Source: a virus (taxonomy: Duplodnaviria > Caudoviricetes). Taken from it: a stretch of DNA of 44,788 nucleotides. The notes below the pieces were generated by a model, which saw only the letters and a program-made list of their open reading frames with translations, was not told the DNA's origin and ran no database searches. Both the position numbers and the translations under genes were made by a program. The DNA lies in the IMG/VR virus record IMGVR_UViG_3300020045_004347, positions 1 through 44,788 of that record; one strand, written 5' to 3'. Shown in pieces: positions 1-44,788 of the stretch (positions within the stretch are counted from its first letter, which is position 1; the number at the start of each line of letters is the position of its first letter).

Positions 1-121
1 ACCCCGCGTAAGGACTAGCGCCTTCCAGTGCGTAGTTCATAGCGTCTGTAAGTGACACACCAAGCGTATCCCCTCCATTCGAGTCTATCGCCGTACCGTG
101 CCATGTTTTCATGTACGCAGG
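1..121. repeat. Terminal direct repeat, copy 1 (probably assembly overlap of a circular contig)
   Basis: 1-121 is identical to 44668-44788 and lies inside a coding sequence. Confidence 0.95.
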
Positions 122-163
122 GTAATCAACCGCCCCGCTAGCGCTACCGCCACCACCGCTCAT
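1..163 (-). CDS. 5' part of DNA-ejection/internal virion protein that spans the contig join
   Basis: ATG at 163 after AAGGAG SD gives MSGGGGSASGAVDYPAYMKTWHG, in frame with ORF 43913..44779. Confidence 0.85.
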   Translation of the reverse strand, partial: MSGGGGSASGAVDYPAYMKTWHGTAIDSNGGDTLGVSLTDAMNYALEGASPYAG

Positions 164-164
164 A

Positions 165-608
165 TCATAACTCCTTTCGCATGAAGGTACTTAGTTCAAA
201 GCCAAGAGTCTTGCAGAGTTCAATCATCCTTGGTATCTTAGAGTAAGCACTAACGTCGCGGCATTTCTGTACATGCGCGTAGTCAACCAACTTCCGAAGC
301 CCAGATGCCCAGACAGTGTTTGGTATATCCCTCGTCTCGTACACAGCGTAAACAAGGAGTGAGCGTGTCTCGCTAATAGGATCGCGATAAACTGTTGTAA
401 GCATAAAGCCGTAGATTGAGTTTGCGCTGAGGTCACGCGGATCTTCAACCCCTAACCAAAGTTGCATATCTTCACAGAGAAGAGAACGTAGTATCTTCTG
501 GAGAGTTTCATTACTAACCTCAGCAGTTGGCACAAGCATCTCCCCAATACCAGGTCTTACATACTCCCAAATATCAGCTATTTGGGTTGGTGCTAGTCTT
601 ATAATCAC
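165..608 (-). CDS. GNAT-fold virion assembly protein (P22 gp14/T7 gp13-like position)
   Basis: 147 aa; lies between the tail hub and ejection genes; QLWLG..YGFMLT..LLVY..LVDYA pattern. Confidence 0.55.
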   Translation of the reverse strand: MIIRLAPTQIADIWEYVRPGIGEMLVPTAEVSNETLQKILRSLLCEDMQLWLGVEDPRDLSANSIYGFMLTTVYRDPISETRSLLVYAVYETRDIPNTVWASGLRKLVDYAHVQKCRDVSAYSKIPRMIELCKTLGFELSTFMRKEL

Positions 609-1867
609 AGGGCAACTCCTTGGCCGAAGCGGCCATCTACGTTTATAGTTTGGATATTTAGCTCATTGAGGTTGAAGGCGGCTTGATCCGCCTTAATGCA
701 GATTTTAAACTTCTCACCGGTTATGAAAGGCTTTACGGCGTTGAGCGAGTTGATCGGAATCTCTACGCTGGTGTTACTACCCACCCTGAGGAATACCTTT
801 ACGTTAGTGCCAGCTAGTAAGCCCAGCATTACCTCCGAGATCTGCTTAAGTCCGGCTACTCCGAAGTTAATCCAATCAGTTTCGAGTTGAGGTCCGCCTA
901 AAGTGCGAGTCTCCGAGGTTACAGTGTGGAACTTAGTAACGGAGTCGAACCTCAAGTTCGTGCAAGACAAACCGAACTGATCCAGCACATAGGTCTTATC
1001 GGCGTATGTTAAGTAACACTCCCGCTTGTTGGAGTTGTAACTCATACTGAGCGGGACCTCGGCGAAGTATTGGCTGTAGTCAAGCAGCGTCGGGGCTTTC
1101 ACCTTTTCCGTTAGGCTATTCTGGGCTTGTAACTTCCACAACTGCCCATCGGCATCGCGCAAGATATGTTCGAACTTATCCCCTGCTATACAGCATTCGT
1201 TATCTAGCGGGACGCGCAGTAAAGTCGTATGTCCAAATGTACTTCCAGCTGGGTGCATCTGATGAACACCGTTATCTGCGTAAGCTATAGTATTAGCGCC
1301 GAGTTGCTTAACTGCGAAAACGTTTCCCAGTTCGATATCCCTATAACCTGCTTCGTTATCAATCCCAACTGTGAAGTCAATACTCCCAATCTTCGACCAA
1401 GCAACGCAGTTGGTGGTTGGGTAGCCAGCTATAACGGCCTGCCCATTACACTCGCACACCCCCAATCCCTGTGGAATAAACCCAACAACTGTTTGGCCAT
1501 CCCCACCTACTAGGCTAAACACACCATCTGCATCGCACATCAGAGTAGATAGACCGTTGCTAAGGATTGCGAACATGCCAAAATCTGCGCAACTCCACCT
1601 ACGTGTGCCCGCCGCGAAAGTTAGTAACTCCGCAAAACTGGAGTCATAGAGTTTAGTTGCTGAGAGATGTACCTCAGTAGAACCGACGGTAAAACTCTGC
1701 ACAACTTCTGGAGCGAGTATCGGCGTGGGTAGGCGGCCAAGACCAATCCCAACTCCATTAACACACCTACAGTTCTGCAGGAGAGCCCAGTAAGTAGAGT
1801 TTAGGTCTGGGGAAGGCTCCATGCCTTTCTTGCAGAGTTCCTTAAGTGGGAAAAGTCGCTGTCGCAT
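605..1867 (-). CDS. Tail hub/nozzle protein (P22 gp10/T7 gp12-like)
   Basis: 420 aa, beta-rich; AWSKIGSIDF and LETDWINFG motifs; gene position. Confidence 0.6.
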   Translation of the reverse strand: MRQRLFPLKELCKKGMEPSPDLNSTYWALLQNCRCVNGVGIGLGRLPTPILAPEVVQSFTVGSTEVHLSATKLYDSSFAELLTFAAGTRRWSCADFGMFAILSNGLSTLMCDADGVFSLVGGDGQTVVGFIPQGLGVCECNGQAVIAGYPTTNCVAWSKIGSIDFTVGIDNEAGYRDIELGNVFAVKQLGANTIAYADNGVHQMHPAGSTFGHTTLLRVPLDNECCIAGDKFEHILRDADGQLWKLQAQNSLTEKVKAPTLLDYSQYFAEVPLSMSYNSNKRECYLTYADKTYVLDQFGLSCTNLRFDSVTKFHTVTSETRTLGGPQLETDWINFGVAGLKQISEVMLGLLAGTNVKVFLRVGSNTSVEIPINSLNAVKPFITGEKFKICIKADQAAFNLNELNIQTINVDGRFGQGVAL

Positions 1868-2283
1868 TAGGCACCCTCAGTCGGAATAAACGTATACCCT
1901 ACATGACCATCTATAATAGGTAAAGAGAAGGAAATACTTAGCTTGGTGAAGGCTTCTACCGATAGTGTTTCAGATATCTTTGTAAGTCCCTTCTTTACAT
2001 TAAACCGTTTCGTAGTTAGTGTATCCCCACAAGTTAGCTGCAAGATCAGTTCTGTGTCTTTCTCGCAGCTTGTTACGTCCGCCGCGAGGTTTCCGATAGT
2101 ACCAGCTACCGTAAAGAAGCCCTTACCTAACTCAGTCTGATCGAGGCAGACGCAGAACGGAGCAGCGAACTGCACACGCGTAACCTCCTTGCGAGGTCTC
2201 CCGTATATAGCGGAAAGGTGGCTATCTATACTAGCGATCTGCTCGTTTATATCCCGGCCAAGCACATGGGTTAATTCCCGCAT
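1867..2283 (-). CDS. Hypothetical virion protein
   Basis: 138 aa ORF coupled to neighbours in the structural operon. Confidence 0.65.
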   Translation of the reverse strand: MRELTHVLGRDINEQIASIDSHLSAIYGRPRKEVTRVQFAAPFCVCLDQTELGKGFFTVAGTIGNLAADVTSCEKDTELILQLTCGDTLTTKRFNVKKGLTKISETLSVEAFTKLSISFSLPIIDGHVGYTFIPTEGA

Positions 2284-2624
2284 AGAGGCGCCCCTTTCAA
2301 GTTAGCTAACTTCTGTTGAATAAGTGGAACACTCTTCTCCAGTAGCTCATCAAACATCAACTCAGGATGCTCGAACTCAAACTGTTGCACGGTGCTAATC
2401 ACTACGTCCTTGTGTTCCTTGAACTCAGGATACTTAGTGAGGAACTCGCCCAGAAACTTATTGATTGCATCTACCTTGCGTGCGAGCTTATTAACCATAC
2501 CAGGGATGTGGCAAAGTGCCTGCTCAATAGCCTTGTTATAAACTCTATTAAGCACTTCATGTAGTACGGCTCGATCACCGCCAGCAGTTATTGCAAGGAA
2601 TTCCTCTTCCGTTGTCCACTCCAT
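2271..2624 (-). CDS. Helical protein paralogous to the scaffold C-terminal region
   Basis: Aligns by eye with residues ~165-250 of 9503..10420. Confidence 0.65.
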   Translation of the reverse strand: MEWTTEEEFLAITAGGDRAVLHEVLNRVYNKAIEQALCHIPGMVNKLARKVDAINKFLGEFLTKYPEFKEHKDVVISTVQQFEFEHPELMFDELLEKSVPLIQQKLANLKGAPLCGN

Positions 2625-2625
2625 A

Positions 2626-3315
2626 CTAACCCCCCAAGATCAAATTCTGGTTACTCAACTCAAGTTCAATACGATCATTCGCCAGCTCGTTAAGCTCCAG
2701 CGATATAGTTGCGAGTGCTTCTCTAGCCCCCATGGTGTTCCTGCAATCTACATCAATCTTATACATAGCTGCGGATATGACCAAGTCAGGTTGCTGGGCG
2801 GCCCAGTAGTTATCTGTTTGCGTAACCGAGAGTGCGGGAGAATAGAAGTTACCTAGCACCTCTAAGATATACTCCCTATCTGGAGTAGGCCACAAGCGAA
2901 GCCCATTTGGTGTGAACGAACTATCTACAGTAAATTCACCTAAGTTAGCGTAATACTCGGACATAGCGATAGTAGTATTATCCGACACCAGTACTGGGAT
3001 AAGAGCATACTCTGCGGGGCAACCTGCTAAAACTGCCGCATTTCGTATAGCCGTTAGCGTTGTTAGTGTTAACTGCGTGGCATCTGTATCTGTATGAATC
3101 CAGATATCCAAGATATTCCTAGCGTGCGCCGGCAATATAACAGTACGATCCCCAGCGTTTAACTTCGTAAAGTGCCACTTTGGTATATTGATACTACCAG
3201 ATAACTCATCAAGCAACTTAATGCCATTATTTATATAATCAGTTAGCGTAGGTGTGTCTAAATCTAAGCGGCCCGATACAGAAGTTAAACGGGTTTGTAA
3301 CTCTGTTAAATGCAT
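2626..3315 (-). CDS. Head-tail adaptor / tail tubular protein A
   Basis: LTDYINNG, GCPAEY, LRLWPTPDREY and PDLVISAAM motifs typical of podovirus adaptors. Confidence 0.7.
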   Translation of the reverse strand: MHLTELQTRLTSVSGRLDLDTPTLTDYINNGIKLLDELSGSINIPKWHFTKLNAGDRTVILPAHARNILDIWIHTDTDATQLTLTTLTAIRNAAVLAGCPAEYALIPVLVSDNTTIAMSEYYANLGEFTVDSSFTPNGLRLWPTPDREYILEVLGNFYSPALSVTQTDNYWAAQQPDLVISAAMYKIDVDCRNTMGAREALATISLELNELANDRIELELSNQNLILGG

Positions 3316-3342
3316 ATATCCCCCGCGTATATCGTATTTTAT

Positions 3343-5835
3343 TTAATCGAATAATTCAGGCAAATCAATCCGCACTCGCGCCACCATTGCCGCCACTCCG
3401 GTATCGTTAGGGTGTAGCGCGTCGGTAAATTTAGCCGTGTCTCTCGTCACTCCGTCGGAGTCCACTGTTAACGCCCTGTCGAATCGTATAACACGATACC
3501 CTGCGCTGACGATACCAGCATTGACAGCAGCGGCAAAATCGGGGTAATCATCTATAGGGCATAGTGTGCATACTACTGGGATAACACCACGGCTCTCTAC
3601 CATAGCGACGACTTTAGCCAGAGAGGCCAGCCATGTCGCCGTGTTGACAGCGTAATCATTTGTACCGATGTAAATAATAGCATACGTGAAATCGGTCAGC
3701 GATAAGTCGCTGTGAACCCGCGTCAACATCCCCGCCAATGTATCACCGCTGACGCCACTATGAACCCCGCCGACTTCTGCACAAATATCTATCGCATAAC
3801 CTGTAGTCGCTCCGCTTCCCTCTGTAATTGAATCACCAAAGATAATGACTTTAGGTGCGTCAACGGGGCATAAGTACTGCATTTTACGAACCCTGACCAC
3901 CCCCGCCAGCGCGGCAACGCATGGAGCGCCGCTGATTCTGCCACCATGCCCACCTGTCATTGGCTGCCATGTCCATCCTTCCGAAACTCCCGTCACAGGG
4001 TCGGTAATTGATACAGTGCATGTTTTCCCGTCTCTGGTAAGGTCAACAACATACTCAACGCCAGCCGTTAGTGTAAATGCCGGTGTTTTCGTCTGCCAGA
4101 CTGCCGGTACTGTAGTTGGAGCGCTCCCAGTAAAAACCTCGTGTACGTTTATGGCGTTTGTTGCAACATCAAGGCTGACCATCGTGCCTACTCCGGAAGT
4201 CCCGCCCGTGTTTGGGTAGGTGTAGACTGCGAGACTGGCGCCTGTTCCGGGGGTCGCCCATATTCTATATGTGATATTAGAATAATACGTGCCTCTAAAA
4301 TACCCCATTGAGTTAGCTAATCCGGTACCGCTGCTCTGTGCCTGCCCGTCAACTAATGACCATGTTGTGGGGGCTGTGGTGAGCTGCATGTTGAAATTCA
4401 TGCCCGGTGCAACAGTATCAAACAAGCGGTCAACGATGTAATTTTTGGCAGGGTAGATATTTGGTTGTTTAGTTGTTACCTGTAGCATTCCTGGAAGAGT
4501 GTACCCAAGTTCAAAATATTTTACAGGATGTGACGTTAATTCGTACCCAACCGAACCCAGAATTCCGCCTGTTGGGATAGCGTTTTCGTAAGGATCGATT
4601 CTTAACTCTCCCGCCAAAACTACATATCCAAGCATTCCGCCGGTAGGGATGATGACCCCTGTTTGAAAATCAAGTCCCGCTGTTTTTGTTGTTACGCCAG
4701 AACCGAACTCCGTTAAAAAATTCCTCGTGACTGTAATAACACCAGTGCTTGCAACCTCAAATACCAAAAAATTTACAATAGCGTAATCGGTGCATTTGGC
4801 ACTTACGCTAACTATTTCAGCATCTCTCAGCACGGGAGTTGAATAAATCACAACAGAACCATTCTCTGCATTTCTATCATCTAATGCAGAGTCTACAGGT
4901 AATCCTAAAGTTAATGAATGCGGCTCATAATCGTTTATCGTGTAGCGACCAACAGGGCTATAAGCAATCTCTGCGATAAACTGCAACTGAGTGGTACTGC
5001 CATAGTCGGCTACAGTTAACAATGGGGTAGTTATGTCGTCACCTGACAACAGACTGTAGTTGGTGTATCCCGTGGGGGTAACAGATGCCAGATATGATAT
5101 TAATCCACCCGGGGTGTATATGCCGAGCACATCACCCTCATCGAAAAACATGGTCGGTACGGTTTCACCTGTGAACTCATTCAATCCGGCTGTGACTGCC
5201 ACATCAACGCTCTCAGCATAAACATATTCCTCGTTTGTACGTGTATAGCGTTTCAGTTTGAGAGTGCCAATTCCAAGCGAAAACACCGAAAACGTCTTTA
5301 ATACGCCAGCCGGTAGCGGATGCCCTACCATCACATAGGTTCCTGCCCCTGCGTTAGACCCCGTGAGGGTCGATCTACCAACAGCATAAATTTTATCCCA
5401 TGTATCGTATTGATAAATTCCTGATAACCTACCTGCTGCGGCGGCTGCAATAGCAGCATTTACCTCTAATAGTGCAGCATCTATCTCCACAAGGGCAGCA
5501 TCAACAGCAGCCAAAGCAGCAGGCAACGCAGAGGACACATCCGCAATACTTGCCTTTAGTGCGGCTTCAATATCAGGTGTTGTGCGTATAGGATTAGCAG
5601 CATTGTAAACAGTTACTCCGCTTGGTAATGTCACAGTGATAGAATAGCTCCCATAGGCAATGGAGCCACCTTTTACTAAAACTATTTCCCTGTCAGTAAC
5701 GATATAGCTCTGCGTTAAGATTTGAGCTGTTGTGATAACAATAGTCATACCCGCCACGTTTGCGGCTAATAGCGCATCAGAGAGAGTAGTTTTTATTCCA
5801 TAAGTTCCGTTCGGTGTAAAATATAAAACAGACAT
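3343..5835 (-). CDS. Tail fibre/spike with C-terminal SGNH/GDSL esterase
   Basis: FGDSIT, GVSG, IGTND and DALHP blocks; N-terminal anchor, Ala-rich coil and beta-sandwich middle. Confidence 0.8.
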   Translation of the reverse strand: MSVLYFTPNGTYGIKTTLSDALLAANVAGMTIVITTAQILTQSYIVTDREIVLVKGGSIAYGSYSITVTLPSGVTVYNAANPIRTTPDIEAALKASIADVSSALPAALAAVDAALVEIDAALLEVNAAIAAAAAGRLSGIYQYDTWDKIYAVGRSTLTGSNAGAGTYVMVGHPLPAGVLKTFSVFSLGIGTLKLKRYTRTNEEYVYAESVDVAVTAGLNEFTGETVPTMFFDEGDVLGIYTPGGLISYLASVTPTGYTNYSLLSGDDITTPLLTVADYGSTTQLQFIAEIAYSPVGRYTINDYEPHSLTLGLPVDSALDDRNAENGSVVIYSTPVLRDAEIVSVSAKCTDYAIVNFLVFEVASTGVITVTRNFLTEFGSGVTTKTAGLDFQTGVIIPTGGMLGYVVLAGELRIDPYENAIPTGGILGSVGYELTSHPVKYFELGYTLPGMLQVTTKQPNIYPAKNYIVDRLFDTVAPGMNFNMQLTTAPTTWSLVDGQAQSSGTGLANSMGYFRGTYYSNITYRIWATPGTGASLAVYTYPNTGGTSGVGTMVSLDVATNAINVHEVFTGSAPTTVPAVWQTKTPAFTLTAGVEYVVDLTRDGKTCTVSITDPVTGVSEGWTWQPMTGGHGGRISGAPCVAALAGVVRVRKMQYLCPVDAPKVIIFGDSITEGSGATTGYAIDICAEVGGVHSGVSGDTLAGMLTRVHSDLSLTDFTYAIIYIGTNDYAVNTATWLASLAKVVAMVESRGVIPVVCTLCPIDDYPDFAAAVNAGIVSAGYRVIRFDRALTVDSDGVTRDTAKFTDALHPNDTGVAAMVARVRIDLPELFD

Positions 5836-5846
5836 GATTACTCCTT

Positions 5847-6578
5847 TTATTGTGCTCTGTAAGTAAAACTACCCCGTAATGTTACTGTTGCTCCGCTGGG
5901 TACATATGTCGTGCTTACTGCCGCTGGAGAAACGTTACTGCCGCTGCCTTGGAACTGGATGCGCGTGACATTTGGAGCAACGAGCGAGATAACATTGGTT
6001 TGACCTCCTGCCCCGAAATTTATCCCAGACCATTCCAGACTGCCAGTAGAGTAAAAATTAGCAGTACTCAGACTGGTAGCAGGTAGACCCGTTATGTATA
6101 ATGACCCTGATGCCGTTGTATATGTTGGGGTTGCATTGACCCTGTAGTGTGCAGTAACCAGCTTAATACCATTGATGATTAGCTGCTCATAAAACCCGCT
6201 CTGTTGCGTGTAGGAAACAGACACGTCACCAGGGGTTGAGAACGTCAGTACCGGTGTCCACGTAGATTCAGACATCGTGCCATCGATATACGCTGTAGTA
6301 GCTAATTTTGTGCTGTTATCTCCAACCGACTGAGTCGTCGCAGATGTGCCGTTCGGCAGTGCGGGAGTGCCGGATAGATTAGAAGCCGTGCCGGTAGTGT
6401 CCTGGTTCCACGTCGGTGCCGTCCCAGCGTTGGAATAGTCTGTGTTCATCTTCCCAGCAAGTCTTCCGACCACGGCAGTAGTGTATGCGCCAAAAGTAGG
6501 CTGCCCGACTAAAGTTACCGCTTCCGCCGTGCCACTAAGGATTAAATACATACCAATTAGGACAAAGTGCTTTAACAT
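5847..6578 (-). CDS. Tail-fibre-related protein with signal-peptide-like N-terminus
   Basis: TTQSVGDNSTKLATTAY and WTPVLTF..GSLYITGLP fibre motifs; hydrophobic leader ending AEA. Confidence 0.65.
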   Translation of the reverse strand: MLKHFVLIGMYLILSGTAEAVTLVGQPTFGAYTTAVVGRLAGKMNTDYSNAGTAPTWNQDTTGTASNLSGTPALPNGTSATTQSVGDNSTKLATTAYIDGTMSESTWTPVLTFSTPGDVSVSYTQQSGFYEQLIINGIKLVTAHYRVNATPTYTTASGSLYITGLPATSLSTANFYSTGSLEWSGINFGAGGQTNVISLVAPNVTRIQFQGSGSNVSPAAVSTTYVPSGATVTLRGSFTYRAQ

Positions 6579-6586
6579 AGCGTCTC

Positions 6587-7066
6587 CTACCGAATGTACC
6601 AGATATTATTATAGTACACAAAAGTTACGTGATCTCCATCTGTGTATAGTATATACGAAGCTAAACCCTTGATGGTTTTTCCTGCCGAGGGGAAAATAGT
6701 TAAAACATTAGCTGTATTATCTGTTTTATACACCGTAGGATTCTTTTGGTTTAGGCTAAGTGTATATGTACAGGAACTGTTCCCAGAGCAGTTAATAAAA
6801 GTTGGCGGATTTATATTAGCGGTGGCACTTGATATATGACCAAATTTACCATAATCACTCGTAATGTTACCAGTTACATTACCAGTGTGCGTACCATAAC
6901 TACTACCGCTAATCGTAGTAAATCGAGCCGAGCGCCCAGTGAACTTAGAAGTCGCACTTCCCTTAAACTGATTCCCGCTAAATATGTCACTTACTATTGT
7001 ACCGGCATTGACTGCGCAAACTGTAACTGAAAGCATAAGCAAGCAGGTGCAGATTAAACGTAACAT
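6587..7066 (-). CDS. Virion fibre-like protein with signal-peptide-like N-terminus
   Basis: HTGNVTGNIT repeat; C-terminal domain resembles 7090..7506. Confidence 0.6.
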   Translation of the reverse strand: MLRLICTCLLMLSVTVCAVNAGTIVSDIFSGNQFKGSATSKFTGRSARFTTISGSSYGTHTGNVTGNITSDYGKFGHISSATANINPPTFINCSGNSSCTYTLSLNQKNPTVYKTDNTANVLTIFPSAGKTIKGLASYILYTDGDHVTFVYYNNIWYIR

Positions 7067-7089
7067 ACACAAACCCCCACGTTATTATT

Positions 7090-7506
7090 CTAGTTAAACT
7101 TATACCATTTACTAACACCATCGCTAACAAAAACTGCGGATTCGCCCTCAAGGGTGAGGGGATAGTTAGTACTATTATCAATCGTATCCGCGCCTTGGCG
7201 CCAGACAGTAACGGTATTGCTAAGATCAGCGTCCGACTTCTTCACCTTAACGCTAAAGCCCTCGAAGACTGTGTTAGCCAAGGGTAAGCTAATAGATATA
7301 GCATTACCGGTAGCGTCAGCAATAACAGCAGAATCGGCGTCGGTGATAGTGTACGAGGCCGCAGACACTAGCGTAAAAGACGTTGTAGCTCCAAAGGCTG
7401 TAATAGCCGCGGCTAATGTATTAACTTGCGCGCGTACCTCACGAATAAAACTAGCGAATTGCGAAATGAGCGTACTGTCTGTGGGCTGCGTTGCGTCCAA
7501 TGGCAT
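7090..7506 (-). CDS. Virion/tail-associated protein
   Basis: LDATQP N-terminus; ISLPLA..VKKSD..VFVSDGVSKW beta domain common in phage fibres. Confidence 0.65.
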   Translation of the reverse strand: MPLDATQPTDSTLISQFASFIREVRAQVNTLAAAITAFGATTSFTLVSAASYTITDADSAVIADATGNAISISLPLANTVFEGFSVKVKKSDADLSNTVTVWRQGADTIDNSTNYPLTLEGESAVFVSDGVSKWYKFN

Positions 7507-7537
7507 GGAGTAACTCCTTTTTAATACAATATTAGTG

Positions 7538-7843
7538 TTAAGCTATAACTAACTCTTCCCACGCGCCATTCCGCCTAACGTAGTACTTACCGTCGCTCGG
7601 AGCGTCCGTTATATAACCACTAGTGGGATCCTCAGGAGTACCGTGTGTGTGATCTCCGCGAGCATACTCCAGTGAAACTCCTGGGCTAGCGGACTGCCCG
7701 AAAGCCGTTTCATCTACAACCGTGGCGCTGGCCTTATACATACCGTTATTAGCGATTAACTGCCGTGGATCAGCAAGTAACGGGCTATCGGCATCTATTA
7801 GAAATGGCCCCTCAGATCCGATTATATATTCTATATAGGCCAT
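7538..7843 (-). CDS. Small fibre protein with fibritin-foldon-like C-terminus
   Basis: GYITDAPSDGKYYVRRNGAWEEL resembles T4 foldon [30 protein letters not shown] motif. Confidence 0.7.
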   Translation of the reverse strand: MAYIEYIIGSEGPFLIDADSPLLADPRQLIANNGMYKASATVVDETAFGQSASPGVSLEYARGDHTHGTPEDPTSGYITDAPSDGKYYVRRNGAWEELVIA

Positions 7844-7857
7844 AACGCATTACTCCG

Positions 7858-8064
7858 CTAGCAGGATAAATCTATTTTACCAGAAACCAAGTCTGCCATC
7901 GCCTGCTTCTCATCTTCTTCTTCCTTCTGCATCTTCTTCATAGCGACCATCGCGGCGTCCTTACGCTTGGTATCCTTCATAATAGCAACACATTCTACCA
8001 TAGTACGTGCATCACACTCAGCTTCCCAACTACCGTTAGGGCTACAACAACAATCGCTACTCAT
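7858..8064 (-). CDS. Hypothetical protein
   Basis: 68 aa; AAGGAG SD; WEAECDARTM motif. Confidence 0.65.
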   Translation of the reverse strand: MSSDCCCSPNGSWEAECDARTMVECVAIMKDTKRKDAAMVAMKKMQKEEEDEKQAMADLVSGKIDLSC

Positions 8065-8103
8065 AGTAAGACTCCTTAGTTATTAGGTGAAAATCGCACA
8101 ATC

Positions 8104-8142
8104 AACTAAAGGGCAGGTTTGAAGTTATCTCCCCTACCCTTC
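8104..8142 (-). terminator. Probable weak intrinsic terminator after the capsid gene
   Basis: AAGGGTAGG..CCTGCCCTT stem followed by TAGTT on the minus strand. Confidence 0.45.
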
Positions 8143-8161
8143 ATACTTGGGAAAACGATTG

Positions 8162-9466
8162 CTAGGAAGCAGCGCCAGAACCAAGACCATTCAACACAGC
8201 GTGGCATTTCTCAAGACCGAGCTCAAGGCCGCACTCAGTGAGGTACTCAGACTTCTCACCATCGAGATCATTCGCCTGACGATTCGGCTTATACTGAGTA
8301 TCATCGACATAACGATAGGTGATCTTGTTAGTGTCGAGGATAGTCATCTCATTACGGGCTGAAGCATCCAGCGTGAACAGAGGGTGGTTTTTCAGCAGCA
8401 GGTTGCCGAAAGGTGACTTCAGTGTCTGCACATTAAAGCCGTAAGCCATTGTCTCCGGGGTGATAACAACACTCGTAGACCCCATGATCATCAGCATCTG
8501 CTGGATTGCGAGAATAACGCCAGAGCCGCAGAAGCCAATCTTCTCGGTGGAGCCGAAGCGGAATATCTCCTCCAGCCTCGACATCAACCAACGATAGGAC
8601 TGTGCAGCCTCGGCTGCGGTGAGGCACCAGTTAGTGTTGCCAACGCCAGTAGCTGCTCGGTAGTCCCACACGTTAGTGGTGATAGCTCCACGTATACCGG
8701 CAGTGAAGCGCAGCGGTTGTCCGTTCGCGCCAGTCGTAACATACTTCGCACCGTTGTTGAAAAATGCCCGCTCCATCTCGATGCTGTGCAGTTCGAGGCA
8801 TTCCTTCTTCGCCTGAGCGATGGCATCCCCAGTGCGAAGACGAGTCTTCTTAGCGGTACGAGTCGCCTCAAGGCTGTTGCGGAAAATCTGAGTGTAGTTA
8901 CTGACCTCAGTAGGGTCGTAGGCTATCGAAGTCCCAGAGGTATCACCTTCAGGATGGGCTGTCCCACCAGCTACGCAAGCTGTGTACGCAGAGGAAGCCA
9001 ACGAAGTGAAAGTACTGGAGATCAACTTACCAGTTACAAACGAACTGGCACCGTTCACAGTAGGCGCAGCATTGATGTACACCTGGAAACGGTTACTTGC
9101 GACTACACCGGACGCTGGTGCGCGTACTGTAACAACATGGCCGAGTTTGTAATTGGCTACATCTGCGGCACTCATCTTCAGCCAGACATCAGCCCCCTGG
9201 CTCTTCGAGGCAGCGCTCCAGGCTGTGGACAGGGCATCACTGTAAACACCGGTAATTGTAGCGTTCTGGTTCGGTAGTTCTTTTTCAAACCAGTGAAAGA
9301 TTGGATCATCCGTACTCTGAGACTTCATCAACGCCAGGAGTGCCGTCAGAGGCGCTGCTCCATTCGGGTAGAGAAGGAGCATCGACTCCCTCCAGTTCTC
9401 GGGGCGTCTTGCCAGAGTACCATCAGCGGAAAAACTTGTTGTACCTCTTAAACCTGTAACAGCCAT
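8162..9466 (-). CDS. Major capsid protein (DUF5309/SU10-like HK97 fold)
   Basis: APLTALL, FHWFE, NYTQIFRNSLEATRTA, EMERAFF, SPFGNL and ECGLEL motifs; follows the scaffold gene. Confidence 0.9.
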   Translation of the reverse strand: MAVTGLRGTTSFSADGTLARRPENWRESMLLLYPNGAAPLTALLALMKSQSTDDPIFHWFEKELPNQNATITGVYSDALSTAWSAASKSQGADVWLKMSAADVANYKLGHVVTVRAPASGVVASNRFQVYINAAPTVNGASSFVTGKLISSTFTSLASSAYTACVAGGTAHPEGDTSGTSIAYDPTEVSNYTQIFRNSLEATRTAKKTRLRTGDAIAQAKKECLELHSIEMERAFFNNGAKYVTTGANGQPLRFTAGIRGAITTNVWDYRAATGVGNTNWCLTAAEAAQSYRWLMSRLEEIFRFGSTEKIGFCGSGVILAIQQMLMIMGSTSVVITPETMAYGFNVQTLKSPFGNLLLKNHPLFTLDASARNEMTILDTNKITYRYVDDTQYKPNRQANDLDGEKSEYLTECGLELGLEKCHAVLNGLGSGAAS

Positions 9467-9502
9467 TTGGATCTCCTTTTTTACTGCGTAAGTGGGTTAG
9501 TG

Positions 9503-10420
9503 TTAAACTCGGAACATTGCGTCCAAGTCTGGATCGAACGCTTCTTTATGTGCGACGTTTCCGTTAGCACGTCCGTTGTTGCTCTTTGTAGATGCAAATG
9601 CAGGAGGTAAAGGTTTACCTGCAGGAACTGCACCGGTCTGCACTTCTGCAGTTGGTTGCTTCAGCCCTAGCCTTTGTCGGCACTGGTTTGCGGTACTCTC
9701 AAAGATCTCACGGTACGTCTTCTGGGGGTTAGCTTTCTCTTCTGCGTCCATCGTCAGTCTTACGACATCCGCAAAAGGTTTCAGATCATTGTGCATCTCG
9801 TAGAAGGTAGTAACAAGTTTGTTAACCTGCACAGCCTTCGTGACCTCTCCCTTAATCAGCTCAGGGAGAGCTTGGAAAAGATTCTCAACCAAGGTTTGGT
9901 TTGATCTTTTGTAGGCCGCGTTAAGAAGCTCAGGCTTATCAATAACCTGATCGAGTTCATCCACACTCAGCAGCTCCCCGGTAAGGAGCGCTTGCAAGGC
10001 AGCGATTGGGTTTGCCGGAGACTGAGCCGGTTGTGTTACTGGCGCTACGGTGGTAACAGTCTCCGGCGCTGCTACAGCCTGTGCGGTTGGAAAGCTAACC
10101 TGTGCGGTGCCGGTTAGGCCTTGCTGCGCGAGTAAGCCAGACATCCTTACAATCTCAGCCCGGAGTTGATCCTCAACACTTACCGTAGGCTCTGCTGTGG
10201 TGGCTACTGGTGCTGTAGCTGCAGCGGCTACAGTAGGAGTAGTTTCCACCACGGGAGTCGTCTCGTCTCTTGGAGGAGTAACCTCCGTAGTCAAAGTAAC
10301 CTCTGGGTCTATTACCTCCGTGTGTGTTTCTTCCGGCGCAACCGTATCCGGCATAACCGCGTGGCTGAGCGTATCAAACATCGAGTTTATATCATCTACT
10401 ACACTGATTTCATCTGCCAT
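9503..10420 (-). CDS. Capsid scaffolding protein
   Basis: Acidic T/P/A-rich N-terminus and helical C-terminus; between portal and capsid. Confidence 0.75.
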   Translation of the reverse strand: MADEISVVDDINSMFDTLSHAVMPDTVAPEETHTEVIDPEVTLTTEVTPPRDETTPVVETTPTVAAAATAPVATTAEPTVSVEDQLRAEIVRMSGLLAQQGLTGTAQVSFPTAQAVAAPETVTTVAPVTQPAQSPANPIAALQALLTGELLSVDELDQVIDKPELLNAAYKRSNQTLVENLFQALPELIKGEVTKAVQVNKLVTTFYEMHNDLKPFADVVRLTMDAEEKANPQKTYREIFESTANQCRQRLGLKQPTAEVQTGAVPAGKPLPPAFASTKSNNGRANGNVAHKEAFDPDLDAMFRV

Positions 10421-10422
10421 AA

Positions 10423-10732
10423 CTATTCTCCTTGATCATTATTAGTTTTATTCTGGTTTTGCTGACTAAGACGTAAGTCAGTCATGATTGCTTTTGGTAG
10501 TGTTAAAACATACTCCAACTCATTAAGGCGCGCTCTAATGTTATCGTCACTCCAGAGCTCATCACCGTACCTCAAGTTCCCCATCAGCACGGCATCTCTC
10601 AGCTTAAGCTCATCTTCAATAACCCTCCAACAAGGATTCTGCTGAAACTCTTCCCATGAGGCAACACTAGTCCCCTCCGCGTTAAGCCCCTGCACCTCCC
10701 ATCGCGAGAGCTTCAGTAACAGGGACAACATT
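10423..10732 (-). CDS. Small head-associated protein (start codon uncertain)
   Basis: FQQNPCWRVIEDEL..IRARLNELEYVLTLP helical pattern typical of the post-portal gene. Confidence 0.6.
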
Positions 10733-12688
10733 ACCTTGACGAGCTTGTTCGGCAACATCTTGCGTAGGCATAGTAGTAAAATTCGGACCACCTCCAGTTT
10801 GGCGTACAAAGTCATTCACGTTCTTTGCCCCATGCATCCGCGCCATCTGCATGAAGATCCTAACTACATCGAACTTCTGCGCGAGCTCGGGATTTGCGCT
10901 AATAGCTTGGAAACTCTTCGTCCAGAAGTCGCTGGTGTTGGCGTCTGCCGTAGGGGTCTGCGAGTCCTTAAACTCAATATCGTAGTCAGCAATTATGCTA
11001 AAAGGATCTGCTTTTACGTTGCTCCCGTAGGTCATTCCAGCCTTACCAAACTCCTCCACTAGCGTCTGTGGCCAATCCCCAACCGCCTTAACGTAAGTTT
11101 CCTGGCTCATGAATTGCTGAGTATGTGAAGCATACATATACCCGAGGTCTTGCATATACTGCTTGATCGTGAGAAAGCCAATCTTATCAACCCGACTGAC
11201 TGCACTATTGAAAGTACCTGTAAACTCCGCAGCAGTTACACGCTCACCAGAGTTCCTCTGTTTCCCTTGCATAGGGTCACTAGCGCCTGTAGTGCGCCCC
11301 ATCATATCCATGATCGCCGAGGCATCTACCATATTTGCTCTAGTGATGTCGTTAACCTGCAACTGCTTAACCGCCCCTTCCACACCTTTACCCCAAGCAC
11401 TCCGCCTCATGCGTATCAATTTGCCTGGCTCAGGGTTCTGCAGATCCTCCATGTTGATAAGTGAAGGATCAACAATCAGCATATCATTGATGGCCTTCCT
11501 GACGTTGGTAACGTGACTGTTAAACATCCAGTTAAGTGTCGTCTGTAGGCCTGAGACCATCTCCAGCCTTGAGACCGGCGTAATCGAGTACCCATCATAG
11601 TCAGGTGCAATAGTAAGTACCGGAAACATATTATGGTTAAGGCCTAACGGAAGTGCCCTAACCACTAGGTTATCATTCGCCAGCGTGAAAAGCCACTTCT
11701 CAGGATACTCCCCGTTCTCGTTAGATGGGTCAGCACTCTTCAATCCCCAATCTTTTGGGATAACAGTTGCGTACATGTTGGTTAGGCATATCTGACTCGT
11801 AGTGTTGTTTAAGTCCGTGTTACCTTTGTTATCCATCCGGCTGGAATTGTCAGTTCCATACTTAGAAATCTTCCCGTTAAAAGGGGCGTCCTTCAAGTAC
11901 TTGACGTTAAAGTAAACCTCACCACCCTGCTCGTCCGTGAGAAGCTTATTCAGTGAGACAAACTCAATCCAACCTACAGCATCCATTCCCTGAACATTGT
12001 GGATAGAAGTGTTGGGGTCCGGCAAGAAACGGTAAGGATCAATCGTAACTATCTCGTTACCCTCAAACAGTAGTGCATCCTCATTACTCTTGATCTTGTT
12101 CGAACCTAGGAGGGCGCCGAATGCACTGTAGTTTGGTTGCTCTCTTACGACTGGCTTCTTCCCATACTTACGACTCCACACAACAGTGGCAGCGCCGAAC
12201 CCGTAAGATAGGCCATCTCTCCAGTTAGTGTGGATATCCAGCACAGCCTTATAACGACGTGCTTGTTGGTTGCAAACCAACTCGAGTAGCTTCGCCCCGA
12301 TGGCGTCCTGAGGTGCGTTACCGTCAAAGAAGAAGAGTTGATCCGTCAGGTACTGCCGAACCAAGTAGGCGAGCATAGTCTCAAGTATGGAGTAAGAGTA
12401 CGGCACTACAATCGAAACCGGCTTAGTGCTATTCTTCTGCTTAACTAACTTCTCTGCCTCCGACGTAGGGATATAGCACTTCAGGGTGTCATCAATCCCC
12501 CTCCAAGTAGAATGCCTCCGAGACATAACAGCCCAACTTGCATCTGCGAGTCGCCCAACCTCCTGCACGATTTTCTGGTGCAACTTAGAGTTCGGCTTAA
12601 GGTCCATACCCAGCGGGTACGAGTCGGAGTAACCCCGATCACCTACTGTAAAACTCTGTGTAGTTGCTCCCTGTATAACTGAGGGCAT
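10682..12688 (-). CDS. Portal protein
   Basis: 668 aa; VVPYSYSILET, GLSYGFG, IDPYRFLPDP, PGKLIR and GERVTAAE motifs. Confidence 0.88.
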   Translation of the reverse strand: MPSVIQGATTQSFTVGDRGYSDSYPLGMDLKPNSKLHQKIVQEVGRLADASWAVMSRRHSTWRGIDDTLKCYIPTSEAEKLVKQKNSTKPVSIVVPYSYSILETMLAYLVRQYLTDQLFFFDGNAPQDAIGAKLLELVCNQQARRYKAVLDIHTNWRDGLSYGFGAATVVWSRKYGKKPVVREQPNYSAFGALLGSNKIKSNEDALLFEGNEIVTIDPYRFLPDPNTSIHNVQGMDAVGWIEFVSLNKLLTDEQGGEVYFNVKYLKDAPFNGKISKYGTDNSSRMDNKGNTDLNNTTSQICLTNMYATVIPKDWGLKSADPSNENGEYPEKWLFTLANDNLVVRALPLGLNHNMFPVLTIAPDYDGYSITPVSRLEMVSGLQTTLNWMFNSHVTNVRKAINDMLIVDPSLINMEDLQNPEPGKLIRMRRSAWGKGVEGAVKQLQVNDITRANMVDASAIMDMMGRTTGASDPMQGKQRNSGERVTAAEFTGTFNSAVSRVDKIGFLTIKQYMQDLGYMYASHTQQFMSQETYVKAVGDWPQTLVEEFGKAGMTYGSNVKADPFSIIADYDIEFKDSQTPTADANTSDFWTKSFQAISANPELAQKFDVVRIFMQMARMHGAKNVNDFVRQTGGGPNFTTMPTQDVAEQARQGNVVPVTEALAMGGAGA

Positions 12689-12702
12689 CGTAAACTCCCG
12701 TA

Positions 12703-12731
12703 CTAAACGTGCGATTTTTGCATATTAACTA
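12703..12731 (+). promoter_or_regulatory. Dispersed operator-like motif copy
   Basis: CTAAAC GTGCGATTTTTGCAT ATTAACTA. Confidence 0.7.
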
Positions 12732-12744
12732 GAGACGCTAAGCA

Positions 12745-12906
12745 CTACTTAACGTCGAATCTCATATCTACAGAAGCTCCGGTAAAGAGCGCCCGTTCCC
12801 CATTATCATACTCTGTATGGCCTACAGAAGTCTTAACATTATACCCAGTTAAAGTTCCGCAAGCACTTAGGAGCATAGCCACACCTAAGACAAGTAGCAG
12901 TTTCAT
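12745..12906 (-). CDS. Small lipoprotein, possible spanin component (not in ORF track)
   Basis: MKLLLVLGVAMLLSAC lipobox; 53 aa; directly after the endolysin. Confidence 0.7.
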   Translation of the reverse strand: MKLLLVLGVAMLLSACGTLTGYNVKTSVGHTEYDNGERALFTGASVDMRFDVK

Positions 12907-12924
12907 CCTTGTAAAATCTCCCTA

Positions 12925-13380
12925 CTATTTAGTATCTTTCGCCCAGCGATAACCCAGTACTTCATAGGAAGTGAGGCCAAAACTGCTAACCTTCACAGAG
13001 TCAGACTGATTACCGCCGAGCAGGAAAATCCTCCCGCCTTCCAGCTTCTGAAAGAACGCTACATGGTTACCGCTACTTGAACCGGTTTCCTTATCAGCGC
13101 CTTTAATCTTCTGCCTTAGCACAACCACGCAACCTTCGCGTGGCTCCTCAAGAGCAACACCCCACTTAAGCCAGCTAATAGCCGCCGCGCTATTCGTTCC
13201 AAGCACGCCTGCCCGCTTAACACACCAGTTCACAAAAGCTGAACACCACGGCACTTCGTCTTCCTTAGCGCAGAGTGTAGTCGTGGCGTGGCATTCCAGG
13301 ATGAAGGCGTTCTCACCACCTTTAACCTCATGTTGCCCTATCTTTTCCTTCGCAAGTTCATACCATCTCGGCAGTGCCAT
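12925..13380 (-). CDS. Endolysin, TIGR02594-family NlpC/P60-CHAP-like peptidase
   Basis: DEVPWCSAFVNWC, GNHVAFF and LGGNQSDSV motifs. Confidence 0.85.
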   Translation of the reverse strand: MALPRWYELAKEKIGQHEVKGGENAFILECHATTTLCAKEDEVPWCSAFVNWCVKRAGVLGTNSAAAISWLKWGVALEEPREGCVVVLRQKIKGADKETGSSSGNHVAFFQKLEGGRIFLLGGNQSDSVKVSSFGLTSYEVLGYRWAKDTK

Positions 13381-13390
13381 AACCTACTCC

Positions 13391-13705
13391 TTATTCACTT
13401 AGTTTAGCGCCATCGATGCGATTCTTAGGGGCAGCGGCCGTGTCCTTTACTCTCGTGTGAATATACGTCTTATGCTCCCCAAGCAACTCATGAAACTTAT
13501 CCGAGAGATCATTATGCTTCTCATAGAGATCCTTAATAGCCTCTATGTGCTGCTTCGCGCTCTCGTTGATGTTGTTAACAGCTTCCACTAGCTTCGGTAG
13601 AATCTCTTGATGCTTCTCCACCTTATCCACAACCCGCACCGCTATGAAGATAACCGCACCTAGGTTACACGCAATCGCTACTATAGAGTCAGTCGACATA
13701 GCCAT
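13391..13705 (-). CDS. Membrane-anchored coiled-coil protein, holin-like
   Basis: One N-terminal TM segment then a coiled coil; upstream of the endolysin. Confidence 0.55.
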   Translation of the reverse strand: MAMSTDSIVAIACNLGAVIFIAVRVVDKVEKHQEILPKLVEAVNNINESAKQHIEAIKDLYEKHNDLSDKFHELLGEHKTYIHTRVKDTAAAPKNRIDGAKLSE

Positions 13706-15300
13706 TAGCAAGTCTCCCAGTTTTTGAATTGCCCTTCTTGTTTATCCTCGAGGAGCAGCTGTGCGTACTCCGCTTCCTCTGTCCAATCAACACCCTTCTC
13801 CAGCTCTATAACAGGCCGACTGAACACTCTGTTGCCGAGATCGAACATCTTGATCATATGACTCTCTACGTCCATAGCATCCCAGTACTTTGATCGGGGA
13901 AAACCTAGGAGCTGCGTCTCTAGTGGGCCCTTAACATGGTCAGCGGAGTTGTGATAAATATTTCCCATGCGATAGAAAGGAGCAAGTCCTCGGATTCTGT
14001 CCTCTTTATCACCTGTGGCTTTGATCTCAACGAGTTCGTAGAACCGCTTCCGCTTGGTGGTGATGTACTGCTGGAAAGGGAACATAATGTAGTCTTCAAT
14101 ACCAGTTACCTCAACTCCAATTACGTTAGTCCCTAGCGTGTCAGCCATATCGCAGGCTTTCTCGAAGAGGTCATCCACCACCAGCTTCTCATTAACGAGA
14201 TCCCTTATGTAGATCTTCGCGAGTTTCGCATTGAAGGTAATGCCCATGATGGCGGCTTTCGCACCGTCGCCCTTCTTCTTCTTACATGGATCAATCAGCA
14301 CTACGGTCTCGCAACCTTGTAGTTCGTCTTTTATAACTGGATCACTCTCACTATAGTACTTGAAGAAAGAGTCTTGAAAGGTCGCATTCTCAGTTGCGAT
14401 AACAATATTCCTGAACTCCATGAAGAAGACGTCGAGTTGGCCACGAGCTTTGTAAGCTGCTGCCCTAGCTCTGATAGCCGCCGTACTGAGGAACTCCGGC
14501 CACCTACTCTCATAGAGATCATTACAAGCTTCGAGCCGGAGGTTATAGAACTTTTCCCGAGTCTCCAGAATGTGTTTCGCGGCATCGTCTAACCCAAACT
14601 CATCTACGTTGATTGACTCTCTCTCCTCGATGAGATTGGCGAGCAGTGAATCTTGATGAACAATGGTGCCAATAAGGATAAGACGCGAAGTGCTAAGCTC
14701 AGAGTTATCCATCGCACCCATAAGGTCAGAGAAAAACCACTCCTTAAGAGCTGCTCTAATCTTCTCATTCTTACTTTCGTCCTTATCCTCAAGATCATCG
14801 ACAATGAACAGGTCAGGGCGGAACTCTCTCCACTTAAGTCCTCGCACCTGGGAACCAGCACCCCTAGCTTGGATAAAGCAGAAAGGGCCATTCTCGTCAC
14901 TAAGCTCGATTTCACCAGTTTCCTCCGCCCACTTCACCCCCTTAAGGTTCCCGAACAGTTCCTTTATAAGGGGGTTATACTGGAGTTCTTGTGCTAGAAT
15001 CTTAACTTTCTTAGCTGCCTCACTTACGCTACTGGATACGTACACGATGTAGTGGACGTGGCGAAAGAGCGCTAGGCGCGCTGGGTACCCGAGGCCGATG
15101 ATGGTGGTCTTGCCGAATCCTCGAGGAGCCGCCAGACACACCAGACGATGCTCGGGGTTATCAAGGAACGAGAAGATATCAAAGTGAATCGGACAGAATG
15201 GCCTACTAATGTGGTGGTTGAAGAGCGTTGAGAGCGTATGCGCAGTGCTGTCAATGCACGGCAAGATCAGTTCATCTATTTCCTCTGGACGAAAGTGCAC
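13705..15300 (-). CDS. terL: Terminase large subunit
   Basis: APRGFGKTT Walker A, FIVDDLED Walker B, LIGT, VLIDP and WDAMD nuclease motifs. Confidence 0.93.
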   Translation of the reverse strand: MHFRPEEIDELILPCIDSTAHTLSTLFNHHISRPFCPIHFDIFSFLDNPEHRLVCLAAPRGFGKTTIIGLGYPARLALFRHVHYIVYVSSSVSEAAKKVKILAQELQYNPLIKELFGNLKGVKWAEETGEIELSDENGPFCFIQARGAGSQVRGLKWREFRPDLFIVDDLEDKDESKNEKIRAALKEWFFSDLMGAMDNSELSTSRLILIGTIVHQDSLLANLIEERESINVDEFGLDDAAKHILETREKFYNLRLEACNDLYESRWPEFLSTAAIRARAAAYKARGQLDVFFMEFRNIVIATENATFQDSFFKYYSESDPVIKDELQGCETVVLIDPCKKKKGDGAKAAIMGITFNAKLAKIYIRDLVNEKLVVDDLFEKACDMADTLGTNVIGVEVTGIEDYIMFPFQQYITTKRKRFYELVEIKATGDKEDRIRGLAPFYRMGNIYHNSADHVKGPLETQLLGFPRSKYWDAMDVESHMIKMFDLGNRVFSRPVIELEKGVDWTEEAEYAQLLLEDKQEGQFKNWETC

Positions 15301-15303
15301 TAC

Positions 15304-15495
15304 CTAGAACTGCCCAGACTGCGGCCGCCCAGTAAAGAAGCCTAAAATGGCAACGACTGCGGCCAGCACTAACTGCGCGATACCTTGGTTATTGAGCGAG
15401 GCGCCTTGAGATGCCTCCATAACAGGCTGAGCTGCGGTGGCAACTGCACCTAGCACACCCGCTATAGTTGTAACTACATCCTTATTAACTGACAT
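15304..15495 (-). CDS. Small two-TM membrane protein (holin-like)
   Basis: 63 aa with two hydrophobic segments; GGGAG SD. Confidence 0.6.
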   Translation of the reverse strand: MSVNKDVVTTIAGVLGAVATAAQPVMEASQGASLNNQGIAQLVLAAVVAILGFFTGRPQSGQF

Positions 15496-15507
15496 GTGAG
15501 TCTCCCT

Positions 15508-15735
15508 TTAGTTTCCCTGCGTTGAGTAACCAGCAAAAACGCCCATAGCCGCGACGCGTTCCCGTATCTCCGTGAGTGCCGCTGCGTTCTTTGTAGCCTG
15601 CTGGCCATAACCGAGCGTTGCATCAGCGGGGGTAGGGAGTGGCTTACTCCACGTCATCGTCCCTGCGTAGGCGAACGTAATAGCAGCCAGTAAAATCAAT
15701 GATGTAGCAACCAATACCATCTTAAGATGTTCCAT
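15508..15735 (-). CDS. Small protein with signal-peptide-like leader
   Basis: MEHLKMVLVATSLILLAAITFAYA; AAGGAG SD. Confidence 0.6.
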   Translation of the reverse strand: MEHLKMVLVATSLILLAAITFAYAGTMTWSKPLPTPADATLGYGQQATKNAAALTEIRERVAAMGVFAGYSTQGN

Positions 15736-15818
15736 CTTAGTTCTCCTTTTCGCCGGTATTCCTACAAATTCGGTGCCTTGCCACACAGGCCGGCTTGCCT
15801 ATGCTTACGAGGCGTGAG

Positions 15819-16457
15819 TTACTTAGTTCTTAACTGCCGCGAACCTAGGCTATCTACCTCGTAGTGGTAGTCAAAAGAAATTGCCAACGCGTCTGCGGCA
15901 TAGGTATCACTATCTGTGGAACTGGCTACTCTAGTTAGCTTGAACACTACCAAAGAAGAAAGTGCGACATTTAACTCCAATAAACCAAAATCAGTTACTA
16001 AACTACGTGCAGCTGTGTTGTTATCAATAGTCGTGTCGATTGGTACAGATACATCCAATCCAACTTGCACATACGGACCAAAGTCTCCGCCGCGCGGCGC
16101 GCTCTTAGCCTCCAATCGCCAAGTTACATTCCCGACCGCGTTAGAGGTTTTGCGCCAATGTATATGAGGATTAAGATTACGCACTCCCTGTGTCGCGTCA
16201 TGATTTATCTGGCAAACTATAACTGCTACATTATCTATCGAACCTCCGGCAAACAACCATCCCTCGCCTGCCGGGTCTATCGTAGGTGCTTGCGCAAGCC
16301 CGACTGGGTTAATCCCAGCTAGGATATTCACATCATCCTTAAAGTAGGTTCTATCCAGGTAAGTACGTAACTCCACAAGAACTAGCCGTAGCATCTCGGC
16401 TTGGATGTTCTGCTCGGAGGCCGTATATACAGTTGGTATTGCGTATTGCCATTCCAT
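15819..16457 (-). CDS. Beta-sandwich virion-associated protein
   Basis: 212 aa; PHIHW..GNVTWRLE..DTYAADA..DYHYE pattern. Confidence 0.6.
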   Translation of the reverse strand: MEWQYAIPTVYTASEQNIQAEMLRLVLVELRTYLDRTYFKDDVNILAGINPVGLAQAPTIDPAGEGWLFAGGSIDNVAVIVCQINHDATQGVRNLNPHIHWRKTSNAVGNVTWRLEAKSAPRGGDFGPYVQVGLDVSVPIDTTIDNNTAARSLVTDFGLLELNVALSSLVVFKLTRVASSTDSDTYAADALAISFDYHYEVDSLGSRQLRTK

Positions 16458-16477
16458 ATAGATACTCCAGCACTTAA

Positions 16478-16963
16478 CTAGGCGTAAGACGCCTCTATAA
16501 CTGGTATGTGCGTGAGACTCTTGAGCTTGTCTTCCCGAAGCGCCTTCAGCTCCTCTATCCGACTTGATGTGAGGTGGTGAGTAACTTCCTGCCGAACTGT
16601 GCTTACCTTCCCGTGGCCCTCACGGTCGAGCAAATCCATAGCGGCCTTGGCTTGCAGGGAGATGTGCGCCGGAGTTGTACCGTCCACGATATTCACTAGT
16701 AACTGTGCTCCGCTTTCTGCCCCCTTCTTAATAAGGGCATTGATGTCAACTGCGCGTTCCTCGCGACGAGTGCATAGGGAGGCCAGATACTGCTTGAAGA
16801 CTGGGGAGTTACAGATGATCGACATCCTGCCTGGGGTCATATCGTAGTCGCGGGCGATGTCGATCTGCCTGTGGCCGGCGATCAGCCTGCGCGCGATCTC
16901 TTTCTGCCTCTCCCATAGATGGGTAATCGGCTGCTTTGGGACAGACCTTGTAGGGTGACGCAT
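16478..16963 (-). CDS. Putative terminase small subunit (HTH)
   Basis: RQIDIARDYDMTPGRMSII HTH; AAMDLLDREG; first gene of the late arm. Confidence 0.6.
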   Translation of the reverse strand: MRHPTRSVPKQPITHLWERQKEIARRLIAGHRQIDIARDYDMTPGRMSIICNSPVFKQYLASLCTRREERAVDINALIKKGAESGAQLLVNIVDGTTPAHISLQAKAAMDLLDREGHGKVSTVRQEVTHHLTSSRIEELKALREDKLKSLTHIPVIEASYA

Positions 16964-17006
16964 GGTTGCTTCTCCAGTTGGGTGCGGCGCATTCAAACTA
17001 TGATAC

Positions 17007-17035
17007 ATAATGGCATACCCTAAGAGAAATGTCAA
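17007..17035 (-). promoter_or_regulatory. Sigma70-like promoter for the structural arm
   Basis: TTGACA-17 nt-CATTAT with TG extension. Confidence 0.55.
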
Positions 17036-17315
17036 TAGGTTTGTTGGGGATAGTACAAGAGAAAGTGAGATTGCACAATTAGTGCCTCAGTGCGACGATA
17101 ATACACCTGTAGGCGGTAGGGATGCAAACTACGAGACTACCGTTATAGTTGTCGTGCGAAACTTGCACAATCTAACTATAAGACCCGCGCCACAGAGGGT
17201 AATTGTGGGATTACTAATCTTTGCAAAAAAGCTCGAGATCGTTGTCTGGCCGTCCGCCCGCCGTGGTTCCCCGTGCCTAGGGGGGTCTTCGGCCATTTGA
17301 GGCGTCAGCGCCGCT

Positions 17316-17331
17316 TGGCATGTGCCGTGCA
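17316..17331 (+). promoter_or_regulatory. Sigma54-like promoter candidate for the early arm
   Basis: TGGCAT-N5-GTGCA with exact GG-N10-GC spacing. Confidence 0.45.
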
Positions 17332-17395
17332 ACATATAAGGTATGACAACGGGCACCACCATCACAATGGTGTGAGCCATCCGTCCACCGCCAAA

Positions 17396-17407
17396 GTTCT
17401 TTGATAA
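17396..17407 (+). promoter_or_regulatory. boxA-like antitermination element
   Basis: GTTCTTTGATAA preceded by hairpin CACCAT-CACA-ATGGTG (17357-17372). Confidence 0.4.
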
Positions 17408-17489
17408 CCGTAGCTCCCAGCCCGCAACAAGACCGGTTCGCCACCATCGTATGGAGCGTGTTATTCGGGGCGGCTCATGGGGGTAAACA

Positions 17490-17768
17490 TCGGATATACA
17501 TTTGAATATGCCGCCATGTTTAAAGGAGACTTTACACATGAAGACAATTTCAAAACAAGATATCGTTTTACTCGCCGAATTAGAAAACGAATACAATGCA
17601 ATTTTCGACCGCGCCGTATATGATAATGAAATGTATTTGAAGTGGGTACAGAAATATAACACGCTCTTGTTGCGTTATGAGTTACCGCTCGACACCACAT
17701 TCGACGAATTTTCCGCACTTATGACTAAATAAACCATAATATGGCGGTATACTCAAGTGTATATCCGA
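17490..17768 (+). repeat. 31 nt inverted repeat pair (17490-17520/17738-17768) enclosing one ORF
   Basis: 27/31 Watson-Crick pairs, 3 G-U, 1 A-C. Confidence 0.92.
17538..17732 (+). CDS. Small acidic early protein
   Basis: AAGGAG SD; 64 aa; AT-rich. Confidence 0.75.
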   Translation: MKTISKQDIVLLAELENEYNAIFDRAVYDNEMYLKWVQKYNTLLLRYELPLDTTFDEFSALMTK

Positions 17769-17815
17769 ATGACGCTAATCGGTGGGATTGCGCGAGCCGG
17801 TTAGCGCCAGGGGAT

Positions 17816-18332
17816 GTCAAGTCCCGCAATAGACCTCTCTCCTTTACGGTAGTTATTCCAACAACCAATAAGGAGGCAGGACCATGGAACTTACAACAAT
17901 AGAAGTGACGTTTGCGAAAAGGACAGAAGCACAAGTACAGGCGAAAATGGCAACCAGCCACGCCGATGTGCCGAAGGTGACGGCGACCCTCGACTTCAGC
18001 GAGCTCTCTGAGCTTGAGGTGCTACAATGGGCTCAACGAGGGGTTATAATCAGTATGCAGAGTAAGCTCGACAGCGGTACGATTACGCTAGCCAGCCTGT
18101 CCGGTAAGGTTATCAAAGTGCCAAAGCCGGGGGATAGGAAGCGCCTGTCCGACACGGACAAGATCAAGAAGATGGTTGCAACGATACTGGGCGTCGATGT
18201 GAAGGATATAACGCCGGAGCAACTGGCCGCAGTGCTGGGGAAGGCAATGGGCGGTGCTACGCCCGACAACGGCGAAGAGTAACACAGAACCACGAGGCCA
18301 CGAGTGGAGAGAGGTCGATTGAGGGACTTGAC
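17816..18332 (+). repeat. 27 nt inverted repeat pair (17816-17842/18306-18332) enclosing one ORF
   Basis: 25/27 Watson-Crick pairs; G-A and A-G mismatches flank a 4 bp helix. Confidence 0.92.
17884..18282 (+). CDS. Early protein, paralog of 23546..24004
   Basis: AAGGAGG SD; shared TIEV, KPG..R.R.S..DKIKK and EQ/DQ.AA motifs. Confidence 0.8.
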   Translation: MELTTIEVTFAKRTEAQVQAKMATSHADVPKVTATLDFSELSELEVLQWAQRGVIISMQSKLDSGTITLASLSGKVIKVPKPGDRKRLSDTDKIKKMVATILGVDVKDITPEQLAAVLGKAMGGATPDNGEE

Positions 18333-18339
18333 GACGGAC

Positions 18340-18587
18340 GTTCAATAGGTTGGTAGAGGTTCGGTCTACACGAAAGGAGGCCGGACTATGGCAAAGGAAA
18401 TAGTAACATTCACAGTAAGCATTGAAGTAGATACAGAAGAAGAGAATAGTGGTGCTAGTTGGTATGAGATGTTCCTTTCGGAATTAGAATATCAGATGGC
18501 GGAGAAAGGTTACGCCATACACGATACTTATTACGATGTAGAAGAAAACTAACCAAACCAGACCGAGCCTGTATCAACCTATTGAGC
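18340..18587 (+). repeat. 28 nt inverted repeat pair (18340-18367/18560-18587) enclosing one ORF
   Basis: 24/28 Watson-Crick pairs, 3 G-U, 1 G-G. Confidence 0.92.
18388..18552 (+). CDS. Small, very acidic early protein (54 aa, not in ORF track)
   Basis: AAGGAGG SD; MAKEIVTFTVSIEVDTEEENSG...YYDVEEN. Confidence 0.8.
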   Translation: MAKEIVTFTVSIEVDTEEENSGASWYEMFLSELEYQMAEKGYAIHDTYYDVEEN

Positions 18588-18660
18588 AGCGACGAACGGC
18601 TCGTGCCGGAACGGCGGAGTATGCGTTACACTTTCGGCACTGACGACCGCAAGGTCGCCA

Positions 18661-18690
18661 CTAACCATGCGAAGATTGCACAATACACTA
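18661..18690 (+). promoter_or_regulatory. Dispersed operator-like motif copy
   Basis: CTAACC ATGCGAAGATTGCAC AATACACTA. Confidence 0.7.
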
Positions 18691-18729
18691 ACGGCACTAC
18701 GTGCCGACTAACGGAAGGAGTACCAGAGT

Positions 18730-18912
18730 ATGATAATACGTTTCGTAGTAGAGATAGAACTCCCTGATGACGATGAGCTCCAGCAGGAGGGTTTGCTGGC
18801 TGTCCTCAGTGCGATGGAAAACGAAGCCGCTAAGGCAAATCTTGACCTGTACGACTCCCGCATCGAAGATGCAGATGGAGATGTGCTAGCGTGGGAGGTA
18901 TCGCTAGGTTAA
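18730..18912 (+). CDS. Small, very acidic early protein resembling 18388..18552
   Basis: AAGGAG SD; 60 aa. Confidence 0.75.
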   Translation: MIIRFVVEIELPDDDELQQEGLLAVLSAMENEAAKANLDLYDSRIEDADGDVLAWEVSLG

Positions 18913-18924
18913 GTAGGTGCCACA

Positions 18925-19236
18925 GGCACTATGCGAAGCGTAGGTGTAGGACACGTAGGCGTAGGACGTCTGTACCCCGCCATATGTTTCGTGTATGCCA
19001 AACGGCCTACGCTACCGTAGTACCTACACGTCAACCAGTAGGTGTAGTCTCTCCTATAGTGCTATACTCTTGTTCTTACTTTAAATATTTTTTTTTTTAG
19101 AATAATAGAGAGGCTCCAACTATAGGACACTGCACCACAGTGGGGAGGTGTAGGACATACATGGATACATGGAACCTATGCCAGGGTACACAATTCCTAC
19201 GCCTACACTTCCTACGCCTACATCACATAGGTTGCC
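18925..19236. other. Candidate replication origin: long imperfect palindrome around an AT/T-tract
   Basis: Arms carry repeated GTAGG/CCTAC; centre CTTTAAATA(T)n. Confidence 0.6.
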
Positions 19237-19284
19237 GCTGAGCGGACTTGCCTTACTGCGGCAAACAACAGATTGAAATAAATG

Positions 19285-19313
19285 TTGACATCCATCGACG
19301 GACGTGATATGTT
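19285..19313 (+). promoter_or_regulatory. Sigma70-like promoter
   Basis: TTGACA-17 nt-TATGTT with TG extension and A-rich upstream sequence. Confidence 0.75.
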
Positions 19314-19373
19314 ACACACGTAATAGAAATCAATCCCGGCGATGCAGGCCGCAAAAAGGAAAGGACGCTAGGC

Positions 19374-19964
19374 ATGGCAATCACAACAGAGCAAATGCAA
19401 CTACTTAAGGCGAGAGGTTTCTTACGGCCTCCAGCAAGGGAACGCCCACTCTCCAACAGCGAAGTGCAGAGAAGAGAACTTATCAAGAGGTATAATCAGC
19501 TACTCCTTTCAGCGGAACAACTCGAAGAGGCAATAACACCCCTCTTCCGGCGAGGCACGCACAAACTTAACACATCGAAAGTAACTACTCCAAGGGACGT
19601 ACAGAAGTACCTAGCAAAACGTAGCGCGAGGTACCGTTCTTACTTAGCGACTCGACTAAACTATGCCGGAGTGGATGATTTGTTGAAACCGCCGAAACTA
19701 TCCCCTTGGCACCTACGCGAAAAGCAGCGGCATCACCTTGTTTCAGTTTGTCTCAGCAAACAAGCAACCGTAGCACAGATACAGAAAATGCTCCTTAAAT
19801 TTGGGTTGTTTACACATGAGCAACAAGAAGAGCTGCTAGGTTGGTTGGATCAGTACTATCACCATGTAATTGACCTTGAGCACCTTAAAGTATCTGCAAC
19901 CCGTGACTTGGTTTCACTAGACGACCTAGCACTTGTAAAGCAACAGATGCACCTCCGCAAGTAA
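19374..19964 (+). CDS. Hypothetical basic protein
   Basis: 196 aa after a promoter and AAGGA SD. Confidence 0.65.
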   Translation: MAITTEQMQLLKARGFLRPPARERPLSNSEVQRRELIKRYNQLLLSAEQLEEAITPLFRRGTHKLNTSKVTTPRDVQKYLAKRSARYRSYLATRLNYAGVDDLLKPPKLSPWHLREKQRHHLVSVCLSKQATVAQIQKMLLKFGLFTHEQQEELLGWLDQYYHHVIDLEHLKVSATRDLVSLDDLALVKQQMHLRK

Positions 19965-20018
19965 CCGGCCAGCTTGCTGGCGAGGACTCGCAACGCCACT
20001 ATAAAGGAGAATATTAAA

Positions 20019-20180
20019 ATGGCAGAAATTAATATCAATACTAGGTGTAAGAACTGCGGAGAGTGCCACGGTGAACATAATGCACTCTCGGATGGTTATG
20101 GTAAGTACAATGCTTGCCCTACCACTGAAATACCAAAAACATGGCGTGAAGACTCTACATTTGAAGCGATTGAAGACTAA
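20019..20180 (+). CDS. Small Zn-binding protein
   Basis: CKNCGECHGEH..CP; AAGGAG SD. Confidence 0.65.
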   Translation: MAEININTRCKNCGECHGEHNALSDGYGKYNACPTTEIPKTWREDSTFEAIED

Positions 20181-20234
20181 CCATCGAGCACAGCGAGACA
20201 CTCCGCCCTTCGGGCGACGAAAGGAACGCTAACA

Positions 20235-20378
20235 ATGGACCTCAAAGTAAGAATACACTATCTCCGCCTGCACTTTAACACCACAAAGTCTTACGACACT
20301 CTCGCACAGTTTGTGCGACTACAACTACAACGCGCGGCACAGCCGCAAAGAAAGGACACTACGCAATGTCAACCCTAG
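20235..20378 (+). CDS. Hypothetical 47 aa protein
   Basis: AAGGA SD; ORF fills the gap between neighbours. Confidence 0.4.
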   Translation: MDLKVRIHYLRLHFNTTKSYDTLAQFVRLQLQRAAQPQRKDTTQCQP

Positions 20379-20842
20379 ACGAACAACTCACTGCACTCCT
20401 CAGCAACGGTAGTAAGGAACTCCTCGCAGCCCTCGCCAAAATGAGCGGGGTTAGCGCCGCCGAAAGCAAATCGCATACTCCCCGCAACGGTGTGAAGGAG
20501 CGTCGTGCTCTGGAGGAGCATCCTCCTTACATCAACGCCACAACGGTTTGCTGCGCGCTCTGCGGCAGCGTTAGTACAACCCACATAGTTATGACGTACA
20601 AACCAGACCTCCAAGGCTTTACGACAGGCTACAGCGTGCTACCTTGTGAGGAGGCGCCGCCTTACCCAACCCGCAAACTCCACATCCGTGCCGACAGTTG
20701 TGCGTCTTGCACCTCAGTGCTGGAGAGTCTCCCGAAGGAGTACCTCGTCAAGATGCTCATCACCCGCGCCAACAAGCTCTCCGCTGCGCTAGAGTTTAAC
20801 GCCCTTGAGACGTTAGCGCGACGCGCAACTTCCTTAGATTAG
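20366..20842 (+). CDS. Zn-ribbon protein
   Basis: CALC and CASC pairs. Confidence 0.7.
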   Translation: MSTLDEQLTALLSNGSKELLAALAKMSGVSAAESKSHTPRNGVKERRALEEHPPYINATTVCCALCGSVSTTHIVMTYKPDLQGFTTGYSVLPCEEAPPYPTRKLHIRADSCASCTSVLESLPKEYLVKMLITRANKLSAALEFNALETLARRATSLD

Positions 20843-20931
20843 CCACCGAGTCGAAGCGAGCTATCTGCACAACGGCACGAACAGTAACCATGCAAGTTTT
20901 GCATAACACACTACTGAAAGGAGAACGAAGA

Positions 20932-21171
20932 ATGAACCCACGACTACAGGACTATGCCCGTGAACAGTTAAAAGAAGGTCTCACCCAACTACCGGATACT
21001 TGGCACCGTACTTTTAAACTCATGTACGGCAGGGATAACGGGAAGCATAGCGTTGAGGACGCCATCGCACTTGAAATCAACGACGTAGTAGATATAATGC
21101 CGGAAGATAAGCTAGATTGGGCTATGCAACAAGTTGAAAACAGCCTTGCTAAGTTGGCTAAGACAAACTAA
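20932..21171 (+). CDS. Hypothetical protein
   Basis: AAGGAG SD; FKLMYG..KLDWAMQQV. Confidence 0.7.
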   Translation: MNPRLQDYAREQLKEGLTQLPDTWHRTFKLMYGRDNGKHSVEDAIALEINDVVDIMPEDKLDWAMQQVENSLAKLAKTN

Positions 21172-21214
21172 ACAAACCGGCCTCGTAGAGGCACACCACA
21201 AAAGGAGACTTACA

Positions 21215-21412
21215 ATGATTACCTTAACACCGGAGGAGTTCACAGAACTGCAGAGCGAGGGCGGCGGGATTTGCTTCGCTTGCCAAGAACGTACCTACGG
21301 CATTGAGCCAGATGCCCGACGCTATCGCTGCCCGGAATGCAACGAAGAGCAACTCTACGGCATAGATGAACTCCTCCTAATGGGGGAGTTGGATATTGAG
21401 TTTGAGGACTAA
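21215..21412 (+). CDS. Zn-finger phage protein
   Basis: GICFAC..IEPDARRYRCPEC..LYG. Confidence 0.75.
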   Translation: MITLTPEEFTELQSEGGGICFACQERTYGIEPDARRYRCPECNEEQLYGIDELLLMGELDIEFED

Positions 21413-21473
21413 CTAAAAACGAGCGCAGCGAGCGGGATTCGCCGCCTTGCAGCTCAAGCGGAGAACATTAACT

Positions 21474-21623
21474 ATGATTCAAGTAATGATATTCATTGAG
21501 AAGAACCTAGAGCAGCCTGGCTGTTACTTTACGCTTCCACTGTGCTGGATAGACGACGGACTGCATAGAGTACACCCAATAGCAATATCCCGCGTTGAGT
21601 GGGAAAATCAAGGAGGTGAGTAG
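21474..21623 (+). CDS. Hypothetical 49 aa protein
   Basis: GGAG SD; ORF fills the gap between neighbours. Confidence 0.45.
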   Translation: MIQVMIFIEKNLEQPGCYFTLPLCWIDDGLHRVHPIAISRVEWENQGGE

Positions 21624-21721
21624 TGCTAACTGAAACCGACAAAAGCCGACGCAGGCACGCTACTCCTCCCCGCCGTGATAGTTCTGATTGGCTATCTACC
21701 CAGCCGACGGCACCGTAACCA

Positions 21722-21750
21722 CTAACCATGCGTTTATCGCATATTAACTA
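21722..21750 (+). promoter_or_regulatory. Dispersed operator-like motif copy
   Basis: CTAACC ATGCGTTTATCGCAT ATTAACTA. Confidence 0.7.
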
Positions 21751-21769
21751 AGAAAAAGGAGACCTAGCT

Positions 21770-22054
21770 ATGAAACCAACACCAGGAACTAAAGTAACAA
21801 TCCGCAGTTGGGAGGATATGGAGGCACAGTATGGGCTAGACAAAGATGGAGACATCCGCGACACTGAGTGCGACGGGCTTGCCTTTGTGCGCCGCATGAG
21901 GAAGTTCTGCGGCACTACGCAGGAGGTTGCAGCCTATAACGATCCGGCATGGCCTAATGAGTTCGAGGTAAAAGACGGCGGAATTTGGCGCTTCCACGCT
22001 AACCACACCGAGGAGTTTAAGGCACTGCCCGAGGAGGCCTCCAGTGAAGAGTAA
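21770..22054 (+). CDS. SH3-like small phage protein
   Basis: GTKVTIRSWEDM..FVRRMRKFCG..IWRF. Confidence 0.7.
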   Translation: MKPTPGTKVTIRSWEDMEAQYGLDKDGDIRDTECDGLAFVRRMRKFCGTTQEVAAYNDPAWPNEFEVKDGGIWRFHANHTEEFKALPEEASSEE

Positions 22055-22241
22055 CTCCCGAGACACCTTCACACGACGACTACGCGCTATAGCAGAGAGC
22101 TTCACAGAGCGCTCCCTACCGGAGGACCTCGCCCTCTCCATAACCCTCTGTTACGCATCTACCTTCCCCGCAATCCAGCGCCAAGCCGCTGCCGATAAGG
22201 TGATGCTCTTCTACTACGCAGGAGGCTCTACATGTATTTAG
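22044..22241 (+). CDS. Hypothetical protein
   Basis: GGAGG SD, GTG start, overlaps the previous gene. Confidence 0.5.
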   Translation: MKSNSRDTFTRRLRAIAESFTERSLPEDLALSITLCYASTFPAIQRQAAADKVMLFYYAGGSTCI

Positions 22242-22315
22242 GGTTAGGCATCTTCGGTACAATACTAATGCTAGCGGTAATACTATGCGCAATCTTAATA
22301 AGGAGACCTTAAGAA

Positions 22316-22471
22316 ATGAAAACCTATAAACTCCCAGACGGTTCCCGCGTCTATGCGATCGGCTACTCAATAGCCGACTACCTGTGCTTTATTATCGTAC
22401 TAACCCTATTCGCCTTAGGCCTTGCGGGGATGTTCGGCTGGGTTACACTGCTCGCAGTACTGTTTGACTAG
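22316..22471 (+). CDS. Small membrane protein (51 aa, not in ORF track)
   Basis: AAGGAG SD; long hydrophobic C-terminus. Confidence 0.6.
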   Translation: MKTYKLPDGSRVYAIGYSIADYLCFIIVLTLFALGLAGMFGWVTLLAVLFD

Positions 22472-22486
22472 AAAGGAGGAACTAGC

Positions 22487-23122
22487 ATGAAAGGCAAAGT
22501 ACTAAGTGTTCGGGTGAGCACTATAAACATCGCCAGCGCACGGGAGCTATGTACCCTGACCGGTATCCACACCGCTAACATGAGCACGGCAGTAGGGAAG
22601 GCACTAGCCCTTCTCCTGGAGAACCTCCGCGCTAACGGTACTCTCGCGGCGCACACCCCCGAAAGCGCTAGCGCATACCTACGAGAGACGCTCGGGCAGG
22701 CCGCTCTCGTAGGTAGTGACTTCGACCTTACGGTTACACCGTCGAGGGCAAGTCCCGGCGAACGAACTCGAGTCCCGCAGGGCGAGCTACCTGCAGGAAC
22801 TCCAAAGAACTTAGCTCAACAGTACTTTCAAGAATTACCTAAGGGATTGCAGCTTTCACCAGTTCCGGAATATGGAACTGAACAGATTCTCATCGACAGT
22901 GCGGTTACGTCGGAGGACTACGCGAAGAGCGTGGACGCCCTAAGCGACTACCAAACTTTCGATGAGTCCATCGTAGCCGACATCCGTCTCCAGCAAGAGC
23001 TAGAGAGTGAGGAGCTCCTCTCGGCACTCCTTGTAACCTCACACAGGAGGGACGACCACGAGGTAGAGCTGATAGACCCGGCGAGTATGATTAAGGAGAC
23101 AAAGAAGGAAGGAGGTGAGTAA
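22487..23122 (+). CDS. Hypothetical protein with RHH-like N-terminus and acidic C-terminus
   Basis: VLSVRVS beta strand followed by two helices; AAGGAGG SD. Confidence 0.65.
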   Translation: MKGKVLSVRVSTINIASARELCTLTGIHTANMSTAVGKALALLLENLRANGTLAAHTPESASAYLRETLGQAALVGSDFDLTVTPSRASPGERTRVPQGELPAGTPKNLAQQYFQELPKGLQLSPVPEYGTEQILIDSAVTSEDYAKSVDALSDYQTFDESIVADIRLQQELESEELLSALLVTSHRRDDHEVELIDPASMIKETKKEGGE

Positions 23123-23125
23123 CCT

Positions 23126-23380
23126 ATGAACGACGAAGATAAACTCATGTGGATGTTCACTGAGGTTCACGGAAATATAACTGGCGCCTGCTATACCGAG
23201 ATAGTTTTGGACGATGAGGAAAATCCGATAGCCGTAGAGGTACGAAAAAACGGAAATCTCTGCTGGAGTGCTGCCAAAGTAGATTTAATGTTTGACTATC
23301 TCACTAGGCACCTAACCGCTGAAACCAAAAGAGGAGGAACCGACGCCGAAAGGCTAACGAAAAAAGTTTCGCCAGGTTAA
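23126..23380 (+). CDS. Hypothetical protein
   Basis: GGAGGT SD; 84 aa. Confidence 0.65.
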   Translation: MNDEDKLMWMFTEVHGNITGACYTEIVLDDEENPIAVEVRKNGNLCWSAAKVDLMFDYLTRHLTAETKRGGTDAERLTKKVSPG

Positions 23381-23388
23381 AATAATTG

Positions 23389-23417
23389 TTGACATCTGCC
23401 TCTGCGTGTGTTATGTA
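23389..23417 (+). promoter_or_regulatory. Sigma70-like promoter
   Basis: TTGACA-17 nt-TATGTA with TG extension; same TGTTGACATC..ACACG frame as the 19285 promoter. Confidence 0.7.
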
Positions 23418-23545
23418 TAAACACGATGAACGGCGGAATTTAAAAAGTTTGAAAAGTGCTCGCAGACGCGAGGAAACGGACTTCTCTTAGAGAAGACGCA
23501 AAGAGGGTGACGACCGAACCGTCCAACGAGATAAGGAGTTACAAA

Positions 23546-24004
23546 ATGGCAAACGAAACTGAAACGGCAGCAAAGATTGGCGGCGTAAAAACTATTGAGG
23601 TTGCCGCACCTAAGACCGCAACTGGCACAGATGAGAAGGGTGCAAAGACCGGCTACCGCAAAATGACCGTCGAGTTCAACTTCGGCGACAGCCTCCAGGA
23701 AGCAATCGATGAGTTCGGTGAGGATGTAGTGTTCGCTGGCTTCGTCTCCTCGGCAACAATCGACCTGCAGAACTTCATCCGCACGAAACTTGAGGAGCGC
23801 GTCAAGGTTGACGGTGCTGACGGTAAGAAGGTGGAGACCCCAGACGCTGCAAACAGTGACGCCGATATCGCCACCGCATTCGCAGACTGGAAGCCAGGTA
23901 TCAAGAGCCGCGAGAGAGTAAGCCCTATGGACAAGATCAAGAAAGCCCTCGGCGCTCTCTCTGAAGACCAGAAAGCCGCCCTGATCGCAAGCCTTACGGC
24001 TTAG
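23546..24004 (+). CDS. Probably abundant early protein, paralog of 17884..18282
   Basis: TAAGGAG SD; own promoter and terminator; 152 aa. Confidence 0.85.
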   Translation: MANETETAAKIGGVKTIEVAAPKTATGTDEKGAKTGYRKMTVEFNFGDSLQEAIDEFGEDVVFAGFVSSATIDLQNFIRTKLEERVKVDGADGKKVETPDAANSDADIATAFADWKPGIKSRERVSPMDKIKKALGALSEDQKAALIASLTA

Positions 24005-24012
24005 TACTAACG

Positions 24013-24114
24013 AATTGCCTTGTGCAGGCTAGATAGGAAGTCTAAGGGTGCTGTAGCTTTGCTAGCAAGCCATACCTGGGCGGGAACAAACGATGCTATC
24101 GGCATAAGGCAATT
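24013..24114 (+). ncRNA. Structured ncRNA candidate 1
   Basis: 13 bp closing stem AATTGCCTTGTGC/GCATAAGGCAATT with internal hairpins. Confidence 0.6.
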
Positions 24115-24219
24115 GCCCTGTTAATTCACTTAGCCAATAAGAACTGGGAGGCGACTCATTGACACTAAATAGTCGGTAGTTATCTCAATGAGCAGGATGG
24201 CAATCTGCACAGGGTACAA
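24115..24219 (+). ncRNA. tRNA-like ncRNA candidate 2
   Basis: 7 bp GCCCTGT/ACAGGGT stem plus ACAA end; T-arm-like 5 bp stem with 7 nt loop; non-canonical loops. Confidence 0.6.
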
Positions 24220-24220
24220 C

Positions 24221-24254
24221 AAAAAGGTGGGACGTAAAACTCCCACCTTTTCTT
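24221..24254 (+). terminator. Intrinsic terminator
   Basis: AAAAGGTGGGA-loop-TCCCACCTTTTCTT. Confidence 0.85.
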
Positions 24255-24353
24255 ACGCCGTTATGTTGTGTATTTCCCCACAATGAGCCACAAGAGCAGT
24301 ACTAACTGCACCGCTAGGCGCTAAATAATCCAATAAGGAGAAGGAGAACGGTT

Positions 24354-24608
24354 ATGGTTAAGGAGATAAATCAAATACTGAAAGAGTTGAAGAAACACTG
24401 CCCCGAGGGTAGTGGCTTCTCGGCCAGCGCGGAGCTTGCAACTTGGGCAGACGCTCAAGTCAGGTACACTGCACATGTGTTGTTTCCGGACGGCAGCCCT
24501 TTTAAGAATATCTGTGAGATATCTATGGAAGATCACAGTGCCTTGATTACTAAAATGCTGAATGAGTACGATCGCCAGAAGGAGGCCACACATGGCAAAG
24601 GGGAATAA
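24354..24608 (+). CDS. Hypothetical protein
   Basis: AAGGAG SD; 84 aa. Confidence 0.65.
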   Translation: MVKEINQILKELKKHCPEGSGFSASAELATWADAQVRYTAHVLFPDGSPFKNICEISMEDHSALITKMLNEYDRQKEATHGKGE

Positions 24609-24846
24609 GTTAGTATTCCTGTATCCGCTAGAAATACACGGAATCAAGCCAGGCAAAAAGTACCGTATGTACTGTAAGTGTAACACAAAGGGGCACGCTG
24701 GAATTGACTATGAAGCAGGAAAGTATGTATACGCGCAGTGTAGTAGAGACGATGCGTGTCCCATCTGCGGCGCCAGTTACTTCACATTCGTTGAGAAAGG
24801 AGGGGCTAAAGCTAATGAGTGCAATCTTCGTACCAAACAAGGGTAG
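24592..24846 (+). CDS. Cys-rich Zn-binding protein
   Basis: CKC..C..CPICG; AAGGAGG SD. Confidence 0.65.
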   Translation: MAKGNKLVFLYPLEIHGIKPGKKYRMYCKCNTKGHAGIDYEAGKYVYAQCSRDDACPICGASYFTFVEKGGAKANECNLRTKQG

Positions 24847-25141
24847 CCATGACTACGGCGATGCAAGCCGCTACGGCACTGTGCAGTACATCACTAAAGG
24901 AGAACAAAATAGATATGCGATCGGCACTATGGTGCGGAACTGGGCGAAGGCTATCCGGCTCTCTTCACCTGACGACTACATTCTCCTCAGCAGCCTCACG
25001 AACCTCTGCTGCATAGGTTGTGCTCTCTTTGCGATGAAGCATCGCCGTCTGAACCTCCTGCTCTTCCGGAACGATAAGTACATAGAGAGGAAGCTCGACC
25101 TCCGCACTGTCCTTGAGGAGGAAGACGATGGGCAAGCCTAG
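24815..25141 (+). CDS. Conserved-looking alpha/beta phage protein
   Basis: IFVPNKGSHDY..YG..DDYILLS; AAGGAGG SD. Confidence 0.7.
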   Translation: MSAIFVPNKGSHDYGDASRYGTVQYITKGEQNRYAIGTMVRNWAKAIRLSSPDDYILLSSLTNLCCIGCALFAMKHRRLNLLLFRNDKYIERKLDLRTVLEEEDDGQA

Positions 25142-25391
25142 ATCTGCCCCAGTCCTCAACACTGGTACTTGTGGTTGGTGCGGGGAGCCACTAGTCCAGA
25201 GGACTGATGAACCCTACCATAACTATCGGAAACGCCGCACCTGTAACAAAGAACACGCAGCGCTCCTGCGGGAGTCTACGGCTAAAGCAACACGCATCTT
25301 AACACCTACAGTTGAGGCTCGCTATCACGTTAAGAAGATTGAGAAGGGAACCGCAGAGTTTGCGGCACTTACCGCACTTTACACTAAATAA
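25128..25391 (+). CDS. Zn-finger protein
   Basis: CGWCG..TCNKEH. Confidence 0.65.
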   Translation: MGKPRSAPVLNTGTCGWCGEPLVQRTDEPYHNYRKRRTCNKEHAALLRESTAKATRILTPTVEARYHVKKIEKGTAEFAALTALYTK

Positions 25392-25406
25392 TCTAAGGAG
25401 TAAATC

Positions 25407-25637
25407 ATGGAAATACCAGTGCAATATAGTAGTTGGGTCGAGGAAATACTTACCAATGAACTTCACGCAACTCAAACAAAACGACTCATGGCTGTGATTC
25501 TTGGCTTAGTGCCTTTTAAAGATGGGAATAGCTGGTGTGTTCTTTACGGAGAAAATCTCCAAGTTGGTATCGCTGGATTCGGTGATACTCCGTATAAGGC
25601 CATGCAGGCATTTGAGGACGAGTTTCATAAGGCATAA
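25407..25637 (+). CDS. Hypothetical protein
   Basis: DGNSWCVLYGENLQVGIAGFGDTP; TAAGGAG SD. Confidence 0.7.
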   Translation: MEIPVQYSSWVEEILTNELHATQTKRLMAVILGLVPFKDGNSWCVLYGENLQVGIAGFGDTPYKAMQAFEDEFHKA

Positions 25638-25678
25638 CGAAAATATAACTTTACACTAAACAATAAGGAGCAACGCCG

Positions 25679-25840
25679 ATGCAACCTGAGGAGTGTAACT
25701 TAAGAATGCAAGAGAGGAACAACGAAGCAATCGTTGCCCTTCACCCACACAAGGCTCTTCTTTCCCAGATCAAACCAAGGTTTATGGTTATTCGGAAGGG
25801 GTGGGGACGGTTCAAGCGTATTGCGGAGTCTTTCGACTAA
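25679..25840 (+). CDS. Hypothetical 53 aa protein (not in ORF track)
   Basis: TAAGGAG SD; ORF fills the gap between neighbours. Confidence 0.5.
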   Translation: MQPEECNLRMQERNNEAIVALHPHKALLSQIKPRFMVIRKGWGRFKRIAESFD

Positions 25841-25866
25841 ACCATGCGATAATTGCATATTAACTA
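25837..25866 (+). promoter_or_regulatory. Dispersed operator-like motif copy
   Basis: CTAAACC ATGCGATAATTGCAT ATTAACTA. Confidence 0.7.
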
Positions 25867-25883
25867 GATAAGGAGATATTGAG

Positions 25884-26921
25884 ATGAGTACAATAAATGC
25901 AGGGGATATGCTCAATAAGCCTGCTACGATCAAAAGCAACATCGGCATCGTCACCGCCAGTGGCTACCACTTCTACGACAACTCCACCCTCAACGACTTT
26001 AGGGTTTGTTTCCGACGGGGTTACTTTTCCAAGTTACGTGACTTCGAGCCGATTGATCCAGTTAAACGGCGCGGACTCGAGTTCGGAACCTGCTGGCACG
26101 CTGCGATGGACGTAGTTTGGGGAAGGGCTAAGGAGCTAAGTGATGAGGCTCTCCTCAAGGCCGCCCACGAGAACTTTATGATCGCATGGAACAAGAGTCC
26201 GATATCGCAGGCAGATGATTTCGATCTTTATCCTCGTACTCCAGGACGTGCAGCCGAGATGCTCGTGGAGTACATCTCCCGTTTCGCTGAAGACATCCGG
26301 CGCAAGACTGTAATCGCAATCGAGTCGCCTTTTATCGTCCCACTGACCGACGCCGACGAAAAACTGATGTACATCGGTAAGCTGGATAAAGTAATCCGAG
26401 ACGCGGACGGGGTACGGTTCTGGGATCACAAGAGCGCAGCGTCTTTCAGTAATGCTTGGGTTGATAGTTTCAGTCCCAATAGCCAGTTCGACGGCTACTC
26501 CCACGCTGGCCACATGACGTACGGCGACGAGTTCCAAGGTTGTATGATAGACGGAGCGCTCGTGCAGAAGGCTAAGGTAGACTTCAAGCGCATACCAGTT
26601 AGCAGGATAGCCGCGCAACTTGATGCTTGGCTCTATGAGACACTCTACCTAATCCAGGAGATCCAATACCATGAAAACCTCCTTGCTGAGTATCGTGCTG
26701 CTGGGAGTCGCGATACATGTCTGCGGTGCTTCCCCAAAAACACCAGCCGTTGCACTGAGTACTACGGAACCTGTCCGTACCTTGAACTTTGTAAGTTCCA
26801 AGACAACCCAGACCTTTACCCCATCCAAGAGCTGGTATATCATGAGCACAAGTGGACTCCTTTTAATATCGACGAGACGGCAACAGGTGAGTTTAAGGTC
26901 GAGGTTGTGGAAGGAGAATAG
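25884..26921 (+). CDS. PD-(D/E)XK Cas4-like/RecB-family exonuclease
   Basis: N-terminal Cys, GTCWH, E..GKLD..DHK, QxxxY and C-terminal C..CPY..LC cluster. Confidence 0.85.
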   Translation: MSTINAGDMLNKPATIKSNIGIVTASGYHFYDNSTLNDFRVCFRRGYFSKLRDFEPIDPVKRRGLEFGTCWHAAMDVVWGRAKELSDEALLKAAHENFMIAWNKSPISQADDFDLYPRTPGRAAEMLVEYISRFAEDIRRKTVIAIESPFIVPLTDADEKLMYIGKLDKVIRDADGVRFWDHKSAASFSNAWVDSFSPNSQFDGYSHAGHMTYGDEFQGCMIDGALVQKAKVDFKRIPVSRIAAQLDAWLYETLYLIQEIQYHENLLAEYRAAGSRDTCLRCFPKNTSRCTEYYGTCPYLELCKFQDNPDLYPIQELVYHEHKWTPFNIDETATGEFKVEVVEGE

Positions 26922-26960
26922 GCTGGAGTTTTACAAACTAAAGTACGGAGGTACTTAGCT

Positions 26961-27209
26961 ATGGACTTTGTGGATGCTGCTAATTACGGCGACGTAGCAA
27001 TAAAACCTTGCCCATTCTGTGGTAAAGTAGATGCACTGAAGTTAATAGATTCAACTGAGGTGTATCCGGAAGATAGAGACGAATCTTTTGTGATGTATCA
27101 AGTCGTCTGTGACGCCTCGACTGACGCCTGTGAGGCTGGTTGCGGTGCTTGCAACGGGTGGCAACGTAGCCAAGCTGAGGCCATCATTAACTGGAATATA
27201 CGAAACTAA
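26961..27209 (+). CDS. Lar-family (restriction alleviation-like) Zn-ribbon protein
   Basis: KPCPFCG..VVC..CGA..EAIINWN. Confidence 0.75.
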   Translation: MDFVDAANYGDVAIKPCPFCGKVDALKLIDSTEVYPEDRDESFVMYQVVCDASTDACEAGCGACNGWQRSQAEAIINWNIRN

Positions 27210-27237
27210 CTAAACCCAAACGAAAGGAAACCAAACC

Positions 27238-28071
27238 ATGCCAATGATCTCAGAATGCAACACTCAAGACAGAATACGATTCCTCCTGTATGGTAACATC
27301 GGTAGCGGGAAGACGACTCTCCTGCGCACCCTGCCTGGCAAGAAGTTTATTTACATGTTCGACCCGAGCGGGCGCTCCTCTCTGAAAAGCGACGACAACA
27401 TCTGGATCGAGGAGTTCCTGCCGGACTCCCTGCCTATCAACGTCACGACGATTAAGGGGGTGACTAGTAGCACCTCGGTTATCAACTACGAGATATACAA
27501 ACTCTGGGAGGCGGACTTCAATCGTCGCATCTCGGAAGACTGGTTCAAAAAGGAGGGTTTCAGTGCCATCTGTTTCGACAGCCTCACAACGTTCGGTGAT
27601 ATTGTCTTTGATCAAATCCTCGCCCTTTCTGGAAGACTTGGTAAGAGTCCCGAGATTTCAGATTACGGAATGCAAGCGAATGCTATCAGCAGAGTTGTTC
27701 GTCTGGCGACAGCCCAGGACTGTGTCGTCGCTTTTACGGGGCATGAAAAATCGGCACAAGACAAACTCCTCCGTACTATCAGTAATCAAATCATGGTTCC
27801 AGGGCAACTCACGCAGAAGCTCCCAATACTCTTCAGTGACATCTACCACTGCAAGGTTGATCGCGTTGGCTCGACGGTGAAGTACATCGTTGAGACTGTG
27901 CCGAGTGAGCTCTTCCCAACTGCTCGCTGCAGTATGCAACTGCCACCCGAGGTAGACGTAACCCTTAAGGCAGGCGAGAGCGACCTCACCAAGCAAGGGC
28001 TCGGTAAGATACTCCGAGAGAAAGGAGTTTGGACGGATGTCAAAGAAGCCTCGCAAACAGTACAGTCCTAG
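27238..28071 (+). CDS. Sak4-like/AAA_24 ATPase (recombinase)
   Basis: LLYGNIGSGKTT, FDSLT and FTGHEK motifs; between nuclease and SSB. Confidence 0.85.
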   Translation: MPMISECNTQDRIRFLLYGNIGSGKTTLLRTLPGKKFIYMFDPSGRSSLKSDDNIWIEEFLPDSLPINVTTIKGVTSSTSVINYEIYKLWEADFNRRISEDWFKKEGFSAICFDSLTTFGDIVFDQILALSGRLGKSPEISDYGMQANAISRVVRLATAQDCVVAFTGHEKSAQDKLLRTISNQIMVPGQLTQKLPILFSDIYHCKVDRVGSTVKYIVETVPSELFPTARCSMQLPPEVDVTLKAGESDLTKQGLGKILREKGVWTDVKEASQTVQS

Positions 28072-28288
28072 ACAACTAGCCGTGCAGTTCAACTTCGCCC
28101 ACTACGCACGCATACGAGGTCACTGTCTCGACCTAGCAAACATAGCAAAGGCTTTCGATAGGGCTGATATCAAACAAGAGATACGCATTATTGAACTAGC
28201 CTTGCTAGTCGAACTTGAAGCTCAGTGCGCGGCTATACGGAACAAACCGCCAGATGGGGGTTTAAGCTATGAAAACAGTTCTTTTTGA
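28037..28288 (+). CDS. Hypothetical protein
   Basis: AAGGAG SD; 83 aa. Confidence 0.55.
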   Translation: MSKKPRKQYSPRQLAVQFNFAHYARIRGHCLDLANIAKAFDRADIKQEIRIIELALLVELEAQCAAIRNKPPDGGLSYENSSF

Positions 28289-28424
28289 TTGTGCTCTTCC
28301 GTTAAAACCTGGTGAGTATAAAACTATAGTTACCTACATAAATAAGGAAGGTCTACTTCATATCCGCGTAGGCCTTCAGTACGAAGATACAGATCTGTTA
28401 GTGCAACCACGGAAGCGCAAGTAG
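28269..28424 (+). CDS. Hypothetical 51 aa protein
   Basis: ORF overlaps the previous gene and fills the gap. Confidence 0.45.
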   Translation: MKTVLFDCALPLKPGEYKTIVTYINKEGLLHIRVGLQYEDTDLLVQPRKRK

Positions 28425-28460
28425 CGCCCACGAGAGGCGAACGAAAGGAGGTGAGTAAAA

Positions 28461-28580
28461 ATGCCAGCTAACGTAAAGTGTGAATCTACGGAGTGTAAAC
28501 ACTGTGACTTGGAGTCGAACTGCCAAGCCCCAGAAATCGAGATCGACACAGATGCAGAGTGCCTCAGCTTCGAGGAGTAA
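28461..28580 (+). CDS. DUF1540-like Cys-rich mini-protein (39 aa)
   Basis: VKCESTECKH..CQAPEIEI..ECLSF; AAGGAGGTGA SD. Confidence 0.7.
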   Translation: MPANVKCESTECKHCDLESNCQAPEIEIDTDAECLSFEE

Positions 28581-28668
28581 CTACACCGACCATCGACAGC
28601 GAAACTAACCGATCACCTAACTATCCCAACCAGAGATAGGTACAAACAACCAACTAAGGAGTAACAAA

Positions 28669-29118
28669 ATGAGCTTTATCGACATGCCTATGGATATCGA
28701 AGACGTAACAGAACCGAAAGCAGGCCCTGAAGGCGACTATCAACTGATGATTTCTGGCGTGAAGTGCAAACTCCTGAACGACACCTATGTCGCAGCGGAA
28801 AGCTGGGCGCAAGCCCCTGAACCGCTCAAAGGTTTGCTGGTGATCTGCGAGCCAATCTCCGGTCCTGTCGGCGTCAACATCGAGGACGTCACAAACGTCC
28901 TGCACAACGTCTCCCTGCCGATTGCCGGCGACGATCAGGAGAAGGTGAAGAACAAGATGCTGTTCGTGAAACGCTTCCTGATGGTGTTCGGGATTCCTAT
29001 GAACGGCACTCAACTCGACCCGACGGCCTTCATCGGTAAGCAAGCGAAGTGCCACTTGATTCAGGACAACTACAACGACACCATCTCTAACAAGATCAAG
29101 CTGCCGAACCTGCGCTGA
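28669..29118 (+). CDS. Single-stranded DNA-binding protein (DUF669-like)
   Basis: PEGDYQLMI..FIGKQAKCHL..YN..NKIK; follows the Sak4-like gene. Confidence 0.7.
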   Translation: MSFIDMPMDIEDVTEPKAGPEGDYQLMISGVKCKLLNDTYVAAESWAQAPEPLKGLLVICEPISGPVGVNIEDVTNVLHNVSLPIAGDDQEKVKNKMLFVKRFLMVFGIPMNGTQLDPTAFIGKQAKCHLIQDNYNDTISNKIKLPNLR

Positions 29119-29170
29119 AGAGCTCAGCTTCAGGATTGGTATGAAGATGAACCTTTCTTGAGGTAGTAAC

Positions 29171-29270
29171 AGTTAGGGGTGAGGCGAAGATCGGTATCTA
29201 AGGTGTATGGATTCAAGTGCGTCCGTCGTCGATTGCCTACCTTATGCCAGTAGCCTCACCCCTATTAACT
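29171..29270 (+). ncRNA. Structured RNA candidate 3
   Basis: Closing stem TAGGGGTGAGGC/GCCTCACCCCTA with nested inner stems. Confidence 0.6.
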
Positions 29271-29291
29271 TTAGTAAAAAGGAGCTGCCGA

Positions 29292-29531
29292 ATGGCACAA
29301 CCAAACCCCGATCCAAACAGTATGGTTCGACTCTCCATAGACGTCCCGCACTCCCTAATGCGTCGCCTCGATAAGCACATCCCTTGGGGCCTCAAAAGTG
29401 ACGTATTCAGGGAGATGGCCGCCCACCTATGCGACCTGATGGACAAGGAAGGGAGTCGGAAGATCCTCTACCTGATAGCTGATAAGAAGTTTAACATTCC
29501 AGAAAGCCTCGTTGAGGGGAAGGAGTTGTAA
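29292..29531 (+). CDS. Ribbon-helix-helix-like transcription regulator
   Basis: VRLSIDVPHSLMRRLD..KSDVFREM; AAGGAG SD. Confidence 0.7.
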   Translation: MAQPNPDPNSMVRLSIDVPHSLMRRLDKHIPWGLKSDVFREMAAHLCDLMDKEGSRKILYLIADKKFNIPESLVEGKEL

Positions 29532-29532
29532 G

Positions 29533-29667
29533 ATGCGCTGCTCAAGATGTGGTTGTACTAAACCTTGCGGATGCGATAACTACTCCCAAGGAAATACTTG
29601 CAGTAAGTGTGGTTGCACGAAGCCTTGTGCTTGTGATAACTACGGCAGTTCGGAGGACGAAGCATGA
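29533..29667 (+). CDS. Metallothionein-like 44 aa peptide (not in ORF track)
   Basis: Two copies of CSxCGCTKPCxCDNY; AAGGAG SD; ATGA overlap with the next gene. Confidence 0.75.
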   Translation: MRCSRCGCTKPCGCDNYSQGNTCSKCGCTKPCACDNYGSSEDEA

Positions 29668-29882
29668 ACATACATGACCTAAAGACCAGCATCTCAGAAA
29701 TGTCTGACGAGAGTATCCTCGAAGCAATTCGCCTCCTCCGCCACTCTCGCACAACCGAGGACGTTGTGCGAGTCGTCAAGGTGAAGGCCGCCGCGAAGAA
29801 GGAAGACGATATGGTGGCTAAGCTGATGAAACTTGCAGGGGGAAAGGACGCCCTTGAGAAACTGCTCGCCGGCCTTACCTAA
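29664..29882 (+). CDS. Hypothetical helical protein
   Basis: GGAGG SD; 72 aa. Confidence 0.65.
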   Translation: MNIHDLKTSISEMSDESILEAIRLLRHSRTTEDVVRVVKVKAAAKKEDDMVAKLMKLAGGKDALEKLLAGLT

Positions 29883-29908
29883 CCATGCAATTCCCGCACA
29901 ATCAACTA
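29879..29908 (+). promoter_or_regulatory. Dispersed operator-like motif copy upstream of the ParB-MTase gene
   Basis: CTAACC ATGCAATTCCCGCAC AATCAACTA. Confidence 0.7.
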
Positions 29909-29925
29909 TGAAAGGAGTACCAACT

Positions 29926-31347
29926 GTGGCAACTTGCCCTAAGTGTTTTAAAGACCTACCCCCCGAAGCGAAGACCTGCACCGACTGTTACGACGCCAAT
30001 GGTAACGCTATTAAGAAAGCCCTCGCGGAGTATGTAGACCGAAGGGAAATCCGAGTAGGTGAGCGTTTCCGCACTGAGTACAAAGACATCGAAGCATTAG
30101 CCGCCTCTATAAAGAACTTCGGTCTTCTCCAGTATCCAGTCCTCGACCAGGACAACAACCTCGTAGCCGGTGGGAGGCGCCTTCAAGCTATGGAGGCACT
30201 CGGCTGGACTAAAATCCCCATCACACGCAAGAGTGGCGTCTCGGAGCTGCGCCTAAGGGAGATGGAACTTGAAGAAAACATTCAGAGAGTTAACCTTACG
30301 TGGCAGGAGGACACTAAACTCCGCCAGCAGATCCTTAAGATCAAGCAGGAGATATACGGAGTCAAGGGTGCAGGAAAGAGCAGCACTGGTATTTCAGCTA
30401 ATGAGATCGCGGTGGGAATGGGAGAATCTCCATCCAGTTTCTCCGCAGATGTCCGTTTGGCGGAAGCTATGGATGTCATTCCTGGCCTCTCGGATTGCAA
30501 GGATAAAGCCTCCGCCTTCAAGATGATGAAGCAACTCTACGAGAAGCTACTCGTGGATGAACTGGAGACTCGCCGTCAAGACTCCCCCCACACCCTTTCG
30601 ACTGCCGTCACGAAGGCAGATGCTTGGTTCAAAATCGGAGACGCCATCACAGAGCTGGAGCAGACAACCGAAAACCAAGGTTGGGGTTTCATAGACGTAG
30701 ACACCCCCTACGCAATAGACCTCATGAACATCAAGAAAGGCGACAGCGATGATCTCCTCATCAAACACAACTACCTTGAGTGGACGCCAGAGAACTATGT
30801 TCGAGACTGCACGAGAACGGCAAAAGAACTTTACCGCTTGGCCGCGCCTGACTGTTTTATGGTCTGGTGGTTCGCAATCCAGTGGTATCAGCCTCTCTAC
30901 CAGCTACTTACACAATGCGCTGAGAAGAACCCAGAGTTCTCTTGGAATGTAAGACCCGTACCTGGTGTATGGTATGCTAAAGGAGGTAGTCAAACCAATG
31001 CACCTGAAACTAACTTGGCCAGTTCTTATGAAGCCTTCTTCATCTGCTCAAAAGGTAAGCCTGCTATCCAGCAGCGAGGCCGTGCCAACGTGTTCGAGTT
31101 TCAGAAGCTATCTCCAGACAAAAAGATTCACCCAACTGAGAAGCCTATTGAACTTTATGCCGAGCTTCTACGTACGTTTGCTCGTCCAAGTACTCCCTGC
31201 TACAGTGCTTACTTGGGGAGTGGTGTTGCTATTAGGGCGGCTCTTTCGTTAGGTATGCAGCTTGAAGGGCGAGACCTTAATGAGGAAGTTAAGAAGAGGT
31301 TCCTTTGCAAAGTACAAGAGGAGAATCCAAATGATAACGCCACTTAA
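29926..31347 (+). CDS. Zn-ribbon/ParB-like/HTH/amino-methyltransferase fusion
   Basis: CPKC..CTDC; LAASIKNFGLLQYP..AGGRRL; EENIQR; DTPY, HPTEKP and YLGSG; GTG start after AAGGAG. Confidence 0.85.
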   Translation: MATCPKCFKDLPPEAKTCTDCYDANGNAIKKALAEYVDRREIRVGERFRTEYKDIEALAASIKNFGLLQYPVLDQDNNLVAGGRRLQAMEALGWTKIPITRKSGVSELRLREMELEENIQRVNLTWQEDTKLRQQILKIKQEIYGVKGAGKSSTGISANEIAVGMGESPSSFSADVRLAEAMDVIPGLSDCKDKASAFKMMKQLYEKLLVDELETRRQDSPHTLSTAVTKADAWFKIGDAITELEQTTENQGWGFIDVDTPYAIDLMNIKKGDSDDLLIKHNYLEWTPENYVRDCTRTAKELYRLAAPDCFMVWWFAIQWYQPLYQLLTQCAEKNPEFSWNVRPVPGVWYAKGGSQTNAPETNLASSYEAFFICSKGKPAIQQRGRANVFEFQKLSPDKKIHPTEKPIELYAELLRTFARPSTPCYSAYLGSGVAIRAALSLGMQLEGRDLNEEVKKRFLCKVQEENPNDNAT

Positions 31348-31681
31348 AGTAGATTTCGATGCTATCGAAAAGTCCAACGAGGAACCTTGTAAAGGACTTT
31401 GCTTCCGTGGTTACACTAATACGCATTGGTTTGGAGATAAGTTTCGTGTAACTAACGAACTCCGCCTACTGAAAAAGCGCTCTTGCCCGGGATGTGCTCA
31501 GTGTAGTTACTTAACAGAGGAACTCCAGTCAAATGTTATTGTGCTTACTCCGGAAATAGAACACGGAAAGCTATACGAACTGAGAGTAACTAACGTATCC
31601 CGTGACTACGAGTCTGGTATAGTAGATGATTGGAACGTAGAGTTTTGCAAGGTGCGGGAGGAGAATCCAAGTGAACCATAA
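31331..31681 (+). CDS. Hypothetical protein
   Basis: LLKKRSCPGCAQC; RDYESGIVDDW. Confidence 0.7.
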   Translation: MITPLKVDFDAIEKSNEEPCKGLCFRGYTNTHWFGDKFRVTNELRLLKKRSCPGCAQCSYLTEELQSNVIVLTPEIEHGKLYELRVTNVSRDYESGIVDDWNVEFCKVREENPSEP

Positions 31682-32156
31682 CCACTACATGCTGCAAGCC
31701 CGTGACTTTGCTGTTCACTCCAACTGCTTACGACGCCGCATCGGAGTTGTGTTCCGCTACCCAGGCTTTATGTTTACCGGAGCTAATGCACCAACGGTAA
31801 AGTGCCGCGCCTGTAATCGTGCTAAGGGGGACTGTCCTGCTATTCACGCGGAGGTAAAGACTCTCCTACTTGCTGGGAGTTTCGCAACACGACCTAACAC
31901 TGCGCTGTACATCTGGGCAGAGATACCTTGCGTGGCTTGCCTTTCGTTTATCGCGGAGTACACGGAACACAACTGTAACTACATACACTGCCTAACTCAA
32001 GCGAGCTACGCCAAGGAATACCCCAACGTTCTTGCTTACACTGAGTCCATAGCAGTCCGCCACGCCTACGCCTTAAAGCTAGGCATAACTATTTACGAGC
32101 ATGATGCTCAAGAACTACTCCGGCCAGTGGAGACCAAACATGAACAGCTTCATTGA
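31671..32156 (+). CDS. dCMP deaminase-like protein
   Basis: SNCLRRRIG, HAE and PCVAC zinc-deaminase motifs. Confidence 0.85.
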   Translation: MNHNHYMLQARDFAVHSNCLRRRIGVVFRYPGFMFTGANAPTVKCRACNRAKGDCPAIHAEVKTLLLAGSFATRPNTALYIWAEIPCVACLSFIAEYTEHNCNYIHCLTQASYAKEYPNVLAYTESIAVRHAYALKLGITIYEHDAQELLRPVETKHEQLH

Positions 32157-34839
32157 TCTACCAGACTTAACAACCACAGGTCTCAATGTAATAAAGCCTA
32201 ACAGTCGAATCTGCATCTTAACCGACTACCCTTCCAACGACGACGCTAGGAACGGGCGTGCATTCAGTGACGCAGCTGGGCAACTCCTTACGATCGCCCT
32301 CAGCCAGAACGGTATTACGCTGGCCGAGTGCTCGGTAGTGTACGTTATCCCTGAGCCGCAAACCTACGCAACTCTCGCACCGATGTGGTCGCCGAAACAC
32401 GGCTTCACCACTCTCGGTAACGCCAACATCGAGATCGTAAAAGACGCACTCACTCGCATAAACCCCAATGTAGTGTTTGCACTTGGCGAAATCTCCTTGC
32501 AAGCCATAACAGCTAAGCACTCTATAACAAAGTGGAGAGGCTCCATACTGGAGAGTAGCGTTAAGGTAGGCCAGAAGGTTATCCCAACCACTGCCCCTAG
32601 GGAGTGCGTGAAGATGTACCTTTGGCGGTACTTCCTAGCTCAGGACGCAAAGAAGCTCTCGAAGGAGATCTACTCACCTGCCATTAACCTACCGGCGAGG
32701 AACCTCCGTATCGAGCCTAGCTTCGCCGAGGCTATGTCTTATATGATGGCTATCAAACTGAGGGATGTATGCAAGATTGCGGTCGATATTGAGTGTATAA
32801 AGGGGTGTGCTGAGAAGGGCATCACCTGCATCTCGCTCGCGATCAGCCCGCTGGACTGTATGTCCATACCTTTCGACAACCGCTGGAGTGAGCACGAGGA
32901 GCTTGAGCTCTGGAAGATGTTAGCCGAAGTGCTGGAGGATAAAAACATTGCGAAGATCTATCAGAACGGAATCGACTTTGATACTGTCTATCTGCTGGCT
33001 GTACATAATATTTTCCCAGGTGGTTTTCTGCATGACACTATGGTTAAACATGCACTCAATTATCCCGATTTTCCTAAATCTCTTGCTTTCCTTACAAGCA
33101 TCTATACTGACGAGCCTTACTATAAAGACGATGGCAAGGAGGGAAAAGTAGGCAGCGGACAACAGAGAGAGTTCTTCATCTATAACGCTAAGGACTCAGC
33201 GGTTGACTTTGAGATCAACAACAAAGTAGATGAGGAGTTACGTAAGTACGGCAACGAGGAGACCTATAAGTTCCTCACGCGTCTAGCCGAACCCCTTCTG
33301 TACATGCAACTTCGAGGGGTTAAGGTAGACCGAGCTGGTATTAAGAAGCTCGCTATTGAGGCGGAGGCTTCTATCATCGAGAAGCAACATCAGCTGGACT
33401 TTCTCGTAGGTGATCGGCTACCGTTAAGCACGAAGGCCCAACGTAAAAACTACGAATACGAACGCCTGAACCCCAACTCCACAAAGCAATGCATTAACTA
33501 TTTCTACAACCTACTAAAGATGAAACCACAAACCAAGACAAGTAAAGACGCAACAACTAAGGAGCGCAAAACAACTGTTACGACCGACACCAAAGCTATG
33601 GGGCGACTCTATCGGATGTACCGTAACGAAGAGACGCTGCTCGTTAAACAGATCCGAGGGATTCGCAAACTAAAGGGCACCTATCTGGATATGAACATTG
33701 ATAGTGACGATCGGCTCAGGTGTCAGTTTCGTATCGCAGGTACTGTTACAGGGCGACTCTCGAGTTCCGCTACTATTTTCGGCACTGGTAGTAACATGCA
33801 GAACTTGCCCTTGACGTTCAAGGAGTTCTTAGTCGCAGACGATGGCTATATTCTCTGTGACCTAGACAAGGCACAGGCCGAGTGGGTAGCTTCCGCCTAC
33901 ATCTTCAACGATGCCAATATGATCCAGGCGGTTGAGGATAACGCTGATATTCATATCCGAACTGCGGCGATGATGTTTAAAGCGCCTGAGAGCGTAATCA
34001 AGAAGGAAGACTCTTACTTAGGAGGTTCGACTGATGAACTCTGGATTGCGGAACAGCGCCAGAAGATGCTTGAGGAGACTGGGATCGACGTTTTGCAGTA
34101 CGGGCCGTTACCCAATATGTCTATGCGACAGTCGGGTAAGAAGTGCAATCACTCCTTTAACTATGGCCTTTCCCCTCAAGGTTTTAGTATCCAGTATGAT
34201 ATGCCCTTACCGTTTAGTAAAAAATGCCACGCACTTTACCACGCGGGGTATCCTGGTATACACCACGGACACAAACGGATAGAGGCTGAGATCGTTAACA
34301 CAAGAACGCTTACTAACCTATTCGGAAGAAAGAGGCGCTTCTTAGGCCGTATCGAAGACAGCCTATACAAGGCTGCGTACTCTTATAAACCTCAGAGCAC
34401 AGTCGGCGAGCTTCTAAATCGCGGTATTGTAACTACCTACAACGATCAGTTCGACCCGGCAAAAGCATCAGTGATGCGGCCGCAGGAAATTCTAAACCAA
34501 GTACATGACAACCTTCTCTTCCAATACCCTATACGTACCGAGGAGGAGATAGAAAACTTCGCACACTGTATAATGCGGACCAAAGGGAATCTTGACATCC
34601 CACTGACCGCCAACGGACGCACCTTCGTAATCAAAACCGACGGGAAGATTGGATTCAACGGGAAGATAATGGAGAAGATAGACCTCTCTTCTTACGACGC
34701 TTGCCTCGCTAGCGTAAAGAAGGGAATCGACACTCTCCGAACCAACGCCAATAATGCTAATAATAAAATCGACAAACTCTTAGAGGAAATCGACGAGTTA
34801 GAAGGAGATGAAGATGAACTTGATGGTGAACTTGAATAA
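32140..34839 (+). CDS. polA: Family A DNA polymerase with N-terminal UDG-like and 3'-5' exonuclease domains
   Basis: DIE, QNGIDFD and YNAKD exonuclease motifs; TVTGRLSS, DKAQAE, RQSGKKCNHSFNYG and VHDN polymerase motifs. Confidence 0.93.
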   Translation: MNSFIDLPDLTTTGLNVIKPNSRICILTDYPSNDDARNGRAFSDAAGQLLTIALSQNGITLAECSVVYVIPEPQTYATLAPMWSPKHGFTTLGNANIEIVKDALTRINPNVVFALGEISLQAITAKHSITKWRGSILESSVKVGQKVIPTTAPRECVKMYLWRYFLAQDAKKLSKEIYSPAINLPARNLRIEPSFAEAMSYMMAIKLRDVCKIAVDIECIKGCAEKGITCISLAISPLDCMSIPFDNRWSEHEELELWKMLAEVLEDKNIAKIYQNGIDFDTVYLLAVHNIFPGGFLHDTMVKHALNYPDFPKSLAFLTSIYTDEPYYKDDGKEGKVGSGQQREFFIYNAKDSAVDFEINNKVDEELRKYGNEETYKFLTRLAEPLLYMQLRGVKVDRAGIKKLAIEAEASIIEKQHQLDFLVGDRLPLSTKAQRKNYEYERLNPNSTKQCINYFYNLLKMKPQTKTSKDATTKERKTTVTTDTKAMGRLYRMYRNEETLLVKQIRGIRKLKGTYLDMNIDSDDRLRCQFRIAGTVTGRLSSSATIFGTGSNMQNLPLTFKEFLVADDGYILCDLDKAQAEWVASAYIFNDANMIQAVEDNADIHIRTAAMMFKAPESVIKKEDSYLGGSTDELWIAEQRQKMLEETGIDVLQYGPLPNMSMRQSGKKCNHSFNYGLSPQGFSIQYDMPLPFSKKCHALYHAGYPGIHHGHKRIEAEIVNTRTLTNLFGRKRRFLGRIEDSLYKAAYSYKPQSTVGELLNRGIVTTYNDQFDPAKASVMRPQEILNQVHDNLLFQYPIRTEEEIENFAHCIMRTKGNLDIPLTANGRTFVIKTDGKIGFNGKIMEKIDLSSYDACLASVKKGIDTLRTNANNANNKIDKLLEEIDELEGDEDELDGELE

Positions 34840-34853
34840 TCGGAGGCAGCACT

Positions 34854-36041
34854 ATGGCGCGGAACTTCCCAGACTTTCTCACTGCCTACTTAAAGTATGT
34901 GGACAAGACAGAGAGTCCGACCAGTTATAACATCTGGACTTGCTTATCAATCATAGGAGCGTCGTTGCAAAGGCGCTGTTACTTGCAGTGGGGATACAAG
35001 ACCTTCTATCCCAACCTCTATGTGGTGCTTGTCGGCCCTTCGGGTTGTCGCAAAGGCACCGCTATGACGATCGGGAAGGACCTTATAAAACAGGTGAACG
35101 GGATCACCATCACTAGCGAGAGTGTAACTCGTGAAGCACTTATCAGAGATATGAGAGAAGGGGTAAATCAATATGTCGATCCAGGAGACGGGCAACTCCG
35201 ATATCACAGTTCAATTAGTGTGTTCTCAGAAGAACTCAGTGTTTTCCTTGGACAGCAAAATGTTAAGTTCCTTGCAGACCTTACCGATTGGTTCGACTGC
35301 CCAGATGATTGGACTTACCGAACAAAAGGAAGTGGAACTGATAAGATTGTTGGAATTTGTCCTTCGATCCTTGGTGCTACAGCCGCAGACTGGCTCAAGA
35401 GTATTCTTCCACAAGAAGCCTTCGGCGGAGGGTTTACTTCTCGAATTATATTCGTTGTAGAGGAGGAGAAGCGTCAACTCATCAGCAATCCCCACGTAGA
35501 CCCGGCGGTTAGTGCTATGCGGGAGGGACTGATAGCCGACTTGCAACAGATGGCACTGATGGCGGGGCCTTTTGTATTCCACGCGGAGACGATGGTTTTT
35601 TATGAAGACTGGTACCTTAAGCAAGCTAAGACGCCCGCAATCAAAGATCCCCTATTCGCCGGCTACTGTGAACGTCGCGCGACACACCTACTTAAGCTTT
35701 CGATGGTTGTTAGTGCGTCAAGGAGTAATAGCCGAATCATATACACTGAGGATATTCAAAGGGCGCTGTTGTTGCTGGAGGCCATAGAACCGAAGATGCC
35801 TCGTACTTTCCTCGGCCTTGGTAAGGCTAAATACAGTGAGATGACGGCGTTTATCTATGACTACATTCGGCGGCGGGGCACTGCTACGGGTAGTGAGCTC
35901 CTTAATAAGTTCCACCTCGACCTTGACGAGTACAGCATGAAGATAATCTGTGGGACGTTAGCAGCCAGGAAGGTTATCACAGTGCAGTTCAGCGCAGGGA
36001 ATGGAGATTTCTACTACACATTTAACGGAGGTGGGGAGTAA
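34854..36041 (+). CDS. DUF3987-family P-loop ATPase (putative replicative helicase)
   Basis: [27 protein letters not shown] and GFTSR motifs; wHTH-like C-terminus. Confidence 0.8.
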
Positions 36042-36526
36042 TGGGGGCTAAACAGTCAATTAAAATAGGGGACCAGTATAATAGATTAACAGTATTAGAA
36101 TACGCATACACCAAACCGCACCAAGGTAGATACTTTAAATGTTTATGCAGTTGCGGTAATATTAAAGTTATACGCAGTTCGCATATTACCAGTGGGCAGA
36201 CGTTTTCTTGCGGTTGTTTTCAAGTTCAAGGTAAGTACAATAAAGCTGTGCATCCATTATATAACTGTTGGAAATGTATGATAGCACGTTGTACAAATCC
36301 AGAACACCCAGACTACCATAGCTACGGGGGACGTGGTATAACTGTTAGTTTTCAGTGGCAGAACTTTGATAATTTCGTAGACGATATGTTTGAAAGCTAC
36401 GACCCGCAATTAACTATTGAACGTATAGATAATGAAAAGGGTTATAGTAAAGATAACTGTAAATGGGCTACGCGAAAAGAACAAGCGAATAATCGGCGAG
36501 GTACTTATCATGCAAAAAATGCATAA
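36041..36526 (+). CDS. HNH homing-endonuclease-like protein
   Basis: CLCSCG, SCGC, YGGRGI and [24 protein letters not shown] motifs; AT-rich. Confidence 0.85.
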
Positions 36527-36863
36527 CAACTTAACAGTGCGCCCAAAGAAATTACCGGGAATGACAGAGAAAAAACTATGTGCTTGCGGTGATATTTTTG
36601 TGACTGTAAATTATTTAGATAGTAAAATCTTTGAAGTATTTATACGGCTAGGAAAAGCCGGTGGCTGCGCAATGGCGCTTAATGAAAGTATAGGGAAATT
36701 AATTTCCCATTTCTTACAGGAAGGGGGTGACGTACAGACAGTCTTGAAGAGCCTAAGCGGGGTAAGCTGCCATCAGGCCTCAGCAACAGTTCCGAGTTGC
36801 GTGAGCGCAGTTGCGGAAGTACTGAAGGAACACATTAACCAAACAACTAAAAAAGGAGAGTAA
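36510..36863 (+). CDS. Stand-alone TSCPD domain (C-terminal module of class II ribonucleotide reductase)
   Basis: [45 protein letters not shown]. Confidence 0.8.
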
Positions 36864-36867
36864 AGTT

Positions 36868-37011
36868 ATGGGAGCAATTAGCCAGGGAAGTTTGGCAAAG
36901 AGTGCAGCATGTGGAGGTATTGAGATGGCGAATCGAGTTGACTTACTGCGTGGCACCCTCAGTAGTGTCGCCAACGCACTTGAGTCTACGCTGGAAAGGA
37001 TTGAGCTATGA
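36868..37011 (+). CDS. Hypothetical 47 aa protein
   Basis: AAGGAG SD; ATGA overlap with the next gene. Confidence 0.5.
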   Translation: MGAISQGSLAKSAACGGIEMANRVDLLRGTLSSVANALESTLERIEL

Positions 37012-37373
37012 GCCATGCGGACAACAACCCAAAGTCTGTATTCGGAGTTAAGAAACCACCGCTCGCTCTTGTACCTTCTCCGGCCCTTCTCCACTGTGCT
37101 ATGGCTTTCAAAGACGGCGCCACCAAGTACGGACCTTACAACTGGCGGGAAAAAGAAGTAAGCGTAATGGTGTATCTCAGCGCGGCGGATCGCCACTTGC
37201 GGCAGTACTTAGACGGAGAGGATATTGATAAAGTATCTAGAGTGCATCACCTCGGGCACGCTATGGCTTGCTGTGCGATCATCTTAGATGCTCTGGAGTG
37301 CCGTACTCTTATTGATGATCGCCCAAAGAAAGTAGACTTTACCGATCTATTAGAGCGTTTTACACAAGAGTAA
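37008..37373 (+). CDS. dATP/dGTP diphosphohydrolase-domain protein (DUF5664-like)
   Basis: KPPLALVP..GATKYGPYNWR..RHL..GEDID..HHLGHAMAC. Confidence 0.85.
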   Translation: MSHADNNPKSVFGVKKPPLALVPSPALLHCAMAFKDGATKYGPYNWREKEVSVMVYLSAADRHLRQYLDGEDIDKVSRVHHLGHAMACCAIILDALECRTLIDDRPKKVDFTDLLERFTQE

Positions 37374-37413
37374 AAAGAAAGGGAGAAGCCCCGTAAGGTC
37401 TCTCCCTCTTTTT
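37372..37413. terminator. Bidirectional intrinsic terminator between the convergent arms
   Basis: AAAAAG..AGGGAGA-loop-TCTCCCTCTTTTT. Confidence 0.85.
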
Positions 37414-37417
37414 GTAC

Positions 37418-40400
37418 CTACTTAGTAAGGTTGTTTAGCGTAGGCCCAACCACCGGTACACTTCGTAATAGCTGTCTCCCTAGCGGCTCTAGATTCCCTT
37501 CAATCGCCTTCCCTGCGTTAAACGTCAGTTCACCTATATCCCCAACCGCAGGTCCTGTTATGAAGTTAGCAAGTCCTGCCTTGCTGTGCAGCATCCCTTC
37601 CACGGCATCCATCGCCATACCGAAGCCTATCCCATTACCCAGCAGTGCGGTAATATCTTTCTTAACATCCTCTCCCCACTCGCGGTCGTTGCCCCTCACG
37701 AAGTCTTTCGCCAGGGTTATAAGACCGCCAGTCGCAGCGATAGTCAGTAAGGACGGCATAATCCGCCCCGGATCGGTAGTCCAAAGATTCTTCAACATCT
37801 TTGTCTGATGGTAGCCGAAAGTGTGGAAGAGAGTTACCAGACGAAGCCAAGGGCTATCTCCCAGAACCTTCGGCAGTGTTAGTGCGTTGTTTTTAAACTG
37901 GGTCAGTTCCGCCATACTGTTACCAGCACGATACAGATCCCCATCGGTTAGGTCTCGTCCTCTCAACTCAACAGGATCTAGGCCAAGCTTAGCTAGACGT
38001 ATCTCCGCTAGCTTCTCTGCCCTACTGCCGACTGGAGCATTCCGCAGTGCAGTTACTTGTTCATTTGCAAACTCTCTTCCGGCTAGTGCAGAGAACAACC
38101 GGTTAAACGCCTCAACGTGCGTGAATCCTGTGTACTTTAGAAAGTTGCCAGCCATGTTTGGCTCTGTTAGAACCTTCTCCGCACCTTTCACATTCGTGTT
38201 AAGCCACTTCACCATCGTAGTAGGGTCACGCATGTAGTCGGAGTAGACGGAGAAGAACGTATCATGGAGAACATGTGTCCTAGCTACGAAGTCGTTTAAC
38301 TCAGTTCGGGTTTGCTTATCCGAGATACCTTTGAGGATTCGCTTTCCTGTGTTGAGCATTGTCCTGAGGTCTGTTTGTACGTAGACGTTAGCCGTCTGCA
38401 TACTGTTGTTCATAACTGCAAGTCCAAGTTTCGTAATTGTCTCGGCAGTTGTGATCGAGTTGATAAGGCCTCTTGTGTAAGGATCAACGTAGTCGGCGCC
38501 TCCGAACAACCGTCTTGCAGTAGCTGCGCCAACCTTAACTGCTTCCGGCCCCGCTTCCGCTTGAATAGCGGCTAGGTGTCTGTCGAGTCCTTTGCTATCC
38601 TGGCCGAACTCCGCAGTGAACTCCAACCGCCGCGCAGCTTTGTACCAATACTCCGGCAGTACCTCCATCACGTTCTTGTTAAAGTCGGGTAAGTTCGCAA
38701 GACTCTCTATCTCGAGATGCCCGAACAGTCCTGGACCTTTCTTCATCCTATCGGTAATGCGATTCAGACGAACCTCGGCTTCCGCTTTGCTTATGCCATA
38801 GTCCTTCTGGATGTTCGCCAAGATTCGATCCCGCAGTTGCGTAGGGTTCGCGATATCCTCAATCTTGTACTCCTTCGGCCAGTACGCCTTTGGCTCGTAC
38901 TGTTCTCCAGTCTTTAACTTGTAGACTTCCTTCAGCCTTGCGGCTACCTGGGCATAGTGTTCATCGGTTAGGTACTTCTTACTCTCAACACCTGTGAGTT
39001 GCTTAGCAAGGAGGTCGAACTGCTTCCGACTAAGTTCAAGTTCCTTACGCAGCTCCGACGCCAGTCGCTTAGGACTTGTCTCGGCCGTGAAGAGCTCACG
39101 CTTACCCGTCAGTGGGTTCAGTATCTTATAGCCCTGTGCTTCCATCTCTTGTGCGTAGGCTTTGAAAGATCGCCCGATGAACTCCGCAGCCTTATTAATT
39201 TGCTCGTTAGCGGAGGTAACCTCTCCACGGTAAACCGCTCCAGCTTCGTTGATTTGCTCTTTACTGAGGCCGGCTATAATAGCCTTGAAGTCGGCCTCCA
39301 AGATACCAGTTCGAATCTCAGCGTTTTGCTCACGAACTCTGAGTAGTCTAGCGAACTCAGCACCGGCCGGAGTCCTGCGCAGCACTGTCTCAGCACTACT
39401 CATGAAGGTGTCTACGAAGGAGCGTACCTGACGACGGGGAACATCAAGAATAAGATTAGGTTCCATAATAGCAGTCGAGGTTGCGTCTTGTTTATAGGCG
39501 TTCTTTCTTGCCCTACTAATAGGCGTGTACTCATTACCATTTGCGGCGAAGTGCAGCTGTTGCAGAGCGTTGAGAACTTTATCCTGCGCCTCAAGCGGCA
39601 TCTTCGTCATACTTTCAACACCAGTCAGACTTAGCTTAAGGGCGGTGTAGTCTTCGTTACTCAAACCGAGGGCCTTCCGTAACATATGCCCTGTCTGTGC
39701 GGCCGAGAACCCGGTGTCTTCGTGCAGAATGCGAAGCATCTTGTTAGCTTGCTCCTCACCTACGCCTTGTTCAACCAACTTCTCTCTGAGAGTCTTCCCT
39801 TCGGCGTTGGCTTCGCTTTTCAAGATAGAAAGCTTCCCTTTCAGATTCGTCTTGGCGTCATACTGCTCGACTACCTCTTTAGGATCCGCTACTAACTTCT
39901 TACGCCCAGGAATAACTCTGCCGAACATTTCACCTAAAGAACCACGTTCGCTACTTAATATGCTTGCTAAGTCCGTCAGCGCCGTCTGTTCACTTGCACT
40001 AACAACCTTAGGCGCCTCGGTAACGTCAGCTGTGAACTGGTGGTTACTGTCCAACTTCCCCTTCTCAATTACGGCGTTCGGCAACTCGCGCTCAATTTTA
40101 GTGCGATCACGGCTAGTTATAGACTCGTCGCCTTTCGTACCTTTGTACCATACGTCCTGCTGAATCTTGAACTCCGGCTTGCCTTCAACCCCAGGAGTAG
40201 TCTCTTCAACACTACGGCGCTTAAGCCCAAGATCTTCAATGATTCGCTTAGCCAGCTCAGGGTTAGCCTCACCTATTGCTTCAAGTCCACCTTTCTGCTT
40301 TACCAAGATGCGAGCAACCTTCTCCTCAACACTTACATTGCCACGCTTTACGCGAGGATTAACATCTTCCGTCGCCCCAAAGGCTTTCTTCACTTTAGCC

Positions 40401-42364
40401 AGCGCGTTGTTACCCATCTTGTTGAAGCTGTCGATCTCGACTGGCGCATCTCCTCGAGTATCCACGATGGAGATCTTTGCCTTCGGGTACAGCTCCTTCA
40501 AGCGAGTAACGTCTTCGCGAAGCCTAGAAACCATATTTTCCGCCGCCCAAGTATCGGGATCGACTACGATCCTACGAACGTTCTCTGCCGTAGGCGCAGA
40601 CCCTTCCGGACCACTAATCTCGAGGTTGTAAGGTGAGTCGTGCGGCGTAAGACTTACATTACCCTCAGTATCTTGGTAGTGCTTTGCAGCTACCGAAGGC
40701 TCTTCTACCTTAACATGCGATTCTTGCACGTTCTCTATGGGGGTTGGTTTCGTTAGTTTGCGGAACGGAACACCATCTACTTCGATACTCTTTACGTCCG
40801 CTAACCCCTTTTCAACTAAGCGATCCTGCGCCCTGGCCGCGTCTCGGCTAAGTGGAAAGGCTGAGTATAAGGTTCCATATTGATCAAGTGCCTTTAGATA
40901 AAGTTCTTGTCCAAAACCTTTACCTTTCGCGACGCCTTCTTTAAGAAATACATCATTGATATACAGGCCAGGTTCGGGCAGTTTCAATGGGCCATCGCCA
41001 CTCTCAAGCGTATCGCCAAAGTAACCGTGCAGCTCCGCAGTATCTGTAATGACATCTGCATCACCGACTTTAGGCACTGCGGGGGCTTGCATCTCCGGAC
41101 TTGTAGGCTTTAAATTCGCCGTCTGCGTGGCGAGCATTTCAGGCACGGCCTGTTGCATGCCCATCGGTTTTTCGCCCGTTTCAGGCACGATTCCGGTCGA
41201 TTCAGGCGGTGTTTCGACGTTGTTTTGTGGCTCCGCCGGCTTGGCTTTCTTCCCCCTCTTAGTAGGTTTTTTCTGTACCTCTACAGCACTAACTGTCTTC
41301 GCTGGGGTACCAGACACTAGCTCAAGATCATTAAGTAATGCCTCAACAGATGTATCTGTGGGTGAACTACGTAACTCCCCAGGCATCTTAGTTGCATCTA
41401 TATCCTGCCCTTCCATTACCTTCTTATATAGTGCTTCTTGTGTACGCCCTTTAGTAACCTCCTCCGCCATCTTGCGTGTGCGTTCAAAGTTAACTGGGTC
41501 GGTTACATCTTCGCCTTTGGCTTTAGCTACGCGAAGATTCTCCACTACTATATTCGCTTGCCTACTGGCAGCTCTGTGCGCAGGTATCCCAAAGCCGAAG
41601 GTAAGTGCAGTGGCTACACCAATGCTAGTAGGGTCGAAAATCTCCTTTACGCCAATAGAGTCTGCGTAACGCTGAGCTGCATCTGGATTGCCGGGATCTT
41701 TCCGAAAATCATCCCAAGGAGTTCCGGTACTAGTAGCCTGTAACTCAGCTAAACCTTTGTGCAGGATCGGCCCACCGATGGCAAGCCCGGGGCCTGCAAT
41801 AGCTGCCCTTCCAAGCGTAGCGGTAGCCGTCTTACCTATACCGGCTTTCAGCATAGCCAACGCAGTGAGGCCACCTAAGATTCCGTGAGAAGCTGCCGAG
41901 ATCGGACTAAGCCCCGCTGCCCGCGCCTTCTCATACGCATCCAGCCCCTGCGTACCAATAACAGTAGGCCCACCGACTGGCCCCATTACGAGGAAGGGTA
42001 TAGTGCTTACTACACCGGAGATTATTTTCGCTGGGATTGCACGCTGTTCCTCTGGCAAGTTGTGTTGCGGAAGTGCCGCAAGAAGCTCTTGATCCCTAGT
42101 GCTTGCGGGATCATAAATTGAGGGAGTCTCGGTATCCGCTACGCCGAGCAACGTAGGAGCTTTCGCCAGTGCGGTACCTATGCCTAGCGCTCCCCTAACT
42201 ATATCCCCACCATACGCCTTAACCTCCGGCCATACAGATCCGGAGGGTGACGCTACTGTTGGGTAGGCAACCTTAGTAGGATCATCAAGCACCCTAAGTT
42301 GCGCAACCATTCCTGTCTCGGTGTTCCCTGCGTCTAAGTTCTGCAATTCTGCAAGAGTCGGCAT
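37418..42364 (-). CDS. Large internal virion/DNA-ejection polyvalent protein
   Basis: ~1650 aa; last gene of the structural arm; hydrophobic Gly/Ala ends; embedded GNAT-like motif and duplicated helical module. Confidence 0.8.
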   Translation of the reverse strand: MPTLAELQNLDAGNTETGMVAQLRVLDDPTKVAYPTVASPSGSVWPEVKAYGGDIVRGALGIGTALAKAPTLLGVADTETPSIYDPASTRDQELLAALPQHNLPEEQRAIPAKIISGVVSTIPFLVMGPVGGPTVIGTQGLDAYEKARAAGLSPISAASHGILGGLTALAMLKAGIGKTATATLGRAAIAGPGLAIGGPILHKGLAELQATSTGTPWDDFRKDPGNPDAAQRYADSIGVKEIFDPTSIGVATALTFGFGIPAHRAASRQANIVVENLRVAKAKGEDVTDPVNFERTRKMAEEVTKGRTQEALYKKVMEGQDIDATKMPGELRSSPTDTSVEALLNDLELVSGTPAKTVSAVEVQKKPTKRGKKAKPAEPQNNVETPPESTGIVPETGEKPMGMQQAVPEMLATQTANLKPTSPEMQAPAVPKVGDADVITDTAELHGYFGDTLESGDGPLKLPEPGLYINDVFLKEGVAKGKGFGQELYLKALDQYGTLYSAFPLSRDAARAQDRLVEKGLADVKSIEVDGVPFRKLTKPTPIENVQESHVKVEEPSVAAKHYQDTEGNVSLTPHDSPYNLEISGPEGSAPTAENVRRIVVDPDTWAAENMVSRLREDVTRLKELYPKAKISIVDTRGDAPVEIDSFNKMGNNALAKVKKAFGATEDVNPRVKRGNVSVEEKVARILVKQKGGLEAIGEANPELAKRIIEDLGLKRRSVEETTPGVEGKPEFKIQQDVWYKGTKGDESITSRDRTKIERELPNAVIEKGKLDSNHQFTADVTEAPKVVSASEQTALTDLASILSSERGSLGEMFGRVIPGRKKLVADPKEVVEQYDAKTNLKGKLSILKSEANAEGKTLREKLVEQGVGEEQANKMLRILHEDTGFSAAQTGHMLRKALGLSNEDYTALKLSLTGVESMTKMPLEAQDKVLNALQQLHFAANGNEYTPISRARKNAYKQDATSTAIMEPNLILDVPRRQVRSFVDTFMSSAETVLRRTPAGAEFARLLRVREQNAEIRTGILEADFKAIIAGLSKEQINEAGAVYRGEVTSANEQINKAAEFIGRSFKAYAQEMEAQGYKILNPLTGKRELFTAETSPKRLASELRKELELSRKQFDLLAKQLTGVESKKYLTDEHYAQVAARLKEVYKLKTGEQYEPKAYWPKEYKIEDIANPTQLRDRILANIQKDYGISKAEAEVRLNRITDRMKKGPGLFGHLEIESLANLPDFNKNVMEVLPEYWYKAARRLEFTAEFGQDSKGLDRHLAAIQAEAGPEAVKVGAATARRLFGGADYVDPYTRGLINSITTAETITKLGLAVMNNSMQTANVYVQTDLRTMLNTGKRILKGISDKQTRTELNDFVARTHVLHDTFFSVYSDYMRDPTTMVKWLNTNVKGAEKVLTEPNMAGNFLKYTGFTHVEAFNRLFSALAGREFANEQVTALRNAPVGSRAEKLAEIRLAKLGLDPVELRGRDLTDGDLYRAGNSMAELTQFKNNALTLPKVLGDSPWLRLVTLFHTFGYHQTKMLKNLWTTDPGRIMPSLLTIAATGGLITLAKDFVRGNDREWGEDVKKDITALLGNGIGFGMAMDAVEGMLHSKAGLANFITGPAVGDIGELTFNAGKAIEGNLEPLGRQLLRSVPVVGPTLNNLTK

Positions 42365-42373
42365 AACCACCCC

Positions 42374-43363
42374 TTAAGGTTGATGTTTCTTAACTAACTT
42401 ACTACCGCTACCACCTACCGACATCCGACTGACGTTGATGGGGTTGTAGACGACCGGAGTTGCACTACTCTCGGAGATAGTATTAGTCTTAGGATCACGT
42501 TTAATCCCATACCAGTTACCGTCTGGAGCAAGCATCAACTGAGGGTAACCCTTCGCCTCGGCTGTGTAGTCTTTGCTATCGTAGACGGAACCGACTGGCG
42601 ATGTAAGCGAACTCTCCATCATATGATACTTGAAGTAGTCACCCTTCGCAATGTTCTTCGTCGCGGCATCTCCGTCCTTAGCACTCATATTATCAAGTGC
42701 CTTCGTCTTCAACTCACCAAGTTTAGATACAAGTGCAACTGTGTTGCCGGTATGAGCAGCACTATCGGCAGAGCCTTTAAGCGCCATCATCTCCTCTCGC
42801 TTGAGTTTTAGCGTATCCTTAAACTGCCTATCACTCTGGGTGAGTTTCTTCAGCTCAATCCCACCAGGACCGTAAACCATATCATGGAAACGTTCCTGTT
42901 CGGCCAGTGTATCGGCGTGTATCTTCTGCTGTTGGTCCCTGTTTAGCTTATTCTCCGTAGAGTTAAAGTCAAACCCAGCTTTCTGCCGCCGCTCTTCTGC
43001 GCCCAACCGAACGTCCTGCAACTCACCCTGCTTATTAGCGTCAAAGATGTGCCCCTGAGCATTCAGCATCGCAGCTCGGGTTTCTTTTCCACCCGTCAGG
43101 AGGTCACTAAGAGCGGCCATCCCGGCAACTGCGTTCTGGTTTTGGTTCTGTATCTCCCCGCGCTGAGTGATGAGCTTCCCTACCTGGTCTGGCGTGAGCC
43201 CCATAACGTCAATGCCCTCAGCGCCGAAACCGAGATTACCGCTAAGCGAGCCGCCCTGTTGTAGGGTAGCCCCAAGTGCATTAGTATCCATCGGCTGGAA
43301 TGCCTTCGATATGTTAGCGATCTGTTGCATGTAAGCCTGCCCTGCCGAGTCTGCGATAGCCAT
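42374..43363 (-). CDS. Internal virion/DNA-ejection protein
   Basis: Q/A/G-rich N-terminus; FNSTENKLNRDQQ coil; gene position. Confidence 0.7.
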   Translation of the reverse strand: MAIADSAGQAYMQQIANISKAFQPMDTNALGATLQQGGSLSGNLGFGAEGIDVMGLTPDQVGKLITQRGEIQNQNQNAVAGMAALSDLLTGGKETRAAMLNAQGHIFDANKQGELQDVRLGAEERRQKAGFDFNSTENKLNRDQQQKIHADTLAEQERFHDMVYGPGGIELKKLTQSDRQFKDTLKLKREEMMALKGSADSAAHTGNTVALVSKLGELKTKALDNMSAKDGDAATKNIAKGDYFKYHMMESSLTSPVGSVYDSKDYTAEAKGYPQLMLAPDGNWYGIKRDPKTNTISESSATPVVYNPINVSRMSVGGSGSKLVKKHQP

Positions 43364-43364
43364 C

Positions 43365-43865
43365 TTATGCCCCCTGCTTTGCGCCACTCAGTAAGTTAGC
43401 TGGTGTGTTATCGAGGAGCGAGTAATCGCCCAGAGTTGGGGAAGCTCCAGTAGGTGTGTGTGCTTGCGTAAGAAGTGCCATAGCCCCCTCAGAGTTCATG
43501 CCGTTTTTCCCTATCGAACCGATGATCTCCTTCATAAAAGACTTATTCTTAGCGTCCTGGATCCCAGCTGCATCGGCGATCAACTTACTCTGCCCCATCT
43601 GTTGGGCTACGTCCCCTAGACGAGCGCCCGCACGATTAGGTGGCGCAATAGCTTTTCCTATCATACCCATAATAGCCGCAAAGTTAGCTGGCTGCATACC
43701 TAAGATAGTGCTAGTACCCGCAGCACCACCTACATTGAGGGCGGTATCAACTCCGAGTGTTGGTGCCGTAGGTATGGGATTGATTGTAGGTGCGTTCATC
43801 TGTGGCTGCTGGAGTGTAACGCCAGGCTGTAGCGTGGGGTCAATCTGTAGTCCGGTATAATCCAT
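43365..43865 (-). CDS. Internal virion/DNA-ejection protein
   Basis: 166 aa, G/A/Q-rich; GAGGAG SD. Confidence 0.7.
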   Translation of the reverse strand: MDYTGLQIDPTLQPGVTLQQPQMNAPTINPIPTAPTLGVDTALNVGGAAGTSTILGMQPANFAAIMGMIGKAIAPPNRAGARLGDVAQQMGQSKLIADAAGIQDAKNKSFMKEIIGSIGKNGMNSEGAMALLTQAHTPTGASPTLGDYSLLDNTPANLLSGAKQGA

Positions 43866-43882
43866 CTTGTGATCTCCTCTTA

Positions 43883-43911
43883 TAGTTATTATGTTAAAAT
43901 TGCATGATTAG
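43883..43911 (-). promoter_or_regulatory. Dispersed operator-like motif copy (reverse orientation)
   Basis: CTAATC ATGCAATTTTAACAT AATAACTA on the minus strand. Confidence 0.55.
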
Positions 43912-43912
43912 A

Positions 43913-44788
43913 CTAAGCGAAGTACCCAACTAACCCGCCGATGGCCGCGCCTACAGCCGCACCTGGAGCTTGTCCGATCATAAAACCTATACCAGCGCCA
44001 GCCGCAGCACCTCCGACTAAGCCTGTCATTCTGCTTCCTTGAGAATCACCTGTGTGCACCGCACTACCTGCGATAGAGCCTAGGAAGTTACCACCAAACT
44101 GAAACACCTTCACGTCCCACAGCTTATCTTTCTGCCGTGTATCCAAGAGGAAATCATCCCCCTGCACCCTCGCAGTTACATAGGCTTTACTGAACTCAAG
44201 CGATGTAAGCGCGATGGTCTTTTTAATCTCGAATACGGCTAACGTAGTTCGTAGCGCATTATCATCTACACGTATAGTGAGGTCAGCCTGAAGCTTCTCA
44301 GCTTCCCACCTGATAATAGCGTCATTCTTAGCCAGCGCCTTCACCTTCTGCTGCCGGAGGTTAGCCTCTCCGATAATAAACGCCGAAGACATAACTGCGT
44401 TGATATCCCTCAGGCCGGCCTTGAACGCAGGGAGGGTTACGCTAGTTAGTTCATCTTCAAGCAGCGCACTCTCTGCAACCATAATAGCGGCTATGCGTGT
44501 TTCCTTAGCTGCTACATAGGTTGCTAGTAGTGAGTTACCTTTGTAAGTAGTGAGAAGCGTATCAAAGTTGAGGTCTCCAAATGTAGTTAGATAAGTGAAC
44601 GGCGCCGCGTAACTGGTTATGCTCGCCGTCGCCCCAAGCATAGCATCATCGATATCAACCGTAACAAACCCCGCGTAAGGACTAGCGCCTTCCAGTGCGT
44701 AGTTCATAGCGTCTGTAAGTGACACACCAAGCGTATCCCCTCCATTCGAGTCTATCGCCGTACCGTGCCATGTTTTCATGTACGCAGG
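43913..44788 (-). CDS. DNA-ejection protein, 3' part (starts at 163 across the join)
   Basis: C-terminal glycine zipper GGAAAGAGIG..GAAVGAAIGGLVG. Confidence 0.75.
   Translation of the reverse strand, partial: PAYMKTWHGTAIDSNGGDTLGVSLTDAMNYALEGASPYAGFVTVDIDDAMLGATASITSYAAPFTYLTTFGDLNFDTLLTTYKGNSLLATYVAAKETRIAAIMVAESALLEDELTSVTLPAFKAGLRDINAVMSSAFIIGEANLRQQKVKALAKNDAIIRWEAEKLQADLTIRVDDNALRTTLAVFEIKKTIALTSLEFSKAYVTARVQGDDFLLDTRQKDKLWDVKVFQFGGNFLGSIAGSAVHTGDSQGSRMTGLVGGAAAGAGIGFMIGQAPGAAVGAAIGGLVGYFA
44668..44788. repeat. Terminal direct repeat, copy 2
   Basis: Identical to 1-121. Confidence 0.95.

Follow-up and report, generated by a model that had tools for sequence, protein, structure and literature searches.

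The region at positions 17316-17480 (+) of IMGVR_UViG_3300020045_004347 would seem to be a conserved leader, heading an early unit of four genes that is laid out like a bacterial rRNA operon, and for this whole chain of interpretation we would put the probability at about 0.62. The window, that is the entire stretch of 44,788 bases that was analysed, is classed by IMG/VR as a complete phage genome with terminal repeats. Within the leader a sigma-54-type promoter, a 5' hairpin and a boxA follow one another ahead of protein genes enclosed by long complementary arms; related phages preserve these motifs together with their order and spacing, exchange one promoter type for another in front of boxA, and favour sense-strand pairing in the arms. 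It is likely that the phage borrows the host machinery for rRNA transcription and folding for its first mRNAs, which are probably then cut out of the transcript. That the phage mimics rRNA in this way had been suggested in a preliminary description of the DNA, and the comparative evidence supports the leader type, the promoter type and the looped genes, but one long-range pairing that belonged to the suggestion has had to be given up.

The genome encodes a portal, major head protein, terminase, family A polymerase, Sak4 and primase, and its best phage match in GenBank is Desulfofustis phage LS06-2018-MD01 (TerL 32.5%, gene order similar), itself described as a metagenomic genome with a host predicted from CRISPR spacers (bioRxiv 10.1101/2023.02.06.527410). 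Our guess is that the host is a sulfate reducer or a relative of one. The family A DNA polymerase (32101-34839, +) has an N-terminal uracil-DNA-glycosylase-superfamily domain, and at 29908-31347 ParB-N is fused to a DNA methylase. The leader sits between the leftward gene for a terminase small subunit-like protein (TerS; 16478-16963, -) and the first rightward genes. TerS is divergent from the leader and was the anchor for the comparison of loci; its homologues are found at the same place in relatives, including the annotated terminase small subunit of OP947158. The leftward packaging genes have a sigma-70-type promoter at 17007-17035 (-; TTGACA-17-CATTAT, 10/12), identified purely as a match to the consensus, and the next promoter after the unit, at 19285-19313 (+), is again of the sigma-70 type, with no boxA behind it. 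The window yielded no tRNA and no Rfam match, so the rRNA or tRNA that defines an rrn operon is not encoded in it and the loops hold protein ORFs; Rfam searches of five relatives gave two chance-level matches only.

Loci for comparison were gathered by TerL searches of viral contigs, metagenomes and genome bins, with the best 80 of 475 viral relatives being used. A TerS homologue was present in 74 loci, 51 were kept at <80% TerS identity, and six with <900 nt of early-strand sequence were dropped, leaving 45 non-redundant loci including the window. Reference rRNA leaders and spacers were taken from genomes of the phylum of a bin titled Nitrospirae bacterium, which may not be the phylum of the host. 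These reference leaders carry G-[TGA]-TC-[TA]-TTGA-[AC]-AA-[CT]-T-[AG]-AATA behind a sigma-70 promoter, and no sigma-54 promoter was found in the rrn leaders examined.

The boxA core of the phage leader, GTTCTTTGATAA at 17396-17407 (+), is of the rrn type and lies 54 nt after the predicted start, without the YTGAATA extension that follows boxA in many relatives and in rrn leaders. Scored with a matrix of 16 distinct rrn boxes, which were collected with a loose core filter of our own making and are thus not wholly independent, it is the top site on both strands of the genome at 16.3 bits, the next best reaching 12.7; its T at position 10 is absent from all 16 training boxes. On the early strand 20/45 loci, the window included, have a boxA of at least 12 bits no more than 1200 nt from the start of TerS, as against 1/45 on the opposite strand, and the two strands differ in score with a Wilcoxon p of 1.2e-5 (45 loci). 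A 19-nt extended boxA of at least 15 bits occurs in 14 of the 45 loci on the early strand and in none on the opposite strand, and 17/45 loci beat their own shuffles at p <=0.05. The 12-bit threshold is missed by 25 of the 45 loci, which is partly due to the region examined, because in some loci other genes separate TerS from the leader. What had been called a boxA-like motif is borne out by these scores; it matches the rrn boxes, lies on the transcribed strand and follows shortly after a predicted promoter, and on this sequence evidence the boxA can be expected, with good confidence, to work.

At rrn loci boxA is found at or in the base of the 16S leader-trailer helix. A stem could be mapped in 20 phage loci; the distance from the start of boxA to the first 5' arm is 4-27 nt in 10 of these and 83-247 nt in the rest, including the window, where the arm lies 94 nt away and does not abut boxA. 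The E. coli boxC word is absent from the window leader, and the host may use another boxC. A simple scan of 15000-30000 found no intrinsic terminator on the + strand; with no terminator found for it to override, a role of boxA that involves Rho or folding is therefore more likely.

The consensus for sigma-54 promoters is TGGCACG-N4-TTGCW. A predicted -24/-12 promoter of this type, TGGCATGTGCCGTGCA, is found at 17316-17331 (+) with two mismatches to the consensus, GG at 17317-18, GC at 17329-30 and N10 between them, and the start is predicted near 17342. The preliminary description had claimed a sigma-54-type TGGCAT-N5-GTGCA with GG-N10-GC spacing here, and the site is indeed in this position and is conserved in place in seven loci. 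Such a match is not unique within the window, where 18 sites have <=3 mismatches and two of them only one; it is regarded as more than chance because it is conserved in place across relatives. Seven loci (the window, L003, L004, L066, L067, L069 and L138) have TGGCAY-N5-DTGCA at a distance of 66-88 nt ahead of boxA. Pairwise identity is 0.9 for each of the two elements, 0.32 for the spacer and 0.27-0.37 for the flanks, and thus GG/GC and an invariant 10-nt spacing are kept while the spacer drifts. As this pattern was shaped on the matches themselves, the textbook consensus was also applied. When <=3 mismatches are allowed, 7/25 boxA loci have it in the interval 55-100 nt ahead of boxA, as against 34/4542 background windows; at <=2 mismatches the figures for this interval are 5/25 and 5/4542.

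The -12 element across these loci is mostly ATGCA or GTGCA, not tTGCt, no sigma-54 activator domain (PF00158) was detected in the complete genome or in five relatives that are 43-75% complete, and no enhancer (UAS) or IHF site is common to the loci examined. All of this would suit an arrangement in which GG-N10-GC is a docking site for an inactive sigma-54 polymerase or a phage regulator and the unit starts elsewhere, which we consider improbable given that the site sits exactly where relatives have their sigma-70 promoter and the two do not occur together: a sigma-70 site is found <=145 nt before boxA in 0/7 sigma-54 loci and in 14/18 other boxA loci. Furthermore, the distance to boxA fits a start 40-62 nt before boxA, and a consensus scan found no other + strand promoter match between 15805 and 19285. 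We expect, with good confidence, that the leader has a sigma-54 promoter. Sigma-54 is described as strictly requiring an activator (PMC4641369), and with none found in the phage genome a host activator is implied. A phage promoter of this type had been thought unusual, and it is rare, yet there is a precedent in YuA (PMC10914365).

Ahead of boxA, in the position of a boxB, the leader has a 5' hairpin, CACCAT-CACA-ATGGTG, at 17357-17372 (+; about 17345-17387 in the predicted fold), which pairs with a probability of ~0.98 when the leader is folded. Shuffling this segment produces a perfect 6-bp hairpin in 8% of cases. The segment from the start to boxA folds better than its shuffles in 17 of the 18 loci that are long enough (22 are listed), with a mean z of -1.7, and no sequence is shared among the hairpins before boxA; the 6-bp hairpin noted previously is present, but it is as a structure and not as a sequence that it is conserved. 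The proposed 7-bp pairing of GTGAGCC (17372-17378) with GGCTCAT (17472-17478) did not survive, as the letters are there but the probability is 0.0 in both folds and a like helix arises in 74.5% of shuffled leaders. A pairing of boxA with 17455-17470, which was weak and seen in one minimum-energy fold only, was likewise set aside. The leader as a whole is no more stable than shuffles (z +0.85), and 17340-17800 gives a z of -1.6. The description of the leader as free of ORFs is right in so far as no RBS-led + strand gene begins until ~17538, but short mechanical ORFs do overlap it.

The order of hairpin and boxA also bears on the idea that boxA is part of a lambda-type nut site and works with an N-like phage protein, possibly g2, the product of the second cassette described below. 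Lambda and mEp021 provide known cases of boxA in phages, and g2 is early, conserved, without a family match and carries a small basic motif. In four relatives (L003, L004, L067 and L138) there is, furthermore, a small conserved and structured RNA element with GGTGARAAWCCTGAAA between boxA and the first gene; its flanking stems vary, its letters are variant in L138, and it gave no Rfam match in the three of its loci that were scanned. A nut site would have boxA and then boxB with a conserved purine-rich loop, whereas here the hairpin precedes boxA, which is the rrn order, no conserved boxB-type loop is found 3' of boxA, and in 10/20 loci a long arm comes directly after it. No match to an N-type protein was obtained from Pfam or PHROG among the ORFs scanned, although such proteins are short and divergent. 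We consider a nut site improbable, slightly more so than the docking site, and the rrn-type leader remains the preferred reading.

Behind this rrn-type leader the preliminary description had placed looped-out genes, and three ORFs are indeed each found within arms of 27-31 bp. Cassette 1 (17490-17768, +) has arms at 17490-17520 and 17738-17768 (31 bp) around a 64-aa ORF (17538-17732); cassette 2 (17816-18332, +) has arms at 17816-17842 and 18306-18332 (27 bp) around the 132-aa g2 (17884-18282); and cassette 3 (18340-18587, +) has arms at 18340-18367 and 18560-18587 (28 bp) around a 54-aa acidic ORF (18388-18552). Their pair probabilities, as means from a fold of 17342-18935, are 0.92, 0.86 and 0.96 respectively. 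A fourth small acidic ORF of 60 aa (18730-18912, +) has no long arms around it and is the probable last gene of the unit. The first start codon comes 142 nt after the boxA start, strong Shine-Dalgarno sites stay inside the cassette loops, and the arms of different cassettes have no sequence in common.

Single RBS-led ORFs are enclosed by 28 stems in 24 of the 45 loci, as scored blind to strand, and read on the sense strand these gene-enclosing stems contain 66 G-U and 11 A-C (p 1e-10). Other inverted repeats contain 128 G-U and 108 A-C, with some misfiled gene stems amongst them. From the bias of 66:11 it follows that the arms pair as sense RNA; they are long, flank genes and are selected as RNA, as leader-trailer helices are. 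The same bias is difficult to reconcile with arms that are DNA-level cassette borders, whether for recombination or as cruciforms, accompanied by leader motifs that are chance look-alikes. The 18 sigma-54-like sites of the window do illustrate how common single short motifs are, and cassette genes differ among relatives, but boxA is specific in both strand and position and the arms of the cassettes are unlike one another in sequence, so that this explanation is largely refuted and we give it very little credence.

A closer contender accepts that boxA recruits Nus and holds that the helices stay uncut, either as protected gene loops in one transcript or as a means of holding translation back in the manner of suhB. 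The boxA upstream of suhB is described as repressing translation via Nus factors (PMC5725501), and the length of the helices here is compatible with RNase III without demanding it. Here every enclosed gene is closed off by a 27-31-bp helix of its own and keeps its Shine-Dalgarno site in the loop, as in pre-rRNA, and this, together with the distance from boxA to the first start codon, makes uncut loops unlikely, if less so than the other alternatives. Cutting of the helices by RNase III is moderately favoured.

The family of g2 is the one most often enclosed by stems, and it extends to 1502 clusters at E 0.001, its neighbours in the Atlas being unnamed viral clusters. It has no Pfam, PHROG or PDB sequence family, a search with the single protein found no viral relatives, and the alignments of both g2 and TerS are too divergent for pattern searches. 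The model of g2 (mean pLDDT 81.6, pTM 0.49) has no structural match of Z >=5 among 48,161 chains, which is no proof of a new fold. A 152-aa gene at 23546-24004 (+), behind its own sigma-70-type promoter, is probably a distant paralogue of g2 because the families overlap weakly; L033 matches both families, and a second gene of L138 matches the g2 profile. Following the 152-aa gene there are ~250 nt without a long ORF (24005-24255, +), with a terminator-like hairpin seen by eye at ~24221-24251, which are a candidate non-coding RNA with no Rfam match.

In the 45 loci boxA and a stem are found together in 21, boxA only in 4, a stem only in 6 and neither in 14, an association that includes three stem loci added by hand and is inflated by loci whose region misses the leader. 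The preliminary description had made its case hang in part on whether the motifs recur in related phages; boxA and the sigma-54 site do recur, but the two nearest relatives by TerL (L002 and L026, 60-61%, both AT-rich) have no sigma-54 site, no boxA and no clear gene-enclosing stem, and the design is therefore dispensable in some lineages. In the TerL tree, which holds 42/45 loci, six sigma-54 rows fall into a supported group of 8 together with L002 and L026. L070, the sister of the sigma-54-containing group, and the outer lineages use sigma-70, and the sigma-54 state is thus nested among sigma-70 lineages. L024 has a sigma-54 match, without a boxA at that distance.

When 2.9 million viral contigs were scanned for the promoter together with boxA, 42 stretches were obtained, 27 of them distinct, and with the box inverted as a control there were 21 stretches, not de-duplicated, so that about half of the 42 matches may be chance. 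Eleven of the scan loci carry TerS or g2 homologues (six of these loci are new), and gene-enclosing stems are present in 11. Five of the new loci form a second, distant lineage, which has a long branch to itself in the TerS tree. L189, L205 and L215 have a sigma-54 site, boxA and gene-enclosing stems with no TerS or g2 homologue within 2.5 kb, and may be further lineages of the same design.

Elsewhere in the genome a near-palindrome, TGCR-N5-YGCA, occurs in eight copies, all on the + strand (12710, 17155, 18668, 20891, 21729, 25845, 29886 and 36511), mostly just 5' of ribosome-binding sites and in most cases followed by ACTA. It is likely to be an operator or a phage-specific promoter, and the copy at 17155-17170 (+), 161 nt before the sigma-54 site, is a candidate operator or enhancer. 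A pattern search of the 44 loci besides the window did not find it; L003, L010, L069 and L138 have another repeated palindrome, TTGAAA-W-TTTCAA, in comparable places. The unit is bounded by a non-coding 57-nt inverted repeat around a T11 run (18940-19221), which has three G-U and three A-C and is equally stable on both strands. In 11 other loci, L002 and L026 among them, a T run lies about as far from TerS, and the repeat is likely to be a DNA-level element, a candidate origin or packaging element. Before the promoter a stretch with a C-run and a G-run (17265-17290) is a possible terminase site. This C-rich landmark appears similar by eye in many relatives; a strict pattern for it matches 8/45 loci, the window not being one of them, and the contig ends give no sign of a genome terminus at the leader, and for these reasons we do not claim that the leader is at a genome end. 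The sigma-70-type promoters at 19269-19313 and 23373-23420 (+) have in common an A/T-rich upstream stretch of 24 nt, 88% identical, that resembles UP elements. Finally, an intergenic region at 29119-29280 (+), closed by the arms AGTTAGGGGTGAGGC and GCCTCACCCCTATTAACT, is a candidate structured RNA recognised by eye.

In E. coli boxA is reported to be necessary and sufficient for the rrn complex and boxB to be dispensable, and in the structural model the complex holds the 5' RNA whilst the gene loops out until the trailer arrives (PMC10250234, PMC8632103); NusB of Bacillus is reported to bind its own boxA variant (PMC13753749). As the phage leader reproduces the rrn order and spacing, a chain of sigma-54 initiation, Nus recruitment and pre-rRNA-like processing is the most likely course of events. 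Host sigma-54 polymerase, activated by a host enhancer-binding protein, would start near 17342, and NusB-S10 would bind boxA and, judging from rrn operons and from the conservation of the site, build an rrn-type complex without an N protein. On the rrn models this complex would hold the 5' RNA at the exit channel, block Rho and help each leader arm to meet its trailer arm. Least certain are the last steps, in which RNase III would cut the 27-31-bp helices to give single-gene mRNAs with paired, protected ends, and these in turn might give fast and lasting expression of g1-g3. A stronger version, that the first unit fires only when the host sigma-54 activator is on and that the Nus complex leads to excised, end-sealed and possibly circular mRNAs that escape decay, is speculative and on the whole we doubt it. 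Were it true, the whole infection would be gated on the state of the host, and a class of promoter found on none of the rRNA operons examined would feed a line of rRNA folding and processing, as a swappable part before a fixed boxA module.

It would seem likely that the phage leader works like an rrn leader without being an rrn operon. Both have a promoter, a 5' hairpin and boxA and then the 5' arm of a gene-enclosing helix, and the letters of the bacterial boxes match those of the phage, with the YTGAATA extension in many phage relatives. In contrast to rrn operons the phage loops hold RBS-bearing protein genes, with no rRNA, tRNA or E. coli-type boxC, and its promoter is of the sigma-54 type where the rrn leaders examined have the sigma-70 type. 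The nut sites of lambda and mEp021, used with N or Gp17, are similar in having boxA near the start of an early operon and are described as recruiting host Nus factors through it (PMC11893012, PMC10250234), but in the phage hairpin and boxA come the other way round, there is no conserved boxB loop, a search of the ORFs for an N-like gene found none, and genes are enclosed by helices, which nut systems lack. The boxA sites at suhB and the CRISPR arrays of gammaproteobacteria are reported as rrn-type, N-independent boxes outside rRNA operons (PMC5725501, PMC13753749); these are host genes, and no leader-trailer helix is described around them in the parts of these papers that were available. Pseudomonas phage YuA (PMC10914365) and Desulfovibrio vulgaris (PMC4641369) are reported to have -24/-12 promoters with GG-N10-GC that are read by host sigma-54. 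Here, unlike in those cases, the site heads the first early unit, is joined to boxA, and alternates with sigma-70 in one slot across a phage group. Early mRNA of T7 is processed by RNase III, and the sites in both T7 and SP82 are local hairpins between genes. For SP82 such processing of early mRNA is documented in PMC4838370. Here too the RNase III of the host would be expected to split an early phage transcript of several genes, but the helix arms are 190-460 nt apart and flank a gene.

The occurrence of boxA in phage nut sites was already known, as was the sigma-54-like promoter of YuA. Within a literature search that took in few subscription papers and no supplements, no publication was found on a phage rrn-type leader with gene-enclosing helices, nor one on a phage that joins an rrn-style boxA leader with a sigma-54 promoter. 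In the parts of the literature available, phages depend on an N-type protein to use boxA, and boxes of the rrn type are employed for rRNA, suhB and CRISPR arrays; the known use of boxA is widened by a large group of uncultured phages in which protein genes have a probably N-independent leader of the rRNA type. These phages also provide natural constructs for the question of whether the rrn Nus complex is mainly for read-through or for joining distant arms, and the exchange of sigma-54 and sigma-70 before a constant boxA tests the indifference of the complex to the initiating sigma factor. A further implication of the promoter exchange is that the first step of a lytic phage may depend on an activator of its host, and helix-closed mRNAs could be a design for stable expression in bacteria.

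Follow-up and report, generated by a model that had tools for sequence, protein, structure and literature searches.

A phage first transcription unit that may mimic a ribosomal RNA operon leader, with a boxA and long stems enclosing whole genes

The combination of a boxA with leader–trailer helices is regarded as machinery for making ribosomes. In bacterial rRNA operons, whose leaders carry boxB and boxA, boxA is described as recruiting Nus factors and aiding the looping of nascent RNA, and RNase III as cutting the leader–trailer helices around 16S and 23S rRNA (PMC10250234, PMC4807359); roles of boxA outside rRNA are also known (PMC5725501). Because widely spaced paired cuts are reported to be infrequent outside rRNA (PMC6212723), a stem layout of this kind around other genes is unusual. 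Phages supply two partial parallels. The early polycistronic mRNAs of T7 (PMC8708148) and SP82 (cited in PMC4838370) are cut by host RNase III, the T7 R1.1 site being a local stem of 49 nt in which a single strand is cut, and the nut sites of lambdoid phages (boxA-boxB with protein N) use a phage boxA to recruit host Nus factors. Stable RNAs with paired 5' and 3' ends have been described for processed hok mRNA and synthetic PTasRNA (PMC1635301), and the precursor of Bacillus subtilis scRNA receives two RNase III cuts (PMC1935012).

The phage locus described here shares with the bacterial rrn leader the succession of promoter, boxA and long-range helices (~25–35 bp, one to two mismatches), each enclosing a whole gene and following one another along a single transcript, and it shares the symmetric pair pattern of deltaproteobacterial 16S helices. 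It differs in that its helices enclose translated mRNA instead of rRNA, in that one phage boxA serves up to three stems, and in the placing of boxA, which usually lies inside the helix in host 16S leaders but usually upstream in the phages, 4–210 nt before the first arm. The phage unit works like an rRNA operon leader, yet is not a member of that class because the enclosed RNA is not rRNA. As in T7 and SP82, an early polycistron would be divided by host RNase III into shorter, protected messages; unlike those of T7 R1.1, however, the arms enclose a gene, and the cuts would leave both mRNA ends paired. The boxA resembles that of nut sites in its predicted recruitment of host Nus factors but is of the rRNA type and tied to gene-enclosing helices, and no N-like family was found among the scanned proteins (PHROGs, Pfam). 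Paired ends and stability would be held in common with PTasRNA, hok and scRNA, which are single noncoding or toxin RNAs, whereas the phage has tandem protein-coding units behind a boxA, with the Shine–Dalgarno sequence (SD) outside the arms. Helices that follow a boxA and enclose genes in phage mRNA are not described in the literature searched, which was covered at abstract level and for few subscription journals.

The locus lies in IMG/VR record IMGVR_UViG_3300020045_004347, all 44,788 nt of which were analyzed (the window). This is the complete, circularly closed genome of an uncultured phage (44.7 kb, with a 121-nt terminal repeat); its minus strand carries the structural and packaging genes and its plus strand those for replication. 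By large terminase (TerL), its nearest annotated phage is Desulfofustis phage LS06-2018-MD01 (32.5%), whose gene order is similar; because this is the closest annotated phage, we guess that the host is deltaproteobacterial. Of the 401 genomes covered in the chosen phylum, three had a TerL match; the best (41%, L264) belongs to a different prophage, which lacks the boxA pattern. The probable small-terminase product, our anchor, had no PHROG or Pfam match; it aligns with proteins that relatives encode upstream of their large terminase, and in phage MD01 the gene adjoining the large terminase is annotated as terminase small subunit. The stem cassettes lie directly beyond this gene, at the head of the plus-strand arm, and the stem-enclosed genes are called early, presumptively, because of that position only.

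Table 1. Features of the stem-bearing locus and its flanks, in window coordinates
Feature	Position	Strand	Remarks
Probable terminase small subunit gene	16478..16963	-	Divergent from the cassette unit; anchor for finding relatives
Candidate promoter, sigma54-like (-24/-12)	17316..17331	+	Pattern match; 80 nt before boxA
Small hairpin, boxB-like position just before boxA	17352..17378	+	Predicted fold
rRNA-type boxA, predicted NusB/S10 site	17396..17406	+	94 nt before stem 1
Stem 1, 5' arm	17490..17520	+	Predicted RNase III cut after 17506
ORF1	17538..17732	+	64 aa, acidic, no family
Stem 1, 3' arm	17738..17768	+	Predicted RNase III cut after 17753
Local linker hairpin between stems 1 and 2	17773..17806	+	Predicted fold
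Stem 2, 5' arm	17816..17842	+	Predicted cut after 17829; E. coli matrix prefers other register
ORF2	17884..18282	+	132 aa, conserved stem-enclosed gene of the family
Stem 2, 3' arm	18306..18332	+	Predicted RNase III cut after 18320
Stem 3, 5' arm	18340..18367	+	Predicted RNase III cut after 18354
ORF3	18388..18552	+	54 aa, very acidic, no family
Stem 3, 3' arm	18560..18587	+	Predicted RNase III cut after 18574
Fourth inverted repeat	18940..19221 (arms 18940-18996 / 19165-19221)	.	57-nt arms
Sigma70-like promoter, next unit	19285..19313	+	10/12 consensus match, extended -10

The initial annotation had described three consecutive genes, each looped out by its own long inverted repeat, and this description held in full: the arms were recovered at the same coordinates (31, 27 and 28 bp), every stem encloses an SD and a whole ORF, the SDs sit within the loops and outside the arms, and the three arm pairs have no sequence in common. 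Ten columns are not Watson–Crick pairs, six of them G-U on the plus strand—three G-U and an A.C at position 17 in stem 1, G.A at 11 and A.G at 16 in stem 2, and three G-U and a G.G at 17 in stem 3—with a mismatch at position 16 or 17 in each stem, as had been noted. The arms stand 192–463 nt apart with the ORFs between them, rather than forming local intergenic hairpins of the T7 type, and the stems are separated by linkers of 47 and 7 nt. When the region was folded (17340–19260), as had been proposed, most paired columns reached probabilities of 0.9–1.0, with 0.44–0.89 at the stem ends, and the plus-strand duplexes were 9–16 kcal/mol more stable than their minus-strand counterparts. All four plus-strand stems scoring at least 42 genome-wide fall within 17490–19221 (scores 57–79), and block-wise dinucleotide shuffles (n = 12) gave best scores of 36–54, reaching 50 once. 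The flank-duplex z was about −6 to −7 for ORF1–3 versus −1.2 to +1.7 for 19 downstream plus-strand ORFs. The three window stems are real and above chance.

Two features of this region, the boxA at 17396 and the fourth inverted repeat at 18940–19221, were absent from the initial annotation. The arms of the fourth repeat consist of short repeated words, its loop is noncoding, AT-rich and holds a T run, and its duplex energy is equal on both strands; it is likely a DNA element, separate from the RNA stems. Of the 21 clusters with room for such a repeat, 18 have one in the equivalent place after the last stem, and we regard the repeat as a candidate replication origin, ejection-stop or packaging signal.

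How widely does this layout recur? Our survey covered the region beyond the small terminase in 59 of 71 loci (those with at least 1,200 nt upstream), in seven further loci, of which L010 and L020 could be anchored only approximately, and in the window, giving 67 loci in 41 clusters. Stem detection was Watson–Crick-only and strand-symmetric, scoring G-U and A-C equally as mismatches, and enclosed ORFs were sought on the early strand only. Gene-enclosing stems were found beside the small-terminase gene in 29 of the 41 cluster representatives, window included: 38 stems altogether, with one in 21 clusters, two in seven and three in the window only. Their arms are mostly 23–32 bp long, the 5' arms ending 12–47 nt before the start codon and the 3' arms beginning 2–46 nt past the stop, with one at 112. 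Repeats numbered 91 in 160 kb of surveyed regions versus three in 231 kb of late-gene control, and none of 178 control early ORFs had a flank z below −3. The enclosed gene most often belongs to the ORF2 family, members of which occur in 32 of the 41 clusters; 26 of these 32 have a flank-duplex z below −4. Among the six misses, the stem of L009 lies farther from the stop codon and L050 is borderline; the stem layout is dispensable, as the ORF2 homologs of L026, L073, L087 and L088 have no flank duplex, L026 being among the closest relatives (TerL 60% identical). Most members of the large L070 cluster have a weak flank duplex.

Covariation between arms was sought in relatives. Six pairs with at least 60% identity yielded 15 compensatory, 16 wobble-type and 11 breaking changes, two columns mismatched in both and 127 unchanged; this support is weak because eight of the 15 compensatory changes come from one pair, likely through a 1-nt register shift, and because the arms were chosen beforehand as stems. 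When RNAalifold was applied to four homologous cassettes, the arms could not be aligned by sequence.

What do the stems enclose? ORF2 matched no family significantly in Pfam, PHROGs or PDB sequences and fell in no named Atlas cluster; its best PDB match is a designed helical protein (E 0.0013), and its AlphaFold model (pLDDT 80, pTM 0.50) reached a best Z of 3.8 among 48,161 chains. Searches with ORF2, alone or with homologs 64–80% identical to it, found no IMG/VR locus, and a single metagenome match proved spurious. ORF1 has one weak IMG/VR match, which lacks a stem. The other enclosed genes are mostly short (54–96 aa), none of 13 matching another, and homologs elsewhere of small enclosed genes lacked stems in four of four cases, so the stems are tied to the position behind boxA and are not carried with the gene. 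The earlier suggestion that the units are swappable cassettes is only weakly supported: one arm pair favors it, with related arms (5' arms 77% identical) around dissimilar ORFs in L083 (57 aa) and L085 (134 aa). Between 16900 and 19500 of the window there was no Rfam match at E up to 1 and no tRNA; the loops are filled by SD-led ORFs, not by rRNA.

The boxA pattern has a single match in the whole window genome, counting both strands. Of the 29 stem-bearing clusters, 18 have an exact copy no more than 400 nt before the first stem, against a mean of 0.09 and a maximum of two clusters in shuffled controls, and 24 have one when a single mismatch is allowed; late genes held three matches in 461 kb. 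The pattern was derived from these same phage loci and then tested on bacterial genomes. Its short form is present in 30 of 39 16S leaders (46 fetched, seven unusable) from the phylum of a deltaproteobacterial genome, a comparison group that is itself a guess, as the host is. Among 121 bacterial genome matches to a 19-letter form, 46 lie 48–335 nt before 16S or 23S rRNA, 14 run off contig ends, one precedes a CRISPR-like array and 60 are other; by Rfam, rRNA lay directly downstream in eight of 20. In phage MD01, the part scanned held neither the boxA pattern nor a gene-enclosing stem.

Several observations on boxA stand beside these counts. In 60 of the 121 genome matches the rRNA boxA word heads non-rRNA leaders. 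Several similar non-rRNA boxA leaders occur in Lachnospiraceae and other Bacillota, two of them near the pemK RNA motif, and in three bacterial contigs (L146, L165 and L132) a boxA precedes a long-range stem but no rRNA, two of these stems spanning an ORF. In the relatives closest by terminase (60%), L002/L026 and L001 (G407, G406), the sole boxA match is on the late strand.

Candidate promoters precede boxA. A sigma54-like pattern, built on the -24/-12 consensus, has four matches in the window genome and is in place, 73–88 nt before boxA, in the window, L027 and L031 (three of 24 boxA-bearing representatives); a sigma70-like site lies 48–116 nt upstream of boxA in 13 of the 24. A sigma54-dependent first promoter would, if real, be unusual for a phage. 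Elsewhere in the window, eight copies of a dyad motif with conserved flanks, TGCR-N5-YGCA, all lie on the plus strand (12710, 17155, 18668, 20891, 21729, 25845, 29886 and 36511), several just upstream of an SD, and are likely sites of a phage regulator or promoters; six relatives (L004, L010, L034, L040, L066 and L081) carry different repeated palindromes in similar places. The genes around the DNA polymerase (29833–37373), which include a ParB-N domain fused to an N6/N4 methyltransferase, a dCMP-deaminase-like protein, a TSCPD protein and a dATP/dGTP diphosphohydrolase, form a possible DNA modification cluster, and a Lar-like restriction alleviation protein is encoded at 26961–27209, between exonuclease and Sak4-like genes.

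Do the gene-enclosing stems act as RNA or as DNA? Coding-strand differences in the 38 enclosing stems comprise 85 G-U, 15 A-C and 25 other (P = 5e-13), where base composition predicts an even split between G-U and A-C; with the window left out, the counts are 80, 14 and 22. The 53 non-enclosing repeats have 73 G-U, 60 A-C and 182 other, and in the 19 same-strand repeats found after the last stem the corresponding counts are 40, 31 and 101, with no significant bias (enclosing stems versus neighboring repeats, Fisher P = 5e-5). Judged by sequence, the gene-enclosing stems are RNA elements because G-U so exceeds A-C on the coding strand, and the lack of bias in neighboring same-strand repeats argues against mutational bias as the whole cause. 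The enclosing stems are not strand-neutral, as the ends of a DNA inverton or transposon would be, and a comparison of 60 window proteins with PHROGs, in which many matched no family at all, found no recombinase or transposase family.

A common pair pattern runs through the stems. From 55 stems, 47 sharing no 11-mer were kept, and one false case involving a repeat arm was dropped, leaving 46. Their symmetric 22-column profile carries 7.32 bits versus 4.31–4.53 in eight column-shuffled sets; the dyad lies within 2.5 bp of the stem midpoint in 41 of the 46, and 42 have no more than two mismatches. The window stems (27–31 bp) exceed the ~22 bp of duplex expected of a substrate that RNase III cuts on both strands. 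The leave-one-out median P was 0.02, and the window stems gave 0, 0.02 and 0 (200 shuffles), their mismatches falling at positions that the pattern tolerates: A in stem 1, C and C' in stem 2 and C in stem 3. On 26 host 16S leader–trailer helices, which are mutually related and thus not 26 independent tests, the phage profile scored 2.15 versus −0.71, a value reached in none of 500 shuffles; most of these helices were placed at one register, where the center is likewise A-U. On 42 non-enclosing repeats it scored no better than on shuffles.

How does this pattern compare with known RNase III sites? We used a matrix of counts from 85 in vivo double-cleavage sites of Escherichia coli (PMC6212723, Table S4). 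It picks the register of the phage profile in 21 of the 46 stems, where about eight are expected and the shuffle maximum is 16, although in window stem 2 it favors another. The same register was found in 27 of 46 stems without the central pairs and in 28 with the proximal box only, the latter part scoring above 300 of 300 shuffles, both masks having been chosen after the profile was known. Positions C' and D' agree closely between phage and E. coli (at D', U-A 0.43 versus 0.45, A-U 0.26 versus 0.28 and G-C 0.04 versus 0.07), and the proximal box shows the expected two-fold symmetric preference at position D, for A-U or U-A and against G-C, under the mask picked post hoc. The mean best score of the full 22-position matrix was no better than that of shuffles (113 of 300 reach the phage mean) because A-U pairs (0.44) or mismatches (0.14) occupy the two central positions in place of the G-C/C-G of E. 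coli. For E. coli 16S, the known cut, which leaves 115 and 33 nt, comes second among the registers, 0.4 bit below the best; on E. coli 23S no well-scoring register was found. The 33-nt value is from PMC4838370, and in vitro work found the central positions between the cuts mostly unpaired (PMC6212723).

The reading that best accommodates these features is that the unit is a putative mimic of an rRNA operon. Transcription would start at a host-polymerase promoter near 17316; boxA would recruit the Nus complex, suppressing termination and holding each 5' arm at the polymerase until its 3' arm emerges, and each stem is predicted to close cotranscriptionally in a pre-rRNA-like fold. Host RNase III would then make staggered cuts at the stem centers (Table 1), with predicted products of 247, 491 and 220 nt, each closed by a clamp of 13–14 bp that pairs the 5' end and leaves two nucleotides overhanging at the 3' end. 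Folded alone, these products have their ends paired at 0.80–0.98, with about half of the SD-to-start region unpaired. That RNase III cuts the stems into single-gene mRNAs with base-paired ends is, on present evidence, what we consider probable, and the idea of rRNA-like presentation to RNase III raised in the initial annotation was partly strengthened, by the coding-strand G-U bias, the rRNA-type boxA and the dyad-symmetric, RNase III-like pair pattern. The paired ends are probably protected from decay. Least certain is the purpose, stability rather than a timed shut-off: the clamp may prolong mRNA life, uncouple the genes and boost the ORF2 protein together with lineage-specific small genes.

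A long stem need not be cut, because paired termini that stabilized a synthetic RNA in E. coli were unaffected by RNase III there (PMC1635301). The stems might accordingly form and stay whole, as end-to-end clamps or exonuclease barriers, with single-strand nucleases acting in the linkers and boxA serving antitermination only. The two linkers and the want of an E. coli-like G-C preference in the central pairs would suit such a scheme, but it gives no reason for a symmetric central pattern matching host rRNA helices as well as the proximal box of RNase III, nor for arm lengths clustering just above one RNase III footprint, and we think it unlikely, if the strongest of the alternatives. Nor is it easy, and here we are a shade more doubtful, to see RNase III cleavage as a shut-off timer that detaches or destabilizes the first messages after use. 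Cleavage by RNase III is reported to control mRNA decay, as for betT and the met operon, and both cuts fall outside the ORF, detaching it from its leader; yet in T7 such cleavage is reported to mature the mRNA and protect it (PMC8708148), and the predicted products would keep SD and ORF intact, with 10–24 bp of end pairing at the high probabilities given above.

RNase III leaves 5'-phosphate and 3'-OH ends, which a clamp would hold together, and the initial annotation had raised circularization. Ligation of the clamped pieces into covalently closed circular mRNAs is nonetheless very improbable: comparison of 60 proteins with PHROGs and of 30 with Pfam revealed no RNA ligase family, and the literature located on circular RNA offered no natural phage case. 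Least probable of all is a role for the arms at the DNA level, as sites of inversion or recombination, cassette ends, or ejection or packaging hairpins, with a G-U excess that reflects transcription-linked deamination of the coding strand, for although DNA-type inverted repeats such as the fourth occur next door and non-template C-to-T and A-to-G changes would, by reasoning, both yield G-U, the neighboring same-strand repeats show no significant bias (40 versus 31), the three arm pairs are unrelated, none of the 60 proteins compared with PHROGs matched a recombinase or transposase family, and boxA and the RNase III-like pattern would be left unexplained.

Taken at its broadest, the mimicry reading holds that throughout the phage family the first transcription unit is dressed up as an rRNA operon, and that the Nus antitermination/chaperone complex and RNase III are both hijacked for the production of long-lived single-gene mRNAs with clamped ends. 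The conserved protein would always be so treated, and lineage-specific small genes would gain a stem of their own once behind boxA, in a natural pre-rRNA-mimic expression system; for this full statement we see the balance as even. If it is true, boxA and helices around phage mRNAs would represent a novel way for a phage to take over its host and a natural mRNA stabilizer of a new class, a design that could be copied for the stabilization of heterologous mRNA. The 46 sequence-distinct stems would be predicted RNase III sites of non-model anaerobes, with an A-U instead of a G-C center, and as a set would make RNase III specificity outside E. coli directly testable. For the phages themselves, the design points to ORF2 as the gene most needed first.
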